From: a virus
IMG/VR virus record: IMGVR_UViG_3300013947_000006
Location: 1 to 58,032 of that record
Direction: 5' to 3' (one strand)
Length of the DNA: 58,032 nucleotides
This document shows positions 1 through 58,032 of the stretch, piece by piece. Under the pieces are notes generated by a model that worked only from the letters and a program-made list of their open reading frames with translations, was not told where the DNA came from and made no database searches. Within the stretch, counting starts at the first letter, position 1, and every line of letters starts with the position of its first letter. The translations under genes were made by a program, and so were the position numbers.

Positions 1-78
1 TCCCGGCCAGGCGGCGCTTGAGCCAGGCTGCACCAAAGGGCATAACGAAACCCAGCTGGCTGACAAGACCAACTGGGT
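1..78. repeat. Contig-end overlap: bases 1-78 identical to 57955-58032 (circular assembly closure or short direct terminal repeat)
   Basis: Both ends read base by base: tcccggccaggcggcg...gaccaactgggt at both termini, no mismatch. Confidence 0.95.
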
Positions 79-81
79 TTC
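47..81 (-). terminator. Hairpin downstream of leftward gene 109..867 (possible bidirectional terminator)
   Basis: 13-bp stem gaaacccagctgg / ccaactgggtttc (one mismatch), 9-nt loop, just 3' of the minus-strand stop; U-tract weak. Confidence 0.45.
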
Positions 82-108
82 AATTGAAAGTGAGTATTCA
101 GTTATATG

Positions 109-867
109 TTATCCAATCATTGCCTTAATCTTTGCAAGCAGCTCCTTGCTATCAGCAGCCTTGAGATGCTCGATGTCTACATCTGCAAGTGTCTCAGCCA
201 AGGCATCTTTAGTCTCATCAACCTTCACAACCTGTGTACGGCCTGTAGAAACTCTGATACTCTTGAGCTGCTCCTCAGCTACAAGTAATGCCTGCCAACG
301 AGGGTCCTCTTCGCTGAAGTCTGCTTTTGACTTCATGATAGACTTCTTGGACTGAACGTTGCGGATTTCTTTCTTAAGTCTGTCCTGGTCTTCCTTAAGC
401 TCTTCAAGCTGCTCAGCAGTGAAATCTACTGAACCAGACATGCGGCGTGCACCACCAGCGGACTTAACCTTGCCAGTTGCCTTTCTGATAAGGTTCTCAG
501 CAACCGCACCAGCCATCATACTCTTGTAGTTATCCATTGTCATGGCCTTACTCTTTGCACGAGAGCGCTTAGACTGCTGACTCTTCAACATACCGTCGAC
601 AGTTGCCTCATCAAGCTCTTTGATGAACTCAACATCTACAGTGTCGTAGTCAATCAACTTCGCAAGCAACGCATCCATTGCGTTGTGGTCATGCTTTGAA
701 GCTTCGAAGTCCTCACGGTACTCTTCAAGGTTGTCATTCAGCTTCTTGATGCACTCAGCGACAAGCTCATTTGCAACAGTTGTAAGCTGTGCAGTACCTG
801 CAAGATTTCTTGCGTTAGAAGTAGTTTCATTGTTTTCAGTTGCGTTGAACATTTCGTTAATAGACAT
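109..867 (-). CDS. Hypothetical coiled-coil protein (252 aa), paralog of 3884..4399
   Basis: ORF-track frame 109..897. AAAGGAG lies 6 nt upstream of the ATG at 867, so the start was moved. K/E-rich. IRNVQSKKSIMKSK block matches IRSIQSKKTLTKWL in 3884..4399. Confidence 0.75.
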   Translation of the reverse strand: MSINEMFNATENNETTSNARNLAGTAQLTTVANELVAECIKKLNDNLEEYREDFEASKHDHNAMDALLAKLIDYDTVDVEFIKELDEATVDGMLKSQQSKRSRAKSKAMTMDNYKSMMAGAVAENLIRKATGKVKSAGGARRMSGSVDFTAEQLEELKEDQDRLKKEIRNVQSKKSIMKSKADFSEEDPRWQALLVAEEQLKSIRVSTGRTQVVKVDETKDALAETLADVDIEHLKAADSKELLAKIKAMIG

Positions 868-962
868 AGTAGTCTCCTTTCTGTCCGCGTCATCCACGCG
901 GCTGCCACACTTTGCAGTGGCCTGCGTATTTGGTTAAGCTTCATTTCCTTAACTCTATACAT

Positions 963-991
963 ATTATATCATGTATTCTTGCGGCTGTACA
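963..991 (-). promoter_or_regulatory. Sigma-A-type promoter (proximal) for 109..867
   Basis: Minus strand reads TGTACA-17 nt-TATAAT with TGA (extended -10) before the -10. Confidence 0.55.
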
Positions 992-1084
992 TATGTTTTG
1001 TAAATTCAATGCAGTCACTGTACAGTCTTTATTCAATTTGATATAACTGTTAGAACTAAGTACTTATTTCTTAACTCTGAATAT

Positions 1085-1113
1085 ATTATACAATGAAATC
1101 TTGCGGCTGTACA
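1085..1113 (-). promoter_or_regulatory. Sigma-A-type promoter (distal tandem copy) for 109..867
   Basis: Minus strand TGTACA-17 nt-TATAAT. Lies in a ~60-bp direct repeat of the 948-1010 segment (shared cttgcggctgtacatatgttt). Confidence 0.5.
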
Positions 1114-1127
1114 TATGTTTCAGAAAA

Positions 1128-1446
1128 ACGATGCTGCTACTGCATAGACTCCTGCCACAGGGCGATGCGGCGAAGGAGCGGAGCACAGTCAGGTCAAGCT
1201 AGGGTTTTAGCAGCCGCGGCGCCATCAAGTCTGACTAGGGTTTTAGCGACTGCAGTGTTGCATGGTTGAGTCGTGGCTGCAACAGTGCGAGCTAGCATGG
1301 CCTGGCCGCGACTGGGTTTTAGCAGCCGGGATAAAGTACAGTCTGGCCGCGGCTGCACGGATTGCTCACGCTGCATCGGGCCGCAGACTAGTAGATAGTC
1401 AACGGCCGCCCGGCTGAGGCTGGACTGTGCTTGGTGCAGTCGTCAA
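1128..1446 (+). repeat. GC-rich ORF-free repeat block A
   Basis: GGGTTTTAGC at 1202, 1238, 1314; GCCGC-N6-GTAGATAGTC at 1380-1400; GCTGAGGCTGG at ~1412. Homologous to blocks B and C in the same orientation. Confidence 0.85.
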
Positions 1447-1463
1447 GAATATTTCTGAAACTG

Positions 1464-1492
1464 ATAACAAACTGCAAGAAATTTGGTATAAT
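1464..1492 (+). promoter_or_regulatory. Early promoter of cassette 1
   Basis: ATAACA-17 nt-TATAAT with extended -10 TGGTATAAT; upstream A/T-rich agaatattt box shared with the next two promoters. Confidence 0.6.
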
Positions 1493-1539
1493 ATAATTGT
1501 AAGAAAGATAGAAAACAAATTTGAAAGTGAGGTATGGAT

Positions 1540-2166
1540 ATGAATTACAATGTAATTTCCCACAACTATGAAAACACTGGCGGTCACTGCATGATAAGTG
1601 TATTTGAGGTATGGCTTCCGGATGAAAACAGAACAGTGTTTGTCAACGTCGGTGAAGAGTACTGTACGATTACTACAGTCAACCATATCATGAGTGACCT
1701 TGAGATTGACGACTTCGACAAGATTACAGTCGCAACACTGAACTACAAAGAGTCTGATGACTGTACAGTTACTAACGAATACTTCGAGCTGTGTAGATAC
1801 TGCTTGTTTGAGTATTTGAAGAAAGACTGCAAGTATATGGGTTACACTGAGTCACTTCCGTTTGCATGGTTGCTGCCAATGTACCAGCAGCAAATCAGCG
1901 ACTTAGAGCGACAGTTCGTTGAGGATGAATGTGGCGACTGCTTTGACACAGACGGCTATCATGTGGCTGTACCAACAGAAGACGGTGAGCGAGAAGTGAC
2001 CGAAGTTATTCCACAGCATAAAACATTACAGCAGACTCTGGCGGCTTGCTTGTACCGCTTGCAGTCAACATATGAATGTAACAATGAAGTGATGGACGCG
2101 GATGACCTTGGTGACTTACTTACAACCATTGAAGATGTGAAGTACTACATGACAACTGAAGACTAA
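1540..2166 (+). CDS. Hypothetical acidic Cys-containing early protein (208 aa)
   Basis: AAGTGAGG 7 nt before ATG 1540 (the ORF-track ATG 1534 is too close to the RBS); own promoter and own terminator; D/E-rich. Confidence 0.75.
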   Translation: MNYNVISHNYENTGGHCMISVFEVWLPDENRTVFVNVGEEYCTITTVNHIMSDLEIDDFDKITVATLNYKESDDCTVTNEYFELCRYCLFEYLKKDCKYMGYTESLPFAWLLPMYQQQISDLERQFVEDECGDCFDTDGYHVAVPTEDGEREVTEVIPQHKTLQQTLAACLYRLQSTYECNNEVMDADDLGDLLTTIEDVKYYMTTED

Positions 2167-2175
2167 GAGGATGCG

Positions 2176-2199
2176 GCGGCGATGAGTCGCCGTATTTTT
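2176..2199 (+). terminator. Rho-independent terminator of cassette 1
   Basis: cggcga-tgag-tcgccg hairpin followed by tattttt. Confidence 0.65.
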
Positions 2200-2206
2200 C
2201 TACGTA

Positions 2207-2412
2207 TAGCGCGGACGCGGCGTTGCCAGGCTGCGACTGGGTTTTAGCCGCCGTGGCCTGAGGCCGTTAAGCTGTGACTGGGTTTTAGCAGCCAGCCGCG
2301 ATTTGACAAGCTGAGGCTGGGTTTTAGCCGCGGCGATACGACGTTGCCAAACTGTGACCGTCCACAGGATAGTAGATAGTCTCGCGCTGACTAGCTGAGG
2401 CTGAACGACATG
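2207..2412 (+). repeat. GC-rich ORF-free repeat block B
   Basis: GGGTTTTAGC at 2239, 2280, 2319 (spacing 41 and 39 bp); TCCAC-N6-GTAGATAGTC at 2361-2381; GCTGAGGCTG at ~2393. Confidence 0.85.
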
Positions 2413-2446
2413 ACAATGTAGCCATAGAATATTTTTCCAAAACCTA

Positions 2447-2475
2447 TTTACAACTGCGAAAGAATATGGTATAAT
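2447..2475 (+). promoter_or_regulatory. Early promoter of cassette 2
   Basis: TTTACA-17 nt-TATAAT, extended -10 TGGTATAAT, upstream gaatatttttccaaaacc A/T tract. Confidence 0.75.
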
Positions 2476-2506
2476 ATCTATAGAATAAAGAAAGGAGCTA
2501 ATCAAT

Positions 2507-2818
2507 ATGAACTTTACTATCAATGAAAACTCTGCAATGACTATCGTCAACCTTATTGCGTATGAGGACTACGCTCGCGTCAAAAGACGCTACATGAACG
2601 CGGGTATCAAACGCAGACCTACATTTGAGGAATTCTATGCGGAATGTGCCAAGACTTTGGAAATGGATATTCTTCCACGTGATGCATGGCATTGCGGCTA
2701 TGAGTTTGTAGCTGACCTCTTCGATGACAATGAAAAGAACGGTACGCCATGTGACGAAGAGGCACGCTTCAATCAGAACGTAAGCGAATTGCTTGCAATG
2801 TTCCACAATAGAAAATAA
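2507..2818 (+). CDS. Hypothetical early protein (103 aa)
   Basis: AAAGGAG RBS, own consensus promoter and terminator. Confidence 0.75.
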   Translation: MNFTINENSAMTIVNLIAYEDYARVKRRYMNAGIKRRPTFEEFYAECAKTLEMDILPRDAWHCGYEFVADLFDDNEKNGTPCDEEARFNQNVSELLAMFHNRK

Positions 2819-2823
2819 CAACA

Positions 2824-2860
2824 AGCTGCACGGCAAGTAATTGCCGTGCAGCTTTAGAAT
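2824..2860 (+). terminator. Rho-independent terminator of cassette 2
   Basis: 13-bp stem agctgcacggcaa / ttgccgtgcagct, loop gtaa, then T-rich tract. Confidence 0.7.
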
Positions 2861-2876
2861 ATTTTTCAAAAACCTA

Positions 2877-2905
2877 TTTACAACTGTGCCTGGATATGCT
2901 ATAAT
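2877..2905 (+). promoter_or_regulatory. Early promoter of cassette 3
   Basis: TTTACA-17 nt-TATAAT; near-identical upstream box to promoter 2447-2475. Confidence 0.75.
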
Positions 2906-2969
2906 AAGTATAACAGATAAAGAATAAATAAAATCTACAGTGTCTGTTCTGTAGTAGAAGGAGTAGCTT

Positions 2970-3182
2970 ATGATAGTTTACGATACTAAGGGAGGCGCTC
3001 AGCCTAAGGCAGCCGAAAAGTTTATTGAGGATGCTTGGTCATTTCTTAGCAAACAGGATAGCACAGAGGGTTGTAATGTTACTATCACTATAGAGGACTT
3101 GACGTTAGTAGCTTATGACAATGCACAGTTTATGCAAAGCTTGCTAGATGCTGTAAAAGCATATAAGGAGGACATTGATTGA
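2970..3182 (+). CDS. Hypothetical early protein (70 aa)
   Basis: GAAGGAG RBS; own promoter and terminator. Confidence 0.7.
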   Translation: MIVYDTKGGAQPKAAEKFIEDAWSFLSKQDSTEGCNVTITIEDLTLVAYDNAQFMQSLLDAVKAYKEDID

Positions 3183-3190
3183 TAAGAAGC

Positions 3191-3221
3191 TGCACGGCAA
3201 ATACTTGCCGTGCATTTCTTT
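3191..3221 (+). terminator. Rho-independent terminator of cassette 3
   Basis: tgcacggcaa-atac-ttgccgtgca hairpin followed by tttcttt; stem sequence related to terminator 2824-2860. Confidence 0.75.
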
Positions 3222-3229
3222 ACCTCTAA

Positions 3230-3435
3230 AGTGCAGTGGCGACGTGGCCAAGCTGCGACTGGGTTTTAGCGGCCGCTGCGCGGCTTTGCCAAGCCATGAC
3301 TGGGTTTTAGCGGCCGTGGCACATCTATTGCATGGCCGCGGCTGGGCTGCGTACGCAGCAGAACAAACGTTCCACTGGCTAGTAGATAGTCTGGCACTGT
3401 CCGGCTGTGGCTGGGCCGCGGCTGCGGCGATGTGC
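3230..3435 (+). repeat. GC-rich ORF-free repeat block C
   Basis: GGGTTTTAGC at 3261 and 3302 (41-bp spacing) plus a degenerate third unit ~3344; TCCAC-N6-GTAGATAGTC at 3371-3391; GGCTGTGGCTGG after it. Confidence 0.85.
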
Positions 3436-3467
3436 AAAAGAAAAGACCCGGTCTTTCGACCAGGTCT
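3436..3467 (-). terminator. Terminator of the leftward operon 4399->3473 (bidirectional hairpin)
   Basis: agacccggtc-tttc-gaccaggtct hairpin; on the minus strand it is followed by ttttcttttg. Confidence 0.7.
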
Positions 3468-3472
3468 CTCAT

Positions 3473-3700
3473 TTATTCCTGTCTATACTCAGCAGCAGCT
3501 TTTTCTAAGTCGGCCTCACATTCCTTCAAAGCATTTTCATGCTCCTCAAGTTCTTCTCTTAATCTTTTGAGAATATCTTCGGCCCTTTCATCCTCGCTTG
3601 GCTCAATCAATTCTACCAAGGTCTTTTTGTAGTCTATTTCCTCTTTGATGGCCTGTAATCTCATACCATGGAAGAAAGCCACACTCGCATCCTTTTTCAT
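3473..3700 (-). CDS. Hypothetical small acidic coiled-coil protein (75 aa)
   Basis: GGAGGG RBS before ATG at 3700 (internal Met of ORF 3473..3739); ATGA overlap with the upstream 44-aa ORF. Confidence 0.65.
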   Translation of the reverse strand: MKKDASVAFFHGMRLQAIKEEIDYKKTLVELIEPSEDERAEDILKRLREELEEHENALKECEADLEKAAAEYRQE

Positions 3701-3831
3701 TTCACACCCTCCATTTTCTTGAGCATCTTTTCTGTGCATCTGTCTATCTGCTTCGAAGCCTTATCTACAATGGCCTCTTGCCTTTTAGCTAACCTCTGTA
3801 GGTCCTTTAGGTTTTTGAATAACCTTTTCAT
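3697..3831 (-). CDS. Hypothetical small basic protein (44 aa; below the ORF-track cutoff)
   Basis: Hand-translated MKRLFKNLKDLQRLAKRQEAIVDKASKQIDRCTEKMLKKMEGVK; AAGGAGG 6 nt upstream; stop overlaps the next start (ATGA). Confidence 0.5.
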   Translation of the reverse strand: MKRLFKNLKDLQRLAKRQEAIVDKASKQIDRCTEKMLKKMEGVK

Positions 3832-3883
3832 GCCGTACCTCCTTATTAGAAGGGGACCGGCCGGTCTGACCGGTCCCTTAGTC

Positions 3884-4399
3884 TTACATCAAGCTCTTAA
3901 GCAATTCTACAATTCTTTCCTGACTTAAGTTGCCTGAACTTTCAATTGTATCAATGATAGTCTGTACATCGGTTTTTCTAACATACTCATTATCAACCGG
4001 TTTTGTAGACTCTCTTCTTTCGATGAGCATTTTTTCAATCTCACAGGCTTTTCTATACTCATCATTATCACCCTCAACATCTGTCAACCATTTGGTCAAT
4101 GTCTTTTTTGACTGGATGGAACGGATGGCCTTTATAGTCTCATCATAATCAAGCTGGTCAACATCTTCCTGTGTGTACATTGTTACAGGCTTTTCTTTAG
4201 GGTCAAGTAACTGGCGTACCTCTTTTAAGACCTGCTCATATTTTACTGTATTAGTCATCTCTTCCTCGTAGGTCTTTTTGCCCTTCTGTTTTTTAAGTCT
4301 GCACTTGAGGGACTGCACCCTTTTAAGTTCCTTCGCTACTGCCTCCAGGTCATTGTTGAACTTTTCTGCTACCTCTTCAATTCTTGTCATGTCTGTCAT
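3884..4399 (-). CDS. Hypothetical protein (171 aa), paralog of 109..867
   Basis: GTGAGGAAA RBS; shares the IRxxQSKKxxxK block and acidic flanks with 109..867. Confidence 0.75.
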   Translation of the reverse strand: MTDMTRIEEVAEKFNNDLEAVAKELKRVQSLKCRLKKQKGKKTYEEEMTNTVKYEQVLKEVRQLLDPKEKPVTMYTQEDVDQLDYDETIKAIRSIQSKKTLTKWLTDVEGDNDEYRKACEIEKMLIERRESTKPVDNEYVRKTDVQTIIDTIESSGNLSQERIVELLKSLM

Positions 4400-4457
4400 T
4401 TTGATTTCCTCACTTTCAATTATTTTTTGAAGTTTTCATTTCTTAACTTCTATATTT

Positions 4458-4486
4458 ATTATATCATACTTTTTGGAATTTGTAAA
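4458..4486 (-). promoter_or_regulatory. Sigma-A consensus promoter (proximal) for 4399->3473 operon
   Basis: Minus strand TTTACA-17 nt-TATAAT with TGA extended -10. Confidence 0.7.
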
Positions 4487-4558
4487 TACTTTTTTGAAAT
4501 ATTTTTCAAATTCTTTTTCTCAAATCTAGAAGTTATTCATTACTCACTTTCTATAATT

Positions 4559-4587
4559 ATTATATCATGGATTTTGGAATTTGTAAA
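4559..4587 (-). promoter_or_regulatory. Sigma-A consensus promoter (distal tandem copy)
   Basis: Minus strand TTTACA-17 nt-TATAAT; part of a ~75-bp direct repeat of the 4427-4500 segment. Confidence 0.65.
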
Positions 4588-5158
4588 TAGTTTCTTTCAA
4601 AAAAGTTGCACAAAGAATTAGACAAATTCCTATGCAATTTGACAGAACATTTGCTCTGTGCATACCACCCAAAAATTGCGCCGGATTTCTGTGCATTTTG
4701 TCAGGGCCTTAGCGCGGTGGCGCTTGCACAAGTCAACTTTACCAAAAGTAAACAAATAAAAGAAAGCACAAGGTCTAACATAATCGCAGCATCCCAGCCT
4801 AAATGAGACCCAGCATCCCGACGCCACGTAGTCGCCTTCGTTACTGTGTCAATTAGATAGTCCAAAGATTACAGAAAGCCATGTGTAGTTACAGAAGTGA
4901 CCTTTTCCGGCAAAAATCTGGAAGAAGGGTAGATAAACTGGAAAGAAAATAATTATTTTGTTTATTATACGCGTTAATATTGTAAAATTTAACCTGCAGC
5001 GTGTACTTAGTACTTGTAACGAGCCCGTGAGCATCCCCGAAGAGATTTATAAGGGTATGTATTACGAACGTGTTGCGTGTAAGGCCTTTTTAAGGAAAAA
5101 TCTACTCTTTCTCTCGATTTCGCTGACTATTGGATAACACTTGTAGCTATACACGGCA

Positions 5159-5190
5159 GCCAAACAACGTATAATATAATTAGGGAGGTG
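5159..5190 (+). promoter_or_regulatory. Late-type promoter/leader box 1 (upstream of terS)
   Basis: GCCAAACAACGTATAATATAATTAGGGAGGTG; -10 at 5170-5175, poor -35 (CTATAC), SD only ~6 nt after the -10. Same box at 10254 and, on the minus strand, at 56907. Confidence 0.55.
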
Positions 5191-5194
5191 ATTT

Positions 5195-6019
5195 ATGATG
5201 GGAGACCAGGAGCTTATGCGCCCCGGCGGCGAGGACACGCCTCAGCTTATGGTGCATTGTCCAAGATGTGGTCAATTCAAACCTGCTCATCATATTGACA
5301 AGCACCTCTGCGTTGACTGTGCGAATGCTGAGAATACGCGAGTGACCTACTATAGGCAACACCAGGATGATTGGATAGCGAATGCCAAGGAGAATGGTAT
5401 TGACCTTTGGTCGCAGCAGCCCGGCGAGACACAGTGGGAGTTCACAGTCTGGACAGCTTATAGAGACTCGTATCCCGGAAAGAAGCCTACATATGGCGAT
5501 GTAGCTCGTCAGCTTAATACTACCTACAACTCTGTCAAGAAGATTGCACAGCGTTGGTCATTCCAGTTGCGTATGCAGGCTTGGATGAAGTATTGCGATG
5601 ACATCACGCTACTGCAGCGCAGGCAAGAAATCCTGGATATGAATAAGGACCATGTAGATATGGCGGCTAGGTTGCGCTCGAAGCTCAGCACTGCTATTGA
5701 CATGATTGACCCGATGTCGCTTAAGCCTGGCGAGATTGCTTCCCTTGCTAAATTAGCAGCAGACATGGAACGCAAAGCTCGTACTGACACTATTGCTCAG
5801 GAAGAGATGCGTCGCGATGCTATGGTTGATACAGAGAACCCAGACATCAAGAAGAGTCCTACAAAGCAGGCTGATTTGAGCGAGGTAGTCGGAATACTCC
5901 TTAAGGCAGGGGCCCTTGGTGACATCACACAGATTGGTGTTCGCCAGACCAAGACAACCGAAGTCGCACTTGTAGATGCCGATGGCAACTCATCCAGTGT
6001 GACAATGGATGATGAGTAA
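5195..6019 (+). CDS. terS: Terminase small subunit (putative)
   Basis: First gene of the late operon, upstream of HNH and terL; HTH-like TYGDVARQLNTTYNSVKKIAQRW; N-terminal CPRCG...CVDC ribbon. Largely a positional call. Confidence 0.6.
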   Translation: MMGDQELMRPGGEDTPQLMVHCPRCGQFKPAHHIDKHLCVDCANAENTRVTYYRQHQDDWIANAKENGIDLWSQQPGETQWEFTVWTAYRDSYPGKKPTYGDVARQLNTTYNSVKKIAQRWSFQLRMQAWMKYCDDITLLQRRQEILDMNKDHVDMAARLRSKLSTAIDMIDPMSLKPGEIASLAKLAADMERKARTDTIAQEEMRRDAMVDTENPDIKKSPTKQADLSEVVGILLKAGALGDITQIGVRQTKTTEVALVDADGNSSSVTMDDE

Positions 6020-6035
6020 AGAAAGGTAGAGAATT

Positions 6036-6608
6036 ATGGGCAAGAGTCGTAACACGAGGATGTACGGCACTTATCCGTCTGAAACATTTAAGGAGCACGG
6101 TCAACTCTTTCGTCGCTGTGTATTTTGCGGCGAGGTAAAGCCTATTACAGACTTTCCTCGTAATGGCACAGATAAGAAAGGCCGTCCTGAATGGAGACAG
6201 GATTGTAAGTGCTGCTACAATATCCGTAGGAAAGAAAACAGAACAAAGAAGAAGCACTCTGACTTTATTGGTGGACAGAAACGCCGTGGTGAGGAAAATC
6301 CAGAGTTCACTCATCAGGAGTGGAAAGAAGCATTGATTTTCTTCGGCGGAGAATGTGCTTATTGCGGATGCACTCCGCGTAAGGGTCAGCGAATGACTCG
6401 TGACCACCTTGAACCGGTTAGCGAGGGTGGTCGTACCATTCAGAGTAACATCGTACCGGCATGCCAGTCATGTAACAGCTCTAAAGGTGCTGAGGACTTC
6501 AAAGACTGGTTTATGAAGCAGCCATTCTTTAGTCAGGAGAGACTTAACAGAATATTTAAGTGGCGCACTATTATCCGACAGGTAGAAGGAGGTGTTAAGA
6601 ATGATTAG
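6036..6608 (+). CDS. HNH endonuclease (packaging-associated)
   Basis: CAYCG...DHLEPVSEGGRTIQSNIVPACQSCNSSKG HNH motif; N-terminal CVFCGEVKP...CKCCY zinc ribbon; sits between terS and terL. Confidence 0.85.
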   Translation: MGKSRNTRMYGTYPSETFKEHGQLFRRCVFCGEVKPITDFPRNGTDKKGRPEWRQDCKCCYNIRRKENRTKKKHSDFIGGQKRRGEENPEFTHQEWKEALIFFGGECAYCGCTPRKGQRMTRDHLEPVSEGGRTIQSNIVPACQSCNSSKGAEDFKDWFMKQPFFSQERLNRIFKWRTIIRQVEGGVKND

Positions 6609-6924
6609 TATTACTGCTGAAGCATTATCTCAGCTGGTAGTTGCGGTCGGTGCCTTGGCATTTATCGTATCTGTTATCACTGAGGTCGTTAAAAGCATTG
6701 GTGCTATGAAGAAGGTGCCTACTGACATTGTAGTTCTTGCATTGTCTATGGTTCTTACCGTAGTAGCATTTCTTGCTTATGCACAGTATGCATCTATTGC
6801 TATTGTGTGGTACTGGGTTGTAGCGGCTATTATTTGTGGCTTCTTCGTAGCATTCATTGCTATGTATGGTTGGAGCAAGCTCAGCGAGCTTTGGACCCGA
6901 TTTAATCCGAATAACAAAGAGTAA
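6601..6924 (+). CDS. Holin-like membrane protein (107 aa, three TM segments)
   Basis: GAAGGAGG ~9 nt before ATG 6601; three hydrophobic helices; EVVKSIGAMKKVPTDIVVLAL resembles the K/P loop of A118-type holins (by eye). Confidence 0.5.
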   Translation: MISITAEALSQLVVAVGALAFIVSVITEVVKSIGAMKKVPTDIVVLALSMVLTVVAFLAYAQYASIAIVWYWVVAAIICGFFVAFIAMYGWSKLSELWTRFNPNNKE

Positions 6925-6938
6925 GGAGGTAATGGGTC

Positions 6939-8306
6939 ATGAGTATAGACTTGAATGGAATTGACCTGCAACAGCTACAGGGAATTTTAACGCCACGTCT
7001 GACTAAGTACATCCCTTATGACCCTACTCCTAAACAGCGAGCTTTTTTACTTATGAATGATACGAAAGAGATTTTGTATGGTGGAGCAGCAGGTGGAGGT
7101 AAGTCTGTAGCACAGCTTATGGCAGCGTTACAGTATGTAGATATACCAGGCTACTCTGCTATACTTTTTCGTAAGACATATGCTGACTTATCTTTGCCTG
7201 GTGCATTGATAGATATGTCTAAACAATGGCTGATGCCTTTTGTTGAAAGTAAGGAAGTTAAGTGGTCTGAAAAAGAAAAGCAGTACGTTTTTCCTTCAGG
7301 TGCCACACTGAACTTTGGTTATCTTGAGTCAGCTAACGATTGCTATCGTTACCAAGGTGCTGAATTTCAGTATATAGGAATGGATGAGGTTACGCACATA
7401 GACCCTGCTAACTACAGGTATCTATTCTCACGTTTACGTAAGCCAAAGACATTGCAAGTACCTTTAAGGTTTAGAGCCACAGCAAACCCTGGTGGACAGT
7501 TTGGTGAGTACTATTACCAAAGATTTTTTGTTGAGGGTAAAGATGCTGGGCGTATTTTTATAGGTGCAGGTATCGATGATAACCCGTATCTTGATGCTGA
7601 GGCCTACAAAGAGTCACTTGCAGAGTTGGACCCTATAGAACGTGAGCGTCTATTAAACGGTAACTGGGAAATCAAAGCATCTGGTGATATGCTTAATAGG
7701 CATTGGTTTACTATAGTACCTGCGTCTGAAGTTCCTACTGCTGTTAGAAGAGTGCGATACTGGGATATGGCGTCTACAGACCCTAAGAAGCGTAAAGGTA
7801 AGAATAAGCGAGAGCCTGACTGGACAGTTGGTTTTAAGCTTGCACACTACCAGGGTATGTATTGGATTGAAGACATTATACGAGAGCAAAAAATGCCTGG
7901 TGACCTGGAGAAGCTTGTAGGTGAAACAGCGCAGGCAGATGGATATGATGTAGCGATACGTATGGAAGAAGAACCAGGTTCTTCTGGTAAGATTACTACT
8001 GACCATTATGCAAGGCATGTACTGCAAGGATATGACTTTCTTGGGGTATCCTCTACAGGTTCTAAGGTTGAAAGAGCCAGAACAGCATCAGCAGCAGCTC
8101 AAAGAGGTAATGTGCACATTGTACAAGGATGTAGAAACATTCTGCCCTTTCTTGATGAGGCTGATTTATTTCCATATGGAATACATGACGATACAATAGA
8201 TGGTTTCTCTGGTGCATTTAACTACTTCAGGGGAGCCACAGTACCAAGAGCACCTTCAGGAATTAAAAAATCTGGAGGTTCTTACTGGACAAAATTTAGG
8301 AGGTGA
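6939..8306 (+). CDS. terL: Terminase large subunit
   Basis: Walker A GGAAGGGKS, Walker B-like YIGMDEV, C-terminal nuclease acidic motif GIHDDTIDG; 455 aa. Confidence 0.9.
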   Translation: MSIDLNGIDLQQLQGILTPRLTKYIPYDPTPKQRAFLLMNDTKEILYGGAAGGGKSVAQLMAALQYVDIPGYSAILFRKTYADLSLPGALIDMSKQWLMPFVESKEVKWSEKEKQYVFPSGATLNFGYLESANDCYRYQGAEFQYIGMDEVTHIDPANYRYLFSRLRKPKTLQVPLRFRATANPGGQFGEYYYQRFFVEGKDAGRIFIGAGIDDNPYLDAEAYKESLAELDPIERERLLNGNWEIKASGDMLNRHWFTIVPASEVPTAVRRVRYWDMASTDPKKRKGKNKREPDWTVGFKLAHYQGMYWIEDIIREQKMPGDLEKLVGETAQADGYDVAIRMEEEPGSSGKITTDHYARHVLQGYDFLGVSSTGSKVERARTASAAAQRGNVHIVQGCRNILPFLDEADLFPYGIHDDTIDGFSGAFNYFRGATVPRAPSGIKKSGGSYWTKFRR

Positions 8307-8311
8307 TAAGA

Positions 8312-9703
8312 ATGCAAAATGGTAAAAAGCCTGTAAACTTTAAGCAATTAGGTACTACAGGCCTTAGACGATATGGCCCGTACGTTTATGAAGAGTTCAT
8401 ACCAGAGTTACGTTGGCCATATGCAGGTAAAGTTTATCAGGAAATGGCCGATAATGACCCAGTTATTGGTGCTATTCTGTACTTAGCTGAAATGCTTATA
8501 AGGGGAACTACATGGTCAGTAGAGCCTGCTAGTACTTCTGAAGCAGATGTTGAAGCGGCTAATTTCCTTAAAAGTTGCATGGATGATATGGATATGTCCT
8601 GGGCAAACACTATCTCTGAAATTTTGTCTATGCTTACGTATGGTTTCAGCTTTCATGAGATTGTGTACAAAGTTAGGCGAGGGCCCAACGAGACTAGTTC
8701 TAGATACAAGAGTAAGTACTCTGATGGTCGTATCGGATGGAGGCGCTTACCTATACGAGCACAAACGTCTCTTCATGAATGGACATTCAATGACGAAGGT
8801 GACGTTGTAGCTTTTGTGCAGATGGCTGAACCTGACTTTAAGATTGTATCTATACCTATGTCAAAGGGTTTACTATTTAGAACACGCATTAGTAGAGACA
8901 ATCCTGAAGGTAAATCTTTACTGCGTAATGCCTACAGACCTTGGTTCTTCAAAAAGCACTTTGAGGAGATTGAGGGTATCGGTATTGAGCGAGACCTTGC
9001 AGGTTTTCCTGTACTCAAGGCTCCACAAGACATGGACCTTTGGAATGATGAGGATGAAAGAATGGTTGCTCTAAGAAATAGAGCAGAGGAGCTTGTATCA
9101 TCTGTGCGCAGGGACAGTGAAGAGGGTATTTTGCTTCCATACGGATGGGAACTAGACTTGCTTTCGTCAGGTTCGTCTAGACAGATAAATATTGGTGAAA
9201 CTATTGACAGGTATGACAATAGAATTGCTATTACTATGCTTTCAGATATTATCTTAATTGGTAATAATAAGGCAGGTTCTTTCGCTTTGGCAGATACTAA
9301 GCAATCTATGCTCGCGGCTGCTCTACAAGCACAGCTGCAGAATATTGCTGATGTATTTAATAACAAGGCTGTTCCGGATTTGTTTAACTACAATTATTTT
9401 CCGAACATTACAGACTTCCCTAAGATTGTACCTGGCCAAATACAGACTCCGTCTCTTAAGGAACTTGCACTTGTACTTCGTGCTATGGGTCTTAATATAG
9501 CAGGAGACATGAAGTTACAAAACTATCTGCGTCACATTCTCGGCATGCCAGACCTTGACCAAGAAACGTTTGAAAGCGTCTATCAGGGTCAAACAAGTGC
9601 TAAAAATAATAACGCTGATAATGATACGGATAATTTGGATGATACTGCGGAGAACGACTTTGAACAGAATGATTTAAGCTACACAGGAAGTGGAGGTGAA
9701 TGA
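8312..9703 (+). CDS. Portal protein
   Basis: 463 aa immediately after terL and before the prohead protease; TAGGAGG 8 nt before ATG 8312; acidic C-terminal tail. Confidence 0.8.
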   Translation: MQNGKKPVNFKQLGTTGLRRYGPYVYEEFIPELRWPYAGKVYQEMADNDPVIGAILYLAEMLIRGTTWSVEPASTSEADVEAANFLKSCMDDMDMSWANTISEILSMLTYGFSFHEIVYKVRRGPNETSSRYKSKYSDGRIGWRRLPIRAQTSLHEWTFNDEGDVVAFVQMAEPDFKIVSIPMSKGLLFRTRISRDNPEGKSLLRNAYRPWFFKKHFEEIEGIGIERDLAGFPVLKAPQDMDLWNDEDERMVALRNRAEELVSSVRRDSEEGILLPYGWELDLLSSGSSRQINIGETIDRYDNRIAITMLSDIILIGNNKAGSFALADTKQSMLAAALQAQLQNIADVFNNKAVPDLFNYNYFPNITDFPKIVPGQIQTPSLKELALVLRAMGLNIAGDMKLQNYLRHILGMPDLDQETFESVYQGQTSAKNNNADNDTDNLDDTAENDFEQNDLSYTGSGGE

Positions 9704-9704
9704 T

Positions 9705-10238
9705 ATGGGAGTAGTTGTAACTAATCAATCAATCAACAGTTCTAAAGACATCAGTGTCTATCGTGAAGATGGCACTGTGCAACGCATTTCTCATTGTGAA
9801 AGTGTGTATATTACAGAGGAGGCTCCAGTGCATGACCAGTGTTGTGTAGATGTACTGTTCGATATTACCAAATCTAACAGTGATGAAGGTTTGGTAAGTG
9901 GTTGGGCTAATGTAGCTGTAAATGCTGATGGTTCTTTACCGTTAGATTGGCAAGGAGATGTCATTAGACCTGAGGTACTTGAGAAAGCTGCTATTCAATT
10001 TATGATGGACTACAGGGGCAGCGGCGTAATGCATGAAGGCGAAGCTAAGGGTACAGTTGTAGAGTCAATTGTATTTACTAAGGAGAAGCAGGCATGCATC
10101 GGTATTCCAGAAGGTACTGTACCTGAAGGATGGTTCATCACAGTTAAAGTAACCGACCCTGAAGTATTCGCTAAAGTCAAGGATGGTACATTCAAAATGT
10201 TTTCTATCCAAGGCAATGCAAAACGAGTTAAGCTTTAG
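9705..10238 (+). CDS. Prohead protease (XkdF/HK97-like, putative)
   Basis: 177 aa between portal and scaffold; GGAGGTG 5 nt before ATG 9705; GWANVAVNADG...GDVI and FKMFSIQG blocks. Confidence 0.6.
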   Translation: MGVVVTNQSINSSKDISVYREDGTVQRISHCESVYITEEAPVHDQCCVDVLFDITKSNSDEGLVSGWANVAVNADGSLPLDWQGDVIRPEVLEKAAIQFMMDYRGSGVMHEGEAKGTVVESIVFTKEKQACIGIPEGTVPEGWFITVKVTDPEVFAKVKDGTFKMFSIQGNAKRVKL

Positions 10239-10253
10239 TGTTATACAATCGGG

Positions 10254-10284
10254 CCAAACGACGTATAATATAAATAGGGGGTGT
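10254..10284 (+). promoter_or_regulatory. Late-type promoter/leader box 2 (upstream of scaffold)
   Basis: GCCAAACGACGTATAATATAAATAGGGGGTG; -10 at 10265-10270; -35 position TTATAC. Confidence 0.55.
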
Positions 10285-10289
10285 GACTT

Positions 10290-11156
10290 ATGCCATACTT
10301 ACTTGAGGACTTGGTTGTTGACCGAGTCGACTTAGTTGATGAAGGAGCCAACTCGGCAGCTTTCATAGAACTTTATAAAAGAAAGGAGAAAAGTGCAATC
10401 ATGGATATTAAGGAAATCCTTAGTAAAATGAAGCCGGAGCATTCTGCGGTTATTCAGGCAGAGCTTGACAAACTGTCAGGTGATGTAACGAAGGCCAAAG
10501 AAGATTTGGCAACAGTAACCACTGAGCGCGATACTGCTACGCAGGACCTTGAGAAGGCTAAGGAAGATTTGAAGGCGGCAAATGAGGACAAGGAAAAAGC
10601 CGAGTCTGAACTTGAAACGCTTAAATCTCAGCAGTCTGATGTGTGTACTTGCGACGGTGAAGAGGACGAAGATGGTAAGTGCAAGTCTTGTGGCAAGCCT
10701 AAGAAAAAGGCTGCATTTGACGAAGAGGAAACTCTGAAGAGTATGCCTGCTGCAGCACGCGCAATGTTCGTTAAGATGCGTACTCAGAAAGAAGCAGCTG
10801 AAGAGGAAGTGCGTAAAGCTAAAGATGCTGAGAAGCAGGCCGAGGCAGTTGCAAAGGCTGCAGAACTTAAAGCATTGCCTATCGAGTCTGAAAAGCTCGT
10901 TGGTGTACTTAAGAACTGTAGTGCTGATATGGTAGATGTACTTACAACTATCAATGCAGCAATTGAAGGAACTGTTCTTGATGAAGTCGGCAAGAGCAAT
11001 GCTGGTAGCAAGGGTGCAGATGCTTGGTCTAAGATTGAGGCCAAGGCAGATGAGATTGCTAAACGTGACAGTGTCACTAAGCAGAAGGCTGTGTCTATTG
11101 CCATCAAGGAAAATCCTGAACTTTACAAAGAGTATTTACAGGGAGGTGCAAACTAA
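10290..11156 (+). CDS. Scaffolding protein
   Basis: 288 aa, A/E/K-rich coiled coil, between protease and capsid genes. Confidence 0.75.
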   Translation: MPYLLEDLVVDRVDLVDEGANSAAFIELYKRKEKSAIMDIKEILSKMKPEHSAVIQAELDKLSGDVTKAKEDLATVTTERDTATQDLEKAKEDLKAANEDKEKAESELETLKSQQSDVCTCDGEEDEDGKCKSCGKPKKKAAFDEEETLKSMPAAARAMFVKMRTQKEAAEEEVRKAKDAEKQAEAVAKAAELKALPIESEKLVGVLKNCSADMVDVLTTINAAIEGTVLDEVGKSNAGSKGADAWSKIEAKADEIAKRDSVTKQKAVSIAIKENPELYKEYLQGGAN

Positions 11157-11491
11157 TGAACGCATATGAAATTCCTAGTCTTCGTTTCAGCTTGCCGGCA
11201 GGTGATGCTGTAGAGAGACATCGTTTCGTTGCTGTTGATGCTAACAGCAATGGCATTCAGGCTGTTGCAGACTCTAACATTATCGGTGCGTCTATGAACA
11301 AGACCTCTGCTGGTCAGGTTCTGGAAATTGCAGACGGTATTGTGATGGTTGAAGCAGCTAAGGCCGTTACCGCAGGTAAGATTGCTTACGCTGACGCTGA
11401 TGGCAAAGTAACTGATGCTGGCACTGTAGTTGCTGGTATTGTAATCACTTCCGCTGTTGCAGGTGGCCTTGCAGCAGTCAAGATTAACTAA
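11156..11491 (+). CDS. Head decoration protein (DUF2190-like, putative)
   Basis: 111 aa G/A/V-rich protein directly upstream of the capsid gene; ATGA-type overlap with scaffold stop. Confidence 0.6.
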   Translation: MNAYEIPSLRFSLPAGDAVERHRFVAVDANSNGIQAVADSNIIGASMNKTSAGQVLEIADGIVMVEAAKAVTAGKIAYADADGKVTDAGTVVAGIVITSAVAGGLAAVKIN

Positions 11492-11511
11492 TTGAAAGGA
11501 GATGCAAAATA

Positions 11512-12489
11512 ATGCCTACTATGCAGAACGCTCATATTGATAGAGCATTAACCAATACGTCCGTTGCTTATATGCAGGATGCGTCTGCTTTCATTGCAGA
11601 CAAAGTTTTCCCGATTGTCCCTGTTAAGAGACAGTCAGATGTTTTCTACATCTACAACAAAGGTGACTTCATGCGTGATGAAGCCCAGGTGCGTGGTGCA
11701 GCAAGTGAGTCTGCCGGCGGCGATTACGGTGTTGAAGCAAGCGACCCGTACTACTGCCGTAAGCATGCATTCCATAAGGATGTTACTCCTGAGGAGCGTG
11801 CAAACTATGACGAACCGCTTGATGCTGACACTGACGCAACTGATTTCGTATCTCAGAAGATGCTTATCCGTCGTGAGATGGAATGGGCTACTAAGTTCTT
11901 TAAGGCTGGTGTCTGGGGTCGTGAGATTTCCGGTGTAGATGCTACTCCGTCTACTAATCAGGCTATCAAGTGGAATAAGGACACATCTAATCCTATTAAG
12001 GACATTACTGAGGCAGGTGTTCAGATGGCATCTGAGACTGGCTACAAGCCTAACACTCTCGTGCTTTCTCCATTTGCTTTCAATGCCCTTAAGAACCACT
12101 TCGATATTCTTGACCGTATCAAGTATACTCAGAAGGGTATTGTCACAGCAGACTTGCTCGCTACTCTATTTGAAGTTGAGCATGTATATGTTGCTTGGTC
12201 TGTAGTTAACTCTGCAGCTAAGGGTGCAGCAGACAATGTTGGCTTCATCATGGGTAAACATGCATTGCTGTGTTATAGCAATCCTCGTCCGGCTCTTAAG
12301 AAGCCTTCCGCAGGCTATATCTTTGCATGGACCGGCCTTGAGGGTTCTGGTGCGTATGGTAACCGTATCGTTAGACTGCCTATGGATATGCTCGGCCTTG
12401 GCACTGAACGTATTGAAGGTGAGATTGCCTTTGACGCAAAGAAAATCTGTGCAGACCTCGGTACGTTCTTCAAGGACATCGTTGACTAA
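11512..12489 (+). CDS. Major capsid protein
   Basis: 325 aa following scaffold and decoration genes; strong GGAGA RBS; order portal-protease-scaffold-capsid. Confidence 0.8.
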   Translation: MPTMQNAHIDRALTNTSVAYMQDASAFIADKVFPIVPVKRQSDVFYIYNKGDFMRDEAQVRGAASESAGGDYGVEASDPYYCRKHAFHKDVTPEERANYDEPLDADTDATDFVSQKMLIRREMEWATKFFKAGVWGREISGVDATPSTNQAIKWNKDTSNPIKDITEAGVQMASETGYKPNTLVLSPFAFNALKNHFDILDRIKYTQKGIVTADLLATLFEVEHVYVAWSVVNSAAKGAADNVGFIMGKHALLCYSNPRPALKKPSAGYIFAWTGLEGSGAYGNRIVRLPMDMLGLGTERIEGEIAFDAKKICADLGTFFKDIVD

Positions 12490-12797
12490 TGTTTGTAGTT
12501 AAGCGTGCTTTTAGAGATGCTTCAGGTATGGTACCTGCCGGTTCTATCGTTGAGCCGGCAGGCATTAAAAGATTCAGGCATAGACTCTTAGAGGGTCACA
12601 TTGTTGAAGTTAACGAGCATAACTTTGATAAGTATGCTGATTTCTTTAAACAGAGATACGGCATTGACCTTCCACCGCTTAAACAGCCCGTAGCTGAACA
12701 GAAGACGGCTGAGCAGCCTAAAGTAACCACTCCAGCCACTCCGGTGGCAGCTAAGCCTACTGAGGTAAAGAAAGTAGTTGCTGCAGTAACTAAGTAG
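12489..12797 (+). CDS. Hypothetical head-associated protein (102 aa, P/A/K-rich tail)
   Basis: Translationally coupled (TAATG) to the capsid gene. Confidence 0.6.
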   Translation: MFVVKRAFRDASGMVPAGSIVEPAGIKRFRHRLLEGHIVEVNEHNFDKYADFFKQRYGIDLPPLKQPVAEQKTAEQPKVTTPATPVAAKPTEVKKVVAAVTK

Positions 12798-12808
12798 GAG
12801 GTGATTTG

Positions 12809-13204
12809 ATGTCTTGGACATATTCTGGAAATCCTGCTAACAGTCAGGTTGATGAGTGTAGATTCTTAATCGGAGATACCAACGAGTCTGAGCCTATTAT
12901 GCAGGACGAAGAAATTCAGTACATCATTGATACCTATGGTCCTAATAAGAACCAGGTATTATACCAACTGTTTAGCAGAGCTGCAACAATCTTTGCAAGG
13001 GACATTAAGAGAAGTCTTGGTCCACAATCGGAAGACCCTACAGAAAGACTTAAGTACTTTAAGGAACAGGCGGATAACTACAAAGCTAAGTGTACATCCG
13101 CTGGACTATCGCTTCCTAAGTATGCATACCCTAAGGTATTCAGAAAAGGAATGCAGAATAATCCTCCTTATCCATCTCCTAGAGGGGGTGACTACCGTGT
13201 ATAA
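12809..13204 (+). CDS. Head-tail connector protein (positional)
   Basis: AGGAGG 7 nt before ATG 12809; 131 aa in the head-tail joining block. Confidence 0.55.
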   Translation: MSWTYSGNPANSQVDECRFLIGDTNESEPIMQDEEIQYIIDTYGPNKNQVLYQLFSRAATIFARDIKRSLGPQSEDPTERLKYFKEQADNYKAKCTSAGLSLPKYAYPKVFRKGMQNNPPYPSPRGGDYRV

Positions 13205-13505
13205 GAGTCTTAAAGCATGGATGAACCTTCCAGTACAAATAAAGCCGTTTATCAGGCGAAGCGGCACAGGTACAAAGCTGTACGGGGACCCTGTCAACGA
13301 ACAGTGTTATGCTGAAGGTAAGGTAACGACAGTAACTGATAACACAGGTACTGAAGTTGTTTCTAACAAGCAGCTTTATGTAGATGGTTCAGTAGCCGTT
13401 TCTGAACTCGACTGCATAATTTTTGAAGGCTCTGAAAAGAGCATCAAAAGTATCGGAACATTCTATAGGAATGGTAAGCCTGACATCAAGGTGGTGTATC
13501 TGTAA
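13197..13505 (+). CDS. Head-tail adaptor/head-closure protein (positional)
   Basis: GTG 13197 lies 8 nt after AGAGGGGG. The upstream part of ORF 12927..13505 overlaps the previous gene out of frame, so the start was moved. Confidence 0.5.
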   Translation: MYKSLKAWMNLPVQIKPFIRRSGTGTKLYGDPVNEQCYAEGKVTTVTDNTGTEVVSNKQLYVDGSVAVSELDCIIFEGSEKSIKSIGTFYRNGKPDIKVVYL

Positions 13506-13963
13506 TGAAAGGTACATTTAGCTTTGATTTTGACAAAAGTAGCCTAAACCACTTCGAAGCGCAGTGTGAGGCTGCTATTAGAAACTTAGGTAAAGGTACT
13601 AAGAAAGCTACAACAGCTGCTTGTGAAGAAATTCTTGGTAACAGTATGGCTGAAGTACCGAAAGATACCTACACCTTACTTATGAGTGCATTCTATGAAG
13701 TGTCTAGACGTACAGATACATCTGCATCGACTTGGGCATACGAAGCAATTGTAGGTTATGGTGGAAACGGAGACCCTGTCAATCCAAAGACAGGTCGCAG
13801 GGCTTCATCTTACATGGTGAAGGTGCATGAAGACTTATCAGTTTATCATCCTACTGGTAAGGCTAAGTTCTTGGAAGACCCTGTGCGAGAATATGCCAAA
13901 GAGAACTTTCCTAGAACCGTATTTACATACGCTCAAGAGTCTTTGGCAGGTATGAGTGATTAA
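13505..13963 (+). CDS. Head-tail joining protein (HK97 gp10-like position)
   Basis: 152 aa, TAATG coupling to the previous gene. Confidence 0.5.
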   Translation: MKGTFSFDFDKSSLNHFEAQCEAAIRNLGKGTKKATTAACEEILGNSMAEVPKDTYTLLMSAFYEVSRRTDTSASTWAYEAIVGYGGNGDPVNPKTGRRASSYMVKVHEDLSVYHPTGKAKFLEDPVREYAKENFPRTVFTYAQESLAGMSD

Positions 13964-13978
13964 GAGAGGAGGCGCATT

Positions 13979-14371
13979 ATGGCAAATCCATTACTATTAG
14001 ACATCGTGACGTTCCTTGCGGACAACAAGATTGTTCAAGGTGATGGTGTAGATGCCTTTAGAGACTTTACACCAGAAGCGCCTGACTCCCTAGTAGCTCT
14101 ACATGAGTACAAGGGTGACCCGGCAGTATTCTATGACCCAAATGTTAATAGGTCTGTACAGGTTACTGTTCGAGATAAGGATGCCGATGTTGCAAGGCAG
14201 AAAGCTTTGGATATTTATAAATTGCTTACGTCAGATAATCTGATTGTGCAGTTTACTCCAGACCGATGGGGGCAAGTTCATCTTAGACAGCCACCGTTCA
14301 AAATTGGTCAGGACAACAATGATAGAGTGACGTATGGCTTCAATATTGGAGTAACAACAACTATTGAATAG
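13979..14371 (+). CDS. Tail completion/terminator protein (positional)
   Basis: 130 aa immediately upstream of the major tail gene; GAGGAGG RBS. Confidence 0.5.
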   Translation: MANPLLLDIVTFLADNKIVQGDGVDAFRDFTPEAPDSLVALHEYKGDPAVFYDPNVNRSVQVTVRDKDADVARQKALDIYKLLTSDNLIVQFTPDRWGQVHLRQPPFKIGQDNNDRVTYGFNIGVTTTIE

Positions 14372-14383
14372 GAGGAATGAAAC

Positions 14384-14977
14384 ATGGCTACAAGAATTGG
14401 TTGCGATAATCTTGTGTATGCTCTTCAGACTACAGAAGATACCGCTAAGACTGCTCCTGTGTATGACAAACCTAAGTCAGCACCTGGTGTAATGTCTGTT
14501 AACATTAACCCGAATGCTTCACAGGAAACCTTGTTTGCTGACGATGGTCCTATGGAGACTGCTACAACGCTTGGTAAGATTGAAGTGGAAATTAAGAAAA
14601 ACGAGCTTACCACAGAAAATAAAGCAGACCTTCTTGGTCATACCATTGACGGTGACGGTGGCCTTGTGTATGGCGACTCTGACGTTCCGCCTTTTGTTGC
14701 TATTGGCTTCAGGTCTCTGAAGTCTAATGGTAACTATCGCTACGTCTGGCTGTACAAAGGAAAGTTCACTGACCCTGAGGACCAGAATGAAACTAAGGGC
14801 GACAGCATTAACTTCCAGGCTGATACTATCAAAGGTCAGTTCGTTAAGCTGAATTACCCAGTTACTGTTGGCAGTAAGAAAGTTCGTATGTGGAAGTATG
14901 AACTTGACGGTGATAGCTCTGGAGCAAGCGAAGCTGCTATGTCTTCTTGGTTTGATGCTGTTAAGATGCCGAGTTAA
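14384..14977 (+). CDS. Major tail (tube) protein
   Basis: 197 aa upstream of chaperone G/GT and tape measure; no sheath gene present. Confidence 0.75.
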   Translation: MATRIGCDNLVYALQTTEDTAKTAPVYDKPKSAPGVMSVNINPNASQETLFADDGPMETATTLGKIEVEIKKNELTTENKADLLGHTIDGDGGLVYGDSDVPPFVAIGFRSLKSNGNYRYVWLYKGKFTDPEDQNETKGDSINFQADTIKGQFVKLNYPVTVGSKKVRMWKYELDGDSSGASEAAMSSWFDAVKMPS

Positions 14978-14990
14978 GGAGGAATAACGA

Positions 14991-15464
14991 ATGAGTGCAT
15001 TAAACATTACCACTGATGCTTCTGGCAAAGTTGTAAAGGTTATGATAGATGACAAAGTTATCGAGAACGTATCAGACGTTTCCCAGAACCTTTCTCGAGG
15101 AGCATTGGTAGCTACTATCAAAGTTAGCTTTGATAGCATTACAGTTGCTGAACAGGCTGGAGAGCCTGCTCCAGCTCTTACGGTTGCATTTAGTGCAGGT
15201 TCTGTTACAGGAGCTACTAAAGCTACTATCACTGGCGAGGCTGGTGTAGGCAACCACTTTGCATATGCAGTAGCAGACAGCAGGCAGGAAACACCTAATG
15301 TAGGTGCTGTTGTTTCGGGTGCTACTACTTATGTGTCTGGTAACAATATTACAGGCGTTACAGCCGGTAAGAACGTGGCAGTGTATGAACTGACTTCTGC
15401 AAATGAAGTCGTTAAGTTCACAGCTCACACTCTTGTTGAGGGTGAGATTAAAGCTGCTGAGTAA
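14991..15464 (+). CDS. Ig-like domain virion protein (putative)
   Basis: 157 aa beta-rich T/V/G/A sequence between tube and chaperone genes. Confidence 0.4.
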   Translation: MSALNITTDASGKVVKVMIDDKVIENVSDVSQNLSRGALVATIKVSFDSITVAEQAGEPAPALTVAFSAGSVTGATKATITGEAGVGNHFAYAVADSRQETPNVGAVVSGATTYVSGNNITGVTAGKNVAVYELTSANEVVKFTAHTLVEGEIKAAE

Positions 15465-15495
15465 ATAATTCCGTTAAATGATTGGAGGTATCCTA

Positions 15496-15864
15496 ATGGC
15501 TAACGTAAAAGATGTAAAATCTAAAGCTGTTAAGATTACCCTTACAGACGGCGTTGAGCGTACGATTAAGTTTACGCTCAATGCTATGGCTGAACTTGAG
15601 GACCGATACGGTTCTGTTGAAGAAGCTTTTAAGCAGCTTGACAACAACAGTATCAAAGCCGTTCGTTGCATCCTCTGGGCAGGTCTTATTCATGAAGACC
15701 CTGACCTTACAGAACAGCAAGTCGGTAATCTTATTGATATTCAGTATATGCAGGAACTTATGGCGTCTCTTGGTGATGCATTTGATGCAGACATGCCTGA
15801 GGCTGAGAAGCTCCCTGAAAATACAGAGCCTAAGCTGGACGGTGCACAGGACCCAAACGCCTAA
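15496..15864 (+). CDS. Tail assembly chaperone G
   Basis: TTGGAGG 7 nt before ATG 15496; directly upstream of tape measure; ends just after a slippery heptamer. Confidence 0.8.
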   Translation: MANVKDVKSKAVKITLTDGVERTIKFTLNAMAELEDRYGSVEEAFKQLDNNSIKAVRCILWAGLIHEDPDLTEQQVGNLIDIQYMQELMASLGDAFDADMPEAEKLPENTEPKLDGAQDPNA

Positions 15865-16106
15865 ATCCCAGCGATAAAAATGGGGCCAATCCGTTCAGTT
15901 CCGATGACTGGGATTGGCCCTATATTTTATATGTTGGGAGAGTTTGGCTACACTATACTGACGAAGAAATAATGAGCATGACGCCTAGAAAATTTAAGTC
16001 GCAGCTAGACGTTCATCATGATGTGCAGCAAAGGCTGCATGGTGGAAAATTACAAGGAAATTCTACTGACCACGTTGGTTATATAGACCAAATTCCAGGT
16101 TGGTAA
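15496..16106 (+). CDS. Tail assembly chaperone G-T fusion (via -1 frameshift at 15852-15858)
   Basis: Hand-translated -1 frame: ...RLNPSDKNGANPFSSDDWDWPYILYVGRVWLHYTDEEIMSMTPRKFKSQLDVHH...IPGW, no stops; ends 16 nt before the tape measure start. Confidence 0.7.
15852..15858 (+). other. -1 programmed ribosomal frameshift slippery site C CCA AAC
   Basis: X XXY YYZ heptamer in the G frame, 4 nt before the G stop. The -1 frame opens at 15834 and stays open to 16106. Confidence 0.75.
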
Positions 16107-16121
16107 TAAGGAGGTGTTACA

Positions 16122-19100
16122 ATGGCTAGCTTTGCAAATTTGACTGCAAACTTAAATCTTAATATTCAAAACTTTGCAAGCAACATGCGAAGAGCTTCTA
16201 GCTTAGCAAACCAGTTTTCTGCCAACCTTAGAGGTCAGATTAACGGAGGAATGGTGGAGCCTGCTAAGAAGTCTAAGTTTGAGTTCAAAGATGTAGCTCG
16301 TATCGTTCAAGGTATTATGATTTCTAAAGTGTTCTACGGAGGATTGAATGCTATTAGAAGTGCTACTGATGCAGTCTGGGAATTTAGCCAGGAACTTGAG
16401 TATGCAAAGATTGCTTACTCTAACTTATTTGGTGACACTGCCCTAGCTGACGAATTCATCAATGTACTTAAGGACTTTGCGGCTAAAACGCCGTTCTCTT
16501 TCCAAGAGTCTGAAGCTGCGGCTAAGCGATTACTAGCATATGGTATTCAGTACAAGAACGTCATGTATGTAATGAATGGTGTTCTTGCTGCTTCATCTAT
16601 GCAGGGTAATCCACAAACAATTGAGTCCGTTTCAAGAGCTCTCGGTCAGATTTACACTAAGGGTAAATTGATGAACGAGGAAATGAGGCAGTTAGCTGAA
16701 GCAGGTATTCCTGCTTATGAAATCTTGCAGGAAAAGTTAGGACTTACTCAGAAGCAATTATCTGAGATTGGTAAACTTAACATTCCAGCAAGCACTGCAA
16801 TCAATGCTCTTGTAGATGGTATGACAGAACGTTTTGGAGGTGTTGTAGATGCTTCCTCTAAAACGCTTAAGGGTATCATCAGTAATATCAAAGACAATGC
16901 CAGCATGCTCTTCGCTGGCGTATTCGAGCCTTTAACGGTGTGGCTTAAGTCCGCCTTAAATGCTCTTGGAGAGTTCTTGTATAAGATGCGAGAAATCTTC
17001 GAACTTAAGGGCGTTGGAGGTGTGTTTGAAGCACTCTTCCCACCTGAACTACATGAAACACTGAGAATGTTTGTAGCTAATCTTGGTAATCTATTCCAAG
17101 CAGTTGTTAGAGTAGCAGCTGCTCTTGGTGGCTTACTGAGACCGGTACTTGAAGCACTAATTAGAGTATTTAATGCTTTTGCGCCTATTCTTACGACAGT
17201 ACTTAATGTATTGTCTGTTATGGTATCTTGGATTACGCATAATGCAACGGCTATGAAAATCCTTACAGCTGCTCTTGCAGCAGCTGCGGCGATGTGGGTA
17301 GTCTTTAAGGTGAAGGCAATAGCTACGTCTGTAGTTGCTGGAGTTATTACGCTAATCTCCAAAGCGCTTGCCGGGTTATCTGCAATGCTTACCTTCGTCG
17401 CTGCACATCCGTTCTGGTCATTGCTTATTGCTCTTACAGGATTGGTTGTAGGTCTCTCTGGTGGCTTTGGAAAGTTAAGTAACGCAATCAGTGGTATGTT
17501 CAAGAAAGTAACAGCTATCAATGGTATGGACCCTGATAAGATACTGCTACCATCACAGAAGGAAAGAGCTAATGACTTAAACAAGTTTAATGAAGCTCTT
17601 GATACCACTAAAGATAACATGGACGACTTAGCAGACTCTACTGGTAAAGCTACTAAGGCCGCTAAAGGTCTGCTTTCATTTGATGAAGTATTCAAGCTCA
17701 ACCAGCCTGATGAAGGCACTAAGAAAGGAGCTAATTCTGATACTGGCTTTGACTTAAATATTCCAGATATGTCCGGTATAGATGCTAGTACGTTCATTCC
17801 GGAAGTACCAAGCTTTGAGGGCTTTGCAGACAACTTCGTAACAAAAATGACGAAAGCTCTTAAGGATAAATTTGCAGCGGCAGGTCTTGGAGCTATCCTT
17901 GGAGCTATCCTTGGAGGCCTTATAGGTGGCCCTCTTGGAGCGAAGATAGGAGCTGTTGCTGGGGCTATCGCTGGACTGCTCTGGAATGCTATAGCTGATA
18001 AGCTTGGCCTTGGTCCTGAAGAGAAAAAGAAAGCAGCCATTACAATGGGTATAGGCACTGCTCTTGGAGCGATTCTAGGAGGCATCCTTGGTGGTCCGGC
18101 TGGAGCAAAAATTGGGGCAGTCATTGGAACATTGGCAGGTGGTATTTGGGGACTGATTGCGCAAGCGCTTGGTGTCACAGACGCTCAGCAGTATGTATCT
18201 TTAGCTGGCGCAGCTTTTTCAGGTTTCTTTGCTGCAATCGCTAAGTACATTATGGGTAGCACTGTTGTAGAAACTCTCAATAGTGCAGGTGAGTATGTCT
18301 TTTCAGGATTTGCACATGCGGCTGGCAGCAGTCTAAAAGATTGCTTAAAGACAGGTGTTATCGGTGCTATTGTTAGCCTAGGTGTTGGCCTACTCTCTAA
18401 TGCCTTATCTGCTTGGCTTAAGACAGAATTTGACTTAACAGACCAAGATATAAAGAATGGCTCAGTAGGTCAGTCTATAGGTAACATAATCGGTTCTATC
18501 ACAGGACTCATCCTTGGAGGACCTATTGGCTCTATTGTAGGTGGAGCTCTTGGTCAACTTGCAGGTACTATTGTAGGCGACTTCTGGTCTTACTTGAGTA
18601 CTACCCTTAAGGGCTCCATCATAGGTGGTACAGCTGGTTTGCCTATAGGAGCTTTAATAGGTACTATCTGTGGCTCTATTGGAGGTCCTCTTGGTGCAGC
18701 GCTCGGTGCTGTAGTTGGAGCAGCCTTAGGAGGCTTAATAGGTCTTATAGTAGAGCATTGGGAGCCTATAAAAGAATGGTTTACAAGTGCTGGAGAGAGC
18801 ATTGCAAGCTTTTTCTCTGGACTAGGTAAAAAGTTCAGCGAAGCTGGTAAAAGCATTTCCGGATTTTTCTCTGGTGTACAGCAAACTTTATCCGGAGTAG
18901 TTGGGGGTATCACTGGTACTCTTAGCAGTGTCTGGACATCTATATCTACAAGCGTGTCTCAATGGTTTGCACCGATTGGACAGTTCTTTACAGATGTAGC
19001 CACAGGAGTTGCAACATTTGCTTCTGACTTATGGACAGGTATCACAACGGTCTTTAGTGACCTTGTCACTGCTATCGGAACATTTATGTCTGATATATGG

Positions 19101-20255
19101 ACGGCTATTACAACAGTATGGAATGATATTGTTACAGCTATCGGAACTGTGATGGGTGACATCTGGACGGCTATTACAACGGTATGGAATGATATTTCTA
19201 CTGCAGTATCTACTGTATGTACGACTATATGGACAACTATTTCTAACATCTTTGGGTTCATTAAGGACCTGATTGTTAAAGTTGTAACTGACATATGGAA
19301 CGCTATCGTTCAATGGTTCACGCCTATTGCAGAAGAGATTGGTAGAGTATGCTCCGAAGCTTGGACAGCAGTTTCTACTTGGTTCCAAAGTATTCTTACC
19401 ACTATAACAGAAAAAGTAACAGCTGCTTGGACAGCAGTTTCTACTTGGTTCCAGAGTATATGGACCACCATTTCAGAGAAGCTTTCCGGTGCATGGCAAA
19501 CTGTTACTAAGTTCTTTGGTGATATTCTTACCACTATCACAGGTAAGGTAAAGGAAGCTTGGACAGCTGTTTCTACTTGGTTCCAAAATATTTGGAATGT
19601 AATAAAAGAAAAGATTTCTGGAGCGTATAGCTCCGTTAAGTCTTACTTTGGAGACATTTACACATCCATTAAGACGAAGGTATCTGACTCTTACAATTCT
19701 GTAAAGACTTTCTTTGGTAACATGTATAGTACCATGAAAGAAAAGATTGGCAGCATGTATACCACAGTAAAGAATGGCATAAGTAACATCTACCATGCCT
19801 TTACAGGCTGGATTTCTGACCTGTGGAATAATGTGTTCGGCAAATTCTTTGGTTGGATAAATGATGGTATCACTAAGCTCAGAGAATTCTTTGGTCTTAA
19901 TGATAAAGCTAAGAGCACTGATACAAGCTACACAAGCAATAACAGTAGTAGTCCTAAAGCAGGTCACGCTACTGGTGGTGTTTTCAACAGAGAACACATT
20001 GCAAGATTTGCTGAGGGTAATAAAGCAGAAGCGGTTATTCCTCTTGAGAATGCCGGAGCAATGCAGCCCTTTGTAGATGCTGTTGCTAATGGTATCACTG
20101 CTAGCTTAATGCCTATTGTAGCTAATATCTCTGGTAATCAGGGACAGTTACAGCCACTATACGTTGGAACGTTAATTGCAGATGAAAGGAGCCTGAAAGA
20201 GCTTAACCGTAAGATGCAAGTTATTCAGCTTCAAGAGAATAAGAGGAGGGGTTAG
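16122..20255 (+). CDS. Tape measure protein
   Basis: 1377 aa, the longest ORF; glycine-zipper hydrophobic segments (GAILGGLIGGPLGAKIGAV repeated); ~11- and ~20-residue W/F-periodic repeats; follows G/GT. Confidence 0.92.
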   Translation: MASFANLTANLNLNIQNFASNMRRASSLANQFSANLRGQINGGMVEPAKKSKFEFKDVARIVQGIMISKVFYGGLNAIRSATDAVWEFSQELEYAKIAYSNLFGDTALADEFINVLKDFAAKTPFSFQESEAAAKRLLAYGIQYKNVMYVMNGVLAASSMQGNPQTIESVSRALGQIYTKGKLMNEEMRQLAEAGIPAYEILQEKLGLTQKQLSEIGKLNIPASTAINALVDGMTERFGGVVDASSKTLKGIISNIKDNASMLFAGVFEPLTVWLKSALNALGEFLYKMREIFELKGVGGVFEALFPPELHETLRMFVANLGNLFQAVVRVAAALGGLLRPVLEALIRVFNAFAPILTTVLNVLSVMVSWITHNATAMKILTAALAAAAAMWVVFKVKAIATSVVAGVITLISKALAGLSAMLTFVAAHPFWSLLIALTGLVVGLSGGFGKLSNAISGMFKKVTAINGMDPDKILLPSQKERANDLNKFNEALDTTKDNMDDLADSTGKATKAAKGLLSFDEVFKLNQPDEGTKKGANSDTGFDLNIPDMSGIDASTFIPEVPSFEGFADNFVTKMTKALKDKFAAAGLGAILGAILGGLIGGPLGAKIGAVAGAIAGLLWNAIADKLGLGPEEKKKAAITMGIGTALGAILGGILGGPAGAKIGAVIGTLAGGIWGLIAQALGVTDAQQYVSLAGAAFSGFFAAIAKYIMGSTVVETLNSAGEYVFSGFAHAAGSSLKDCLKTGVIGAIVSLGVGLLSNALSAWLKTEFDLTDQDIKNGSVGQSIGNIIGSITGLILGGPIGSIVGGALGQLAGTIVGDFWSYLSTTLKGSIIGGTAGLPIGALIGTICGSIGGPLGAALGAVVGAALGGLIGLIVEHWEPIKEWFTSAGESIASFFSGLGKKFSEAGKSISGFFSGVQQTLSGVVGGITGTLSSVWTSISTSVSQWFAPIGQFFTDVATGVATFASDLWTGITTVFSDLVTAIGTFMSDIWTAITTVWNDIVTAIGTVMGDIWTAITTVWNDISTAVSTVCTTIWTTISNIFGFIKDLIVKVVTDIWNAIVQWFTPIAEEIGRVCSEAWTAVSTWFQSILTTITEKVTAAWTAVSTWFQSIWTTISEKLSGAWQTVTKFFGDILTTITGKVKEAWTAVSTWFQNIWNVIKEKISGAYSSVKSYFGDIYTSIKTKVSDSYNSVKTFFGNMYSTMKEKIGSMYTTVKNGISNIYHAFTGWISDLWNNVFGKFFGWINDGITKLREFFGLNDKAKSTDTSYTSNNSSSPKAGHATGGVFNREHIARFAEGNKAEAVIPLENAGAMQPFVDAVANGITASLMPIVANISGNQGQLQPLYVGTLIADERSLKELNRKMQVIQLQENKRRG

Positions 20256-20257
20256 TA

Positions 20258-20617
20258 ATGGCTAGTAATTTCACTGTGAACGGGAGGGCTATTAAGAACC
20301 CCTCCTCGTTCAAAATAGAAAGATATAATGTTACCAATATGGAGCGTCTTGCAGATGCTAAAATGGTTGGTGACTTAATTGCTAAAAAGCGAAAGTTCTA
20401 CTTTACTTATGATGCTATTTCTGGTGATGACTTAGACAATATTCTAGAAGCAGTTTGGGAAACAAAATCGTTATTCTTTCCCCTTAAGTATAAGGAGAAT
20501 GGTACGGATAAGTCTGCTACTGTGTATGTAGGTTCTATACCAACTGAATTGCATAAAGCAGGCAAGACCACAAACTGGGTTTGGAAGAACGTAACTTTCA
20601 ACCTAATCGAGCAGTAA
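20258..20617 (+). CDS. Distal tail region protein (119 aa, positional)
   Basis: Immediately after tape measure. Confidence 0.5.
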   Translation: MASNFTVNGRAIKNPSSFKIERYNVTNMERLADAKMVGDLIAKKRKFYFTYDAISGDDLDNILEAVWETKSLFFPLKYKENGTDKSATVYVGSIPTELHKAGKTTNWVWKNVTFNLIEQ

Positions 20618-20629
20618 AGGAGGTGCCAC

Positions 20630-21985
20630 ATGGCAGATACAATCGTACGTGATGCTACAGACGAAGATTTCAATGCGCATAGTAGATGCATTCTGCTAAA
20701 GCTTGACATCTTCTTTGATGGCTTACAGAATGAACCATTGACGGTTACTAGAAGTGACTACCTGATAGACGCTGAGCTTCTTGAGGAAGCGGGTGCTGAG
20801 GACAATAATCCGCTTGGAGCTATTTCAGCTAACGAGCTGGCGTTTAGCCTGTATAATGATAATGGTATATTCAGCCCAACCAATCCTGAAAGCCCTTATT
20901 ATGGTAAGATAAAAACAAATGTTCCAATCATACCATATATGAAGCCAGACCTTGATGATGAGACTGAAGATGTCAATTGGATAAAGATGGGCATATACTA
21001 CGTTTCAGACTGGAATGCCACCGTAACAGGCGCCGCCGCTTCTATTACGGCGGACGATAAATTGCAGCAGGTATTCTTAGAGCCTGCTCCTGTAATTCCT
21101 GTAGGTCTTAATAAGACCCAGGAGGATTTCTTTCAGGAAGTGTTTGATGCACTAGGCTATGCTGTCACAGTGTCACATGAGCTAAATGCTAGACTTCTGT
21201 ATACATTTACGGAGGGTGAACAGAAAGAGTATCTACAAGAGATGCTTCAAGGTGCAATAGCTTATTGTCTTTGTAATAAGAATGGAGATATTATCATTGA
21301 GCCACTTGATGGTAGTAAGCCTTTAAGGGCTACTATTACAGACGGTGACCAGATTATAAGTGTAGATGCAAAACAGTCTATCATTAAGACGTATGGAGGC
21401 GTTGAGCTTACATACGTTTTGCCACAGTTAACAGAAGCAATACAGTTATTACAGATTAAAGAAGCTAATGTGCCAGCTGGTGTATTTACGCACAACAAGG
21501 TTGCATTTAGTAAAGGGCCTGCTAAAACGGTTACGAATGTGTATGCCCTTACTGAGAACAAAGAGGTTACCATTGTAGATTACGTCAATTCTCCATGGGA
21601 TATAACTCTTGTAACCAGAAATGAAAGTACACAAACTACTTCGGACCTTGCAGTGTATGGTATAGCTGTTGACTTTGTGCAGTCTATCCTCACAGATAAT
21701 GCTTCGAATGTTCTGAAGGTTACGAACAGGTATGTTCAGACTACGGACTATGCAAAACAGTATAAAGCAATGCTTGAAGCATTTGTTAATAGTGATATGC
21801 CTACTTTAACTTTACAGGTTAGAGGAAACCCGTTACTTAGCATAGGTGATAAGATACGCGTGCAGAGTACTAACTACAATCTTGACTTTACAGGTATACT
21901 GCAGAGAATAAAGTACAACTATGTAGGTTCTTTGTCATGTGAAATAACGCTACTTAATTCAGAGATATTGGAGGTGAACAGATAA
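20630..21985 (+). CDS. Tail/baseplate protein (451 aa, positional)
   Basis: AAGGAGG RBS; second gene after tape measure. Confidence 0.55.
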   Translation: MADTIVRDATDEDFNAHSRCILLKLDIFFDGLQNEPLTVTRSDYLIDAELLEEAGAEDNNPLGAISANELAFSLYNDNGIFSPTNPESPYYGKIKTNVPIIPYMKPDLDDETEDVNWIKMGIYYVSDWNATVTGAAASITADDKLQQVFLEPAPVIPVGLNKTQEDFFQEVFDALGYAVTVSHELNARLLYTFTEGEQKEYLQEMLQGAIAYCLCNKNGDIIIEPLDGSKPLRATITDGDQIISVDAKQSIIKTYGGVELTYVLPQLTEAIQLLQIKEANVPAGVFTHNKVAFSKGPAKTVTNVYALTENKEVTIVDYVNSPWDITLVTRNESTQTTSDLAVYGIAVDFVQSILTDNASNVLKVTNRYVQTTDYAKQYKAMLEAFVNSDMPTLTLQVRGNPLLSIGDKIRVQSTNYNLDFTGILQRIKYNYVGSLSCEITLLNSEILEVNR

Positions 21986-24900
21986 TGGAATATTTAGCTA
22001 ATGTCCTTCCTGTGGACCCTAAGTCCTGGACCTTAAGTAAAGCTACTATGACTAAAGACTTGATTAAGCTTGAAGCGAATGGAACAGCCTCTACAACCTT
22101 AACACATGACCAAGTTCAGTTCACTCCTAAAGCCTTTAAGGTAACTGTTAAATTTACAGGTGAGTTCGACGAATTTTCACCCGCTGCTTTTGCAAAGTTA
22201 CTGATTAAAGACAAAGATAAGAAGTACCAAGTTTTTACAGCACCTTTCCAAGTAACAAGCAAAACGTCTACTTCCTACTTTATGCAGGCGGAGCTCATTA
22301 CTAATGTTGCAGACTTTGATACGCTAATCTTTCAGTTTAATACTGAAGAGTACGTGGAAATCTTAGAATGGAAATTGTATCCTAGCTCAGACGTTGATAA
22401 AAATACGCTTAATACTCTTGAGTCTTTGTTGCCACAATTCTTGTCTACATTTAATGAGAATGCAATTACAATCGGTACCAGCGAGACTGAAATTGTAAAC
22501 TTACCTTTTGCAATGGGTGAAGCTGGAAACCTTTCTTGTCATTTACTTTTCAGTTATGTAGTTGAGACTTCGTGTAGAATGATTGTAACTATTAAGGTAG
22601 ATGGCTCGCCGGAGCCGTACGCTCCTATAGTTCTACAAGCCCAGGAGGGGCCGGGCTTTGTAGGTATTCCGCATTCTTTCTTACAGGTACAGGCCGCTGC
22701 ACACCTAGTATCAGTAACTGTCAGACTTGAAGCGTATGAGAGCACTCCGAGCCTTAATGTATCGGGCTCTGTATCACTTCCGGTTAGCGGAACATTCACA
22801 GGTAAGACAAGTACCTCTGAAGATATAAGTGGCGAGTTATCAGGTACTGCATCAGGCAAGGTAAATCTTGCCGCATCCTTACCGATTGACGGAAAACTTA
22901 AGGCATCTATTCAAGCAAAGGCTGTGAGATACACCTGTGAAGGTCGAGGTATTCTTAATGGCCAGGGTGGTGAGTATCCTCATGCTGAGGTGTCTGAAAC
23001 GTATGAAGATTATCCGACTCTTAAGCTTGGACTCATTCAGTGTAGCACGACTTGTGAAGTTACCACTAGTGGGTATACCAACATCGATAACATTGAGAGG
23101 TACACTTATCCAGGTGTGGATATTGAAGAGCTTGGTTATACTGCGGATATTCCTATTGCAGACGTCAAAGCATTTGGAGCTACTGAGTACTGGACATACA
23201 ATTCTTCAAAGGCAGAAGCAATACACATTACAGGCAATCTGTCTCTTACCAGCACTGATCTTACTTTTGAAAACGGTGTAGGTGAAGGTATTGTCACATA
23301 TGATGCACTTTATCCTACTGAGAACTATGAACCACTGATAAACAGTGTAGAAGCTAACGTATCTGGTACACCTAACATGAAGGTTGCTTTCAGTACGGAT
23401 GGTTCTAGCTGGTTTACAGTAGACGAGAATAAGGAATGGCAGCCTATTGAACTTACTGTGTCTGTTATGAGTCAGAGAGGTATAAGTCTTACTCAGCTGG
23501 CTACGCTAAATAGTGATACATTCAAGAAGCTCTTTGAGCGCGGCGGCGCTAGTAAACTTACCATAGCGGTTTATATGGTTTCGTCCATTCAGCAAACGTC
23601 CTTCACTCTAAACAGCTTTGTAGTTTATTACAGCACGGATGAGTCTAACCTTCCACTCAACGCTCCGCTGCTTACATTTGCTATTGCAGAAGACAGTAGG
23701 GCTAGAGTGCACTGGCAACCACCTGCTGGTCAACCGAGAGCTGTAAAGGTGTACTATGGAAATAGTGTAGATTTTGGCCAGTCAGTGCAGTCAGATGTTG
23801 GTGCAACATTCTGCGAGGTACCCGACTTAGATAATAGAATGAAGTATTACTTCGCCGCTGCTACACTCGGTTATGGCAGAGAAAGTGAAAAGTCTAATGT
23901 GCTTAGCGCAATACCTACAACGCCCGTTCCTCGCTTCTTGCTGTGTGAAGCAGGCATCAGTAAGATTACTCTTCAATGGCAAGTTGTAGGTGCTGTGTAT
24001 GACTCCTATAATGTGTATCTTGGTACGTCTGAGGATAACCTGCAACTGCTTAGCAACACTGAGGAGATGCAGGCAGTGCTTGAAAATCTACCGAATAATG
24101 TAGAGTACTTTGTAGCTCTCACAGGAGTCAAAGCTAGTGAGGAAAGCTGGTTTTCTGAAGTTCGCTCTGCTAGACCACTGCTTCCTGTACTCAGCATCTC
24201 TGATGTGACCACTGGACAAACGTCTGTCATGATGATTATCAACTTGCCTGACAGGTATGCAGACTATGAAGGCTTTGTCAAGTACAGAGTTTATTATGGT
24301 ACTGCCCCAGAGCACTTAACAGAATATATAGAGGTGACAGAGAGAGACGTATCTGTCACAAATCTGGTGACCGATACGCAGTATTACTTCTATGCTACTG
24401 GATGTACTGCAACAGAGGAAAGCACGCCTAGTGAGGTTGTGTCGGCTGCAACAGATAGTAGCTTGAAGTTTACAACACTTGGCCACACAGGCAGAGATAA
24501 GCCTGTGCAAGCTGATGCAGATGCTCAGTATGAGCAGATTGTTGAAGTTACCAATGGTATTCAGAGATACATCGTCCCTGAAACTGGTAAGTATAAGATT
24601 GTAGCTATCGGTGCTGCCGGTGGTAAAGGTGGTGGTTCTAATGCTAACTGCATGGGAGGCTTTGGTGCTATCATCGGTGGTGAGTTTGACCTAGCAGCCA
24701 ATGATGAACTTTACTTGTTAGTTGGTCAGAAAGGTACAGATAATCCTCAGACATCTGGTGATGCTACGACAGGTGGCGGAGGTGGTATGTCTGTAGTAGC
24801 CGTCAAGGATGATACTCAAACAGATATGTTGTTTGGTACAATTCCTGTAAAGCCTCTAGTAGTTGCTGGTGCTGGTAACGGGGGTGGCGATGCTGCTTAC

Positions 24901-25269
24901 TCTGGTACGCCTGGTGATAATGCGTTACTTGATGAAGGTAATAGTGATGCATTCTTATCTAATGATTACTCTGGTGGTGGTTACAGACAATATAGGAACA
25001 ATTCTTACTGCGGTAAATCGTTCCTTGTAGGTGGCGACGCTGCATCTTACTACTATACACGTGGCGGCAACGGCTCCTATGCTGGCTTTGGTGGAGGTGG
25101 TTCCAACAAAGATGATGGTGATGGGGGCGGCGGAGGCGGCTACCGTGGTGGCGTGCTTGGTTCACATGGTGGTAGTTCCTACAACGCCGGTGAAAATAAA
25201 ACTGCTGAGCTCAGTACTGAGCGAACAGATGGACTGATTAAAATTAAGAAGATTGGAGGAACTGAATAA
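21985..25269 (+). CDS. Tail fibre/receptor-binding protein with FN3-like repeats and C-terminal glycine-rich domain
   Basis: 1094 aa; three ~85-aa FN3-like repeats (about nt 23710-24430); C-terminal GAAGGKGGGS...TGGGGGMS...AGAGNGGGD...GGGGGGYRGG module. Confidence 0.75.
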   Translation: MEYLANVLPVDPKSWTLSKATMTKDLIKLEANGTASTTLTHDQVQFTPKAFKVTVKFTGEFDEFSPAAFAKLLIKDKDKKYQVFTAPFQVTSKTSTSYFMQAELITNVADFDTLIFQFNTEEYVEILEWKLYPSSDVDKNTLNTLESLLPQFLSTFNENAITIGTSETEIVNLPFAMGEAGNLSCHLLFSYVVETSCRMIVTIKVDGSPEPYAPIVLQAQEGPGFVGIPHSFLQVQAAAHLVSVTVRLEAYESTPSLNVSGSVSLPVSGTFTGKTSTSEDISGELSGTASGKVNLAASLPIDGKLKASIQAKAVRYTCEGRGILNGQGGEYPHAEVSETYEDYPTLKLGLIQCSTTCEVTTSGYTNIDNIERYTYPGVDIEELGYTADIPIADVKAFGATEYWTYNSSKAEAIHITGNLSLTSTDLTFENGVGEGIVTYDALYPTENYEPLINSVEANVSGTPNMKVAFSTDGSSWFTVDENKEWQPIELTVSVMSQRGISLTQLATLNSDTFKKLFERGGASKLTIAVYMVSSIQQTSFTLNSFVVYYSTDESNLPLNAPLLTFAIAEDSRARVHWQPPAGQPRAVKVYYGNSVDFGQSVQSDVGATFCEVPDLDNRMKYYFAAATLGYGRESEKSNVLSAIPTTPVPRFLLCEAGISKITLQWQVVGAVYDSYNVYLGTSEDNLQLLSNTEEMQAVLENLPNNVEYFVALTGVKASEESWFSEVRSARPLLPVLSISDVTTGQTSVMMIINLPDRYADYEGFVKYRVYYGTAPEHLTEYIEVTERDVSVTNLVTDTQYYFYATGCTATEESTPSEVVSAATDSSLKFTTLGHTGRDKPVQADADAQYEQIVEVTNGIQRYIVPETGKYKIVAIGAAGGKGGGSNANCMGGFGAIIGGEFDLAANDELYLLVGQKGTDNPQTSGDATTGGGGGMSVVAVKDDTQTDMLFGTIPVKPLVVAGAGNGGGDAAYSGTPGDNALLDEGNSDAFLSNDYSGGGYRQYRNNSYCGKSFLVGGDAASYYYTRGGNGSYAGFGGGGSNKDDGDGGGGGGYRGGVLGSHGGSSYNAGENKTAELSTERTDGLIKIKKIGGTE

Positions 25270-26807
25270 TGAAAAATATGAGACAGGTCATAAAGACTAA
25301 TCATAACTTTGTTACAGGTGAGCACTACGAGCAGAGAGTGCTCAAGCCTGTACAGGCTTCACACAACCGTGTGACAATTCAACTCTGCGACGCAGTGTCA
25401 GGAAAGGTTGTAGAAGAAGCTACTACAGAGAATGCTATTACGCCATTTTTGGAAAGTAGCGCGTACGGCTCTATCGCTTATCAGCTTAACAGTGGAGACC
25501 TTAATGGAGGCTGCTCTTATCCATCCTTTGCATCTATCGTACTGAGCGATAGTGATATTGGAGAGCTTGAAGATTTGTACTTCATTCATGGAAATGTTGT
25601 AGGTATGTGTAATAGAAATGATACAAACGGAGCAGGGAAGAGTAAATATCGTGGTACATACAACGCTTCTGAAAGTTACTCAAAGATTGAAGATAATGGG
25701 TATAAGCATATTCACCTTGTGTATGACTGGCCTACATCAGCTGGTAATGGCAAAATTCAAAATATTTACTGGATGCCTGTATCTGTTGAATATTATGATG
25801 TAGACTCTTCGTACTATCCGCGCTTCGTAGCTGCCCTTCAAGCCTTTAATGGGACCTATAACAAATTCTCGAACTTAACTTTTGATAAAAGAGGTAATGC
25901 ATATCAAGTAAAAGACAGTAAATACTATAAGGTACTTAACTTTATCAAAGCCATAAATGGCGTAGGAGACCTTAAGACTGAAACTGACGAAAGCTTTCAT
26001 AACAACTATGAAGTTAATGGATGCTACTATACATTTAGTTCTTCATATGCAAATGCGGGTAAAAGTAACTTTTCTATGACGTTAACTATCAATAAACACG
26101 ATACAACAGGTGCTATCATTGATACTTGGACTGAAGACCTAATTACCAGTGCACCACAGCTAGTAGAACTGCGTAATAACAGCAAACTTGGAGCACGTAC
26201 TACACCTAGCGCCTACGCCAGAGCATACTGTGATGATGATGGTTGGGTGGGCATTCAAGTAACTTATAGCGGGGAAACCTCATCATCTATTTTCCCTGCT
26301 AGAAATAGTCAAGGTGAGTTAGACCAGAATAAATCTTATTATGCTACGGTGTATTCTATGTATAATGTACTCACTAAGCAATGGCTGCATGTGCCTAACC
26401 CTTGGGATGTTTGGTGTACGTATGAACACTACACAAACAACACAGTGCTAAGAAAGATTGACAACAGACACTTATGCCGTAATGGCTACTTTATAACGAT
26501 AGATACTAGTGAGTCAGAAGTGCATAGTGCGAGCTATTCTTCCTCATTTGTAAGTAGCATAGGGTACAGATCAGAGTATAGTCCGTATGGCTATCCTACT
26601 AAATTTCATGCTTCTCTGCCTATAGCCACTGGCAACTATAATAATAGCATATACGTACTTGCAATAAGACCTATATCAGCTCAGACGCGCCTCGCAGCAC
26701 CTATCACAAAGACAACGCTGAATACCATGAAAATTCAGTATGACTTCTTCTTTAAGATACCTCTTCCTTACATGCCACCTGAGCATGTTTGGGACTTGTA
26801 TAAATAA
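25269..26807 (+). CDS. Tail-associated protein (512 aa; possible second receptor-binding protein)
   Basis: ATAATG coupling to the fibre gene; last structural gene before the lysis cassette. Confidence 0.5.
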   Translation: MKNMRQVIKTNHNFVTGEHYEQRVLKPVQASHNRVTIQLCDAVSGKVVEEATTENAITPFLESSAYGSIAYQLNSGDLNGGCSYPSFASIVLSDSDIGELEDLYFIHGNVVGMCNRNDTNGAGKSKYRGTYNASESYSKIEDNGYKHIHLVYDWPTSAGNGKIQNIYWMPVSVEYYDVDSSYYPRFVAALQAFNGTYNKFSNLTFDKRGNAYQVKDSKYYKVLNFIKAINGVGDLKTETDESFHNNYEVNGCYYTFSSSYANAGKSNFSMTLTINKHDTTGAIIDTWTEDLITSAPQLVELRNNSKLGARTTPSAYARAYCDDDGWVGIQVTYSGETSSSIFPARNSQGELDQNKSYYATVYSMYNVLTKQWLHVPNPWDVWCTYEHYTNNTVLRKIDNRHLCRNGYFITIDTSESEVHSASYSSSFVSSIGYRSEYSPYGYPTKFHASLPIATGNYNNSIYVLAIRPISAQTRLAAPITKTTLNTMKIQYDFFFKIPLPYMPPEHVWDLYK

Positions 26808-26826
26808 GCAGAAAGGAGGTACCTAT

Positions 26827-27150
26827 ATGGAAGGCATCACACCTGAAGCTTGGCTCAACCTTGGTATTCCTGGAGCGGCACTGTTCATTGTCCTGGTCAT
26901 TGTCATTTCAATGTTCAAGCAACAGAACAAAAGTGTAGATAAGCTCTGTGTCAAGATTGATGAGCTTGTAACTAGCTTCTCGGATAACAACCTGAAGCTT
27001 AATGAAGTTATCATTTCTAACGATAAGGACCAGAAAGAGGTCCTCAGAAAACTTGATGATATGAATGACATCATGAATGACATGCACAAGCGAATTGTTA
27101 GAATTGATACTCGTCTGTATGACAAAGCAAAAGTAGAAAAGGAGGAATAA
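26827..27150 (+). CDS. BhlA/UviB-type holin-like protein
   Basis: AAAGGAGG before ATG 26827; one N-terminal TM (GIPGAALFIVLVIVISMF) then a charged coiled coil; directly upstream of the endolysin. Confidence 0.6.
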   Translation: MEGITPEAWLNLGIPGAALFIVLVIVISMFKQQNKSVDKLCVKIDELVTSFSDNNLKLNEVIISNDKDQKEVLRKLDDMNDIMNDMHKRIVRIDTRLYDKAKVEKEE

Positions 27151-27152
27151 GT

Positions 27153-28145
27153 ATGTCAAACAGTTCTTTAGTAAATTGTACAGTATTGAGTCCTAATCAT
27201 AGTGGTAAGCGCACTCATAAGATTGACCGTATCACGCCTCACTGTGTTGTAGGTCAGCTCTCTGCCGAGTCTATTGGAGGTTGCTTTACAAGCACCTCCA
27301 GACAGGCATCTTGCAACTATGGCATTGGTAAAGATGGTCGTGTATGCTTAATCGTTGATGAAGCAAATCGCAGCTGGTGTAGCTCAAGTAACGCCAATGA
27401 CCAGCGTGCTATCACTATTGAGTGTGCCTCTGACATGTCAGAACCTTACACTATGAATAGTGCAGTCTATAACAAGCTTGTAGATTTGTGCATTGACATT
27501 TGTAAGCGTAATGGCATTAAGAAGCTGCTTTGGTTCGCAGATAAGAATAAGTCCTTATCTTACGAGCCGGCGAACGGCGAGGCGGTGCTTACTGTACATC
27601 GTTGGTTTGCAAACAAGTCTTGTCCTGGCAACTGGCTGTATAGCCGCCTTGGGGACCTTGCCTCTAAAGTAAACGCCAGCCTCGGCAATGCAGTGCCACA
27701 GCAGCCTTCTAATTCTAAAGCTCTTTACAGAGTTCAGACTGGTGCTTTCAAGAATAAAAGCAATGCTCAGACTCTTGAGGCAAAGGTTAAGAAGGCAGGC
27801 TTTGAAACTTGTATTGCAGTTGTAGATGGACTGTACAAAGTACAGGTAGGGGCGTACTCTAAGAAAGAGAATGCAAATGCACAGGCTGCAAAGCTTAAAG
27901 CTGCTGGCTTTGATTGCTTTGTAACTACAAATGGTTCGTCTAGCTCGTCTAGCTCTGGCGCAACGATTAAGGCAGGCAGCAAAGTAAAGGTTAAGTCTGG
28001 CGCTAAGACTTATACTGGAGGCAGCGTTGCAAGTTTCGTCTATAAGGGAACTTACACTGTAGGTGAACTTAAGGGAGACCGTGCAGTGCTTGACAAAAAT
28101 GGCATTTGCACACCATTCAATGTAAAAGACCTTGTATTAGCTTAA
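27153..28145 (+). CDS. Endolysin: N-acetylmuramoyl-L-alanine amidase + SPOR repeats + C-terminal SH3-like module
   Basis: Amidase_2-like N-terminus (HCVVGQ...NYGIGKDG...ITIECAS...HRWFANKSCPG); two SPOR-like repeats (YRVQTGAFKNKSNAQ..., YKVQVGAYSKKENAN...). Confidence 0.85.
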   Translation: MSNSSLVNCTVLSPNHSGKRTHKIDRITPHCVVGQLSAESIGGCFTSTSRQASCNYGIGKDGRVCLIVDEANRSWCSSSNANDQRAITIECASDMSEPYTMNSAVYNKLVDLCIDICKRNGIKKLLWFADKNKSLSYEPANGEAVLTVHRWFANKSCPGNWLYSRLGDLASKVNASLGNAVPQQPSNSKALYRVQTGAFKNKSNAQTLEAKVKKAGFETCIAVVDGLYKVQVGAYSKKENANAQAAKLKAAGFDCFVTTNGSSSSSSSGATIKAGSKVKVKSGAKTYTGGSVASFVYKGTYTVGELKGDRAVLDKNGICTPFNVKDLVLA

Positions 28146-28155
28146 CTAAAACGGG

Positions 28156-28186
28156 ACCCGGTATGAAAGTACCGGGTTTCTTCTTA
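28156..28186 (+). terminator. Rho-independent terminator of the late operon
   Basis: acccggta-tgaaag-taccgggt hairpin followed by ttcttctt. Confidence 0.75.
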
Positions 28187-28348
28187 TTAAAATATAAACG
28201 CGTTGCACGTTCGTAATTATAGGGCTATAATTTATATTAAAACTTTATTACGAACCCGCATATAACAAGTTACGCGTTCATAGTTACGCCTATGTTATTT
28301 TTGTATAATTATATTAAAAGCAGCCCCTCACGGTTTCCCACGGACGTG

Positions 28349-28377
28349 TTTACAACTTCTTTCTTATATATTATAAT
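28349..28377 (+). promoter_or_regulatory. Sigma-A consensus promoter for 28404..29132
   Basis: TTTACA-17 nt-TATAAT. Confidence 0.7.
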
Positions 28378-28403
28378 AAAGGAAGTAAAGGAGGTACAGA
28401 AAG

Positions 28404-29132
28404 ATGAGTACTAAATACAAATACAGCGCCGTGGCGAAGCGACGCAGACAACGAAGGCTGATGAGACGTCGTATAGCTTGCCTTGTAGTTTCCGCAAGTA
28501 TCATAGCCGGTTCAACACATGCCTTCAATCAATATCACAAGAAAAGTATACAAGCTCTTCAAAGTGACATTGACAAGCTTAACCAACAGGTTACTGAGCT
28601 GACTACGAGGAATCAGGAACTCAGCGCCGCGCTGCAGCAATCCAACGACAAATTAAGATTGTTTGTAGATGACGCAGAGGTGCACGGCGCCGAACCTACA
28701 TACTACGACATTCCGTTGAGTAAAGACCTACAACTTTACACTTACAACAGATGTGTAGAGTATGACATTCCGGAACATTATGAACTTGTACTTGCTATGG
28801 TGTGGCAAGAAAGTAACTACACGGCAAACCTAGTTAGTCCTACGGATGATTATGGTATCATGCAAATCAATTCTTGTAATCATTCCTGGTTAGTAGATTT
28901 ACTTGGGCCTACTGACTTTCTTGATGCTAGCGACAACATCAACGCTGGCGTCTACGTCATATCTAAACTTCTTATTAAATACGGTGATGAGCATAAGGCT
29001 CTTATGGCCTACAACATGGGTGAGCATGGCGCGTCACTTAATTGGCAGGCTGGAAACTACACAAGCACTTATAGTCGCGGCGTCGTGGCGAAGCGTGAAG
29101 CAATCGAAGCTAATAACTACAACGCTAATTAA
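28404..29132 (+). CDS. Membrane-anchored lytic transglycosylase (SLT domain)
   Basis: N-terminal basic + TM segment (RRIACLVVSASIIAG), coiled coil, then SLT catalytic block VWQESNYTANLVSPTDDYGIMQINS. Confidence 0.8.
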   Translation: MSTKYKYSAVAKRRRQRRLMRRRIACLVVSASIIAGSTHAFNQYHKKSIQALQSDIDKLNQQVTELTTRNQELSAALQQSNDKLRLFVDDAEVHGAEPTYYDIPLSKDLQLYTYNRCVEYDIPEHYELVLAMVWQESNYTANLVSPTDDYGIMQINSCNHSWLVDLLGPTDFLDASDNINAGVYVISKLLIKYGDEHKALMAYNMGEHGASLNWQAGNYTSTYSRGVVAKREAIEANNYNAN

Positions 29133-29149
29133 GAACTGATTAAAATTGC

Positions 29150-29395
29150 TAAAAATAGGGAATATATATAAGGAAATAAATATAAATAAGAAAAAAGCCC
29201 AAATATCAATATTCAATCAAATTATCTTATTTTTTAACTTTCTTAACATTCTTAACCTTCTTAACTTTTTGGCAACTTTTGTTCGGTTTTCAATTTTCAT
29301 TTTGAAAAACTTAAAAACAAATCCTTATAGACGAGTTTCGAGGGAGTACGTCAAAAAGTTAGGAAGGTTAAGAAAGTTGAGATGTTAAGAAAATG
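29150..29395 (+). repeat. AT-rich iteron element, copy 1 (inverted arms of 9-bp TTCTTAAC units)
   Basis: Left arm ~29231-29271 (TTTTTAACt TTCTTAACa TTCTTAACc TTCTTAACt). Right arm 29352-29392 is its imperfect reverse complement. ~80-bp A/T spacer. Homologous to 56965-57325 in the opposite orientation. Confidence 0.85.
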
Positions 29396-29470
29396 CCAAG
29401 GGCCTTGCTCACGCCAGGTCGCTGGCAGCCCCGCAAAGGACACCTGTAGAAAATCCGTAAGGAAAGGGGG

Positions 29471-29499
29471 TTTACTTTTAGGGGTAGGGGGTGTATAAT
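29471..29499 (+). promoter_or_regulatory. Sigma-A-type promoter at the start of the replication module
   Basis: TTTACT-17 nt-TATAAT. Confidence 0.65.
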
Positions 29500-29565
29500 A
29501 ATATCATAAGGTGCGGGACACCTAATAGAGACAATAGTCGAATATAAGAAAGGATGGTAATTACC

Positions 29566-29955
29566 ATGGCAAAGAAATTTGAAGTTGAAGTAACTGTTCC
29601 TGAAGGAATGAGCGCTGGTGACAAGTTCACTATCGAAGTCGAGGCTCCTGTAGCTGAGAAGAAACCGCGTGGTCAGCTGGCTGGTATCGCTCTTGAGGAC
29701 ATGACTGACGAGCAGCTTAAGCGTGAGATTATCAACGCAAACTCTGTTCTGTACAAGGCTAAGCAGCGTGGCGCTTCTGAGGAGACTATCGCAGCTAACC
29801 AGGCGCGTGTTGATGCAGCTAAGGCTGAGAAAGCTAAGCGTGCCGGCACTCCTGCAGAGAGTGAAGCTCCTAACGTTGAGGCAGCTATGGAGGGTAACAC
29901 TGAGGCTGCTGGTGAAGACGGCATGTACGACGAGCAGGCAGCTGCTGAGATGTAA
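29566..29955 (+). CDS. Hypothetical A/E-rich acidic protein (129 aa)
   Basis: ATG 29566 preferred over 29554 (which abuts the GAAAGGA RBS); first gene after promoter 29471. Confidence 0.65.
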   Translation: MAKKFEVEVTVPEGMSAGDKFTIEVEAPVAEKKPRGQLAGIALEDMTDEQLKREIINANSVLYKAKQRGASEETIAANQARVDAAKAEKAKRAGTPAESEAPNVEAAMEGNTEAAGEDGMYDEQAAAEM

Positions 29956-30189
29956 TTCTCACAGTATGAGGTGTAGTTGTTACACCTCAGCAATCGGCGT
30001 GTGTTCTTAGAATGCTCGCCGATTGTTAAGAGCCCATAAGGTCTCTAGCTGGTAAAGACGCGGGACCTCTTACTTTATGGACTCTTAACAGTCGGTGAAC
30101 AACTTCACAGACTAGTAGCGCCGCGGCATATGATTGAGTGTAGTTCATCCCTACTTCAACACAAGTGTATGCCACGGCACTCCTTCTAT

Positions 30190-30263
30190 GGCGGGGTAGA
30201 GCAGCTTGGTAGCTCGCTGGGTTCATAACCCAGAGGTCGGTGGTTCAAATCCATCTCCCGCAA
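30190..30263 (+). tRNA. tRNA-Met (CAT), initiator-type
   Basis: Hand-folded cloverleaf: G1:A72 mismatch, A11:U24, three G:C pairs closing the anticodon stem (CTGGG-TTCATAA-CCCAG). Very close to the E. coli tRNA-fMet layout. No encoded CCA. Confidence 0.85.
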
Positions 30264-30360
30264 TTATTGTCCTGGCAGACGAAACCAAAGTAAAGGACCG
30301 GATACATAAATGCGTTCATTGGGACATGACAGTTATGAAGCTGGGAAAGCTGTCAATTAT

Positions 30361-30433
30361 GGGGTATTAGCTCAGTTGGGAGAGCGCCTGCTTTGCAAGC
30401 AGGAAGTCAAGGGTTCAAGCCCCTTATGCTCCA
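30361..30433 (+). tRNA. tRNA-Ala (TGC)
   Basis: Cloverleaf with G3:U70 identity pair, anticodon loop TTTGCAA, T-loop TTCAAGC. Confidence 0.9.
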
Positions 30434-30437
30434 CTGT

Positions 30438-30513
30438 GTACTTGTAGCTCAACGGATAGAGCGCTCGGCTACGAACCGAGAGGTTGGGGGTTCGAAACCC
30501 TTCAAGTGCACCA
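30438..30513 (+). tRNA. tRNA-Arg (ACG), CCA encoded
   Basis: Acceptor gtacttg/caagtgc, D-arm gctc-aacggata-gagc, anticodon loop CTACGAA, T-loop TTCGAAA, 3' ACCA. Confidence 0.85.
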
Positions 30514-30587
30514 GAGTCCTAGCATTGGTCTTTTTGAGATAGTCTGTCATCTACCTCGCTTTCAGCCGATGCTAGAACTACAAAGAT

Positions 30588-30618
30588 GTCTGCATGATAA
30601 GTGCAGACTATTCTTTGG
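30588..30618 (+). terminator. Terminator after the tRNA cluster
   Basis: gtctgca-tgataag-tgcagac hairpin followed by tattctttgg. Confidence 0.55.
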
Positions 30619-30664
30619 ATGAAAGTCTTAAAAGGCGGGTAACTAGTTTGAGGAGGTGTCCAGA

Positions 30665-32365
30665 TTGAGAAACAAAATATTGATGTCTAGAAACTGCCTT
30701 GAAGTTCAGTGCGACCGCAATGATTTGGAAACGCAGAAGCTAATGTCTAGCATTTACCCTATTCATACGAATAGAATAAAGACTCAGTACAGAATGTCTA
30801 TACATAACGTACCGGAGGTTCTGAAGCTACTCAGAGGAATTGGTGCAGATAATATTGACACTGCTCCACCACAAGTTCAGGGGTACTTTTATAAGGAACT
30901 GGCCATTAGAAGTAATGTAGAAGATTTGATTAAGAACGGGCCAAGGAAATCCTTTAAGGTAAATGAGCATTTGACGCTTATGCGCCATCAGCAGCTGGGG
31001 CGAGAGATTGCTAGATACCAAGACAGATATGCGTTCTTCTATGACACACGTACAGGTAAGACACCTTTATCATTATCAATAATGTATGACGACATTGTAG
31101 CTAATCCTACACACAAGTGGTTAGTAGTATGTCCGTTAATTCTTATTGAGAATGCATGGATACCTGACGCAGCTGAATTCATTCCAGAGATTAAAGTTGT
31201 TAGTTGCCACGCCGCAACGCCTGCAAAGCGCTTAGAGCGTATTAACTCAGAAGCAAACATTTACGTGACCAATACTGAGTCATTCGTTAAATATCGAGAA
31301 CACTTTGATAAGTTACACCTGGTCGGCTGTATTATCGATGAGAGTTCAGATATGAAGAGTCCGAAGTCAAAGGTCAGTAAAGAGCTTGTAGATTTTGCAC
31401 AGACTCTAGAACGCTTCTATCTTTTATCTGGTACGCCTGCACCTAACGGTGAGCAAGAATATTACATGCAGCTAAGAGCTGTGGACTACTATGGAATACA
31501 ACAGAGCTACTCCCAGTTTAAGGAACACTACTTTGTTAACATGTCCTACAATCCACAGTATGAAAAGCTGGCTTTAAGACCAGATAAAAAGGACGAGCTC
31601 TTTTCCTTGATTAGGAAGTATGCTTTGTATGTAGATAAAGAGGATGTACTTACAACGCCTGGCAGAACATTCCATGAAGTGGAATTTGAAATGCCTGCTG
31701 AGCTTAAGAAGCGCTACAATAAGCTTAAGAATGAGCTGTACATGGAAATAGGTGATGGGCTTAGAATTACAGCGCCTAGTGCTGCTGCAAAACTTAACAA
31801 GCTTAACCAGGTAACATCTGGCTTCATTATTGATACACAGGCTGTAAAAGAAAATAAGTTCTATAACGAGGATAAGACTGAGCTGTATCAGCTGAGCGAT
31901 TATCGCTTTGCGAAGCTTATTGACTTGCTTGGTCAGATTGGTGACGAGCAGGTTCTTATCTGGGCAAACTACAAGGCAGAGTTCAGAATTATACAACAGG
32001 CTCTTGGAGACTCGTGTAGATGCGTGTATGGTGAAACAACTTTAGCAGAGAAGAATGAAGCAATTAAGCTATTCAAAGAAGGCAAGATTCAGTATTTGAT
32101 TGCAAACCCAGCATCAGCTGACAAAGGTTTGACGCTCACAAATGCCCACATATCGATTTATTTCAGCTTGAATTGGTCCTATGAACTTTTTAAGCAGTCT
32201 ATGGAACGAATATATGGTGATGTGATGAAGCAGCCAAAACATTGCGATTACTACGTAATGATTGCTAAAGGAACTATCGACAGGGTTCTGTATAGCGATG
32301 TACTTCAAGGTAAAGGTGAAGCAAGCTATGCGGTGCTTAATCACTTGAAAGGAGGCAATATCTAA
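30665..32365 (+). CDS. SNF2-family helicase/ATPase
   Basis: Motif I DTRTGKT, motif II IIDESSDM, motif III LSGTPAPN. The start is uncertain: TTG 30665 lies 8 nt after AGGAGG, while the ORF-track GTG 30656 overlaps the RBS. Confidence 0.85.
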   Translation: MRNKILMSRNCLEVQCDRNDLETQKLMSSIYPIHTNRIKTQYRMSIHNVPEVLKLLRGIGADNIDTAPPQVQGYFYKELAIRSNVEDLIKNGPRKSFKVNEHLTLMRHQQLGREIARYQDRYAFFYDTRTGKTPLSLSIMYDDIVANPTHKWLVVCPLILIENAWIPDAAEFIPEIKVVSCHAATPAKRLERINSEANIYVTNTESFVKYREHFDKLHLVGCIIDESSDMKSPKSKVSKELVDFAQTLERFYLLSGTPAPNGEQEYYMQLRAVDYYGIQQSYSQFKEHYFVNMSYNPQYEKLALRPDKKDELFSLIRKYALYVDKEDVLTTPGRTFHEVEFEMPAELKKRYNKLKNELYMEIGDGLRITAPSAAAKLNKLNQVTSGFIIDTQAVKENKFYNEDKTELYQLSDYRFAKLIDLLGQIGDEQVLIWANYKAEFRIIQQALGDSCRCVYGETTLAEKNEAIKLFKEGKIQYLIANPASADKGLTLTNAHISIYFSLNWSYELFKQSMERIYGDVMKQPKHCDYYVMIAKGTIDRVLYSDVLQGKGEASYAVLNHLKGGNI

Positions 32366-32547
32366 TGTACTACATAACCATTGGAGAGCTTATTGCATCC
32401 TTACAGAAGTTGCCTAAAGATGCAGAGGTAAGTACCATTGCCTATCGAACATTTGGCAGTGATAGAGCTTTTGTATTCACGGCACATAATGACAAAGAGT
32501 TAGGCGCTGCAACGCTTAAGTGGCGGCCTAATGAGAAAGAGGTGTAG
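32365..32547 (+). CDS. Hypothetical protein (60 aa)
   Basis: TAATG coupling to the SNF2 gene. Confidence 0.55.
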   Translation: MYYITIGELIASLQKLPKDAEVSTIAYRTFGSDRAFVFTAHNDKELGAATLKWRPNEKEV

Positions 32548-32551
32548 ATTA

Positions 32552-32749
32552 GTGCATGTAAAAACTGTCAATGTGACAAACCCTAGAAATGTGCTTGTGC
32601 AAGTGCCTAGCTTTGTAATTGCAAACTGGGGAGTTACACTTGGCAGCCATTTGGAGGTGCATTATGACGAACAGAAACAAACCGTTACCATCCGCCCAGC
32701 AGTACAGCGACGAAGCAACACTGTTAAGAAAAGTGATGGAGTGGCTTGA
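32552..32749 (+). CDS. AbrB/SpoVT-like DNA-binding protein (putative)
   Basis: VKTVNVTNPRNVLVQVPSFVIANWGVTLGSHLEVHYD swapped-hairpin-like sequence; GTG 32552 lies 9 nt after AGAAAGAGG (alternative ATG 32531). Confidence 0.5.
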   Translation: MHVKTVNVTNPRNVLVQVPSFVIANWGVTLGSHLEVHYDEQKQTVTIRPAVQRRSNTVKKSDGVA

Positions 32750-32999
32750 GCCGCAGCAGCGAGAGCGAATTAAAGCTATTCGTGTTTGTGACAGATACAA
32801 TAAGGGTTACTCTGACGTATTCATATGCGTACATGGCATTTTAGTCCTTGCTGAATTGAAGGATGACACCGGCACTCCGTCGCCTCACCAGGAAATATTC
32901 CTCGATGAGATGCGCGCTGCCGGGGCTATAGGAGGAATATGTAGGTCTGTCAAAGATGTGGCAGATTTAGTTGAACAGGCTAAGTCAATAATAGAATAA
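32664..32999 (+). CDS. VRR-NUC domain nuclease
   Basis: VFICVHGILVLAELKDDTGTPSPHQEIFLDEMRAAGAIGGICRS (D...ExK...Q pattern). Start at ATG 32664 overlaps the previous gene; exact start uncertain. Confidence 0.7.
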   Translation: MTNRNKPLPSAQQYSDEATLLRKVMEWLEPQQRERIKAIRVCDRYNKGYSDVFICVHGILVLAELKDDTGTPSPHQEIFLDEMRAAGAIGGICRSVKDVADLVEQAKSIIE

Positions 33000-33012
33000 A
33001 GGAGGGAGTCCG

Positions 33013-33579
33013 ATGCAGGATGACATCAATGCTACGATAGCCAAGCATCTTGGTCTTATCTTTAAGCAGCTTAATAAGTTCAATCTTGCTAAGGACCCTG
33101 AAGCAGAGAGTATTGGTTATGAGGCGCTTTACAATGCAATATTAACGTATGACCAAAACAAGAAAGTACGATTTTCTACATACGCTTCAGTGTGTATCTA
33201 CAATGCTTTGGGGTCATACGTAAGAACACAAAACAAACAGCGCCAGTTAGAAGTAATCTCTTACAACAATGTTGCTTACTCAGAAGATGGCACAGACCAT
33301 GAGTTTGTAGATTTTCTTTCAACACCTTCTGATGTAGAGCAGGACTTTATGAAGAAAGAACTACACAGGATTGTAAGGGAAGAATTTCAGAAACAGTATG
33401 ATACACTGACAAATAAGAAGCACCAAGTTATCATATCACTGTGGCGCGACTCAGAATATGAGGCTTCCATGGTATCGATAGCGAAACAAGCAGGCGTTTC
33501 TCAACCATATGTCAGTCAAGTCATAAATAGCTTCAAATTTAATTTAAGAAAGAAACTGGAGGAGCATTACTATGATTGA
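33013..33579 (+). CDS. Sigma-70 family RNA polymerase sigma factor (regions 2 and 4 only)
   Basis: Region 2-like YEALYNAILTYDQNKKVRFSTYASVCIYNAL; region 4 HTH SIAKQAGVSQPYVSQVINSF; 188 aa. Confidence 0.8.
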   Translation: MQDDINATIAKHLGLIFKQLNKFNLAKDPEAESIGYEALYNAILTYDQNKKVRFSTYASVCIYNALGSYVRTQNKQRQLEVISYNNVAYSEDGTDHEFVDFLSTPSDVEQDFMKKELHRIVREEFQKQYDTLTNKKHQVIISLWRDSEYEASMVSIAKQAGVSQPYVSQVINSFKFNLRKKLEEHYYD

Positions 33580-34927
33580 AGTCGCAAAAGTAATCGACCT
33601 GGTGTCAAGAACATCAGGCACAAACGACAAACAGTACCTGCTTAAGAAGAACGAGCAGGTTCCGGGTCTTAAGACTATTCTTAAGTTCATTTATGACCCG
33701 TACACAAGAACAGGTATTTCTAAGGCCAAGCTTGCAAAGGCACTTAAGATGGCTGAAGCACGCGGTCCTCATGTAGTCGGTGAGGATAACGCAGTTACCT
33801 ACAAACAGATGATTGACTACCTGAAGTCGCATACTACTGGCAATGAGTCTGACCTTGCAATGGCGGCACGTTTCATTAACTGCACCAAAGCAACCCAGCC
33901 AGACGCTGAATGGCTTGCTAGAGCCATTGTTACGCAGGAGCTTAAAATCGGCGTTACAGCAACTACACTTAACAAAGTGTACGGCAGTGACTTTATTCCT
34001 AAAATTGGCTGTATGCTTGGAACACTCTACGGTGATGTAGGTCCGGAGAAAACAAAGTGGCCATGTATCGTAACAGAAAAGCTTGATGGCATCCGCCGTA
34101 TTCTTGTTAAAGAGAATGGTGTGTGTAGATGCTATAGCCGTTCAGGGCATGAAGATACTGGCCTTGTAGAAATTATTGAGGATGCAAAATATCTTCCTAA
34201 CAATACAGTGTACGATGGAGAGCTTTTAGCAGCTGGTATATTCAAGGATTGTATTGCCCAGCGTCAGGCTACAAACTCTATCGCAAATAGCAAGGGTACA
34301 AAAACAGGCCTTACTTTTAACGTATTTGATATGGTTCCGCTTGATGAGTTCAGAGCAGGCATCTCTGCTGATAAAGCACTGGTTCGTAAAGTCACTCTTG
34401 GTGCTACCTTAATGGACGAAAGTATCCAGATACTTGAACCAGAAAAGTGGGCTGTGCTTATTCAGGCCTTTGGTATTCACCAGGCACTTAAAGCAATTAG
34501 ACCTGTACCTATTCTTGGTTTTGTAAAGAACATGTCAGATGTTGAGCCAATTGTTAACAAGATTTGGGCTCGCGGCGGCGAGGGAGTTATGCTTAACTCG
34601 TCTATTGGTAAGTATGAGATTAAGCGTTCTAAAGAGTTGCTTAAAGTGAAGCATACTGAAGAGCATACTCTTGAGGTTGTAGATATTCTTGAAGGTACTG
34701 GCAAGTTTGAAGGTATGATGGGTGCTCTTGTAGTTGACTACAATGGTAATAAGCTTGGTGTAGGCTCTGGCTTTAACGATGCTCAGCGCCAAGCCATCTG
34801 GGACAGTCCTGACAAGTATCTGGGTCGCAGCATTGAGATTGACACATTTGGCGAATCTACAAATGCTCTTGGTGAGAAATCTCTCAACTGTCCTATCTTT
34901 AAGAGATTTGTAGGAGAGGGGGAATAA
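33572..34927 (+). CDS. ATP-dependent DNA ligase
   Basis: Adenylation motif I EKLDGIR, motif IV EGVMLN, motif V LLKVK; 451 aa. Confidence 0.85.
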   Translation: MIEVAKVIDLVSRTSGTNDKQYLLKKNEQVPGLKTILKFIYDPYTRTGISKAKLAKALKMAEARGPHVVGEDNAVTYKQMIDYLKSHTTGNESDLAMAARFINCTKATQPDAEWLARAIVTQELKIGVTATTLNKVYGSDFIPKIGCMLGTLYGDVGPEKTKWPCIVTEKLDGIRRILVKENGVCRCYSRSGHEDTGLVEIIEDAKYLPNNTVYDGELLAAGIFKDCIAQRQATNSIANSKGTKTGLTFNVFDMVPLDEFRAGISADKALVRKVTLGATLMDESIQILEPEKWAVLIQAFGIHQALKAIRPVPILGFVKNMSDVEPIVNKIWARGGEGVMLNSSIGKYEIKRSKELLKVKHTEEHTLEVVDILEGTGKFEGMMGALVVDYNGNKLGVGSGFNDAQRQAIWDSPDKYLGRSIEIDTFGESTNALGEKSLNCPIFKRFVGEGE

Positions 34928-34929
34928 AT

Positions 34930-35091
34930 GTGCTTAATACAGATGTCAATATTTGTAATGCGTGTAGATGCACACAGTTCGGTAATGAGCCAGCTAATAC
35001 ACGTGAAGACAATCAGTGCTCAGAAGAAGCTTGTGCAGAAGCTACTAAGCATTATAATGAGAAGACTGAGGAAAGTGAGGTGCATGAATAA
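34930..35091 (+). CDS. Hypothetical small Cys-rich acidic protein (53 aa, GTG start; below the ORF-track cutoff)
   Basis: Hand-translated VLNTDVNICNACRCTQFGNEPANTRENQCSEEACAEATKHYNEKTEESEVHE; GGAGAGGGGG 7 nt upstream; stop overlaps the next ATG (TAATG). Confidence 0.4.
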   Translation: MLNTDVNICNACRCTQFGNEPANTREDNQCSEEACAEATKHYNEKTEESEVHE

Positions 35092-35339
35092 TGGGTAAGC
35101 TTTCCATGGAGGTTACAATGCAGCGTCGCAGTGCTGAAGTAGACATTGGTACTTACTGGCATAAGAAGCTGGGCATAGATATGGGTGTTACCCCTTGTCA
35201 TATACTTGGCTTATTCCAGGAAAATGACGGAGAAGATTACTATCCAGTTTTTGTATGTGAGTTGAATGATGGACACGTTATTACTGCTGTGGCATCAGAC
35301 GTACGCTTCACAGATACAGAAGGAGGTATAATATCATGA
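35091..35339 (+). CDS. Hypothetical protein (82 aa)
   Basis: ORF track; translational coupling on both sides. Confidence 0.6.
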   Translation: MGKLSMEVTMQRRSAEVDIGTYWHKKLGIDMGVTPCHILGLFQENDGEDYYPVFVCELNDGHVITAVASDVRFTDTEGGIIS

Positions 35340-35497
35340 TTACAGTTACTGTAGTTCAGTGTGCATGCATTCTCTTCTCACTTGTTTGTCTTGGACAAGC
35401 TATTAAGAAAGATGCAACTAATTTTGACAAAGTTTTGTTCGGTGTATTTTGTTTTCTGTTTTTGATAATGTGCATCGGCTTACAGGGGGTGAGATAA
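35336..35497 (+). CDS. Hypothetical small membrane protein (53 aa, two hydrophobic segments)
   Basis: Hand-translated MITVTVVQCACILFSLVCLGQAIKKDATNFDKVLFGVFCFLFLIMCIGLQGVR; ATGA and TAATG couplings. Confidence 0.45.
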   Translation: MITVTVVQCACILFSLVCLGQAIKKDATNFDKVLFGVFCFLFLIMCIGLQGVR

Positions 35498-36171
35498 TGC
35501 TTCTTATTTCGATAGATGGCGCGTGCCGCCGCAACGGTAAGCCCGACTGTGTTGCTGCTGGTGGGGTTTTCATTCAGCAGTTTGACAAAGACTTGCATCT
35601 TCAGCAGACAAGCATTTTGTCTAACTATGAGATGGCGTCTACAAACCAGCGTGGCGAGCTTCTTGCTTTACTTACTGCTTTGGACCATATTTGGACTGCT
35701 AAGCAGCCAACTCAGATTGTTACTGACTCTGAGTACTTATTCAATGCTATGACCAAAGAGTGGTACAAGAGCTGGCGGCATAAAGGCTGGGTTACAGCAG
35801 TTGGTGAGCCCGTTAAAAACCGCGATTTGTGGCAGGAGATTTCTAAGGCTTACTGTAGATGTGATGATGCTGGCATTGAGATTACTTTCTATCACATCAA
35901 AGGTCACTGTATTCCATTTGGTAAAGTCACTGCTAATACGCTGTTGACAAAAGATACCACAGGGGCCAACCTTATGACAGAGGTACTTCTTAAGTATGAC
36001 TCAGTTTGTACAACTACAAAGAAGGACTTACTTGAGCAAGCAAATGTTCTGTCTGAAAAGAATAATGGATTTAAGCTTCCGCCTGATAAGCTTAGACAGT
36101 TTGTAGTTTCTAACGTAATGGCTGACGCAATAGCTACTAAGTGTGTAGAAGCGGCAGACGCGTTAATGTAA
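35497..36171 (+). CDS. Ribonuclease H (RNase HI-like)
   Basis: ISIDGACRRNG, NQRGEL, VTDSEY, HIKGH blocks (DEDD pattern); GGGGGTGAG RBS before ATG 35497 (internal Met of ORF 35449..36171). Confidence 0.8.
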   Translation: MLLISIDGACRRNGKPDCVAAGGVFIQQFDKDLHLQQTSILSNYEMASTNQRGELLALLTALDHIWTAKQPTQIVTDSEYLFNAMTKEWYKSWRHKGWVTAVGEPVKNRDLWQEISKAYCRCDDAGIEITFYHIKGHCIPFGKVTANTLLTKDTTGANLMTEVLLKYDSVCTTTKKDLLEQANVLSEKNNGFKLPPDKLRQFVVSNVMADAIATKCVEAADALM

Positions 36172-36203
36172 CAGGCAGTAACCAATGGTTCGTAAAATGT
36201 GAT

Positions 36204-36232
36204 TTTACAACTTCACATTTTTATGATATAAT
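36204..36232 (+). promoter_or_regulatory. Sigma-A consensus promoter for 36287..37069
   Basis: TTTACA-17 nt-TATAAT with TGA extended -10; -35 embedded in dyad aaatgtga/tcacattt; 8-bp 5'UTR hairpin cttaaggg/cccttaag follows. Confidence 0.7.
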
Positions 36233-36286
36233 AAGAATATCTTAAGGGACAAGCCCTTAAGGACAAATCAGAAGGAGGATACTTTT

Positions 36287-37069
36287 ATGAGTAACGAAAA
36301 CATGAAAGCTACTGAAGAGGCTTTGGTAGCACAGCAGCAGGCAGCACTTGCTACACAGTCTGAAGCACCTATGGGCTTCGAGGATGAAGATGCCGGGGAT
36401 ATGATTATCCCGCGTGTTAAGGTGGTGCAGACGCTTAGTCCTGAAAGAAAGGACAAGCAGGCTAATGAAGGTGACATTATCAATTCTCTTACTAAGGAGC
36501 GTTTGAATGGCAAGACTTTCATTCCTGTCTTTAAGTTCAACAACAACATTGACTGGAAAGACCGTGCAGATGGCGGCGGTATTCAGTGTATCGCTCGTGA
36601 CGGTAAGGTTGGTGAGAAATCTGATGGCTCTCAGGTAATGTGTGCATCTTGTAGGCGTTGTGAGTTTGATAACACCAAGCAGGGTAAGGAAGCTCTTCCT
36701 AAGTGCACAAAGTATATCAATTTCTTTGGCTTCTTCGCTGGTGAGCGTATGCCTATCATTTTAAGCTTTGCAAAGACAAACTACAATGAAGGCAAGAAGC
36801 TGTACAGTTTGGCTAAAGTAACCATGCAGAATATGTGGAACTACGGTTATGTACTTAATGAAAAGCTCATGGCTAAGAATGGTAATGAGTGGTACATCGC
36901 AACTGCTACACCGGCAGGCGCAACAGGCGAGGAAGACCGTGCATTTGCATTGGAGCTTTACAAGTCCTTCCGTAACACTATTCAGGATGTTAACTTCGAC
37001 GTTGAAGATACTGGTTCTGAATCTACTTCCGGTGGTGCAGCCCCTGACTTGGATAAGACTGAATTTTAA
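36287..37069 (+). CDS. Hypothetical protein; candidate ssDNA-binding/annealing protein
   Basis: 260 aa with a four-Cys cluster (CIARDG...CASCRRC...C) and an acidic C-terminal tail ending DLDKTEF; own promoter; upstream of primase-helicase. Function inferred only. Confidence 0.35.
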   Translation: MSNENMKATEEALVAQQQAALATQSEAPMGFEDEDAGDMIIPRVKVVQTLSPERKDKQANEGDIINSLTKERLNGKTFIPVFKFNNNIDWKDRADGGGIQCIARDGKVGEKSDGSQVMCASCRRCEFDNTKQGKEALPKCTKYINFFGFFAGERMPIILSFAKTNYNEGKKLYSLAKVTMQNMWNYGYVLNEKLMAKNGNEWYIATATPAGATGEEDRAFALELYKSFRNTIQDVNFDVEDTGSESTSGGAAPDLDKTEF

Positions 37070-37082
37070 TCTAAGTATCAAG

Positions 37083-37117
37083 CAACGCGGCGACACAACG
37101 CCGCCGCGTTGTACTTT
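37083..37117 (+). terminator. GC hairpin between 36287..37069 and the primase gene (terminator/attenuator)
   Basis: caacgcggcg ... cgccgcgttg 10-bp stem followed by tacttta. Confidence 0.45.
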
Positions 37118-37131
37118 AAGGGGGTTGTCAC

Positions 37132-40101
37132 ATGCGCTGGAGTGAATACACTAATCGTATTCTCGCTGAGATAGACAATGAAGCCTTCTTTATGAATGAG
37201 CTTAAGAATATCCAGCGAAGAGGGCAGGAGATAAAAGCTGAATGCCCATTTAAGGAACTACACGAGTCACAAACAGACAACAATCCCTCGCTTACAGTCA
37301 ACTTAGCTAAAGGCGTTTACTACTGTAATAGCTGCCATTCTAAGGGCAACATACATACTATGTATAAGCACTTGTATGGCTTATCCAATGAAGAGGCTTG
37401 GTTCCAACTTGGTGACGCTTTGAAAATCCCAAGACCTGACGGTACCAAACCTACAAGACCAGATATTGATGTTGGATTGATACAGGAGTACCATCAAAAG
37501 CTTATGAGCTTGACCGGTCCAATAAGGGACATGTTGAAAGAGCGAAGAGGGTTAACTGATGAGACTCTGAAAAGGTTTCAATTAGGTTGGGATGGAGAGC
37601 GTATTACCATTCCAATTTATGACGAGTATAACACGCTTGTCAATTTTAGAAGGTACAAATGGAACTCAACTGATGACCAGTGGAAAGTACTTAACTATGT
37701 AGATGAATACAACAATTCTTATGGTGAAGTCCGTATATTCGGAATAGACCAGGTTGTAGACCCTGATGTAGAGTACATAGTCTGGGCAGAAGGTGAGATG
37801 GACCGTATATGTGCCGAACAGCATGGTTTCCCTACAGCTTGCGCCACATCTGGTGCTGGTACTTGGAAACCTGATTGGACGAAGCTTTTTAGAAATAAGA
37901 AGCGAGTCTATCTGGCTCAGGATAATGATGAGGCTGGGCGTATTGCGACGCAGAAACTTTGCGAGAAGTTGTATCGCGTTGTAGATGTCTATGTTATTAA
38001 CTGGCCTGAGAACTTCCCTGCTAAGGGAGACATTACAGACTTCTTTACAAAGTGTGGTCAGACGTCACAGGATTTCCAAACACTTCTTGACAACGCCACG
38101 CGCTACATCGACCCATCAATGGTTGAGGAGCGCGTAGCCGATGAGTCAGAAGCACAGGAAGTTCATTTGTCAGACAGTTCAGAAGCTGGTTTCTTTGGAA
38201 AGCGCTTGAGAATACCCGTCATGGTAAGTGGTAAGGATAGTACGCCTTACTTGTGTCCTAAGGTTATTCGAGCATTCTGCGGAGATGCAGCAGATGGTGA
38301 CAATAAGAAATGCTCAAATTGTCAGCTTGCCCTACACGCTGGTGAAATGGAAAAGACATTATCGTCCGTAGATAAGGACGTAATGAAACTTATCAAGTGT
38401 ACAGAAAAGCAGCAGATGGCTGTGATATACGAAATGCTTGGAGTCAATCCAAGATGCGACCGTTGCATGATAGAAGTCAAGGAGCACATGAACCTTGAAG
38501 AGCTGAGGCTTATTCCAAAAGCTGAAGCGAACTTCGGTTTCTCTAAAGAGCACGAATATGTAGTACGTACGGGATATTATATAGGGAATAACCTCAAAAC
38601 TAACAAGAGATACACCATGGCTGGTTATATGTATCCTGACCCTAATTCTCAGTATGCTACGTATGTGTTCGATAAGGCTTATCCAGAAAAAGACCTAATC
38701 AGTGACTTTGAACTTAACGAAGAAACGCTGGAGCACTTGAAAATGTTTCAGGTAAAACCAGGTCAGACTATCCGTGAGAAGTTCGATGAAATCCATGCAG
38801 ACTTGGAGCGTAACGTTACATATATCTGGGAAAGACGAAATGTAGCTTTTGCAGTAGATTTAATTTATCACACTGTGCTAAACTTCTATTTCCAGGAGCA
38901 GTACGTTAAGCGTGGTTGGGGTGAGCTTCTTATTATAGGTGACTCAGGACAGGCCAAAACTACAATTGTTGAAAGACTGATGCATCATTACAGACTTGGT
39001 GAATTACATTCTGGTGAGTCTTCAAGACGAACCGGTTTGGTCTATAACATGCAGCAGAATAATAAACGATGGTTTCTTGTTTGGGGTGCGTTTCCTCTTA
39101 ATGACGGAGGTTTGCTTACCATCGATGAGCTGTCAGGTTTAAGTGAAGATGACTTGGCAGTTATGTCCGATGTTCGTTCTAGTGGTATTGCAAAAGCTAC
39201 AGGAGTTATCACGGCTGAGACCACCAGTAGAACACGTGCTATCTACATTTCTAATCCTAGAAATGGTCGCCAGCTTAACTCAGAAACGTATGGTGTAAAT
39301 GCTGTGCTGAAGCTTATGGGCAAAGCAGAAGATGTTAGACGTCTTGACCTTGCAATGTCTGTTGCATCCGGTGACGTTGACCCATCTCTTGTTAACAGGT
39401 CTCTTAAAGACCTGCCACCTGTTCCACATGTATACACATCTGATTTATGTAATACTCGTGTGCTGTGGGCATGGAGCAGAAAGCCTGATGACGTTATCAT
39501 TACTGAGGACGCTACACAGCGCATTCTTGAATGTGCTACAAAAATGGGTGCTAAGTATTCATCTAAAATTCCTATTGTTGAGGCAGCTGACCAACGTATC
39601 AAAATTGCTCGTCTCGCCGTAGCCGCGGCATGCTGCGTGTTCTCTTCGGATGAGACTGGCCAAAAGGTTATAGTTAAGCCTGAGCATGTTGACTTTGTTG
39701 TAGATTTCATGGACGAGCTCTACTGTACGAAAAGCTTTGGCTATGACCGCTTGAGTGAACAGGATATGGTTACATCTGACACATCTGCTAATAACATTAG
39801 TAAGCTGAGGTCTCTGTTCTTAACACTGCCTCTTGTAGATGCTAATGAAATGGCTAAGATACTGTATCAGTTACCATACTTCAGCAGAGCTACACTTGAG
39901 GACTACACAGGCCTTTCAAAGGATGATTTGAAGATGCTGTTAAAGTATATGACTAATAATCATCTAGTAGATAAGGTTAAGGGTGACTATAGACGTTTAC
40001 CACTGGGTACTGAATTGTTTGAAAACTTAACTACAGTGCCTGTTACAAAAGCAGAAATTGAAGCAGCTAGAAAAGATTTCTATAGTGCTGCTGATATGTA
40101 G
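37132..40101 (+). CDS. DNA primase (Zn finger + TOPRIM) fused to MCM-like AAA+ helicase
   Basis: CHC2-type finger CPF...H...CNSCH; TOPRIM AEGEMD...LAQDNDEAG; MCM-like Walker A GDSGQAKT, Walker B TIDELS, sensor ISNPRNG, RRLDL arginine-finger-like block. Confidence 0.8.
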   Translation: MRWSEYTNRILAEIDNEAFFMNELKNIQRRGQEIKAECPFKELHESQTDNNPSLTVNLAKGVYYCNSCHSKGNIHTMYKHLYGLSNEEAWFQLGDALKIPRPDGTKPTRPDIDVGLIQEYHQKLMSLTGPIRDMLKERRGLTDETLKRFQLGWDGERITIPIYDEYNTLVNFRRYKWNSTDDQWKVLNYVDEYNNSYGEVRIFGIDQVVDPDVEYIVWAEGEMDRICAEQHGFPTACATSGAGTWKPDWTKLFRNKKRVYLAQDNDEAGRIATQKLCEKLYRVVDVYVINWPENFPAKGDITDFFTKCGQTSQDFQTLLDNATRYIDPSMVEERVADESEAQEVHLSDSSEAGFFGKRLRIPVMVSGKDSTPYLCPKVIRAFCGDAADGDNKKCSNCQLALHAGEMEKTLSSVDKDVMKLIKCTEKQQMAVIYEMLGVNPRCDRCMIEVKEHMNLEELRLIPKAEANFGFSKEHEYVVRTGYYIGNNLKTNKRYTMAGYMYPDPNSQYATYVFDKAYPEKDLISDFELNEETLEHLKMFQVKPGQTIREKFDEIHADLERNVTYIWERRNVAFAVDLIYHTVLNFYFQEQYVKRGWGELLIIGDSGQAKTTIVERLMHHYRLGELHSGESSRRTGLVYNMQQNNKRWFLVWGAFPLNDGGLLTIDELSGLSEDDLAVMSDVRSSGIAKATGVITAETTSRTRAIYISNPRNGRQLNSETYGVNAVLKLMGKAEDVRRLDLAMSVASGDVDPSLVNRSLKDLPPVPHVYTSDLCNTRVLWAWSRKPDDVIITEDATQRILECATKMGAKYSSKIPIVEAADQRIKIARLAVAAACCVFSSDETGQKVIVKPEHVDFVVDFMDELYCTKSFGYDRLSEQDMVTSDTSANNISKLRSLFLTLPLVDANEMAKILYQLPYFSRATLEDYTGLSKDDLKMLLKYMTNNHLVDKVKGDYRRLPLGTELFENLTTVPVTKAEIEAARKDFYSAADM

Positions 40102-40112
40102 GAGGTACGTAT

Positions 40113-40214
40113 ATGTCCTACAAATCACCAAGTTATTTAATGCAGTGCTGGTTAGCTATCAAATGGAAGCTAAAAGAACTATTCAATATAAGGAGGAATA
40201 ATCATGGAAAATGA
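40113..40214 (+). CDS. Hypothetical micro-ORF (33 aa)
   Basis: TAGGAGG 7 nt before ATG 40113; overlaps the next gene start; hand-translated MSYKSPSYLMQCWLAIKWKLKELFNIRRNNHGK. Confidence 0.3.
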   Translation: MSYKSPSYLMQCWLAIKWKLKELFNIRRNNHGK

Positions 40215-40455
40215 AATCCGTTATTATCTTGGCCAGATTAAGAAGGCCATGGCAGAACCTACTGAAGTAGATGGAAAGGCCTTTGTGCCTCAGTACATCG
40301 TAACAGCTGTACAGCTTCCTACAGGAGCTGTTGAGCTCGCAATCAATGACAAGGAGATTGCAAGCAAGATTGATTATATCTTGGAGGCATACGACGACGA
40401 TATGCGTCTTAAGGCCAATACCAGCATTGTGATGAAGAACATCATGGTTGTATAA
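40204..40455 (+). CDS. Hypothetical protein (83 aa)
   Basis: AAGGAGG RBS; ORF track. Confidence 0.65.
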   Translation: MENEIRYYLGQIKKAMAEPTEVDGKAFVPQYIVTAVQLPTGAVELAINDKEIASKIDYILEAYDDDMRLKANTSIVMKNIMVV

Positions 40456-40718
40456 TGACTCGTATTGTGCATTGTAAAAAGGCACCATACGACGTGTATA
40501 TAGGCAGGCCTTCCAAATGGGGTAACCCTTATGTAATAGGTCCGGATGGCACTAGAGAAGAAGTTATTCAGAAGTATGAAGAACACGTGCGTTCTAGCAA
40601 AATACTGATGAGAGCTTTACCGAGTCTTGCTGGTAAGACACTTGGATGCTGGTGCCCTCCAAAGCCTTGCCACGGCGATGTGCTAATAAAAATATTGAAA
40701 GAAATGGGGTACGACTAA
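40455..40718 (+). CDS. DUF4326-like protein
   Basis: YIGRPSKWGNPY ... LGCWCPPKPCHGDVL signature. Confidence 0.65.
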   Translation: MTRIVHCKKAPYDVYIGRPSKWGNPYVIGPDGTREEVIQKYEEHVRSSKILMRALPSLAGKTLGCWCPPKPCHGDVLIKILKEMGYD

Positions 40719-40719
40719 T

Positions 40720-41712
40720 ATGGATATTTTGAAGTATCTTCCTAACTGTACTGTGTTCTCTACAGTTAAACAGGAAGACGATGAAGAAGGCTGGCTTAAG
40801 GCCAGAACAAGAGGTATAGGCGGTTCTGACGTAGGGGCCATCTGTGGAGTAAGCCCGTTCACATCTGCTCGTCAGATTTACCTTAATAAGACAGGTCAGT
40901 TTCAGGATGCTCTAAAGCCTAATGAAGCGGCAAAGGAACGTATGCACTTTGGCCATATGCTTGAGCCTATTGTAGCGGATGAATACTCACAGCGTACAGG
41001 CAATAAGGTCATTGCAGTAAATGCTACACTGGTACATAAAGATTATCCGTGGGCATTAGCAAACGTTGACAGACTTATTGTAGATGACGATGGAAGACCA
41101 GTAGGTATTCTTGAGTGTAAAACTACAAGCGAGTACATGAATGAAGAGTGGGAGTCGGGCGAAATTCTGATGTCTTACGTCTATCAGCTTAACTGGTACT
41201 TATGGATTTTGGGCTTAGAGAAAGGTGCATTTGCATGCCTGGTTGGTGGAAATAAGTTCTATTATTATGATGTGTTCAGAAATGACGAACTGCTTGAGAA
41301 TACTATTATTCCTGCAGCGAAGAAGTTCTGGTTTGAAAATGTGCTGGCACTCAAAGAACCTGAAATGCAGTCGACAGACACTGAATTTGCAAACAGTATC
41401 TACGGTACAGTCGTAAAGAACTCTGAGATTACTTTGCCGGATGACGAGACTAATGAGCTTGCCCGTACAGTGTTTGATTGTAAAGCAAAGATTAAAGAGC
41501 TCGAAAAGATTATGGCTGAGGCACAGAACCGTATTAAGGACCGTCTGCAGGATAATGAGATTGGTTATACTAAAGACTACACCATTAAGTGGTCGCCTCG
41601 CTCACAGAACCGAGTGGACACAGAAAAGCTCAAGACTGAATTTCCTGAAGTCTATGCTCAGGTTCAGAAGAAGATTGAGTTTAGGGCTATGTATGTGAAA
41701 GGAGTGCAGTAA
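40720..41712 (+). CDS. YqaJ/lambda Exo-like recombination exonuclease (PD-(D/E)XK)
   Basis: N-terminal RTRGIGGSDVGAICGVSPFTSARQIY block; DRLIV...ILECKT catalytic pattern. Confidence 0.8.
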   Translation: MDILKYLPNCTVFSTVKQEDDEEGWLKARTRGIGGSDVGAICGVSPFTSARQIYLNKTGQFQDALKPNEAAKERMHFGHMLEPIVADEYSQRTGNKVIAVNATLVHKDYPWALANVDRLIVDDDGRPVGILECKTTSEYMNEEWESGEILMSYVYQLNWYLWILGLEKGAFACLVGGNKFYYYDVFRNDELLENTIIPAAKKFWFENVLALKEPEMQSTDTEFANSIYGTVVKNSEITLPDDETNELARTVFDCKAKIKELEKIMAEAQNRIKDRLQDNEIGYTKDYTIKWSPRSQNRVDTEKLKTEFPEVYAQVQKKIEFRAMYVKGVQ

Positions 41713-42119
41713 TGAAAATTAAGCTTATTGACTTTGGCTATAAGAATGCACCAAGCAGAAAGCATGAGAATGATGCAGGTGCTGATGTACACTCTATGAA
41801 GAGGGTTGTAGTTTTTCCGCATACAACAGAAAAGATTCCACTTGGCTTTGGTCTGGAATTACCTGACGGATATGCGGCATATGTATTTCCGCGTAGTGGT
41901 TTATCTTCTAAAGGAATTGTATGTGAGCTGCCACCAATTGACTCTGGCTACAGAGGTGAGGTGCACGCTATCGTATCTAACGTATCTGATGAGCCTTATC
42001 AGGTAGAAGAGGGAGACCGCATTGGCCAGCTGGTTATTATGCCAGTAGTTATTGCAGATTTTATTGATTATGACATTAAAGAACGCGGCGATGGCGCATT
42101 TGCATCGACCGGTAAATAG
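41712..42119 (+). CDS. dut: dUTP diphosphatase
   Basis: All five dUTPase motifs: AGADV, PRSGLSSKG, IDSGYRGE, GDRIGQLVI, RGDGAFASTGK. Confidence 0.92.
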   Translation: MKIKLIDFGYKNAPSRKHENDAGADVHSMKRVVVFPHTTEKIPLGFGLELPDGYAAYVFPRSGLSSKGIVCELPPIDSGYRGEVHAIVSNVSDEPYQVEEGDRIGQLVIMPVVIADFIDYDIKERGDGAFASTGK

Positions 42120-42131
42120 GAGGATAAGAAT

Positions 42132-42317
42132 ATGGCAGGAGCAATTAAACATATGGAGCGTAGCCACCGCGCTACAGCAGCAAAGAGAAACTCAGGAACA
42201 TTCAATCATTTCTACAGAAATGCCTATGCAACAGGTGTTGCTAGACAGCAGAAAAAGATGACCTTTGGACAGCACCTTAAGAATATGCTGAAACGTGCAG
42301 CAGGAAAGGAGTCTTAA
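42132..42317 (+). CDS. Hypothetical basic protein (61 aa)
   Basis: TAGGAGG RBS; ORF track. Confidence 0.55.
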   Translation: MAGAIKHMERSHRATAAKRNSGTFNHFYRNAYATGVARQQKKMTFGQHLKNMLKRAAGKES

Positions 42318-42319
42318 TC

Positions 42320-42592
42320 ATGGCAGAGAATAAAATTTCTTGTACAGTCGAAATGGACGGTAAATCTACAACCTCTGACGATTTTGTAGCTATCCTGTCC
42401 AAAGAAAACGGAGACGCTTCTATCTTCTATAATACTGATGCACTCACGCTTGGTATGGCCATGAAGATGGTTGCTAGAGCTTTTGTGGAGTGCATGAATG
42501 AATGCACTGAACAGGAGCGTGCAGAAATCACAGATGTATTAGGCGCAGCGTTTGTTGCAGATAAACCTGTAGAGGAGGGTCAGCATGCGTAA
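42320..42592 (+). CDS. Hypothetical acidic protein (90 aa)
   Basis: ORF track; tightly packed in the operon. Confidence 0.6.
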   Translation: MAENKISCTVEMDGKSTTSDDFVAILSKENGDASIFYNTDALTLGMAMKMVARAFVECMNECTEQERAEITDVLGAAFVADKPVEEGQHA

Positions 42593-43439
42593 CATTGAAG
42601 TAGCAGTACTTAATGAAGCTCATGATTGTCCGGCAGGTATGATGATGTTTTTGGCCAAGCTTACACAGCGCGGCCATAGCATTCATTGCATGGATGATTT
42701 GTTGAAGCTTTATAATGAGTCTATTGGACATCACAAAACAGCAGTAAGCGTTGCTAATCTGCCTCATGGAACGATTAAGAGATTTACACCTATCACAGTC
42801 GCAATCGTTGGTGCATCTCGCCGTTTTCTTGCACAGGCTAGAACGCACCAGGTTGGTTTTAACTATGTATCTGCCTCATTGCAGTATAGTGACTATACAG
42901 GCAAAGCCGACTATGTAGTTCCATATGCTATTATAAAGGCAGATTATGAAGGCAATCGTTGCGCATACGAGTTTGCTGCTGAAAGTAAAACTTCTGTAAA
43001 TGAAGAGAACCTGGACATCTACACCAAGCTTTACTTGAATAGCTGTGCAGACTCTATGGAGACTTATAGAGAACTTGCTGAAGCAACAGATAATGATACA
43101 GCTGGTTATGCTGCGCCGCAGGGCCTGCGCAACATCTTGATTATGCAGGCTAACCATGAAGCTTGGATGCACTTCATTAGACTGCGTGGTTGCAACAGAA
43201 ACACCGTCGAAACACAGTATGTTACAATGCGCATTTGGGAAGAGCTCTTGAAGACATCTGATGGTGATGAGATGCTTCACTTTGCCGGACCTGACTGTAT
43301 GTATGGTATGTGCAGAGAGGGTAAGATGAGTTGTGGTGAACCACTCAAGAAATATGTAGATAAGCATAAGGCTACTGGCGTATCAGTTCCTAGACTGATT
43401 ATTGATGACAGATGGCCATTATTGAAGGAGGTACAGTAA
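42585..43439 (+). CDS. thyX: ThyX-family (flavin-dependent thymidylate synthase-like) protein with a divergent signature motif
   Basis: Alignable by eye to ThyX: ...ASRRFLAQARTHQVGFNYVSASLQYS (vs RQxxRHRxxSxNxxSxRY) and NHEAWMHFIRLRG...ETQY (vs NARSLxNFxxLR...AQxEI). Confidence 0.6.
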   Translation: MRNIEVAVLNEAHDCPAGMMMFLAKLTQRGHSIHCMDDLLKLYNESIGHHKTAVSVANLPHGTIKRFTPITVAIVGASRRFLAQARTHQVGFNYVSASLQYSDYTGKADYVVPYAIIKADYEGNRCAYEFAAESKTSVNEENLDIYTKLYLNSCADSMETYRELAEATDNDTAGYAAPQGLRNILIMQANHEAWMHFIRLRGCNRNTVETQYVTMRIWEELLKTSDGDEMLHFAGPDCMYGMCREGKMSCGEPLKKYVDKHKATGVSVPRLIIDDRWPLLKEVQ

Positions 43440-43440
43440 T

Positions 43441-43758
43441 ATGTATAAGAACAGAGAAGAATTACTTAAAGAATTAGAAGGTGCGAAAGTTGACAGAGAC
43501 GATGCACTTGCAAGTGCTGAAAACTCTAAGAAGCGTATCGAGCAGTTACATGCTGAGCTTGAAGAGTATAAGCAGCGTGATTGTATGAAAGCAGAGTTTG
43601 ACAAGGGTGCTAATCAGATTAAGATGCTCTACGATAGCTTTGTAGATGCTGGTTTCACTGCTGAGCAGGCTTTCGGTATTATCACAGCTATTCTTCCTGC
43701 AATGTTCAATCCGGCACAGGCTCCAAGTGTTGACAGACTTTTAAGAGTGTTACTGTAA
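43441..43758 (+). CDS. Hypothetical coiled-coil protein (105 aa)
   Basis: ORF track; TAATATG junction. Confidence 0.6.
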   Translation: MYKNREELLKELEGAKVDRDDALASAENSKKRIEQLHAELEEYKQRDCMKAEFDKGANQIKMLYDSFVDAGFTAEQAFGIITAILPAMFNPAQAPSVDRLLRVLL

Positions 43759-43970
43759 TGCAGTTTGAAGATGCCTTAAGAGAAGTAAAAGCTGGTAAAG
43801 GCATGCAACTACCTCAGTGGAGCCCTGAGGTAGTCATAAGATGTCAAGTGCCTGATGAGCATAGCAAAATGACTTCTCCTTATTTGTATGTGGACAGTCG
43901 CTTTGGCAGAGTGCCTTGGCGTGAAACATTTCCAGAGATGTTCGATTGTAGATGGGAGGTAGTAGAATGA
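43758..43970 (+). CDS. DUF2829-like protein (Tad2-like candidate)
   Basis: MQFEDALREVKAGKGMQLPQW ... VPWRETFPEMFDCRWEVVE follows the DUF2829 pattern (FxxALxxxKxGK ... PW ... DW.iv). Confidence 0.6.
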   Translation: MQFEDALREVKAGKGMQLPQWSPEVVIRCQVPDEHSKMTSPYLYVDSRFGRVPWRETFPEMFDCRWEVVE

Positions 43971-44428
43971 TTATAATCATTGAAGGACCTGATGGATCAG
44001 GTAAGACTACTCTTGCCGAGAAATTTTCAAAGCAGACAAAGTATCCTATCATTCATCGAAGTCAGCCAAAGACTGACGAAGAAAAGAAACTGATGATGGG
44101 TGAGTATCTACAAACTATCCGTTCTGGTAAGAACATGATTTTTGATAGATGCTGGTATTCAGAAATGGCATATGGTCCGGTTATGCGAGACGCTTCTGTT
44201 ATTAGCTATCCAGAGATGTATGAGCTTGAAGAACAGTTGGCCAAATGTGGTGCAATCATTATTTATGCTACAGGCCCTAAGGCTGCCTTATGGCAAAGAT
44301 GCCAGAAGCGTGGTGAAGACTACATAACTTCAAGAGATGACTTTAATGCTATCTGTGAAAATTTTGACAGGCTTATGAAAGTCCCTCATCATATCCCTGT
44401 AGTAAGATATGAATACAAAGACCTGTAA
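43967..44428 (+). CDS. Thymidylate kinase-like dNMP kinase
   Basis: P-loop IIIIEGPDGSGKTTLA, DRCWYSE block; GGGAGG 7 nt before ATG 43967 (ATGA overlap). Confidence 0.7.
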   Translation: MIIIIEGPDGSGKTTLAEKFSKQTKYPIIHRSQPKTDEEKKLMMGEYLQTIRSGKNMIFDRCWYSEMAYGPVMRDASVISYPEMYELEEQLAKCGAIIIYATGPKAALWQRCQKRGEDYITSRDDFNAICENFDRLMKVPHHIPVVRYEYKDL

Positions 44429-45020
44429 GGGTTGTGGCTGGGTATATCCTCTGATTACTCCGTATTCGACTTGTCGCTTTTGCGGCAGGTCGTTTACGGA
44501 GGGTATTTGTAATATGTGCAAAAAACCTTCTGATGATATAATTCCAGGAACTAAACTGTGTAGGAAATGCTATAATAAGCGCAATGGCATTTATCAGAAG
44601 AGGGTTGTACGCACAACTGATGATAATCAGAAGTATTACAGACGTTTGTGTAAAGAGGCTGATGAACGCTTCGCCGCTTGGACAGAGCGACTTAAGAGCA
44701 TAACTACACATACTCTTACAGAAGATGAATGGATGGAATGTTGTAGATACTTTAACGGATGCGCCCTGTGTAGCAGCGACCAAATAGATGCTAGAGGTTA
44801 CTTTATACGCTTTGAAGATGGTGGCAAGTATAATGCTTGCAATGTTATTCCATTATGTGACAAGTGCGCCACAGCATTAAAAGTACAAACAAATCCATTT
44901 AGGCAAATGAACCCGACAATAAATAGAAACCTAGCAACCAGCAGAGGTTACTCAAAGGAGAAGCTTGAAAAGGTTGCAGAATATCTACAAAGCAAGATGG
45001 GAGGTGTAGATAATGAATAG
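44409..45020 (+). CDS. Cys-rich zinc-ribbon protein with degenerate HNH-like C-terminus
   Basis: CKGCG...CRFCG, CNMCK...CRKCY, then CALCSS...GGKYNACNVIPLCDKC (HNH-like layout, His not evident). Start uncertain. Confidence 0.5.
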   Translation: MNTKTCKGCGWVYPLITPYSTCRFCGRSFTEGICNMCKKPSDDIIPGTKLCRKCYNKRNGIYQKRVVRTTDDNQKYYRRLCKEADERFAAWTERLKSITTHTLTEDEWMECCRYFNGCALCSSDQIDARGYFIRFEDGGKYNACNVIPLCDKCATALKVQTNPFRQMNPTINRNLATSRGYSKEKLEKVAEYLQSKMGGVDNE

Positions 45021-45417
45021 TCAAGCTAGAATGGCTGTATTCAAAGACTTTACGAATAACCTGGCAACTTTATCCAAATGCTCTGAGCGTCATGTAGCCG
45101 CTATCATTACCGATAAAGATTTGACACAGGTGTACAGTATAGGTATCAATGGTGGTCCTAAAGGACTTGCTGACTGCATGTGCATTATTGATGGAAAGTA
45201 TGGATGTGTTCATGCAGAGGTAAATGCTCTTATCAAGTGCAGAACGGATAGTCCTGATAAAGTAATGTTTGTAACTCTTTCACCATGCAAGCAATGTGCT
45301 GCAGCTATCATAAATGCGCCTGGTGGTTTCTCAGCTGTCTACTATTTTGAGGAATGGAAAGATGACTCAGGTATTAAGTTATTAAAAGCCGCCGGAATAC
45401 ATGTAGCACGTATATAA
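45013..45417 (+). CDS. dCMP deaminase
   Basis: Zinc motifs HAEVNAL and PCKQCA; 134 aa. Confidence 0.85.
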   Translation: MNSQARMAVFKDFTNNLATLSKCSERHVAAIITDKDLTQVYSIGINGGPKGLADCMCIIDGKYGCVHAEVNALIKCRTDSPDKVMFVTLSPCKQCAAAIINAPGGFSAVYYFEEWKDDSGIKLLKAAGIHVARI

Positions 45418-45516
45418 CGCTCATAATAAGCCCGTAAAGCTTTGAGCGTATATTTTATCGCCTTTGCTTTACGGACTAGTAATAAGTAAAATAATCTATC
45501 AGGAAGGAGGCTTAAA

Positions 45517-45753
45517 ATGGCCCAAATTAACATCACTACTACAGAAGAAGAGCAGAACTGCGTATTAGAAGCTATTAAGAAGCTTTCTGGTAAGACTGTT
45601 GCAGTATCTACTATTGCTAAAGAAGCTGGTATGAACCAGAATAGAGTGCGCTATGTAGTTTCAGACCTTGAAGAAGCTGGTAAGATTAAGCGCGTACCTA
45701 CTAAGGCTTTCAACGAGCACTACATTCGATACAGATATGAAGTGCTGGTTTAA
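45517..45753 (+). CDS. Winged-helix DNA-binding protein (putative)
   Basis: 78 aa; VSTIAKEAGMNQNRVRYVVSDLEEAGKIKR looks like a wHTH recognition helix plus wing. Confidence 0.45.
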   Translation: MAQINITTTEEEQNCVLEAIKKLSGKTVAVSTIAKEAGMNQNRVRYVVSDLEEAGKIKRVPTKAFNEHYIRYRYEVLV

Positions 45754-45779
45754 GCAATAAATATACAGGAGGTTGTTCT

Positions 45780-46025
45780 ATGAAAGAACCATTGAGATTG
45801 TATGGTACTGCTTCATGCCCGCAGTGCCAGGGTGCTAAAAAGTACCTCGAACAAAAACAGGTGCCGTTTGAGTACATTGATGTATTCGAAAGTCCTGAGG
45901 GTATGAAAGAATTAGAAAATCGCGGGCTTACTACTCTTCCAGTAGTTATGCTTAACGATGGTACCTCGTACGTTACTGGTTTTAATGCCAAAGCAATTGA
46001 TGACTTAATTAAGGAGGAGATGTAA
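45780..46025 (+). CDS. nrdH: Glutaredoxin-like protein NrdH
   Basis: 81 aa thioredoxin fold with CPQC active site, directly upstream of nrdD. Confidence 0.75.
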   Translation: MKEPLRLYGTASCPQCQGAKKYLEQKQVPFEYIDVFESPEGMKELENRGLTTLPVVMLNDGTSYVTGFNAKAIDDLIKEEM

Positions 46026-47791
46026 TGTTACTGGACACTAATAAAATTGTAGATGACTACATGTTGCAGCGCGATTGGCGCGTTAAGGAGAACAGTAATG
46101 CTCCATTCAGCTTTGGGCAGATGAATAAATACATTAACAACGCAGTATCTAAACAATACTGGGCTGAGCGTGTGTATGATGCTTCTGCATCTTCTGCACA
46201 TAATGATGGTCTTATTCATATTCATGATATGGGCGGCTTGACCATTTACTGCTGTGGTTATTCCTTACAGAAGGTTCTCGACTATGGCGTTAAGGGGGTG
46301 CCTAATATCCCAACCTCAAAGCCTGCTAAGCACTTCGACGCAGCACTCAACCAGCTGGCTAATATGCTGACTATCTTCCAGAATGAAATTATGGGAGCTG
46401 TTGCTTTTAGTTCATTTGATACTTTGCTTGCCCCGTTCATCAGAGTAGATAATCTGAGTTATAGCGAAATTAAGCAGAATATCCAGAACTATGTCTACTC
46501 TGTGAACTCAAACAGCAGAGCAGGTGCAGAGCCGGCATTCAGTAATCTTACCTTTGATTTGTTTCCGCCTAAGGACCTTAAGGACCAGCCTGCTCGTATC
46601 GCTAATGAGCTGCTTGACTTTACTTATGGCGACTGCCAGAAAGAGATGGATATGCTCAACAAGGCATTCTTTGAAGTAATGCTGGAAGGTGATGCTAATG
46701 GTAAGCCGTTTGCTTATCCTATTCCTACATACTCTATTGCAGATGGCTTTGATTGGGATAATCCAAACAATGACTTACTCTGGGAAATGGCTGGTAAGTA
46801 TGGTTATCCGTATTTCAGTAACTTCATGGGAAGCGACATGGACCCAAGTGATGTGCGCTCTATGTGTTGCAGACTTCGTCTTGACCTTTCAGAGCTTCAG
46901 CGCCGCAATGGTGGTCTGTTTGGCTCTGGTGACAGCACTGGCTCCATTGGTGTAGTTACTTTGAACTTACCTCGTATAGGCTATCTTACTAAGGGTCAGC
47001 CTGTAGAATCCTTGCTGTCCATGATTAAAGACTTCATGAACATTGCAAAGGATAGTCTTGAAGAAAAACGTAACTGGTTGAATATGCACTTAATCGGTAC
47101 AGGTATGCTGCCAGCCTTCGACACATACGTTGGTACCCTTAATAATCATTTCAGTACTATTGGTTTTGTAGGTATGAATGAAATGTGCGAGAACTTCATG
47201 GGTAAAGGCATTGGTACAAAAGAGGGTAAAGCATTGGCTGAGCAGGTACTTGATTATATGAGAGATGTTCTGCTTGCTTTCCAGAAAGCTACTGGTCATT
47301 TGTACAACTTGGAGGCTACACCTGCTGAGTCTACTTGTTATAGACTTGCTAAGTTAGACAAGAAGCTTTATCCTGACATTATCACACAGGGCAGCGGTGA
47401 CAGTGTATATTATACAAACTCTTGTCACTTACCTGTTAAAGAAGTGAAGAATATTGCTGCACTTCTCGACCATCAGGACTCTCTTCAGACTAAGATGACA
47501 GGCGGTACTGTTGTACATCTGTACCTGGCAAAAGGCATTAGTGGCAATCAGGCTAAGCAGATTGTAAGGCATACTTGTGAAAACTACTCCTTACCTTACC
47601 TGTCTCTCTCGCCTATTATTTGCTATTGCCCTGAATGTGGAGTGCTTGATGAGCCCGTAGACAAGTGTCCTCACTGTGGTGGTGTAACAAAGTACATGCA
47701 GCGCATCACTGGTTATATCAGAGATGTAGATAACTACAACCCTGGCAAGCTGCAGGAATTTCATGATAGAAAGCAAATTCATGTTGAATAA
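46025..47791 (+). CDS. nrdD: Anaerobic ribonucleoside-triphosphate reductase
   Basis: 588 aa; C-terminal CPECG...CPHCG zinc ribbon followed by glycyl-radical motif RITGYIR. Confidence 0.9.
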   Translation: MLLDTNKIVDDYMLQRDWRVKENSNAPFSFGQMNKYINNAVSKQYWAERVYDASASSAHNDGLIHIHDMGGLTIYCCGYSLQKVLDYGVKGVPNIPTSKPAKHFDAALNQLANMLTIFQNEIMGAVAFSSFDTLLAPFIRVDNLSYSEIKQNIQNYVYSVNSNSRAGAEPAFSNLTFDLFPPKDLKDQPARIANELLDFTYGDCQKEMDMLNKAFFEVMLEGDANGKPFAYPIPTYSIADGFDWDNPNNDLLWEMAGKYGYPYFSNFMGSDMDPSDVRSMCCRLRLDLSELQRRNGGLFGSGDSTGSIGVVTLNLPRIGYLTKGQPVESLLSMIKDFMNIAKDSLEEKRNWLNMHLIGTGMLPAFDTYVGTLNNHFSTIGFVGMNEMCENFMGKGIGTKEGKALAEQVLDYMRDVLLAFQKATGHLYNLEATPAESTCYRLAKLDKKLYPDIITQGSGDSVYYTNSCHLPVKEVKNIAALLDHQDSLQTKMTGGTVVHLYLAKGISGNQAKQIVRHTCENYSLPYLSLSPIICYCPECGVLDEPVDKCPHCGGVTKYMQRITGYIRDVDNYNPGKLQEFHDRKQIHVE

Positions 47792-48245
47792 GCTGGTAAG
47801 CTACAAAGGTATTATCCATGAACGGGCAGAAGATGCTCCGTTCATGGGCGCCTTGATAATAGCAACATCATGTAGCAACGGATGCCGGGGGTGTTTCAAT
47901 CAGCACTTAAAAGATGCTGAGACATATCTGCGCTATGCTGATGAAGTTATTAAGGAAGTCAAGCAAAACCCATTCAATGATGGCATTATACTTGGTGGAC
48001 TTGAATGGTCTGAACAACCAGATGATATGGTAGCACTTGTAAGCTGTGCCGCAGCTGCACAGCTGAAAGTAATGGTATACACTGGTTTGACAGAAGAAGA
48101 ATTCTATCGTCGAATACCAAGCCATTACTTGCACAACTGCTATATTAAGTTTGGTAAGTACGATGAAAAGTGCCTGTCAGATAACTATGTATCTTTTGGT
48201 GTTAAGTTAGCTAGTACAAACCAATACATCGTACATCTTGACTAG
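47763..48245 (+). CDS. nrdG: Anaerobic RNR activating protein (radical SAM)
   Basis: CSNGCRGCFN cluster motif; immediately downstream of and overlapping nrdD. Confidence 0.85.
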   Translation: MIESKFMLNKLVSYKGIIHERAEDAPFMGALIIATSCSNGCRGCFNQHLKDAETYLRYADEVIKEVKQNPFNDGIILGGLEWSEQPDDMVALVSCAAAAQLKVMVYTGLTEEEFYRRIPSHYLHNCYIKFGKYDEKCLSDNYVSFGVKLASTNQYIVHLD

Positions 48246-48298
48246 AACAGGTAGTAACGGTCGGCACAGTAAGCCACTACACAAATTGTGGAAATGTG

Positions 48299-48327
48299 TT
48301 TACGGCTGCCTTCTTACATGATATAAT
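48299..48327 (+). promoter_or_regulatory. Sigma-A-type promoter for the DNA polymerase operon
   Basis: TTTACG-17 nt-TATAAT with TGA extended -10; lies inside the ORF-track N-terminal extension (48296), which is therefore rejected. Confidence 0.7.
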
Positions 48328-48346
48328 TATAATAGAAAGGAGAGTG

Positions 48347-50395
48347 ATGACTTTGGCAACAATACAAGCAAAGAAACGTCCTGTTATTCAGAAGGGTAAC
48401 GGATACGTCTATAATCCACAAACATTCGCCAAAGAGCACAAGGTCAGCAACTTCCATGTAGTTGAAGACCCACAAGAACTTCTTAGTCTTGTAAAACCAT
48501 TTGAATTTAGAGGGAGACGATTTATCACATTCGATACTGAGACTCACCCTGAATTTCCAAGCAGTCATGTAGTACCTAACACAGTAGTAAGACGCTGGGT
48601 AGGCTCTGGTAAAAAGGCTGTACCTCAGGACTTTCCATTCTGTATTTCAATTTGTGATGGTAAAGATTCCTATACTATCTTCGATACTGTTAGAAACGGT
48701 TTTGAAAAGTTCAAACAATTAGCACCTTTATTCGAGGACCCAAGCATTGAAAAGATTGCACACAATACTAAGTTTGATATGCACATGTTTGCAAATGCAG
48801 GCTTAAAGATTGTAGGTAGAATGCATGATACTGTAGTACTTGCAAAGCTCGCCAACGAGAACCGCAACTCGTTCCAGTTAAGAGACTTAGCAGCTCGTAA
48901 GAAGGGCGGCATTGTTAAGTTTGAGTACATGGTAGATGCCTACAAACAAATGAATAAGGTCAGTGATTATCGTCAAATTCCGCGTGAATTACTTAGCGAA
49001 TATGCTAATGCCGACGTATGGAACTGCTATCTGACCTTTATTACTGAATATGAAAAGATTGAACAAGATGAGCTTGTTAAGCTCTATGACAACGAGTGTG
49101 AACTTATGATGGCTTTATATGCAATGGAGCGTTATGGAATGAAAACAGACGTTGACTATGAAAAGCCACTTAAGGAAGAACTGCAAAAGCTTACGGATGA
49201 TGCAGAGCGTGCTATCTATGATGAAGCAGGTGGAATGTTTAATATCAATTCTGGTAAGCAGTTATACGGTGTACTTATGAAGCTGGGTGTTGACCCTACT
49301 TTAATACAGAAGACAGACAAGGGTAATCCAAAACTTGATAAGAATGCTTTGGCAAACCTTGCTGAAGTGCATGATGTATCTATCGTCAAAAAGATATTAG
49401 AGTACAGAAAGTATGAAAAGCTTCTGACTACTTACGCTGATGGTATTTATGACCAGCGTGATGCATGCAATCGAGTACATGGGTCTATCAATCAGACTGA
49501 GGCTACTACTGGTCGTATGTCCATTACGAAACCAGCTCTTCAGACTCTTCCAAAAAAGGACAAGCGTATCAGAAGAGTATTTATTCCTGATGATAATCAT
49601 GAGCTGTGGTTCATGGACCTTGACCAGGTAGAGTATCGCCTGTTTGCACACTATGCAAAAATTCCGGGCTTGATTGAGTCCATCAAAAATGGTTACGATG
49701 TTCATGCTGCTACAGCTGCATTGCTTTTCAACAAGAATGTAGACGAGCTTATCGAAAAGGTTCATAAGGGCGATGACGAGGCAAGTTCGCTTCGTTCAAG
49801 AGCAAAGACTATTAACTTTGCACTTATCTATGGTGTAGGTCAGGACCACTTAGCTGAGATGCTTAAGTGTACTCCTACAGAAGCTGCAGAGATTAAGGCA
49901 CGATACTTTTCTACAATGCCTGAAGCTCGTGTGTTTATTAACACAGTCTATCAGGTAATTAAGCTCAGAGGCTTTGTTAAGAACTTCTATGGAAGACGTC
50001 GCCGCCTCGACTCTGATGACTGCTACAAGGCGCCTAATGCACTTATTCAAGGTTGTGCTGCAGACTACATCAAGTATAAAGTGGTTGACATCTACAAGTA
50101 TTTGATGTACTATCATCTTAAGACACACTTAATCAACATTGTACACGATGAGCTTGTTATTGACTTCAATAAAGATGAGCTTGAGCATGTGCCAGTGCTT
50201 AGATGGATGCTGTCTGAATTCTCTGCGTTTAGATGCCCTATCACAGCAGGTGTAGAACGTGGTGAACCTTCTTGGGGACAGAAAGTAGAACCTGAGGGAG
50301 TAGAGTTTAAGGAGCCTGAAGACAAATCATACAAGAACTACAACGTTTATGATGGTTCTGTGTTTGATATTTACAGGGAGGCTGCACATGAATAA
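48347..50395 (+). CDS. polA: Family A DNA polymerase with 3'-5' exonuclease domain
   Basis: Exo I FDTET; pol motif A DLDQVEYRL, motif B RSRAKTINFALIYG, motif C IVHDELV; AAAGGAGAG RBS before ATG 48347. Confidence 0.92.
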   Translation: MTLATIQAKKRPVIQKGNGYVYNPQTFAKEHKVSNFHVVEDPQELLSLVKPFEFRGRRFITFDTETHPEFPSSHVVPNTVVRRWVGSGKKAVPQDFPFCISICDGKDSYTIFDTVRNGFEKFKQLAPLFEDPSIEKIAHNTKFDMHMFANAGLKIVGRMHDTVVLAKLANENRNSFQLRDLAARKKGGIVKFEYMVDAYKQMNKVSDYRQIPRELLSEYANADVWNCYLTFITEYEKIEQDELVKLYDNECELMMALYAMERYGMKTDVDYEKPLKEELQKLTDDAERAIYDEAGGMFNINSGKQLYGVLMKLGVDPTLIQKTDKGNPKLDKNALANLAEVHDVSIVKKILEYRKYEKLLTTYADGIYDQRDACNRVHGSINQTEATTGRMSITKPALQTLPKKDKRIRRVFIPDDNHELWFMDLDQVEYRLFAHYAKIPGLIESIKNGYDVHAATAALLFNKNVDELIEKVHKGDDEASSLRSRAKTINFALIYGVGQDHLAEMLKCTPTEAAEIKARYFSTMPEARVFINTVYQVIKLRGFVKNFYGRRRRLDSDDCYKAPNALIQGCAADYIKYKVVDIYKYLMYYHLKTHLINIVHDELVIDFNKDELEHVPVLRWMLSEFSAFRCPITAGVERGEPSWGQKVEPEGVEFKEPEDKSYKNYNVYDGSVFDIYREAAHE

Positions 50396-50798
50396 TACTA
50401 GACCATGCGTTGTCAAAGTGGACAAGAAGAAAAGTGTACAAGCTACATTTCATCGCTTCTGTGAACATGCCTATGTAGTGGAGCCGTCACCAATGATTGG
50501 TGGCGCTCCTGGTGGGCAGATAAGCGTACCACTAGCCGTAGTAGAGTATGAGGACGGTACTGTACACTATGTAGACCCAACACAGATTACCTTTACTGAC
50601 CATTTGAAAGTAGTAGTTAGTTCTGACACTGAGAAAGTAAGTGCTATTCGTAAAGCACTGCAGGAAAACGATGGATATTGCCCATGTGAGATACATAAAA
50701 CGTCTGATACTAAGTGTATGTGCAAAGCATTTAGAATGCAGACATCTCCTGGACCATGCCACTGTGGCTTGTATGAAAAACAGTTAAAGGAGGTGTAG
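50388..50798 (+). CDS. Hypothetical protein with C-terminal ferredoxin-thioredoxin-reductase-like Cys cluster
   Basis: AGGGAGG before ATG 50388 (ATGAATAA overlap with polA stop); C-terminal CPC-x9-CMC-x12-CHCGLY. Confidence 0.5.
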   Translation: MNNTRPCVVKVDKKKSVQATFHRFCEHAYVVEPSPMIGGAPGGQISVPLAVVEYEDGTVHYVDPTQITFTDHLKVVVSSDTEKVSAIRKALQENDGYCPCEIHKTSDTKCMCKAFRMQTSPGPCHCGLYEKQLKEV

Positions 50799-50799
50799 T

Positions 50800-51084
50800 A
50801 TGACTAAGAGTGTATCTAAGCAGATAGCTGATATTGAGCAAGACATTATGTCCATAATCTCATGCTATGCTTTGCCTCAGTCTGTTAACTTTAAGCTTGG
50901 TGCAATATATGCTAACCTTGAAAAAGCCAGACAAACAGCTACGGACCAAGAAGAAGCATACACAGGTATGATGCAAATGTACTTAGCTAAAAATCCAAAG
51001 AAGCTCAGCAATTTGCTGCAGAATATATCGGACATTATATCTGGCAATAATTTATGTAAAGAGGAGGAAAACAACAATGACTGA
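50800..51084 (+). CDS. Hypothetical protein (94 aa)
   Basis: AAGGAGG RBS; ORF track. Confidence 0.6.
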   Translation: MTKSVSKQIADIEQDIMSIISCYALPQSVNFKLGAIYANLEKARQTATDQEEAYTGMMQMYLAKNPKKLSNLLQNISDIISGNNLCKEEENNND

Positions 51085-51409
51085 AAAGAAAAGAATATGG
51101 GATAATTTCAAAGAGATTGACGAAGTGCGCAAGTCAGACTCAATTAAGTTTGTCATCGCCGCTGCAATTAGAGATGGTGTTAAATACATCAACATCAGAG
51201 AGTTCTACAAGCGTAAGAAAGACAATGTCTGGATGCCAGGCAGAGACGGTATTACAATTCCACTTGTAGTGCCAATTGAGCAGGGTAAAGCAAGACTCAC
51301 ACCATACACTGAAATGATTGATGTAATCAACAAGACAGCTGCAGAGCTTGAGACAATGGAGCTTCTTGATGAAGAACATGCCGTATACATTGAAAAGAAG
51401 GAGAAGTAA
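51077..51409 (+). CDS. PC4/YdbC-like ssDNA-binding protein (putative)
   Basis: IKFVIAAAIRDGVKYINIREFYKRKKDNVWMPGRDGITIPL resembles the PC4 core (GkxyvdIReyY...PgkkGIsL). Confidence 0.55.
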   Translation: MTEKKRIWDNFKEIDEVRKSDSIKFVIAAAIRDGVKYINIREFYKRKKDNVWMPGRDGITIPLVVPIEQGKARLTPYTEMIDVINKTAAELETMELLDEEHAVYIEKKEK

Positions 51410-51410
51410 C

Positions 51411-52382
51411 ATGAAGATTAACGAACTTGAAGTTGGACGTATTGTAGACATTGTATTAGTTGTGAAGTCTGCAACAGCCCGCGAAACAAAGGCCAAGAAG
51501 CCTTATTTGTCACTTGAGTTTTATGATGGAGTAGATACCATCAACGGAAACTACTGGGATTGGGGTGGCACAAACATTCCCGCAAAGAATGCTGTATTGG
51601 ATGTAAAAGCACAGGTAACTGAGTGGCAGGGCACTAAGCAGCTCAATGTTAAGACAATGTCTACCAACAATGAAATCCCACTTAGTGCATTCGCCCCATC
51701 GTCTGGCATTGATGTAAATGCTGTTTACAGTGATGCGTATGCTTTGATGTCAGATGTGAAAGATGAGTTCCTTAGGGGGCTCGCCTTAAGCATGTTAGAA
51801 GAGTTACAAGTAGCATGGCTTACAGTGCCTGGTGCAAAAGGCATTCATCACGCTTATATTGCGGGTACTCTTATCCACAGCTACTCTGTCGCTTGCTTAT
51901 CTAAACACATTGCTGAACAGGTTCCTGGTGCTAACGTTGACTTGTGTACAGTTGGCGGTATGCTTCATGACCTTGGTAAGTTGTATACCTACACACTGAA
52001 CGGTGTATCTATCGATATGACTGATGATGGAATGATGTACGAGCATCTTTTCATGGGAGCTGAGTTTGTAGGTAACTATGCAGATAACCACTTTACAATG
52101 GATGACTTGAATACTAGAAAGCTTGCAATGCTTCGCCACATCATCTTATCACATCATGGCAGATTAGAATACGGAGCAGTAACTGTACCACTTAGTATTG
52201 AAGCTCATATTGTGTATCATGCAGATGCCATTGATGCTGCAGCTGAACAGGTTAGAACAAATAGTGCAAAGGTTGGTAATGTACAATGGACTGACCGTAT
52301 TTGGGCACTTGAGAATAGACCTCATTTAACTACACAGTATGTAGCAGAAGTGATGAAGTCTCACTCAGTAGAGAAAGAATAA
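51411..52382 (+). CDS. OB-fold + HD-domain phosphohydrolase (YhaM-like 3'-5' exonuclease)
   Basis: N-terminal OB-like segment (VVKSATARETKAKKPYLSLEFYDG...TEWQGTKQLNV), HD motifs HHAY...LHDLGK...SHHG; AAGGAG before ATG 51411. Confidence 0.7.
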   Translation: MKINELEVGRIVDIVLVVKSATARETKAKKPYLSLEFYDGVDTINGNYWDWGGTNIPAKNAVLDVKAQVTEWQGTKQLNVKTMSTNNEIPLSAFAPSSGIDVNAVYSDAYALMSDVKDEFLRGLALSMLEELQVAWLTVPGAKGIHHAYIAGTLIHSYSVACLSKHIAEQVPGANVDLCTVGGMLHDLGKLYTYTLNGVSIDMTDDGMMYEHLFMGAEFVGNYADNHFTMDDLNTRKLAMLRHIILSHHGRLEYGAVTVPLSIEAHIVYHADAIDAAAEQVRTNSAKVGNVQWTDRIWALENRPHLTTQYVAEVMKSHSVEKE

Positions 52383-52413
52383 AGCAGCCACCGCATAGTT
52401 TCTTTCTATCATA

Positions 52414-52442
52414 TGTACGGCTACACTATTTCGTGATATAAT
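52414..52442 (+). promoter_or_regulatory. Sigma-A-type promoter for the 52.5-56.6 kb operon
   Basis: TGTACG-17 nt-TATAAT with TGA extended -10; followed by 5'UTR hairpin gcccggca/tgccgggc at ~52492-52515. Confidence 0.65.
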
Positions 52443-52533
52443 AAATATAGAGTGTGAGAGTAAAAGCAATCACTACTCAGACATTACAACGCCCGGCAGG
52501 TTCGCTTGCCGGGCAAATAAGGAGGTAACGTTC

Positions 52534-52743
52534 GTGAGCTTGAATGAAATGTTCGTAGCAACAAAAGATACTGACACGCATCGTGTCTGTGGTACTTGCG
52601 GTAAGCTGAAGCCAGTTGAAGAATTCTACAGAGACGGCAAAGACAAGAATGGTAAACCAAAGTATAGACGTGATTGTAAGGACTGCTACAAAGCGACCCG
52701 CATTCACGAAGCTGAAATGAAGAAAGGAAGGAACAAGAGATGA
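52534..52743 (+). CDS. Zinc-ribbon protein (69 aa), paralog of the N-termini of 6036..6608 and 53940..54518
   Basis: GTG start 6 nt after AAGGAGG; VCGTCGKLKPVEEF...DCKDCY. Confidence 0.65.
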   Translation: MSLNEMFVATKDTDTHRVCGTCGKLKPVEEFYRDGKDKNGKPKYRRDCKDCYKATRIHEAEMKKGRNKR

Positions 52744-52955
52744 GTAGACCAGTAAATGAAAATAGCACTGATATGTGTGCAGCATGCGACACAGACCTTG
52801 CTACATGCGAAACTATTTGGGCTGCAGAAGGTATTCTGTATTGTTCACGTGAGTGTGGCATTCATGATTTCAAGTATGCTTATGGTGATGATGCTGAAAG
52901 ACACTTTGATGAAGTAGCAGAAGAAATCAATCCAAGAGACATTGGAATTAAGTAA
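52740..52955 (+). CDS. Hypothetical Cys-rich protein (71 aa)
   Basis: ATGA overlap; CAACD...C...CSRECG. Confidence 0.55.
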   Translation: MSRPVNENSTDMCAACDTDLATCETIWAAEGILYCSRECGIHDFKYAYGDDAERHFDEVAEEINPRDIGIK

Positions 52956-52970
52956 TAGGAGGATAAAGCT

Positions 52971-53303
52971 ATGACTAAGAAGACTATGACATTAGAGCAG
53001 CTGTTGACTAAGACATCTGATGGAGATTTGCTCGATATTCAGGAAGAGCTGCTCTCAGGAGTTGTACCTGCAACAGGTTATGCTCATCGTTTCTGTCGTA
53101 AAGTTAACCGTATGATTGACAAAGGAGAACTTTGCATCAACCCAACGACGTATCGCAAGGTGTACTTACCTACACTTGCAAAGGCTGTTCAGAAAGAACT
53201 TGCATGCCGCTATGTATCAATCTTAAAGGGTGAGTCTTTCGTCTCAGAAGCTGATAATAACTCTTGCGAACAAATAGCACTTGACCTCGTTGGAAACATG
53301 TAA
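52971..53303 (+). CDS. Hypothetical protein (110 aa)
   Basis: TAGGAGG RBS. Confidence 0.6.
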   Translation: MTKKTMTLEQLLTKTSDGDLLDIQEELLSGVVPATGYAHRFCRKVNRMIDKGELCINPTTYRKVYLPTLAKAVQKELACRYVSILKGESFVSEADNNSCEQIALDLVGNM

Positions 53304-53329
53304 ACAGGTCAACATGGAGGATTTGATAG

Positions 53330-53704
53330 ATGAAGAAAGTAAAGACAACCGTAACGTATAAAGTACCTGATTGGGAATTCTGCAACTGCTCAAGACTTGG
53401 AAAACCTACAAAGGATATGTGTAGATTTTGCGTCAAGCATGGCAAAAGTTATGTATGCGTATTACACAACATGCCTTTGGATACGGTAGAAGGTATTCTT
53501 GTTAAAAAGGACCTTGCTTGTGTTAGAGCGACTGCAGGCTTCGAAAGTGTGGTAGAGGACAATGACATCCAGGTTGACCCTAAAGCTGTGATGAAAATGA
53601 CCATGCAGGAGTATCAGAAAATCTATAAGCAGCTGTTAGCTCAGGGATACCCTGACACAATGGCTAACAAGCTTGCTCAGCAAATGGTATTAGGAGGTAA
53701 GTAG
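53330..53704 (+). CDS. Hypothetical Cys-rich protein (124 aa)
   Basis: TGGAGGA RBS; CNC...CRFC...C motif. Confidence 0.6.
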   Translation: MKKVKTTVTYKVPDWEFCNCSRLGKPTKDMCRFCVKHGKSYVCVLHNMPLDTVEGILVKKDLACVRATAGFESVVEDNDIQVDPKAVMKMTMQEYQKIYKQLLAQGYPDTMANKLAQQMVLGGK

Positions 53705-53705
53705 C

Positions 53706-53924
53706 ATGAGTAGTTCATTACATGGCACTGACGCTGAAGTTATCGCAGAACAGGCCGAAATCTACAAACGTAAAGGCTATGCTAATCGTGCAGAATATCT
53801 GCGGGGTTTAGCCGAAGAAAATGGCGTTGACTTAGATATAGTGCTTGCTATATCAGATGCACTTGGTCCATATGAAGATTTCGATGGATTGGTAAGCATG
53901 GTTGAAGACGCTGCATATATGTAA
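53706..53924 (+). CDS. Hypothetical acidic protein (72 aa)
   Basis: ORF track, tight packing. Confidence 0.55.
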   Translation: MSSSLHGTDAEVIAEQAEIYKRKGYANRAEYLRGLAEENGVDLDIVLAISDALGPYEDFDGLVSMVEDAAYM

Positions 53925-53939
53925 TAAGGAGGATTGGCG

Positions 53940-54518
53940 ATGAACGCAAAGACATGTAAACAATGTGGAGAGCTCAAGCCCATTGAGCAGTTCCGTAAAT
54001 ACTATGGTGGTCGTAAGGGTACATACACCACTTGCAAGACTTGTGAGAAGATTAACTCGCGAGCAAAGTACCTGACAAACAAAGGTGATAAGTGCAGCGA
54101 CGCTGAGCTCACAGAGCTTGCTAAAATCCATGAGTTGTGGGATGCACAGAGAGCTGCTGGTCTGCAACCGCCTAGAGAAAACACTGGACGTAAGGTGCCA
54201 CTGTCAGAAAGCTTAGATGATATGATTGGCAAGTACAAGCAGCAGGCAGAAGCTGTGCAAGAAGTTGTACAAGCCGTAAAGGTTCCCGATATTCCAGCAG
54301 AGCTTAGCCGCTGGCTCACTGAGCCCCTTACAGAAGAGCCTGAATATTATCAGGATGAGGTATACGAACAGCTGAAAGCTAAGTTTAGACCGAAGACTAA
54401 GATTGACCCTGACACAATGCTGCCAGTATACGACGACACCTATAAGCCTGTGCTTGATAAGGTGCTTGAGCGTTTCGATAACTATGAGGACACATACTAT
54501 GACAGAGAGGATGATTGA
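53940..54518 (+). CDS. Zinc-ribbon protein (192 aa)
   Basis: AAGGAGG 7 nt before ATG 53940; TCKQCGELKPIEQF...CKTCE ribbon; acidic C-terminal half. Confidence 0.65.
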   Translation: MNAKTCKQCGELKPIEQFRKYYGGRKGTYTTCKTCEKINSRAKYLTNKGDKCSDAELTELAKIHELWDAQRAAGLQPPRENTGRKVPLSESLDDMIGKYKQQAEAVQEVVQAVKVPDIPAELSRWLTEPLTEEPEYYQDEVYEQLKAKFRPKTKIDPDTMLPVYDDTYKPVLDKVLERFDNYEDTYYDREDD

Positions 54519-54520
54519 TT

Positions 54521-54820
54521 ATGAAAGCTATTGTAGAGTACACAAAAGAAGAAGCAGAAGTTATGTCAAAGAAATGGAAAGAGCTGCGGGATAAGACAAA
54601 GGATATTCCTAGAGCAGAACTGTTCAGCAACTACACGAGAACGAGTGGATATGCCCACTATAACTTCTCTGGTAATATTACTGATAAACTTGTTGAGGCG
54701 CTTGGTCATGAACCAAGCCCTGATGAGATTATCATGCTTGTAGATAGTGGCTTCAGCCACTTCGGTGCTAGTTGCTCAATAAATGATAGACACTTCAGTG
54801 GTCGTGTATGCACAGATTAA
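54521..54820 (+). CDS. Hypothetical protein (99 aa)
   Basis: ORF track frame; ATG 54521. Confidence 0.55.
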   Translation: MKAIVEYTKEEAEVMSKKWKELRDKTKDIPRAELFSNYTRTSGYAHYNFSGNITDKLVEALGHEPSPDEIIMLVDSGFSHFGASCSINDRHFSGRVCTD

Positions 54821-54832
54821 GGAGATGATTAT

Positions 54833-55915
54833 ATGTCAAAGATTGAGTTAACACTTGCCCCTACTTATGTACCTAGCTGGACATGCGTAGATGCTATTCG
54901 TGAATTATTTCAGAACGCCCTTGACCAGGAGGCGCAAAATCCTGAGAACAAAGCAAACTGGGAATACCATGATGACACGCATGAGCTTGTCATCAGTAAT
55001 GCAAAGTCTAAGCTCGAGGCCGCATCGCTGCTGCTTGGTCAGACATCAAAGGCTGGCGACAAATCTACAATCGGCCAGTTTGGTGAGGGTTACAAGATTG
55101 CGACGTTAGTATTGCTGCGTGAAGGCAAGAACGTTGTATTCTACAACTACGGCATCAAAGAGATATGGCGCCCACGCTTTGTTAAGTCTCGTAGATTTGG
55201 TACCTCTATCCTGACATTCTTCACCGAGAAGAAACCTGTCTGGGAGCGCGTACAATCTGCAGACCTTGAGATTGTGATTGAGGGCATCACGCCTGAAGAA
55301 TACTGTAAAGAAATCGTACCTTCAAATTTGCACCTTCGTACTGACTACAAAGTGCTTGAAGAAACTGAGTATGGCAATGTCATTGACTTACCCGGCAAAG
55401 TGTTTGTTAACGGTTTGTTTGTTTGCGACTACGAGCCATACACGTATGGTTACGACTTCAAGCCTGAGAACATCCGCCTGGACCGTGACCGTAAGATGGT
55501 TAGTGACTTTGACCTTCGTTGGATGGCATCAAAGATGTGGAGCACCTGCAAGGACACTGACAAGGTACTCGAGATGATTGTAGATGGTAAGGCTGATGTT
55601 GCTTTCCTTGATAGTGTAAGTTACACATCAAGCTGGCGTGACCTCGCCGCTGAGAAGTTCAAGAGCGTGTATGGTCCAGAAGCAATCCCAGTAACCAGTC
55701 AAGAAGAACTCGACAAGGTGCCTACAGGTTACAAAGGTGTTGTAGTTAGTGAGAACTACAGCTCATTAGTCAGAGGAAGCTCAAGCTTCGTAATGCCAGC
55801 GCCCGACGACCACTCGCCGGTTGATGACCTACAGGACTGGTATGACAGCATCAAGCATAAACTTGATAGTGACGAGCAGGAGCAGTTCGAAGCTATCATG
55901 GAGGGCTTACGATAG
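54833..55915 (+). CDS. GHKL-superfamily (Hsp90/MORC/sacsin-like) ATPase
   Basis: Bergerat N-box IRELFQNALDQ and glycine box IGQFGEGYKIATL; 360 aa. Confidence 0.65.
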   Translation: MSKIELTLAPTYVPSWTCVDAIRELFQNALDQEAQNPENKANWEYHDDTHELVISNAKSKLEAASLLLGQTSKAGDKSTIGQFGEGYKIATLVLLREGKNVVFYNYGIKEIWRPRFVKSRRFGTSILTFFTEKKPVWERVQSADLEIVIEGITPEEYCKEIVPSNLHLRTDYKVLEETEYGNVIDLPGKVFVNGLFVCDYEPYTYGYDFKPENIRLDRDRKMVSDFDLRWMASKMWSTCKDTDKVLEMIVDGKADVAFLDSVSYTSSWRDLAAEKFKSVYGPEAIPVTSQEELDKVPTGYKGVVVSENYSSLVRGSSSFVMPAPDDHSPVDDLQDWYDSIKHKLDSDEQEQFEAIMEGLR

Positions 55916-55932
55916 TCAATGTCGGTGACAAG

Positions 55933-56073
55933 GTGATTACCTGTGATGGTCACAAGGGCACGGTCACTAAGAAGTACTTTGTCACTGGTATATACGAAAT
56001 GTATATTCACATTCAAGAGGCTGACGGCCGCATCTGGTATTGCCCAGCCTCTTGTGTAGTTAGAAAGGAGTAA
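55933..56073 (+). CDS. Hypothetical small protein (46 aa from GTG; start unresolved)
   Basis: Frame open 55873-56073 reads ...VITCDGHKGTVTKKYFVTGIYEMYIHIQEADGRIWYCPASCVVRKE; no ATG, only GTG 55933 with a weak RBS. Confidence 0.3.
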   Translation: MITCDGHKGTVTKKYFVTGIYEMYIHIQEADGRIWYCPASCVVRKE

Positions 56074-56077
56074 CGGA

Positions 56078-56443
56078 ATGAAAGGACCTGAGAGAGTAAG
56101 CTGGCTGAGATACTACATCGCTCAGCCAATAAGTAGCATCTGTAGTGCACTTGGCGAATGCGCCGCCACCACGTGGATAAAGCTCAAAGGTGGTTGGTAC
56201 TGTGAGTATTGTGGTAAGATACATAACCGCCGCATCTATAAGTACAACTGCTTGGACACCAGGCTTGACCTCGCCACTGGGACGCTGCGTGACATCAGTG
56301 ATGAACCTGGTAGATTTGTTTGTAGTCTTGGCCGCGACGCGATGCTTCATGAAGGTTGGAGACCTCAGAATATCACGCTAGGAGACAAACTACTCTCCGA
56401 CCTTATGACTGTAGGTAGAGCATTCAATAACAGAGGTAATTGA
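56078..56443 (+). CDS. Hypothetical protein (121 aa)
   Basis: AAAGGAG RBS; CEYCGKIH ribbon-like segment. Confidence 0.6.
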   Translation: MKGPERVSWLRYYIAQPISSICSALGECAATTWIKLKGGWYCEYCGKIHNRRIYKYNCLDTRLDLATGTLRDISDEPGRFVCSLGRDAMLHEGWRPQNITLGDKLLSDLMTVGRAFNNRGN

Positions 56444-56444
56444 T

Positions 56445-56624
56445 TTGAACCGAACATCGAAGATATGCTCAGTGTGTGGTAAGAGGTTCATCCCTGGAGC
56501 TTGTCACATGTACAAGACAAAGGTCGGGCATGTAAAGCTACAATGTAGTTACACATGTTGGTGCAAGGCCAAATCTACAAACGAACATAAAGACTATGCA
56601 TCACGTCGGCGTGAGCAAGGATAA
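56445..56624 (+). CDS. Hypothetical zinc-ribbon protein (59 aa, TTG start; below the ORF-track cutoff)
   Basis: Hand-translated MNRTSKICSVCGKRFIPGACHMYKTKVGHVKLQCSYTCWCKAKSTNEHKDYASRRREQG; AGAGGT 7 nt upstream; followed by a terminator. Confidence 0.45.
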   Translation: MNRTSKICSVCGKRFIPGACHMYKTKVGHVKLQCSYTCWCKAKSTNEHKDYASRRREQG

Positions 56625-56628
56625 AGTA

Positions 56629-56661
56629 AGGACCCGGAATAATATCCGGGTCCTTTGTTAT
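56629..56661. terminator. Bidirectional terminator between the rightward operon and leftward gene 56909..56658
   Basis: aggacccgga-ataata-tccgggtcct 10-bp stem followed by ttgttatt. Confidence 0.75.
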
Positions 56662-56909
56662 TGCAAATCTCTTGGTACTTTGTAACCTTTCTCTTTGAGC
56701 TTCAGGTACTCATCTACAATCTGCTCAAGCTTGACTTGGCGCTTGAGCCTAAAGTCAGACTTCTGTAAAGACTTGTAATTACTATACTTTGCATATCTTT
56801 TTCCACAATCTACACATCTGTCCGTATACTTGACATGTGCTTCACAATTCAGTTTACCACAAAACATGCATTTGCCTATCAGTATGTTTGAATGTTTCAT
56901 GCTAATCAC
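56658..56909 (-). CDS. Zinc-ribbon protein (83 aa)
   Basis: AGGAGGTG RBS; CMFCGKLNCEAH...CVDCGKRY. Confidence 0.7.
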   Translation of the reverse strand: MISMKHSNILIGKCMFCGKLNCEAHVKYTDRCVDCGKRYAKYSNYKSLQKSDFRLKRQVKLEQIVDEYLKLKEKGYKVPRDLQ

Positions 56910-56937
56910 CTCCTAATTATATTATACGCTGCTTGGA
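56907..56937 (-). promoter_or_regulatory. Late-type promoter/leader box 3 (minus strand)
   Basis: Minus strand reads TCCAAGCAGCGTATAATATAATTAGGAGGTG, the same box as at 5159 and 10254. Confidence 0.55.
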
Positions 56938-56964
56938 TAATAAATATGGCCTTATTTTCTAACA

Positions 56965-57325
56965 AATATTATTTTCTTAACATTCTTAACATTCTCAACC
57001 TTTTGACGTACTCCCACTATTCGACCATCTATATAAAAACAAAAAATAAAATTTGTTTTTGTGTCGGTGAAATAAAATATGGGGTTGTCAAAAGGTTGAG
57101 AATGTTAAGAATGTTAAGAAAATTAAAAAGTTGAGAAAATGTAAGGATGTTGGGCTGTGACTATGCTAGAATGCTACACAGTGTCACTGCGCCCCGGTGC
57201 TGGTAACTACTAGACTGTTCAAAAGTGGTAAGAACTACAGAATATTGAAAAAATTTGAAATTGGGCCAAAACTATTTATTATTTATATCCTTATATATAT
57301 CTTTATTTTTTCAAATTTTGTACTG
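56965..57325 (-). repeat. AT-rich iteron element, copy 2 (inverted relative to copy 1; carries a ~100-bp insertion)
   Basis: Perfect 36-bp inverted arms 56972-57007 / 57087-57122 (ttttcttaacattcttaacattctcaaccttttgac), 79-bp A/T spacer. TTTTGACGTACTCCC (57001) is the reverse complement of 29342-29356; TCCTTATATATAT (57288) is the reverse complement of 29162-29174. Confidence 0.85.
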
Positions 57326-57361
57326 GAAGGAAAGAATATGAAGTCTTCTGAATCTATGTAG

Positions 57362-57390
57362 GTTTCACACGTTCGTGATACACATATAAT
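57362..57390 (+). promoter_or_regulatory. Candidate weak promoter facing GC-rich block D
   Basis: GTTTCA-17 nt-TATAAT; the spacer contains the CACGTTCGTG dyad box. Confidence 0.35.
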
Positions 57391-57399
57391 TATACAACG

Positions 57400-58032
57400 C
57401 CGTGATGCATGCGAACAGCATAAAATCCGCCAGGCCTGACGTCGCTCGGGTCGACGCGGCGATGAGTCCAGTGGACACAGAGTAGTTCTAGACTAGTCTT
57501 TCTAAGCCAAACAAGCTCCTGCACGGATACCAGACATTCTGACATACAGCGTCGCGGCGTCCCAGGGCTGAGTCGGGCAAGAGGATTGTAGATACTCAGG
57601 CAGTAAGTCACAGTGCCGCCCGGCCACGGCTCTACTTCGTAAAAAGAAGTGCAGCCACAGCCAGACGAAGCAAGGGTTTTAGCAGTGGTGGCGCAGCGGC
57701 GCATGGTCGCAGCAGCACTATTACAACTGGACCAGCACGGATACCAGGCTGAACCCACTTTGTGCAGCGCCGCCACGACCCTGACTGACCATAGCCGACA
57801 GGGGTTTTAGCCGCCGCATCCCGGCCTCCGTACGGCCGGAGCTGACGTCAGTTCTACAAGCTAGTAGATTATAGCTGGTCCAATCCAATCCTGTACCACG
57901 GCGGCCCGGGCCCACTTGCTTACGCGGAACTTGACTTCCACAAGCTAGTAGATGTCCCGGCCAGGCGGCGCTTGAGCCAGGCTGCACCAAAGGGCATAAC
58001 GAAACCCAGCTGGCTGACAAGACCAACTGGGT
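57400..58032 (+). repeat. GC-rich ORF-free repeat block D (continues into bases 1-46 across the junction)
   Basis: GGGTTTTAGC at 57674 and 57802; CAAGCTAGTAGAT at 57857 and 57941; GCACGGATACCAG at 57521 and 57735; palindrome AGACTAGTCT at 57490. Confidence 0.8.

Follow-up and report, generated by a model that had tools for sequence, protein, structure and literature searches.

The early region of this phage is punctuated by homologous, G+C-rich, non-coding blocks, which are conserved across the phage family and are used as recombination junctions for the early gene cassettes. We tentatively read the blocks as DNA-level arrays that would bind a protein and double as crossover sites, a reading to which we assign a probability of roughly 0.45.

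The window, that is, the whole stretch of DNA that was analysed, is 58,032 nt long. With both strands counted, it holds 10 exact copies of the 10-mer GGGTTTTAGC against 0.09 expected by chance. All ten copies lie on the + strand and inside four G+C-rich blocks with a G+C content of 59%, and one-mismatch variants outside the blocks occur at chance level. The eight sites that an earlier note had listed in three of these blocks (the core positions of A, B and C given below) are all exact, and the genome-wide count which that note had proposed added two further copies, at 57674 and 57802. Sequence comparison also bore out the claim that A, B and C are homologous in the same orientation, and their description as G+C-rich in an A+T-rich genome agrees with a content of 57-59% G+C versus 42.5% in the remaining genome. 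The number of blocks had to be raised, as a fourth and longer one, block D, lies at 57400-58032. It is the longest and most widely conserved of the four. Since positions 1-77 repeat 57956-58032 (circular assembly), block D spans the assembly junction and reaches position 85. The blocks and their parts are as follows.

1128..1446, + strand: block A, with cores at 1202, 1238 and 1314, TTGCTCACGC at 1362-1371, CTAGTAGAT at 1388-1396 and GCTGAGGCTG at 1413-1422
1430-1447: small hairpin of block A
2207..2412, + strand: block B, with cores at 2239, 2280 and 2319, ATAGTAGAT at 2369-2377 and GCTGAGGCTG at 2310 and 2394
3230..3435, + strand: block C, with cores at 3261 and 3302, CTAGTAGAT at 3379-3387 and GCTGTGGCTG at 3404-3413
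~3335-3350: decayed third unit of block C
57400..58032 and on into 78-85, + strand: block D, with cores at 57674 and 57802 and CTAGTAGAT at 57861 and 57945
~57586 and 57916: further motifs of block D, a TTGTAGAT variant and TTGCTTACGC, respectively
58004-58032 (the sequence of 49-77): bidirectional terminator hairpin, the end of block D

The blocks follow one grammar, in which one to nine direct units of ~41 bp are followed by a single tail, always in one direction. The tail runs from TTGCTCACGC over ~20 nt to CTAGTAGRT and over a further ~15 nt to GCTGRGGCTG. In blocks A, B and C the GTAGATAGTC motif lies at 1391, 2372 and 3382, and GCTGAGGCTG or GCTGTGGCTG at 1413, 2394 and 3404; an additional shared motif, TTGCTYACGC, is found at 1362 and 57916. 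Two details of the earlier description did not hold in every block: TCCAC had been placed before GTAGAT throughout, but block A carries GCCGC there, and the shared tail motif CTAGTAGAT is replaced by ATAGTAGAT in block B. The conserved footprint of a unit is ~29 bp (CAAGCTGRGGCT-GGGTTTTAGC-SGC), and the information profile is conserved from -14 to +14 around the core, flanked by variable sequence; the DNA between motifs varies yet is still G+C-rich. Start-to-start spacing of the units is 36 and 76 nt in block A, 41 and 39 in B, and 41 in C. Among 166 distinct units, 62% are 39-42 bp long (approximately four helical turns), and the spacing is loosely phased, with 35-36 bp in 20% of units.

The same blocks, with the same motif order, were found in at least 52 metagenomic relatives, in whose loci all 355 cores share one strand. 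The conserved order is a block, a leftward gene of ~255 aa, a block, rightward cassettes each followed by a block, a leftward gene of ~171 aa, and terS. Every lineage has its blocks within ~1-6 kb upstream of terS-HNH-terL and pointing the same way with respect to terL, and the last block, nearest terS, is usually the richest in units (5-9). Block number tracks cassette number among these relatives. The core is constant even in lineages whose adjacent protein shares only 34% identity, so that no co-variation points to a phage-encoded binder. A search of 185,579 species genomes gave one related match only, on a 1.9-kb phage-like contig, and a host-derived repeat was rejected because the arrays are absent from these bacterial genomes.

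Neither DNA nor neighbouring-protein comparison revealed a close annotated phage relative. No record exceeds 44% identity to TerL, and the closest found is that of Methanobacterium phage psiM2. The gene adjoining the blocks has 1576 homologues in metagenomes, where the family is common without having a cultured relative, and contig names suggest that it comes from anaerobic-digester and gut samples. The phage looks virulent. A motif scan of a viral collection re-found six known loci only; in another such scan the pattern was too generic for useful counts. A literature search for the motif and for similar architectures returned nothing specific.

We then placed the blocks relative to the genes and signals of the early region, which are as follows.

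109..897, - strand: leftward early gene, family-conserved, 252-262 aa, all-helical with no known fold, between blocks D and A
1464..3214, + strand: three rightward early cassettes, with genes at 1534-2166, 2507-2818 and 2970-3182
1464-1492, 2447-2475 and 2877-2905: cassette promoters, outside the blocks
2176-2193, 2823-2854 and 3191-3214: cassette terminators, outside the blocks
3473..4399, - strand: leftward early operon, family-conserved, 88 aa and 171 aa, directly right of the last block
4458-4486 and 4559-4587: promoters of the leftward operon

Each rightward cassette has its own extended -10 sigma-70-type promoter and an intrinsic terminator, and the only promoter or terminator signals inside the blocks are weak, chance-level matches. 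The blocks occupy the gaps between the early genes and, in the relatives, almost always bracket the rightward cassettes. In the window, one junction departs from this: ahead of gene 3 (2851-2905), terminator and promoter join and work without a block; blocks are therefore dispensable for terminator or promoter function. The signals around the blocks differ from one to the next. Block A has divergent promoters on either side (leftward at 963-991 and 1085-1113, rightward at 1464-1492), block B lies between the terminator at 2176-2193 and the promoter at 2447-2475, and block C lies between convergent terminators, at 3191-3214 and, for the leftward operon, at ~3440-3470, where we read from the sequence a 9-bp stem and a GAAA loop followed by TTTTCTTTT on the - strand. 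Such differences speak for an element that acts as DNA and against an mRNA feature, as had been proposed before. An extended -10 follows within 250 nt downstream on the + strand in 55 of 116 blocks and on the - strand in 2 of 116.

Comparison of the relatives gave direct evidence for the suggestion that the blocks are recombination boundaries. Cassette families differ in number and order between relatives. The block of L138 is a hybrid, B-like up to CTAGTAGATAG and C-like beyond, with the switch at CTAGTAGAT; L265 carries an A-type tail duplicated on either side of an inserted cassette; and block C has two units in the window versus three in L093, a locus 91-95% identical to the window. From the variable number and order of cassettes, together with the B/C hybrid, we conclude that the blocks are recombination junctions. 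The window also contains a junction of another type, in which terminator repeats at 2820-2850 and 3184-3214 surround gene 3, with an indel, and this indicates that the genome shuffles at intergenic repeats in general.

The latter junction resembles the PeSLs of T4-type phages, modules of a promoter and a stem-loop that flank early genes and between which recombination swaps cassettes (Arbiol et al. 2010, PMC2839356; Comeau et al. 2014, PMC4122927). The blocks themselves share several features with PeSLs, being short conserved intergenic modules around small early genes that are non-essential and lie in a hyperplastic region, and their copies flank variable ORFs, with recombination between copies giving indels and replacements. 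However, a PeSL is itself the terminator and promoter, whereas the blocks contain neither signal; they are an extra G+C-rich element of 200-700 bp between terminator and promoter, with a motif grammar of their own, tandem units and strict polarity. On the PeSL precedent, the blocks could be pure recombination linkers, maintained by the second-order selection proposed for T4 and serving no dedicated binder, with a G+C richness that would stem from GC-biased gene conversion at a hotspot. The hybrid block, the duplicated tail, the permuted cassettes, the changes in unit number and the PeSL-like indel around gene 3 are all consistent with such linkers. But homology alone needs no near-invariant motifs in fixed order and spacing amid drifting sequence, terminator-promoter repeats already provide homology, and the strict conservation of strand and position across distant lineages suggests a factor that reads the sequence. 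We consider pure linkers unlikely, although they are the alternative that survives best.

In the protein-binding array that we favour, the repeated cores would be the binding sites of one sequence-specific protein. The most economical candidate binder would be one of the two family-conserved early proteins flanking the array, and we infer the product of 109..897 as a candidate; the binder may also be a conserved host factor. The bound protein could assemble a nucleoprotein complex in each gap, which would mark, insulate or later silence the early units with their strong transcription. As long direct repeats, the blocks also serve as the crossover points of homologous recombination, which deletes, duplicates, inserts and permutes early cassettes and alters the number of units. 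The 171-aa and 262-aa proteins have a short motif, IRxxQSKK, in common; searches with Pfam, PHROG, NCBIfam, PDB sequence and AlphaFold2 plus Foldseek gave the flanking conserved proteins no function and no recognisable DNA-binding fold.

Iteron and centromere arrays occur in plasmids and plasmid-prophages. F sopC consists of 12 units of 43 bp, and further examples are P1 incA/incC, P4 ori and crr, and the dispersed centromere sites of N15; in such arrays every unit is a site for one protein, and the units jointly build a higher-order complex. The blocks resemble them in having tandem, co-oriented repeats (~20-43 bp in the known arrays) with a conserved core, sometimes in dispersed sets. They differ in that we found no homologue of Rep, ParB or SopB, the core is asymmetric and not built as an inverted repeat, a fixed tail present once closes each array, and the number of arrays goes with that of the cassettes. 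The stoperators of Cluster A mycobacteriophages are 13-bp sites scattered genome-wide, oriented with transcription and bound by a silencing phage protein. Like them, the blocks have a short asymmetric site in many copies, in one orientation and in non-coding gaps; in contrast to them, they are tandem arrays confined to the early region, with an orientation independent of the neighbouring genes.

The blocks are not genes. Substitutions are spread evenly over the codon phases (29/31/28 and 56/55/55), block indels of 1, 7, 10 and 16 nt are not multiples of three, and the ORFs inside the blocks have no Pfam or PHROG matches. The ORF in block D has 13 homologues, all of them near-identical sequences from close relatives, far fewer than the neighbouring real gene. 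A protein-coding or decayed gene was thus rejected, and the earlier statement that the blocks lack real ORFs stands. No conserved RNA structure was found in them either. A search of Rfam 15, at the gathering threshold and at E<=10, gave nothing relevant, so that the blocks match no described RNA or protein family, again as the earlier note had held. Fold z-scores of the blocks (-0.5 to -2) are weak and alike on both strands, and a unit-anchored pairing scan gave weak signals only; the only recurrent unit helix, AGCCGCGG/CYGYGGCU, lacks covariation (e.g. C:G 43, C:A 41, G:A 31). For block D, RNAalifold returned a positive covariation term, which counts against a shared structure, with power limited by the 8-9 partly very similar sequences. 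The GGTCGCGGCGGCG/...CGCCGCCGCGAC inverted repeat of block D has four mismatches in the window (three uncompensated A:C, one C:A), and the D blocks of lineage 2 are too alike to inform, plus and minus strands being indistinguishable.

Transcriptional insulation, which the earlier note saw for B and C, both of them behind terminators, does not hold for every block. Just upstream of D, GGTTTCACACGTTCGTGATACAC precedes a TATAAT-like -10, which reads TATAAT in the window and TATAGT in L148, and the two are kept between 72%-identical relatives; as D lies behind this site and ends at a terminator hairpin, it may be transcribed and act as RNA. On such an account, at least D would be a ~700-nt non-coding transcript, and the other blocks would be read-through RNA whose linear motifs bind or titrate a host or phage factor, or, in a variant, a CRISPR-repeat decoy, GTTCTACAAGCTAGTAGAT resembling the Cas12a repeat handle. 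A homologous TTCTTAAC palindrome at 29.3 kb likewise precedes a strong promoter, inter-core segments are slightly more self-complementary than shuffled ones (mean z -1.0), and conserved A+U-rich motifs amid variable G+C-rich sequence are a pattern typical of RNA. Yet blocks A, B and C lack a + strand promoter, and the Rfam, covariation and strand comparisons above were all negative. As for the decoy, a Cas12a-type handle has a 5-bp UCUAC/GUAGA stem and a 4-5-nt loop and ends in GUAGAU; the full stem is present in only 8 of 105 modules. Among the modules in general, the left arm is most often GCTGC or TCCAC, and the loop has 6 nt with an invariant CUA. The likeness to the handle does not extend over the family, and we regard an RNA role for the blocks as rather improbable. 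An R-loop or G-rich transcript was dropped, as block D has no G skew.

A sequence-reading factor could also be a machine that moves along the DNA, in which case the blocks would be polar genome-end or DNA-transit signals: Chi-like arrays that stop AddAB/RecBCD coming in from the nearby end, an injection stop or holding signal like T5 iss, or deceleration or termination signals for the packaging motor near cos or pac. The uniform orientation (355:0), the position upstream of terS-HNH-terL in all lineages and the unit-rich last block are in keeping with this, as are the strong host-type promoters of the early genes here, which recall first-entering DNA. In T5-like phages, the pre-early (first-step-transfer) DNA holds untranslated repeat regions with a proposed injection stop signal, in which repeat order is better conserved than the adjacent ORFs and nine copies of the DRD direct repeat occur in T5 (Davison, bioRxiv 10.1101/866236). 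The blocks are likewise untranslated repeat regions among early genes, with a family-conserved internal order, tandem direct repeats and a function that would be cis-acting at the DNA level. However, the T5 regions are mostly inverted repeats, palindromes and paired DnaA boxes, whereas the blocks are direct repeats only and have no sequence similarity to them. DnaA boxes (TTWTNCACA) are at chance level in the window, with 6 versus 7.0 expected and no cluster in the blocks. The assembly is circular and offers no genome ends to set the blocks against. Phage psiM2, whose TerL is the closest (44%), packages by a headful route, and headful packaging would give permuted ends. The uniform orientation may simply reflect inherited synteny, and the ~29-bp footprint with its multi-motif tail is far more elaborate than Chi. 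The paired-core pattern is absent from bacterial genomes, and a Chi-like sub-motif bias within the phage genome is confounded by coding-strand bias. We find a transit signal doubtful.

The protein might instead do more than bind, and the blocks would then be recombination sites of a protein-guided cassette exchange, a functional analogue of the integron. A dedicated early protein, for which the two conserved helical proteins flanking the array are candidates, would read the GGGTTTTAGC arrays together with the switch point CTAGTAGRT and actively drive the capture, loss and reordering of early genes. If this is true, the blocks are recognition marks and crossover sites in one, and the early cassette genes are probably host-takeover or anti-defence genes. 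As in integrons, a recombination element bounds each of the small, variable genes, which share one orientation and are permuted in order between relatives. Unlike attC sites, which are imperfect inverted repeats that fold as single-stranded DNA, the block repeats are direct, with the core GGGTTTTAGC and no conserved pairing or covariation, and they have neither an R''-L''/L'-R' structure nor a GTTRRRY core; no IntI-type recombinase was present among the ORFs scanned. In further contrast, the phage cassettes each have their own promoter and terminator, and the exchange looks homologous, not site-specific. A dedicated exchange system is a long shot.

Far less probably, the blocks serve as replication-origin iterons or as an enhancer of replication in cis, bound by the phage initiator or the primase-helicase, in the manner of the dispersed ori and crr iteron sets of P4. 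The direct repeats form dispersed sets, a primase-MCM helicase, PolA, RNase H and ligase are among the phage's own gene products, and block D lies 260 bp from an A+T-rich region with inverted TTCTTAAC repeats (56954-57140). But that palindrome, to the left of D, carries a different motif, which is the more origin- or operator-like of the two, an origin has no need for a block number that follows cassette number, and no Rep-type initiator gene was identified adjoining the blocks. Selfish miniature mobile repeats, REP- or MITE-like, are scarcely credible: the blocks are extragenic, G+C-rich, clustered and variable in copy number, with ~40 bp per unit, but they keep to one region, a single orientation and family-conserved positions, lack inverted termini, are absent from host genomes, and have no transposase or RAYT-type gene that we could find.

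Judged by these comparisons, we would rate the blocks as a variant among phage intergenic repeat systems such as the T4 PeSLs and the T5 pre-early repeat regions, and after PeSLs they are a second, independent case in which phages arrange their most plastic genes around intergenic repeats of a dedicated kind. As a searchable sign of the early region, the blocks make everything that they bracket a candidate host-takeover or anti-defence gene, and their motif can be used to harvest cassettes from metagenomes. They also raise the question of what reads a 13-bp asymmetric core that is present in hundreds of copies across the family and never inverted.

Restriction-related counts showed that GCNGC is enriched everywhere and GATC avoided genome-wide; as neither is specific to the blocks, a restriction-site sink was ruled out.

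The G+C-rich blocks of the early region are built on a 10-mer core, GGGTTTTAGC, which occurs 10 times in the window compared with 0.09 copies expected, always on the + strand. The eight core positions given in the earlier note were all recovered exactly, and two further copies (57674 and 57802) were found inside a fourth, longer G+C-rich block, D. Outside the blocks, one-mismatch variants of the core are present in the window at chance level. The G+C richness claimed for the blocks was borne out (59% vs 42.5% in the remaining genome), and repeat analysis placed the units in a common orientation, as had been described, with start-to-start distances of 36 and 76 nt in block A, 41 and 39 nt in block B and 41 nt in block C. 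The motifs GTAGATAGTC and GCTGRGGCTG lie where the earlier note had placed them; the TCCAC reported to precede the tail motif CTAGTAGAT is missing from block A, where GCCGC stands ahead of GTAGAT. Window bases 1-77 exactly repeat bases 57956-58032, an overlap which shows that the assembly was circularised, with a true length of about 57,955 bp, and that the junction inside block D is therefore artificial. The blocks and the principal landmarks are as follows:

about 57400-58032, continuing to about 85 (cores on +): block D, spanning the assembly junction, flanked by an A+T-rich region and by the terminator belonging to leftward gene 109-897
1128-1446 (cores on +): block A, between two promoters of gene 109-897 (963-991 and 1085-1113) and the rightward promoter 1464-1492
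2207-2412 (cores on +): block B, between terminator 2176-2193 and promoter 2447-2475
3230-3435 (cores on +): block C, between terminator 3191-3214 and a strong leftward terminator at about 3440-3470, the latter read directly from the sequence
5195-6019: TerS, a weak match
6036-6608: HNH endonuclease
6939-8306: TerL
33013-33579: sigma factor, closest to sporulation SigK/SigE (NCBIfam, E = 1e-17)

The four blocks occupy nearly all intergenic gaps of the early region, the sole gap without one being the terminator-to-promoter junction before gene 3, the third rightward early cassette gene (2970-3182). The genome is of the siphovirus type, with a 1377-aa ORF that we take to be the tape-measure protein and a large replication and nucleotide-metabolism module encoding an SNF2 helicase, ligase, primase-MCM helicase, YqaJ exonuclease, ThyX, NrdD, PolA, RNase H, dUTPase and dCMP deaminase. 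A tRNA trio (Met-CAT, Ala-TGC and Arg-ACG, 30189-30513) stands at the start of this module. The resemblance of the sigma factor to SigK/SigE suggests that the host is a spore-forming member of the Firmicutes and that the phage directs a class of middle or late promoters of its own. No annotated relative was found: in the phage collection the blocks had no DNA match and the neighbouring protein no protein match, and no record exceeds 44% identity to TerL.

When public collections were scanned for core pairs 20-50 nt apart, the same architecture was detected in 32 metagenome contigs as well as in about 20 contigs of IMG/VR. These 52 loci contain 355 exact cores, every one of them on the same strand. 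In an alignment of 139 core contexts, conservation extends from about -14 to +14 and gives the footprint CAAGCTGRGGCT-GGGTTTTAGC-SGC, surrounded by sequence that is variable yet G+C-rich. The commonest unit length is 41 nt (59 of 166 distinct units); lengths of 39-42 nt account for 62% of these units, with minor classes at 35-36 and 45-48 nt. A complete block consists of the units followed by a single tail, in which about 20 nt separate TTGCTCACGC from CTAGTAGRT and about 15 nt separate CTAGTAGRT from GCTGRGGCTG; beyond the tail lies either an A+T-rich promoter region or a terminator. Some tails are incomplete, as in block B, which lacks TTGCTCACGC. In five close relatives the block motifs are invariant and the intervening sequence varies freely. 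Among 185,579 bacterial and archaeal species, one genome each, the paired-core pattern gave a single related match, a 1.9-kb contig binned with an Oscillospiraceae MAG, which rules out a host-derived repeat and indicates that the element is phage-specific. The phage family is abundant, as judged from the 1576 homologues that the protein collection contains for the gene adjoining the blocks. Outside the blocks of the window, TTGCTCACGC followed by GGTCGC occurs once, at 29405-29425.

The proposal that the blocks are non-coding was upheld. Among close relatives, substitutions are spread evenly over the codon phases (29/31/28 in block A, 56/55/55 in block D) and indels measure 1, 7, 10 and 16 nt. 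The spurious ORFs had no match in Pfam or PHROG, and the longest, in block D, has only 13 homologues, all of variable length and from close relatives.

A role of the blocks as RNA, especially for block D, was also considered, and the analyses gave no evidence of a structured RNA. An Rfam search of the blocks returned nothing relevant, even at E<=10. Folding energies lie 0.5-2 sd below those of shuffled sequences, alike on the two strands, and inter-core segments are slightly more self-complementary than shuffled ones (mean z -1.0 on +, -0.8 on -); no signal distinguishes the + from the - strand of the blocks. The sole recurrent helix, AGCCGCGG with CYGYGGCU, shows no covariation, its central pair being C:G 43, C:A 41, G:A 31 and G:G 22. 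For block D, on which structure tests have limited power, RNAalifold gave a positive covariation term, and the best helix is broken in the window's own sequence by four mismatched pairs: three A:C, all uncompensated, and a single C:A. Block D is preceded by a conserved promoter-like site, of a kind that A, B and C are without, and ends in a terminator; a strong promoter follows a homologous palindrome of the motif TTCTTAAC at 29.3 kb. Judged from these signals, block D may be transcribed. It also contains GTTCTACAAGCTAGTAGAT (57849-57869), which resembles a Cas12a CRISPR repeat handle (UCUAC-loop-GUAGAU). The likeness is not upheld across the family, where the full 5-bp stem is found in only 8 of 105 related modules, and the resemblance is probably coincidental.

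The order of elements is constant in the 24 loci that were mapped in detail. A block precedes a leftward gene of about 255 aa; a second block and then one to five rightward cassettes come next, with a further block after every cassette, and the series closes with a leftward gene of about 171 aa ahead of terS. Within 250 nt downstream of the 116 blocks with both flanks available, an extended -10 was found on the + strand in 55 cases and on the - strand in 2. The rightward genes belong to a few families, whose order varies between phages: 02, 03, 04 in the window; 04, 02, 03 in locus L265; 02, 06, 03 in L322; and 03 ahead of 02 in L140 and L151. One relative, L138, carries a hybrid block that is like block B of the window up to CTAGTAGATAG and like block C beyond it, and lacks the two cassettes between B and C. 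In L265 the A-type tail is duplicated and flanks an extra cassette, and L093, 91-95% identical to the window, has three block C units where the window has two. The hybrid block, the duplicated tail and the change in unit number show that the blocks are used as recombination junctions, and together with the permuted orders they support the earlier suggestion of boundaries that shuffle early cassettes. The gene-3 cassette is bounded by two 31-nt terminator copies (2820-2850 and 3184-3214) that are 90% identical, and is absent from L093, there 95% identical; this is a PeSL-type indel without block involvement. Such indels at terminator repeats have been described for T4-type promoter-early stem-loops, PeSLs (PMC2839356, PMC4122927).

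Taken together, our data show that the blocks are a directional multi-motif DNA element, which is conserved throughout a large family of phages and associated with the borders of early transcription units. The foremost alternative is that they are purely recombination linkers, a reading that the junctions in the relatives would fit. Short motifs that stay fixed in order and orientation amid drifting sequence argue for a factor that reads the sequence, and since the blocks differ in their flanking transcription signals and show no covariation, the simplest reading is a double-stranded DNA site. Polar end-related signals (Chi-like, injection stop or packaging termination), origin iterons and, as the least likely, selfish repeats were weighed as further rivals alongside the RNA role. 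Three observations count against individual rivals: DnaA boxes at chance level, the lack of G skew in block D, and the failure of the Cas12a-handle likeness of GTTCTACAAGCTAGTAGAT to hold in the family at large.

As a double-stranded DNA site, the arrays would each bind one and the same protein, with contact expected over the core stretch GGGTTTTAGCSGC. First candidates for the binder, by position, would be the two family-conserved early proteins flanking the array, 109-897 (-) and 3884-4399 (-). Both are predicted to be all-helical and are rich in basic residues; they have no recognisable fold or family match, and they share IRxxQSKK within a short repeated motif, (F/Y)TxE..L..D...K.IRxxQSKK (BLASTP E = 0.001). 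The protein-array complexes may insulate or shut off early units, and the shuffling of cassettes would follow inherently, through recombination between direct repeats of such length.

No described family with the sequence or grammar of the blocks was found in Rfam or the literature, in agreement with the earlier note. The closest described systems are the T4-type PeSLs and the untranslated repeat regions among T5-like pre-early genes. PeSLs likewise lead to the shuffling of cassettes at intergenic repeats, but each PeSL is itself a promoter plus terminator, unlike the blocks. The T5 regions match the blocks in their kind of conservation and placement but consist of DnaA boxes and inverted repeats (bioRxiv 10.1101/866236). 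Analogies of function can be drawn with iteron or centromere arrays and with integron attC sites, but the blocks do not show the full set of features that defines any of these. The interest of the blocks lies in the abundance of the family and in a clear experimental question, what reads the core; their motif is also a practical tool for finding early-gene cassettes.

Distinct from the G+C-rich blocks is the TTCTTAAC set, which looks like an operator set or an origin (16 copies vs 2.7 expected). Two near-identical palindromic arrays (29230-29395 and 56954-57140) stand on either side of the replication and nucleotide-metabolism module. Each has 3 + 2-3 inverted copies, spaced at 9 bp and arranged about an A+T-rich spacer, and a TATAAT promoter-like site comes after it. 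The extra-block TTGCTCACGC copy stands directly after the 29.3-kb palindrome, upstream of a strong promoter. Lone TTCTTAAC copies at 1068 and 4440 adjoin leftward early promoters, the first 1085-1113 and the second 4458-4486. Every rightward early promoter has upstream of it an A+T-rich stretch, AGAATATTTCTGAAA or AGAATATTTTTCMAAA (1446-1462, 2426-2442 and 2856-2872), which we take to resemble the CodY box AATTTTCWGAAAATT and which could be an UP element or a host-regulator site. Between the leftward early promoters and terS, about 550 bp (4600-5150) are non-coding, of moderate G+C and free of block motifs, a plausible site of cos or pac. In the whole window GATC occurs three times (23257, 26569 and 43995) compared with about 163 expected, which suggests strong avoidance of a GATC-specific host restriction system.

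Follow-up and report, generated by a model that had tools for sequence, protein, structure and literature searches.

Introduction

In archaeal oriC regions, inverted ORB elements flank a DNA-unwinding element, and MCM is loaded there in an Orc1/Cdc6-dependent manner. Classical iteron origins of the lambda O or plasmid Rep type contain direct repeats of about 17–22 bp, usually accompanied by DnaA boxes and by AT-rich DNA alongside, and lie within the initiator gene or beside it. Arrays of short repeats are also bound by RHH regulators, such as omega of pSM19035 with its 7-bp heptads and MetJ with its 8-bp met-boxes. In the SaPI origins, an AT-rich centre is flanked by two sets of iterons, at least two per side, that run in opposite directions. 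Their reader is a self-loading helicase, which binds them through its C-terminal winged helix and can be fused to a primase; one hexamer is proposed to load on each side (PMC9371898). The SaPI helicase is an AAA+ protein grouped with the MCMs in the pre-sensor II insert clade (PMC9371898; PMC7581432), and the same logic has been reported for Cch2 of SCCmec (PMC7581432). Both SaPI and SCCmec origins abut their rep gene, the SaPI ori lying immediately downstream of it (PMC9371898; PMC7581432). Finally, BcMCM from a Bacillus cereus prophage combines an MCM AAA+ core and a primase in one polypeptide; it is described as having, instead of a typical MCM N-terminus, a segment weakly similar to primases (PMC2715239, PMC3273815).

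Here we analyse a stretch of viral DNA of 58,032 nucleotides (the window), which represents a circular phage genome of ~57,954 bp with a 78-bp overlap. The phage carries its own replisome, including a fusion of a DnaG-type primase with an MCM helicase, and its genome bears two inverted iteron elements, A and B. Like the SaPI origins, A, B and their counterparts in at least 22 relatives have inverted sets of repeats, here with 3–4 units per arm, and an AT-rich centre, although the richest AT tract of the phage lies outside the distal arm. The units differ from the 5–6-nt SaPI iterons in having 8-bp cores on a 9-bp register; unlike a SaPI ori, the phage element is not beside the helicase gene and occurs twice per genome, and the phage helicase, a bona fide MCM by fold with a DnaG-type primase, stands outside the SaPI Rep family. 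With archaeal oriC the phage shares inverted sites around an AT-rich region and a helicase of the MCM type, but it has a bacterial host, contiguous arrays of 9-bp units instead of single longer ORBs, and no recognised Orc1/Cdc6. The RHH arrays resemble the phage elements in their contiguous short direct and inverted repeats upstream of promoters and in a combination of arrays and single sites that one protein would serve, whereas in the phage no RHH or ParA gene was found, the arrays and the promoters do not overlap, and the two arms enclose a spacer constrained in length and AT content. The classical iteron origin fits poorly, since the phage arrays are inverted and of 9-bp units, with no DnaA-box cluster and no O or Rep gene recognised. 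The phage protein differs from BcMCM as described in that its primase is of the DnaG type and its modelled region matches full MCMs.

Results

Anatomy and statistical significance of the two elements

Element A (29229-29394) is non-coding and consists of two inverted arrays of 9-bp units with the consensus WTCTYAACn around an 80-bp spacer (Table 1). In an inverted-repeat search its arms were delimited as 29229-29271 and 29352-29394, 43 nt each, 81% complementary and separated by a gap of 80 nt; the inner units are 100 bp apart, centre to centre. A previous sequence-only reading had described iteron arrays at 29231-29392, and on re-reading the inverted 9-bp units proved to be real and far beyond chance. 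The strict 9-bp register that it proposed holds for most steps, but one step in the right arm is of 8 bp, and this step is kept by the relatives. The spacer is indeed enriched in A/T (67.5% vs. 57% for the genome), but only moderately so, and the genome-wide maximum of AT content over 80 nt (85%, at 29161-29240) is situated just outside the left arm. The ORF 29146..29388, which had been dismissed as spurious, is present in the window, yet no frame stays open in relatives, in line with that dismissal. The gene annotation on either side likewise bears out that element A is situated where the late module gives way to the early one.

Table 1. Coordinates of the features described in the text (positions in the window).
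Feature	Position	Strand	Remarks
Single GTTAAGGA unit	946..953	-	Equivalent place in the tandem second promoter upstream of gene 897..109
Single GTTAAGAA unit	1068..1075	-	9 nt downstream of TATAAT in promoter TGTACA-17-TATAAT, upstream of gene 897..109
Single GTTAAGAA unit	4440..4447	-	10 nt downstream of TATAAT in promoter TTTACA-17-TATAAT, upstream of gene 4399..3884
AT-box flanking the distal arm of A	29142..29228	+	Includes the most AT-rich 80-mer of the genome
Distal (left) arm of A	29231..29276	+	TTTTTAACt TTCTTAACa TTCTTAACc TTCTTAACt at 29231-29266, then inner variant unit TTTTTGGCAAC
Spacer core of A	29277..29341		Moderately AT-rich; TTTTCAA...TTGAAAA dyad and TCCTTATAGAC patch
Conserved non-repeat box GGGAGTACGTCAAAAA	29342..29357	+	Adjoins the proximal arm of A; reverse-complemented copy in B
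Proximal (right) arm of A	29358..29391	-	GTTAGGAAg GTTAAGAAa GTTGAGAt GTTAAGAA; units read on the minus strand
Early-operon promoter, sigma-70-like	29471..29499	+	TTTACT-17-TATAAT; first gene 29566-29955 (p129)
DnaG-type primase fused to MCM helicase	37132..40101	+	Inferred candidate for a self-loading initiator
C-terminal winged helix of the primase-MCM	39841..39996	+	Residues about 904-955; nearly invariant across the family
p83 gene, small Zn-ribbon protein	56658..56909	-	80 aa from an SD-preceded ATG at 56900; directly downstream of the proximal arm of B
Promoter-proximal arm of B	56974..57017	+	TTCTTAACa TTCTTAACa TTCTCAACc, then TTTTGACG, then box GTACTCCCAC
Spacer core of B	57018..57086		Between the two B arms
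Distal arm of B	57087..57137	-	GTCAAAAG GTTGAGAAt GTTAAGAAt GTTAAGAA; outlying GTTGAGAA at 57130-57137
AT-box beside the distal arm of B	57241..57320		84% AT; joint second most AT-rich 80-mer of the genome

A second, homologous element, B (56965-57137), which the sequence-only reading had overlooked, lies in the orientation opposite to A, so that the plus strand of A aligns with the minus strand of B across both arms and the GGGAGTACGTCAAAA box. In B, the segment 57087-57123 is 100% complementary to 56971-57007 (perfect arms of 37 nt), the spacer taken in full (57000-57094) has an AT content of 69%, and 103 bp separate the centres of the inner units. Next to the distal arms of A and B lie the two stretches of the genome with the highest AT content and the lowest stability, and these AT-boxes were found homologous in a separate comparison (alignment score 52 vs. 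a shuffle maximum of 39). The view that arms plus spacer are a module inserted at differing sites of a common backbone was abandoned, as only the AT-box homology was significant and the similarity of the GC-boxes was not.

Exact copies of TTCTTAAC occur 16 times vs. 2.7 expected, a number reached in none of 100 shuffles. Apart from A (score 22) and B (score 37), the genome contains no spaced inverted repeats; among 30 Markov-random genomes, 29 contained none and the remaining one scored 17. The three best period-9 windows all fall within A or B, with 24, 22 and 21 of 27 matches against a random maximum of 19.

The two elements divide the circle into late, early and pre-early blocks and bracket the early/replication module, and the 78-bp overlap is located away from both. 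The GC skew is monotonic and follows gene orientation without switching at either element, and DnaA boxes form no cluster at A or B. A search of the whole window against Rfam at the gathering threshold returned three tRNAs only and no structured-RNA match for A or B. A peptidoglycan amidase with a SPOR domain, an SLT domain and Shine-Dalgarno sites indicate a bacterial host. No close isolated relatives were found: TerL is 44% identical to that of psiM2, and the primase-MCM is 31% identical to those of Microbacterium phages. In bacterial genomes, 69 loci with tandem TTCTTAAC arrays were detected, none of them inverted in layout or homologous to the phage.

Conservation in related viral contigs

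A search of other phages for the motif, as advised in the sequence-only reading, revealed the element in at least 22 related viral contigs at the syntenic place, with the lysis genes on one side and the first early gene on the other; among these contigs the identity of the primase-MCM goes down to 66%. The related family comprises 823 homologues of the element-adjacent gene and 51 loci for the helicase. In an alignment of 12 genomes nearly all invariant columns fall in the arms, where the unit positions are fixed on the 9-bp register while position 9 is free and complementarity is not required. Of 111 units, taken from 14 elements, 100 have T at position 2, even though the search pattern left it free, and position 9 has an information content of 0.23 bits. 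The arms of L040 are systematically mismatched, being built from different unit variants (TACTTAAC six times vs. TTCTYAAC). L052/53 bear perfect arms of 66 nt. The spacer keeps its length and AT-richness only: the distance between the inner units is 84–113 bp, mostly 92–103 (19 elements), and across the family the spacer AT content is 63–87% vs. 52–60% for the surrounding loci. Conservation of the arms without complementarity, together with a spacer conserved in length and AT-richness only, fits a bipartite site read by a protein and not a hairpin. The comparison of sequences thus supports the view that A and B are iteron-like repeats which a putative protein would read as sequence.

Promoters and single units

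The early-operon promoter that the sequence-only reading had placed at 29471 was confirmed. The proximal arm of A ends 77 bp upstream of its −35 box, and the arm of B ends about 46 bp upstream of a −10 box (arm edges at about −112 and −53, respectively), so that the two share no phasing and overlap no promoter. The p129 gene follows the element in all relatives, and the coordinates in relatives show a fairly constant distance from the proximal arm of A to the p129 start (141–190 bp). On the other side, B is followed by a promoter/RBS cassette at about 56910-56930 and by the p83 gene, which is variable or absent in relatives; when a gene is present beside B, it always encodes a small Zn-ribbon protein, and one relative (L101) retains B with neither an adjacent gene nor a promoter. 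The cassette was unsuitable as a query for collecting B elements because it is a generic motif of the family. An inward-facing promoter starting from the TTGACG box was also considered and rejected by eye: a TATA-like partner at a spacing of 18–21 nt is seen in A, B and L014, while the other relatives differ or lack the pair.

Single GTTAAGRAA units are located 9–10 nt after TATAAT, i.e. at about +1, in three of the four tandem early promoters and are kept in relatives (Table 1). These sites, too, had been overlooked before, and they lend real support to a regulatory role of the units. The promoter sites may share ancestry and are therefore not fully independent of one another.

The primase-MCM and the search for a reader

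Neither a separate initiator or loader (Orc1/Cdc6, O- or Rep-type) nor a ParA/ParB-like or RHH gene was recognised with Pfam, PHROG and NCBIfam among roughly 55 ORFs. The primase part of the fusion is of the DnaG type (Zn-ribbon plus Toprim). In PDB, phmmer matched the protein only to MCMs and DnaG primases; the modelled region aligns with full MCMs over about 500 columns, and the top 50 Foldseek hits for the helicase are archaeal and eukaryotic MCMs (E about 1e-16), SaPI Rep being absent from these 50. The winged helix was predicted by AlphaFold2 with a mean pLDDT of 90.3 and a pTM of 0.85. Judging by these models, the phage helicase is a true MCM and carries a winged helix at its C-terminus. 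Such a winged helix is a generic feature of MCMs and, to our knowledge, is not the origin reader in the cellular ones. In the phage family, its near-invariance parallels the conservation of the TCTYAA core of the units. The units of B drift to TTCTGAGC, TTTTGACG, TTGGGTAT and TGTATAAT-like variants in genomes with a conserved MCM (including the winged helix, where examined), so that B must be read by something else in those genomes unless the MCM winged helix does not serve as the reader.

Two other candidate binders had been named from the sequence. For the 'AbrB-like' protein 32552..32749 we obtained no support in Pfam, PHROG or NCBIfam, and for the wHTH protein 45517..45753 the hits were weak. 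The p129 protein, whose N-terminus looks AbrB-like by eye, was rejected as the iteron reader because its variable N-terminus does not follow the unit type: L065 combines an N-terminus of the window type with different units, and L047 combines a Zn-finger N-terminus with the same units. In Pfam, PHROG and NCBIfam p129 has no match, and its PDB matches are designed helical repeats only. The Zn-ribbon protein p83 was rejected as well: its divergence parallels that of the B units, but L103 is an exception and L101 lacks the gene; moreover, A keeps TCTYAAC where the p83-type protein has diverged. No reader candidate emerged when the identities of 27 early proteins were compared with the iteron groups for co-variation, nor when specificity-determining positions were sought in 11 proteins. 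Since the A 'variants' share the TCTYA core, little co-variation is to be expected.

Discussion

Of the roles considered for A and B, bipartite iteron sites that are read by a protein and act as replication origins of a lytic-type phage appear to us the most likely one, an assignment that we make tentatively; the putative origins are possibly also regulator sites. The assignment is strengthened by the match to the SaPI-type origins (PMC9371898) and by the presence of a primase-MCM with a conserved winged helix. Further points in its favour are the duplicated and, within this genome, unique anatomy of the elements, arms conserved as sequence, a spacer constrained in length and rich in AT, the syntenic position in the relatives, and a replisome of the phage's own in which no separate initiator or loader was recognised; moreover, the unequal distances from arm to promoter in A and B and the persistence of B in L101 indicate independence from the neighbouring genes. 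From these data we infer that a protein binds the units, which protein this is, and that replication begins at A and B. In the proposed scheme, a sequence-specific winged-helix reader would bind 3–4 contiguous WTCTYAAC units per arm, the leading candidate being the C-terminal winged helix of the DnaG-primase-MCM, which would serve as a self-loading initiator helicase. With the arms inverted, two such assemblies would be opposed across a spacer whose length is fixed (inner units about 100 bp apart). This spacer is AT-rich and easily melted, and the distal arm is bordered on its outer side by the AT-richest DNA of the genome. Melting would admit two helicase rings for bidirectional synthesis, the fused primase being already in place. 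This reader could, in addition, damp those pre-early promoters in which one unit is found at about +1; proteins that combine the functions of initiator and repressor are known in DnaA, pSC101 RepA and SV40 T antigen.

Several observations speak against an origin. The helicase gene is not adjacent, A lying 7.7 kb upstream and B 17 kb downstream of 37132-40101, a simple origin does not need two copies per genome, and the single +1 units as well as the position of both elements upstream of promoters would suit a transcription factor equally well. The drift of the B units in genomes with a conserved MCM, the generic nature of the winged helix, the GC skew and the co-variation screens count against it as well. 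Purely transcriptional control is accordingly a serious possibility, if a somewhat unlikely one: a phage or host regulator would bind WTCTYAAC, the single +1 sites would repress the pre-early promoters, and the arrays upstream of the 29471 and p83 promoters would activate, insulate or nucleate repression at the boundaries of temporal modules. It would account for A and B each preceding a promoter-RBS-gene unit in the same relative orientation, for the conserved units at the early promoters and the bracketing of the early/replication module, for the fairly constant distance from the A arm to p129, and for the tendency of the B-adjacent Zn-ribbon protein to diverge along with the B units. What it leaves unexplained are the differing, unphased distances from array to promoter and the B element of L101, and a repressor or activator would need neither inverted arms with a constrained AT-rich spacer nor the adjoining AT-richest tract. 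Furthermore, no regulator with a recognisable DNA-binding domain could be linked to the units, p129 shows no co-variation with them, and the +1 sites are possibly related by descent.

The remaining explanations are weaker. Another kind of protein-DNA assembly site (for packaging by the small terminase, partition or positioning, a pause or boundary in DNA entry, or a bipolar fork barrier) is improbable. Small terminases do bind arrays of short repeats, the p83 Zn-ribbon weakly resembles the N-terminus of a TerS-like protein (E 0.011), and A and B divide the circle into three blocks; but the terminase genes are 24 kb from one element and about 6 kb from the other, there are two elements per genome, and nothing ties them to physical genome ends, the assembly being circular with its overlap elsewhere. 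A partition site, which the sequence-only reading had offered as an option, is made unlikely by the failure to find a ParA/ParB-like gene among the roughly 55 ORFs examined. Pairing of the arms in RNA or single-stranded DNA is quite improbable, be it as a long hairpin that ends the late transcript and serves as a terminator or for RNase III-type processing or stabilisation, or as a signal for initiation on a single strand, in spite of DNA folding that beats shuffles on each strand (−34.4 kcal/mol, z −6.4, for A; −49 kcal/mol, z −12.5, for B), the perfect arms of B and L052/53, and a late operon with no obvious intrinsic terminator before A. It is the unit sequence at fixed positions and the 9-bp register that are conserved, not the pairing; Rfam gives no family for the element in the window, and the energetically favoured strand is not the same in A and B, which also led us to discard a strand-specific RNA hairpin sought through G-U bias. 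Extrusion of a cruciform in duplex DNA is disfavoured by a spacer of ~80 nt; the ~40-bp-stem cruciform suggested earlier is accordingly weakened, as the ~80-bp spacer would have to melt and complementarity is not conserved (L040). Least probable by far is a selfish or neutral repeat devoid of function (a MITE-like insertion or a slippage product). The two copies with terminal inverted repeats and the sporadic homogenisation of the arms recall such elements, but there are no target-site duplications, and neither duplicated flanks nor dispersed non-syntenic copies of the kind left by MITEs or transposon ends were found at A or B. Only two copies exist, syntenic in at least 22 genomes while the flanking proteins diverge to about 60% identity, and the arms are more conserved than the spacer, whose length is constrained.

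Returning to the origin assignment, its fullest version states that the phage MCM-DnaG primase reads its own bipartite origin through the C-terminal winged helix and self-loads as two opposed rings with no ORC/Cdc6-type loader, and that two mirror-oriented origins bracket the replication module and shut off the pre-early promoters. Taken as a whole, this version is doubtful and in our estimation rather unlikely to hold in every part. In archaea and eukaryotes, the placement of MCM rings requires ORC/Cdc6. If A and B are origins read by the phage MCM, they would provide a minimal, one-protein, sequence-defined system for the placement of an MCM ring on duplex DNA and for the orientation of two rings, and this system would come from an abundant family of uncultured phages. 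If they are regulator sites only, the arrays and the single +1 sites would make up a compact regulon governing the early-gene switch. For the phage family, the element is a clear cis-element and a practical landmark of the late/early gene boundary.

Element A and its mirror copy B

The inverted arrays that the sequence-only reading had placed at 29231-29392 were borne out on re-reading the sequence, and the repeat signal of this element (A) is far above chance. A repeat search gave arms of 43 nt, 81% complementary and separated by 80 nt. Exact TTCTTAAC occurs 16 times in the genome vs. 2.7 expected, and the top three period-9 windows of the genome all lie inside A or a second element, B. A motif-free detector found only A and B as spaced inverted repeats; applied to random genomes, it found none in 29 out of 30 and one, weaker, in the other. 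Two earlier descriptions stand in part: the 9-bp register, called strict, mostly holds, but in the right arm one step is 8 bp, a deviation kept in relatives, and the spacer, called A/T-rich, is richer than the genome, but only moderately so (67.5% AT vs. 57%). No 80-mer of the genome is richer in AT than one (85%) immediately outside the left arm of A. AT content across the genome is highest in the two AT-boxes beside A and B, and among 60-mers ordered by instability these boxes hold first and third place.

B, which had been overlooked, has the same build as A. Alignment of A (plus) with B (minus) spans both arms and a non-repeat box, GGGAGTACGTCAAAA, adjoining the promoter-proximal arm in each element, and a separate comparison showed homology between the AT-boxes beyond the distal arms as well (score 52 vs. 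a shuffle maximum of 39). Since positions 57955-58032 are identical to 1-78 (78 bases), the contig is a circular (or terminally redundant) assembly of which about 57,954 bp are unique; on the circle, A and B are mutually inverted, with separations of 27.7 and 30.2 kb.

Positions and composition of the features discussed
Feature	Position	Strand	Description
Element A	29229-29394
A, left arm		plus	four 9-bp units TTTTTAACt TTCTTAACa TTCTTAACc TTCTTAACt
A, right arm		minus	four units, in plus-strand spelling GTTAGGAAg GTTAAGAAa GTTGAGAt GTTAAGAA
Element B	56965-57137
B, first arm		plus	TTCTTAACa TTCTTAACa TTCTCAACc
B, spacer			95 bp
B, second arm			GTTGAGAAt GTTAAGAAt GTTAAGAA, plus outlying GTTGAGAA
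Endolysin	27153-28145		Amidase_2 + SPOR; lysis gene
SLT transglycosylase	28404-29132		lysis gene
Early promoter	29471-29499		TTTACT-17-TATAAT
p129	29566-29955		first early gene product after A
tRNA cluster	30189-30513		three tRNAs (Met, Ala, Arg)
Sigma factor	33013-33579		phage-encoded
Primase-MCM	37132-40101		DnaG-type primase fused to MCM helicase
Tad2-like protein	43758-43970		anti-Thoeris
NrdD/G	46025-48245		anaerobic ribonucleotide reductase
p83	56658-56909	minus	small Zn-ribbon protein beside B
Unit-bearing promoters		minus	one upstream of gene 897..109, the other upstream of gene 4399..3884
Tandem promoter pair	~1120-1060, 1000-940	minus	sigma-70-like; gene 897..109
Tandem promoter pair	~4500-4440, 4600-4540	minus	sigma-70-like; gene 4399..3884
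Promoter + RBS cassette	5165-5200, 10259-10292, 56930-56907 (minus)		CGTATAATATAAwTAGGrGGTG
1377-aa ORF	16122-20255		direct repeats at 19098-19592
GC-rich segments	~1180-1430, 2217-2403, 3239-3414, 57656-57694		non-coding, paralogous
Palindrome	2823-2854		copies at 3187-3214

Conservation in related viral contigs

Relatives were gathered from viral contigs by searching with sequence patterns and with proteins as anchors. The A region was found across a large family (51 loci via the primase-MCM, 48-100% identity), and the motif, which the sequence-only reading had proposed to look for in other phages, recurs syntenically, the A architecture lying between the lysis genes and a p129 homologue in no fewer than 22 distinct related contigs with helicase identity down to 66%; it was not found in a relative with 48% helicase identity. 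The logo built from 111 units of 14 elements reads W-T-C-T-Y-A-A-C-n, where position 2 is T in 100 units, though unconstrained by the search pattern, and position 9 carries 0.23 bits. The unit step is 9 bp, with 8- and 17-bp exceptions recurring at identical places. In a 12-genome alignment, invariant columns fall almost entirely within the arms, and the spacer retains only its length, its high AT content and, loosely, a TATAGAC patch. Among 19 A- and B-type elements, the innermost units are 84-113 bp apart (mostly 92-103), and spacers are 63-87% AT vs. 52-60% for the loci.

Arm complementarity is not what these comparisons show to be conserved. The arms of locus L040 are unlike (TACTTAAC six times on one, TTCTYAAC on the other), and the energetically favoured folding strand is not the same in A and B. 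Perfect arms (66 nt in L052/53, 37 nt in B of the window) suggest that the two arms are now and then homogenised with each other, not that pairing is selected. Taken together, conserved arms, spacer constraints and unconserved pairing indicate that a sequence-specific protein probably reads the element as duplex DNA, on two opposed arms kept a fixed distance apart by a spacer that melts easily.

B-type elements are present in a close clade (L019, L021, L022, L020) and in more distant genomes (L098, L104, L107). Their units drift in relatives to ATCTTAAC and TTCTGAGC, being TTTTGACG in L101 (arms 39 nt, 95% complementary), TTGGGTAT in L102 and TGTATAAT-like in L106; the A elements of the latter two genomes (seen in L043 and L066) retain TCTYAAC. 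TTTTGAC(G), two transitions from TTCTTAAC, is the innermost unit in nearly all arms. Where a gene is present beside B, it always encodes a small fast-evolving Zn-ribbon protein (L020, L021, L022, L098, L102, L103, L106, L107). In L101, B directly follows a terminator and this gene is absent, thus indicating that B is not simply its operator. The Zn-ribbon protein is sometimes tandemly duplicated inside one ORF, and weakly resembles the N-terminus of a TerS-like protein (E 0.011).

Unrelated viral contigs (L002, L006, L010, L013, L015) bear (TTCTTAACA)3-6 directly followed by about five copies of an 11-bp repeat, within a 294-aa ORF with no Pfam match (e.g., L006 6434-6536); such an array may represent an origin inside the gene of its initiator, like that of lambda O. 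Tandem TTCTTAAC-type arrays in Nostoc, Prevotella/Bacteroidales and Endozoicomonadaceae genomes (L125-L193) have a single orientation only and no homology to the phage.

Genomic setting and single units at promoters

As had been stated, A sits at the late/replication module boundary, with the last lysis gene on one side and an early promoter on the other; this promoter, earlier predicted at 29471, is indeed sigma-70-like and drives p129, the three tRNAs and replication genes. B lies between the p83 gene and ~6 kb of small genes in both orientations, which extend to the terminase genes. The endolysin, the transglycosylase and Shine-Dalgarno sites on genes mark the host as bacterial, and NrdD/G points to an anaerobic one. 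Besides this reductase, the sigma factor and the primase-MCM, the phage encodes an SNF2 helicase, ATP-dependent ligase, RNase H, a RecE-like exonuclease and a family-A DNA polymerase. In scans of ~55 ORFs, nothing was recognisable as an integrase, repressor, ParA/ParB, lambda-O/Rep-type or Orc1/Cdc6-type protein. There is no close isolated phage: TerL is 44% identical to that of psiM2, and the primase-MCM 31% to those of Microbacterium phages.

Seven exact units stand isolated, and two of these, both on the minus strand, follow the TATAAT of good sigma-70-type promoters by 9-10 nt; a third promoter, in tandem with that of gene 897..109, has GTTAAGGA at the equivalent place. In three of the four tandem promoters, one GTTAAGRAA unit is present at about +3 to +12, and this is kept in L021 and L022. 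This placement looks operator-like, so that whatever reads the unit probably acts on transcription too.

p129 has a variable ~30-aa N-terminus, a near-invariant centre KKPRGQLAGIALEDMTDEQLKREIINANSVLYKAKQRGA and an acidic tail; none of its 823 homologues is named or has a Pfam domain. The early proteins 897..109 and 4399..3884 carry a short motif similar to one in p129, which may be a host-takeover factor. Elsewhere, the 1377-aa ORF, taken by size and position to be the tape-measure gene, contains direct repeats of ~33-63 nt (86-97% identical). The GC-rich segments lie among small genes near the circular junction, and the palindrome belongs with them; they match no Rfam family, the sole sub-threshold match being a hairpin. 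The promoter + RBS cassette (loci L078-L097) precedes TerS, a head-region gene and p83, with its -10 only ~7 nt from the Shine-Dalgarno, and is a generic motif of the phage family.

A candidate reader of the units

Sequence searches matched the primase-MCM to MCMs and DnaG primases. A confident AlphaFold2 model of residues 485-989 (75-sequence alignment; pLDDT 90.3, pTM 0.85) ends in a predicted canonical winged helix (~904-955), and its Foldseek neighbours are archaeal and eukaryotic MCMs (E about 1e-16, up to ~510 aligned columns), SaPI Rep being absent from the top 50. Family-wide, the winged-helix segment hardly varies, and neither does the TCTYAA core. Possession of a C-terminal winged helix is a general trait of MCMs. 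Sequence and model are consistent with the primase-MCM as a candidate reader of the units; the divergent B units imply that B, at least, can have another.

Discussion

We consider it very probable that A and B are bipartite protein-read sites of some kind. That they serve as a replication origin, possibly with a regulatory role as well, is our tentative prediction, at slightly under an even chance. It is favoured by the opposed arms, the limits on spacer length and AT content and the AT-richest DNA alongside, by independence from neighbouring genes and promoter phasing, and by an MCM-based replisome without a recognisable separate initiator. The single units at +1 sites and the position of both elements upstream of promoters would also suit purely transcriptional control, which we regard as rather unlikely.

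Another assembly site (for packaging, positioning, an entry pause or a fork barrier) is improbable. Each single strand would fold strongly according to folding computation, but pairing is not the conserved property, and function as an RNA or ssDNA hairpin appears a shade more improbable still. For the cruciform proposed earlier, extrusion from duplex across a ~80-bp spacer is unlikely, and the pairing is not conserved. A neutral or selfish repeat is the least credible of these readings, with a very slight chance.

The closest known architecture is that of the SaPI origin, in which 6-12 short iterons surround an AT-rich centre, at least two per side and in opposite directions, and are read by the C-terminal winged helix of a self-loading AAA+ helicase, fused to a primase in SaPI5, with one hexamer thought to load per side (PMC9371898); SCCmec Cch2 is similar in behaviour (PMC7581432). 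A and B would work alike but we do not file them as members of this type, since they are not adjacent to the helicase gene and the helicase is an MCM instead of SaPI Rep; nor do we file them with archaeal-type origins, which would also work alike, as Orc1/Cdc6 was not recognised among the ~55 ORFs. What sets them apart is the inverted arrays of contiguous 9-bp units, the two mirror copies per genome, and their occurrence in an abundant phage family that carries a DnaG-MCM fusion and had not been described before.

Follow-up and report, generated by a model that had tools for sequence, protein, structure and literature searches.

Several families of short repeated elements have been described between the genes of bacteria and their mobile elements. 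The REP/BIME sequences of enterobacteria are GC-rich extragenic repeats, each an imperfect palindrome, which alternate in orientation and are associated with RAYT transposases, while arrays of the iteron/centromere type, such as sopC of F with its 12 copies of 43 bp, are built from tandem direct repeats. In T4-type phages, the promoter-early stem-loop (PeSL) elements are mobile regulatory cassettes (Arbiol et al. 2010, PMC2839356; Comeau et al. 2014, PMC4122927). In Cluster A mycobacteriophages, stoperators are single sites found across the whole temperate-phage genome and bound by the immunity repressor, the bound protein stopping the elongating RNA polymerase (PMC9283540, PMC6550527). The GC-rich block analyzed here (block A) appears to belong to a family comparable to the PeSL cassettes, with an array added to them. 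We favor, with modest confidence, the view that block A is one of a lineage-specific set of GC-rich repeat blocks in intergenic DNA, that it acts as a DNA-level boundary and recombination cassette, and that it is not a dedicated large RNA gene.

Block A occupies positions 57400-57954 on the plus strand of the window, the whole stretch of 58,032 nucleotides that was analyzed, and consists of three degenerate repeat modules. Bases 1-78 of the window were found to be an exact duplicate of 57955-58032 (an assembly overlap), which reduces the block to about 0.56-0.63 kb, with a unique part of about 555 bp or about 630 bp when the closing hairpin is included. The original prediction had given it 0.7 kb by continuing it into positions 1-46, where the same DNA is counted twice. 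Its GC-richness holds, with 57.5% GC in 57400-57954 against 42.8% genome-wide, although the genome, which had been called AT-rich, is only moderately so. The remaining GC maxima of the genome are three sister blocks, B (1141-1440), C (2205-2410) and D (3225-3440). The block had also been described as the longest stretch devoid of open reading frames. It contains minus-strand frames of 128 and 101 amino acids, the frame and length of which are kept in none of 14 homologues, so that block A is non-coding even though it is not free of open reading frames. Purifying selection acts on block A as judged from its homologues, the identity in the block and at the 4-fold sites of the adjacent gene being 0.855 against 0.784, 0.864 against 0.816, 0.784 against 0.659 and 0.628 against 0.366.

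The block is preceded by a promoter-like element on the plus strand (57362-57393), found by a consensus scan and consisting of TTTCAC, a 16-nt spacer and TATAAT at 57385-57390, in agreement with the candidate promoter proposed at 57362-57390. This candidate is conserved in the window (W) and in the related loci L002, L003 and L005, and L011 and L020 have a TATAAT. Inside the block, a remnant of a cassette terminator, GACGCGGCGATGAGTC (57453-57468, plus strand), has a 13-mer in common with the terminator at 2176-2193, from which GCGGCGATGAGTC had already been recognized as a shared sequence, and is without the 3' arm and the T-run; this terminator sequence also recurs between the cassettes of L092. 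It is followed by the 10-bp palindrome AGACTAGTCT (57490-57499), whose GACTAGT core also occurs in the closing boxes, and by the first copy of the closing box, GGATTGTAGATACTCA (57583-57598, plus strand), which aligns locally to the TAGTAGATAGTC boxes of blocks B, C and D. The first repeat unit has the core GGGTTTTAGCAGTGGTGGCGCAGC (57674-57697, plus strand), the columns of which are invariant in the 14 homologues, and the second, identified by repeat comparison, has the core GGGTTTTAGCCGCCGCATCCCGGC (57802-57825, plus strand). Between the two units lies an imperfect 15-bp GC-rich inverted repeat, GGTCGCAGCAGCACT and AGCGCCGCCACGACC (57705-57780), which encloses a conserved GCACGGATRCCAGGCTGA segment.

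The ccggcc/ggccgg hairpin at 57821-57839 exists as predicted, but an overlapping small hairpin, CTCCG-TACGGC-CGGAG (57826-57841), suits the relatives better, with 95% of cells paired and two pairs changed on both sides; the segment carrying it is wholly deleted in L005. The second closing box, TCTACAAGCTAGTAGAT (57853-57869, plus strand), was found by motif search and local alignment, and the third, with its conserved leader, TTGCTTACGC...TTCCACAAGCTAGTAGAT (57917-57953, plus strand), by homologue alignment, where no other part of block A is as well conserved in distant relatives. The 78-bp duplicate (57955-58032) holds the GAGCCAGGCTG end of the block and a hairpin at 58004-58032 (equal to 50-78), a terminator-like stem common to block A and the convergent gene 109-867. 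A hairpin had been placed at 47-81 as the end of the block; it is present, at the slightly different position given here. The remaining repeats of the original prediction were all located, namely GGGTTTTAGC at 57674 and 57802, the exact 13-mer CAAGCTAGTAGAT at 57857 and 57941, and GCACGGATACCAG at 57521 and 57735. A repeated 13-mer of any kind occurred in only 3 of 2000 shuffles of block A, and the motifs of the block are real, far beyond chance.

The same motifs build all four blocks, as had been claimed, and the modules of block A match blocks B, C and D in local alignments (repeat families D1, D4, D5 and D9). In each block, units whose core is GGGTTTTAGC-S-GC-N-G are combined with a TCCACnnnCTAGTAGAT box that closes the block and with a GCTGAGGCTG-like end. 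The unit consensus is GyCAAGCyGrrGCTG-GGTTTTAGC-S-GC-N-G followed by a short variable stretch, the units stand in tandem with a length of 35-47 bp, and the last unit of a block contains the TCCACnnnCTAGTAGAT(AGTC) box and has GCTGAGGCTG as its end. Three units were found in block B (plus strand; box at 1389, GCTGAGGCTG at 1413), three in block C (plus strand; box at 2370, GCTGAGGCTG at 2394) and two in block D (plus strand; box at 3380). A total of ten exact copies of GGGTTTTAGC occur in the window, all of them on the plus strand and all within the four blocks. Allowing one mismatch raises the number to fifteen, compared with 3.1 expected, and none of 100 shuffles reached fifteen. The spacings between units (35/36, 40/41 and 45-47 bp) are not multiples of 3, which also speaks against a coding reading of block A, and they differ in steps of about 5 bp, so the sites do not all face the same side of the helix, which counts against the favored reading. 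The largest of the blocks, block A, resembles three degenerate modules fused without genes between them. It is therefore a copy of the repeat family, as the original prediction had offered as its alternative, while nothing marks it as the founding one.

The family extends to more than twenty related contigs with the same layout, in which a terminator is followed by tandem 35-47-bp units, the box, a sigma-70 promoter and a small gene of no known function. Its members comprise 14 viral contigs as well as metagenome contigs and a single contig of an Oscillospiraceae metagenome-assembled genome. A scan of the genome collection for the motif pair returned 89 matches, nearly all of them unrelated repeats or chance occurrences, with L092 and L084/L089 as the only family members, and a literature search for the 10-mer core returned only primers and unrelated sequences. 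In the related phages, the core is invariant across 130 distinct units. Its strand is that of terS in all 13 loci carrying both (15 loci were checked), even where the anchor gene, the counterpart of gene 109-867, is inverted (L007, L008, L010 and L013). On these alignments, the core 10-mer does not change and never leaves the terS strand. In distant relatives the motif is a different one (GCTTTTATGCGGCC, GCTTTTAGCCGC or an AT-rich 36-mer), with the architecture preserved.

These observations bear on the possibility that the blocks are functionless repeats which propagate themselves by slippage and unequal crossing-over and are tolerated in non-essential intergenic space. The number of units per block does range from one to nine, units were gained within block A of L149, and short flanking repeats were expanded in L135 and L139, all of which would be expected of such repeats. 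However, the core stays invariant where synonymous sites are saturated (4-fold identity of 0.37 in L005), the orientation is fixed, the distant relatives preserve the architecture while the motif differs, and the GC-rich composition is kept in relatives with seemingly more AT-rich coding sequence (by eye, in L089). We consider functionless repeats unlikely. An invariant 10-mer beside saturated synonymous sites points instead to a specific molecular partner. On reading locus L089, the blocks were seen to be GC-rich though its coding sequence looks markedly more AT-rich.

The placement of the blocks relative to transcription signals is similar to that of PeSLs, in which terminator and promoter cassettes are likewise repeated between small genes in a variable early region. 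In the window, terminators are predicted at 2176-2193, 2823-2854 and 3191-3214, and promoters at 2447-2475 and 2877-2905, each of the latter with 11 of 12 consensus matches and a TG; the terminator and promoter pair recurs in L020 and L092. Block C has the terminator at 2176-2193 on one side and the promoter at 2447-2475 on the other, block D follows the terminator at 3191-3214 at a convergent-gene junction, and block B is situated between divergent promoters. The genes at 1534-2166, 2507-2818 and 2970-3182 gave no PHROG or Pfam match. Across 15 loci, the presence of small genes between the anchor genes varies, the anchor gene, gp3884 and terS being found throughout, and block A is located at the left edge of this variable region, adjoining the conserved gene 109-867. 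L002 is without window positions 2379-3371, the crossover falling in 19 nt common to the boxes of blocks C and D, and in L003 and L004 the gene at 1534-2166 is replaced while pieces of the cassette are kept. Comparison of close relatives thus places the endpoints of gene gain, loss and replacement inside the blocks, which identifies them as recombination substrates, and indel and replacement endpoints likewise fall inside the cassettes in PeSLs. This recombination may be a consequence of repetition and not a selected function.

The stem-loop terminator and sigma-70-like promoter (both predicted), the variable region and the endpoints within cassettes are thus all found here as in PeSLs. Several differences were observed. 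Between terminator and promoter there is a GC-rich array of 100-350 bp, in which tandem units of about 40 bp are followed by a closing box, whereas PeSLs have no array; there is no sequence relation; the phage lineage is another one, that of an uncultured phage of about 58 kb from anaerobic habitats; and block A has only the terminator remnant, with no promoter or gene downstream. As no promoter follows block D either, an upstream-activating role cannot be general. With stoperators the blocks share a short asymmetric intergenic motif in many copies and one orientation relative to transcription, as the ten plus-strand copies show, but the sites here form tandem arrays confined to four early-region blocks and not dispersed over the genome, and no repressor-like protein was found among the proteins scanned. 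The REP/BIME elements are similarly GC-rich and clustered after genes and between transcription units, but the units here are direct and not palindromic, with hairpin z-scores of only -0.3 to -0.5, and no transposase was found among the proteins scanned.

The original prediction had proposed a structured non-coding RNA of about 0.7 kb, of the kind of GOLLD or ROOL. Like these, block A is a long GC-rich segment near tRNA-bearing phage DNA; unlike them, it matched no covariance model, whatever the threshold, and showed no global fold backed by covariation. At the gathering scores of Rfam 15, the whole window yielded only three tRNAs. No family matched region 56900-58032 even at E<=10, where there were only sub-threshold matches of hairpin type, mostly to the AT-rich inverted repeat at 56970-57125, and blocks B-D gave nothing relevant against Rfam. 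Folding of the homologues with RNAalifold gave a covariation term of +4.05 for seven sequences, and for the 14 homologues a consensus of 50 pairs over about 640 nt with -28 kcal/mol and a covariation term of +1.11, which is about zero or slightly penalizing. The 14-sequence alignment, most members of which are 80-90% identical and hence of limited power, has no covariation-supported global fold. Double or compensatory changes are restricted to two local hairpins, the small one at 57826-57841 and the shared terminator-like one at 58004-58032, where they affect three pairs. The 15-bp inverted repeat is perfect in L020, has four A.C mismatches in the window, is broken in L147 and shows compensatory changes at none of eight inner pairs. 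Around the core there is no covariation and the observed pairing equals expectation; the possible core hairpins (a terminator-like stem of GCCAAGC and GCTGGGT, and GGCT with AGCC) were rejected accordingly, the mutual information being dominated by register shifts. The nearest one-mismatch copy, GGGTATTAGC, found in the first bases of the phage tRNA-Ala gene, had suggested a tRNA-like 5' end, but in the unit sequences, as inspected, the likeness goes no further than UAGC.

A plus-strand RNA of about 0.6 kb, running from 57362-57393 to 58004-58032 as a structured or protein-sponging non-coding RNA with the GGGUUUUAGC motifs as functional sites, would nevertheless fit the promoter-like element kept in relatives, the closing hairpin with its compensatory changes, the purifying selection, the double changes in the internal hairpin and a single-sequence folding energy below that of shuffles (z of -2.9 and -2.4 on the two strands, from only 20 shuffles). 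Transcription of block A is possible given the conserved promoter-like element and the shared terminator around it. The reverse strand, however, folds about equally well, as expected of DNA palindromes; the inverted repeat has A.C mismatches on the plus strand in most sequences; large modules are deleted, duplicated or inserted between relatives; and the sister blocks, which share these motifs, follow terminators or separate divergent promoters, positions at which no transcript would be expected. Together with the lack of an Rfam match and of covariation, this leaves the structured-RNA reading of block A unsupported by comparative evidence, and we regard such an RNA as unlikely. The consensus fold of the minus strand is lower (-51 against -28 kcal/mol) and the mismatches of the inverted repeat become G.U pairs there. 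A minus-strand RNA was rejected, as minus-strand shuffles also fold lower and A/G polymorphisms are commoner than C/T ones (75 against 55).

The fixed strand of the motif raises another explanation, namely that the blocks are clusters of Chi-like sites protecting the concatemer from a host AddAB/RecBCD enzyme that moves leftward after the pac cut near terS, and serving as recombination hot spots. The enzyme would enter at the DNA end left unpackaged by the cut, and sites in the right orientation on the terS strand would turn it from degrading DNA to promoting recombination. Chi sites have an established orientation requirement relative to the entering enzyme, and the motif, which lies upstream of terS and invariably shares its strand, has the orientation needed for entry from the terS side. 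The breakpoints inside the blocks agree with this, as does the GCTGrGGCTGGG of the unit, which resembles the E. coli GCTGGTGG (the Chi of the host may differ), and AGCGG is present in about one third of the units. Yet when 46 plus-strand genes of the 51-kb gene body were compared with synonymous-codon shuffles, none of the 5-9-mers in the unit was commoner than expected, and no Chi-like enrichment was found there. In addition, the conserved core of 10-15 nt is longer than any known Chi, the arrays are scattered between early genes and do not form one guard cluster, and the phage encodes its own RecE-like exonuclease. We find this explanation improbable.

Iteron and centromere arrays such as sopC likewise consist of direct repeats in tandem, which recur every 40 bp or so around a strongly conserved core. 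Block A and the AT-rich inverted 9-bp arrays immediately upstream of it (56954-57140, 30.6% GC) could accordingly be taken for a replication origin or packaging region, with the units as iterons or as sites for an initiator or the small terminase, and several related contigs do break in or near block A. The arrays, however, lie in four separate places interleaved with early genes, their spacing is variable, and their copy number and placement vary freely between close relatives; no partition or initiator gene (Par or Rep) was found among the proteins scanned, and the replication genes are 30-50 kb away. Physical genome ends inside block A find no support either: judged by contig ends only, the near-complete related contigs stop at positions that bear no relation to one another, which is what circular or permuted assemblies would give. 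The large terminase is nearest in family to that of psiM2 (best match, 44% identical), which packages by a headful mechanism, and headful packaging needs no fixed ends. Of all the readings considered, an origin or packaging region seems to us the least probable.

In the variable early region, the blocks separate the terminator of one small gene from the promoter of the next. Under the favored reading of a boundary and recombination cassette, the invariant, strand-fixed core would be a multi-copy landing site for a sequence-specific factor of the phage or the host. The bound arrays would insulate early transcription units from their neighbors, perhaps by stopping polymerases that read through leaky terminators, and would also provide homology that shuffles the cassettes. 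No repressor-like, Rep or Par candidate for the binding factor was found among the proteins scanned, a scan that leaves the small proteins without known function unresolved. A bolder and more tentative proposal is that the GGGTTTTAGC arrays represent an undescribed phage cis-element, strand-fixed landing pads for one factor that act as a roadblock or insulator, or as a decoy in host takeover, and that drive cassette exchange. The factor might then be the helical protein encoded by 109-867, which would be abundant and early, or a host protein, and co-evolution with a binder would predict the change of motif under a preserved architecture in distant relatives. Once the blocks are recognized as repeat cassettes, they will not be mistaken in annotation for an RNA gene, for genome ends or for an array of CRISPR type. 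The blocks would also explain the turnover of the early gene set, the small genes of which are typical candidates for host takeover and anti-defense.

A CRISPR array was rejected as only some 8-10 bases vary within an entire period of 35-47 bp and no CRISPR direct-repeat family matched. A mimic of the Cas12a repeat was likewise discarded; its TCTAC-loop-GTAGAT stem is found in box 2 only, the other boxes have TCCAC or no arm, and the period is not that of CRISPR.

Neither integrase, repressor, Rep, Par nor transposase was found among the proteins scanned, so that the phage looks virulent, with no sign of a temperate or plasmid lifestyle. No nucleotide match was found in 50,697 phage records, and the anchor protein is absent from cultured relatives. 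Metagenomes of anaerobic digesters, fermentations and the gut commonly contain the lineage. The anchor protein itself, a conserved helical protein of 252 amino acids with no assigned function, is encoded on the minus strand (109-867), converges on block A in this lineage and anchors it in all relatives. It gave no Pfam, PHROG, PDB-sequence or Foldseek match, and its AlphaFold model gave no informative structural match. A total of 1576 database relatives of this protein were found, mostly on contigs of 1-3 kb, and these short contigs possibly reflect repeats that break the assemblies.

A total of ten copies of GGGTTTTAGC were found in the window, all on the plus strand and confined to four GC-rich blocks, namely block A (57400-57954, plus strand), block B (1141-1440), block C (2205-2410) and block D (3225-3440). 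Allowing one mismatch raises the count to 15 (3.1 expected), which no shuffle out of 100 attained. Block A has a GC content of 57.5% compared to 42.8% genome-wide, with comparable peaks only at the other three blocks, and it contains two pairs of repeated 13-mers, any such pair occurring in only three of 2000 block shuffles. The motifs listed in the original prediction were all found at their positions and the observation as a whole is real, save for an overlap that was counted twice. Bases 1-78 are an exact copy of bases 57955-58032 (a 78-bp terminal direct repeat); the proposed continuation of the block into 1-46 therefore counts one stretch of DNA twice, and the hairpin given as 47-81 is the one at 58004-58032 (= 50-78). 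The block had also been described as free of ORFs. Minus-strand ORFs of 128 and 101 aa do exist inside it, but neither frame nor length is kept in 14 homologues and the block is therefore considered non-coding.

The genome is about 57,954 bp long once the terminal overlap is counted once. The assembly is circular or permuted, and the contig junction inside block A is arbitrary; near-complete related contigs end at unrelated positions. The small and large terminase genes and the portal gene lie at 5195-9703, and the phage also encodes a DNA polymerase, primase-helicase, ligase, RecE-like exonuclease, sigma factor, anaerobic ribonucleotide reductase and several enzymes of nucleotide metabolism. 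The proteins scanned included no integrase or repressor, and 50,697 deposited phage genomes gave no nucleotide match. The best match of TerL, at 44% identity, is to Methanobacterium phage psiM2. Nearly all genes at 5195-56624 are on the plus strand. From about 56,900 through the junction to about 4,600 there are small genes on both strands without database matches, each served by a sigma-70-type promoter (TTTACA, 17 nt, TATAAT, with TG) and an intrinsic terminator of its own. The four blocks occupy gaps among these genes: block B is flanked by divergent promoters, block C has a terminator on one side and the next promoter on the other, and blocks D and A are located at convergent-gene junctions. 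Promoter segments are tandemly duplicated at 945-1028/1067-1150 (84 nt) and 4435-4495/4536-4596 (61 nt), giving two strong minus-strand sigma-70 promoters ahead of gene 109-867 and two ahead of the 3884-4399 operon.

Related contigs were located through the conserved protein of gene 109-867 (minus strand), which adjoins block A, and through the motif itself. The same layout recurs repeatedly in these contigs, with five parts in fixed order: an intrinsic terminator that is homologous among cassettes (GCGGCGGCGATGAGTCGCCG and then T's), from one to nine units in tandem, a last unit that carries TCCACnnnCTAGTAG(A/G)T and ends in GCTGAGGCTG, an AT-rich upstream element with a promoter, and a small gene. 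The consensus of 130 distinct units is GyCAAGCyGrrGCTG-GGTTTTAGC-S-GC-N-G, in which the core is essentially invariant, and the distances between the starts of successive units fall mainly at 35/36, 40/41 (the mode) and 45-47 bp. In more distant relatives the layout persists with the motif altered to GCTTTTATGCGGCC, GCTTTTAGCCGC or an AT-rich 36-bp unit. Block A contains a terminator remnant (57453-57468), three copies of the closing box that marks the last unit (57583, 57853 and 57936), two units (57674 and 57802) and a GAGCCAGGCTG end, and is best described as three degenerate modules fused with no genes in between. The suggestion that it belongs to a DNA repeat family was thus correct in substance. 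A motif scan of a genome collection returned mostly unrelated repeats, and a literature text search for the 10-mer returned unrelated uses only.

The other proposal, a structured RNA of about 0.7 kb, would fit the promoter-like element (TTTCAC, 16 nt, TATAAT) that is conserved just upstream of block A. At gathering thresholds, however, Rfam returned only three tRNAs in the window, and no meaningful match was obtained for block A at E<=10 or for blocks B-D. Block A folds better than shuffled sequence on both strands (z of -2.9 and -2.4, from 20 shuffles only), which is exactly what inverted repeats at the DNA level would yield. The consensus fold of seven homologues has a penalising covariation term (+4.05), and that of 14 homologues has 50 pairs over about 640 nt at -28 kcal/mol with a covariation term of +1.11. 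The reverse strand gives 81 pairs and -51 kcal/mol without covariation gain, in agreement with the generally lower shuffled energies of that strand. A global RNA fold is therefore not supported by these comparisons. When pairs were counted on named helices, the hairpin at 57826-57841 and the terminator hairpin were the only ones with compensatory changes. The arms 57705-57719 and 57766-57780 form a GC-rich inverted repeat of 15 bp, which pairs perfectly in the related contig L020, contains four A.C mismatches in the window and is disrupted in contig L147. Pairing in candidate stems around the unit core is no commoner than column composition predicts, and unit hairpins have a mean z of only -0.3 to -0.5. 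Among relatives, whole segments are deleted in L005, two extra units are inserted in L149 and 16 nt are duplicated in L004, and little transcription of the sister blocks is to be expected from the mapped promoters and terminators. Taken together, the Rfam, covariation, module turnover and siting results leave the structured RNA reading unsupported, with the conserved promoter-like element giving it a small probability.

Block A is nevertheless under constraint, with identities of 0.855, 0.864, 0.784 and 0.628 in four relatives versus 0.784, 0.816, 0.659 and 0.366 at 4-fold sites of the adjacent gene. The conservation is concentrated in islands of primary sequence (the unit cores, GTCGCGGCGGCG, GCAGCGCC and TTGCTTACGC...CTAGTAG). 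The blocks are also recombination substrates. Contig L002 matches the window colinearly from 56971 as far as 2379, where it skips to 3371 and so lacks the two genes at 2507-3182; the left side of its junction is block C and the right side block D, with the crossover within the common TCCAC...TAGTAGATAG box. In L003 and L004 the gene at 1534-2166 is replaced and cassette pieces are retained. Across 15 loci the protein of gene 109-867, gp3884 and terS are constant, and the small genes between them are variable. Directly after the block A homologue at L147:6100-7000 (a 57.8-kb fermentation-metagenome contig) come a late-type promoter and a zinc-finger gene in place of the anchor gene (the 109-867 homologue), so that the boundary of the block is rearranged.

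In all 13 loci having both the motif and terS (15 loci examined) the two share a strand, and this holds also in the four loci where the anchor gene has the opposite orientation to that in the window; the orientation of the motif therefore follows the genome axis and not the local gene. Chi-like sites would be oriented in this manner, but motif statistics in the gene body give no support for such a role. An origin or pac region is unlikely because the arrays are dispersed and freely varying, and no initiator or partition gene was found among the proteins scanned. The blocks are shown to be a DNA repeat and cassette system, in which the array is a putative multi-copy binding site. Its position straight after terminators fits that of an insulator, a role it might play. 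In Cluster A mycobacteriophages, protein bound to stoperators halts RNA polymerase (PMC9283540, PMC6550527), and the array motif, asymmetric and co-oriented, resembles these sites. The promoter-early stem-loop (PeSL) cassettes of T4-type phages have no counterpart to the GC-rich array, with its units of about 40 bp and invariant, strand-fixed 10-mer. The element is a variant of phage regulatory and recombination cassettes already known, to which the array component is added.

The anchor protein gave an all-helical model (mean pLDDT 76.5) with a strongly basic invariant centre (KSQQSKRSRAKSK...KSAGGARR), and no informative relative was found by structure or sequence. Its family has 1576 database relatives, unannotated and mostly on 1-3 kb contigs, possibly owing to flanking repeat blocks that break metagenome assemblies. 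Genuine arrays of the repeat family also occur next to AT-rich phage-like genes on short contigs filed as bacterial, two from Hymenobacter terricola 3F2 (contigs 176 and 175; L084 and L089) and one from an Oscillospiraceae MAG of roe deer colon (L092). Most likely these contigs are phage DNA that ended up binned or co-assembled with the bacterium, and they could give a hint of the host.

Several other elements were observed. An AT-rich structure occurs in two copies (56954-57140 and 29229-29394) that are 27.8 kb apart and roughly opposite on the genome. In each, about 80 bp are enclosed by arrays of a 9-bp repeat in inverted orientation (TTCTTAACA / GTTAAGAAT), the arms being 54 and 43 nt long. 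Relatives have an equivalent structure with other 9-mers, for example ATCTCAACA in L020, AAATGTGAC in L015 and GAATATTCA in L018; these arrays may serve as origin iterons or as operators bound by a regulator specific to the phage. Three copies of CCAAAC-N-ACGTATAATATAA-W-TAGG (5160-5184, plus; 10254-10283, plus; 56936-56907, minus) lie directly upstream of terS, the gene at 10290 and the minus-strand zinc-ribbon gene 56658-56909, and are probably a middle or late promoter with a ribosome-binding site; the phage sigma factor (33013-33579) might take part in reading it. The region 41712-45417 encodes a dUTPase, a thymidylate-synthase-like protein (284 aa, weak match), a nucleotide kinase and a dCMP deaminase, which may mean that the phage DNA contains a modified pyrimidine. 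For the 360-aa protein of 54833-55915, which is conserved beside the early region in relatives, the only match is to a PHROG family of unknown function; we take its N-terminal ELFQNALD motif to resemble GHKL-type ATPases. Finally, repeated GGAGC/CTTGG-type motifs of 12-nt periodicity at 17881-18742 lie within the 1377-aa gene 16122-20255, probably the tape-measure gene from its size and position, and are coding repeats unrelated to the GC-rich blocks.
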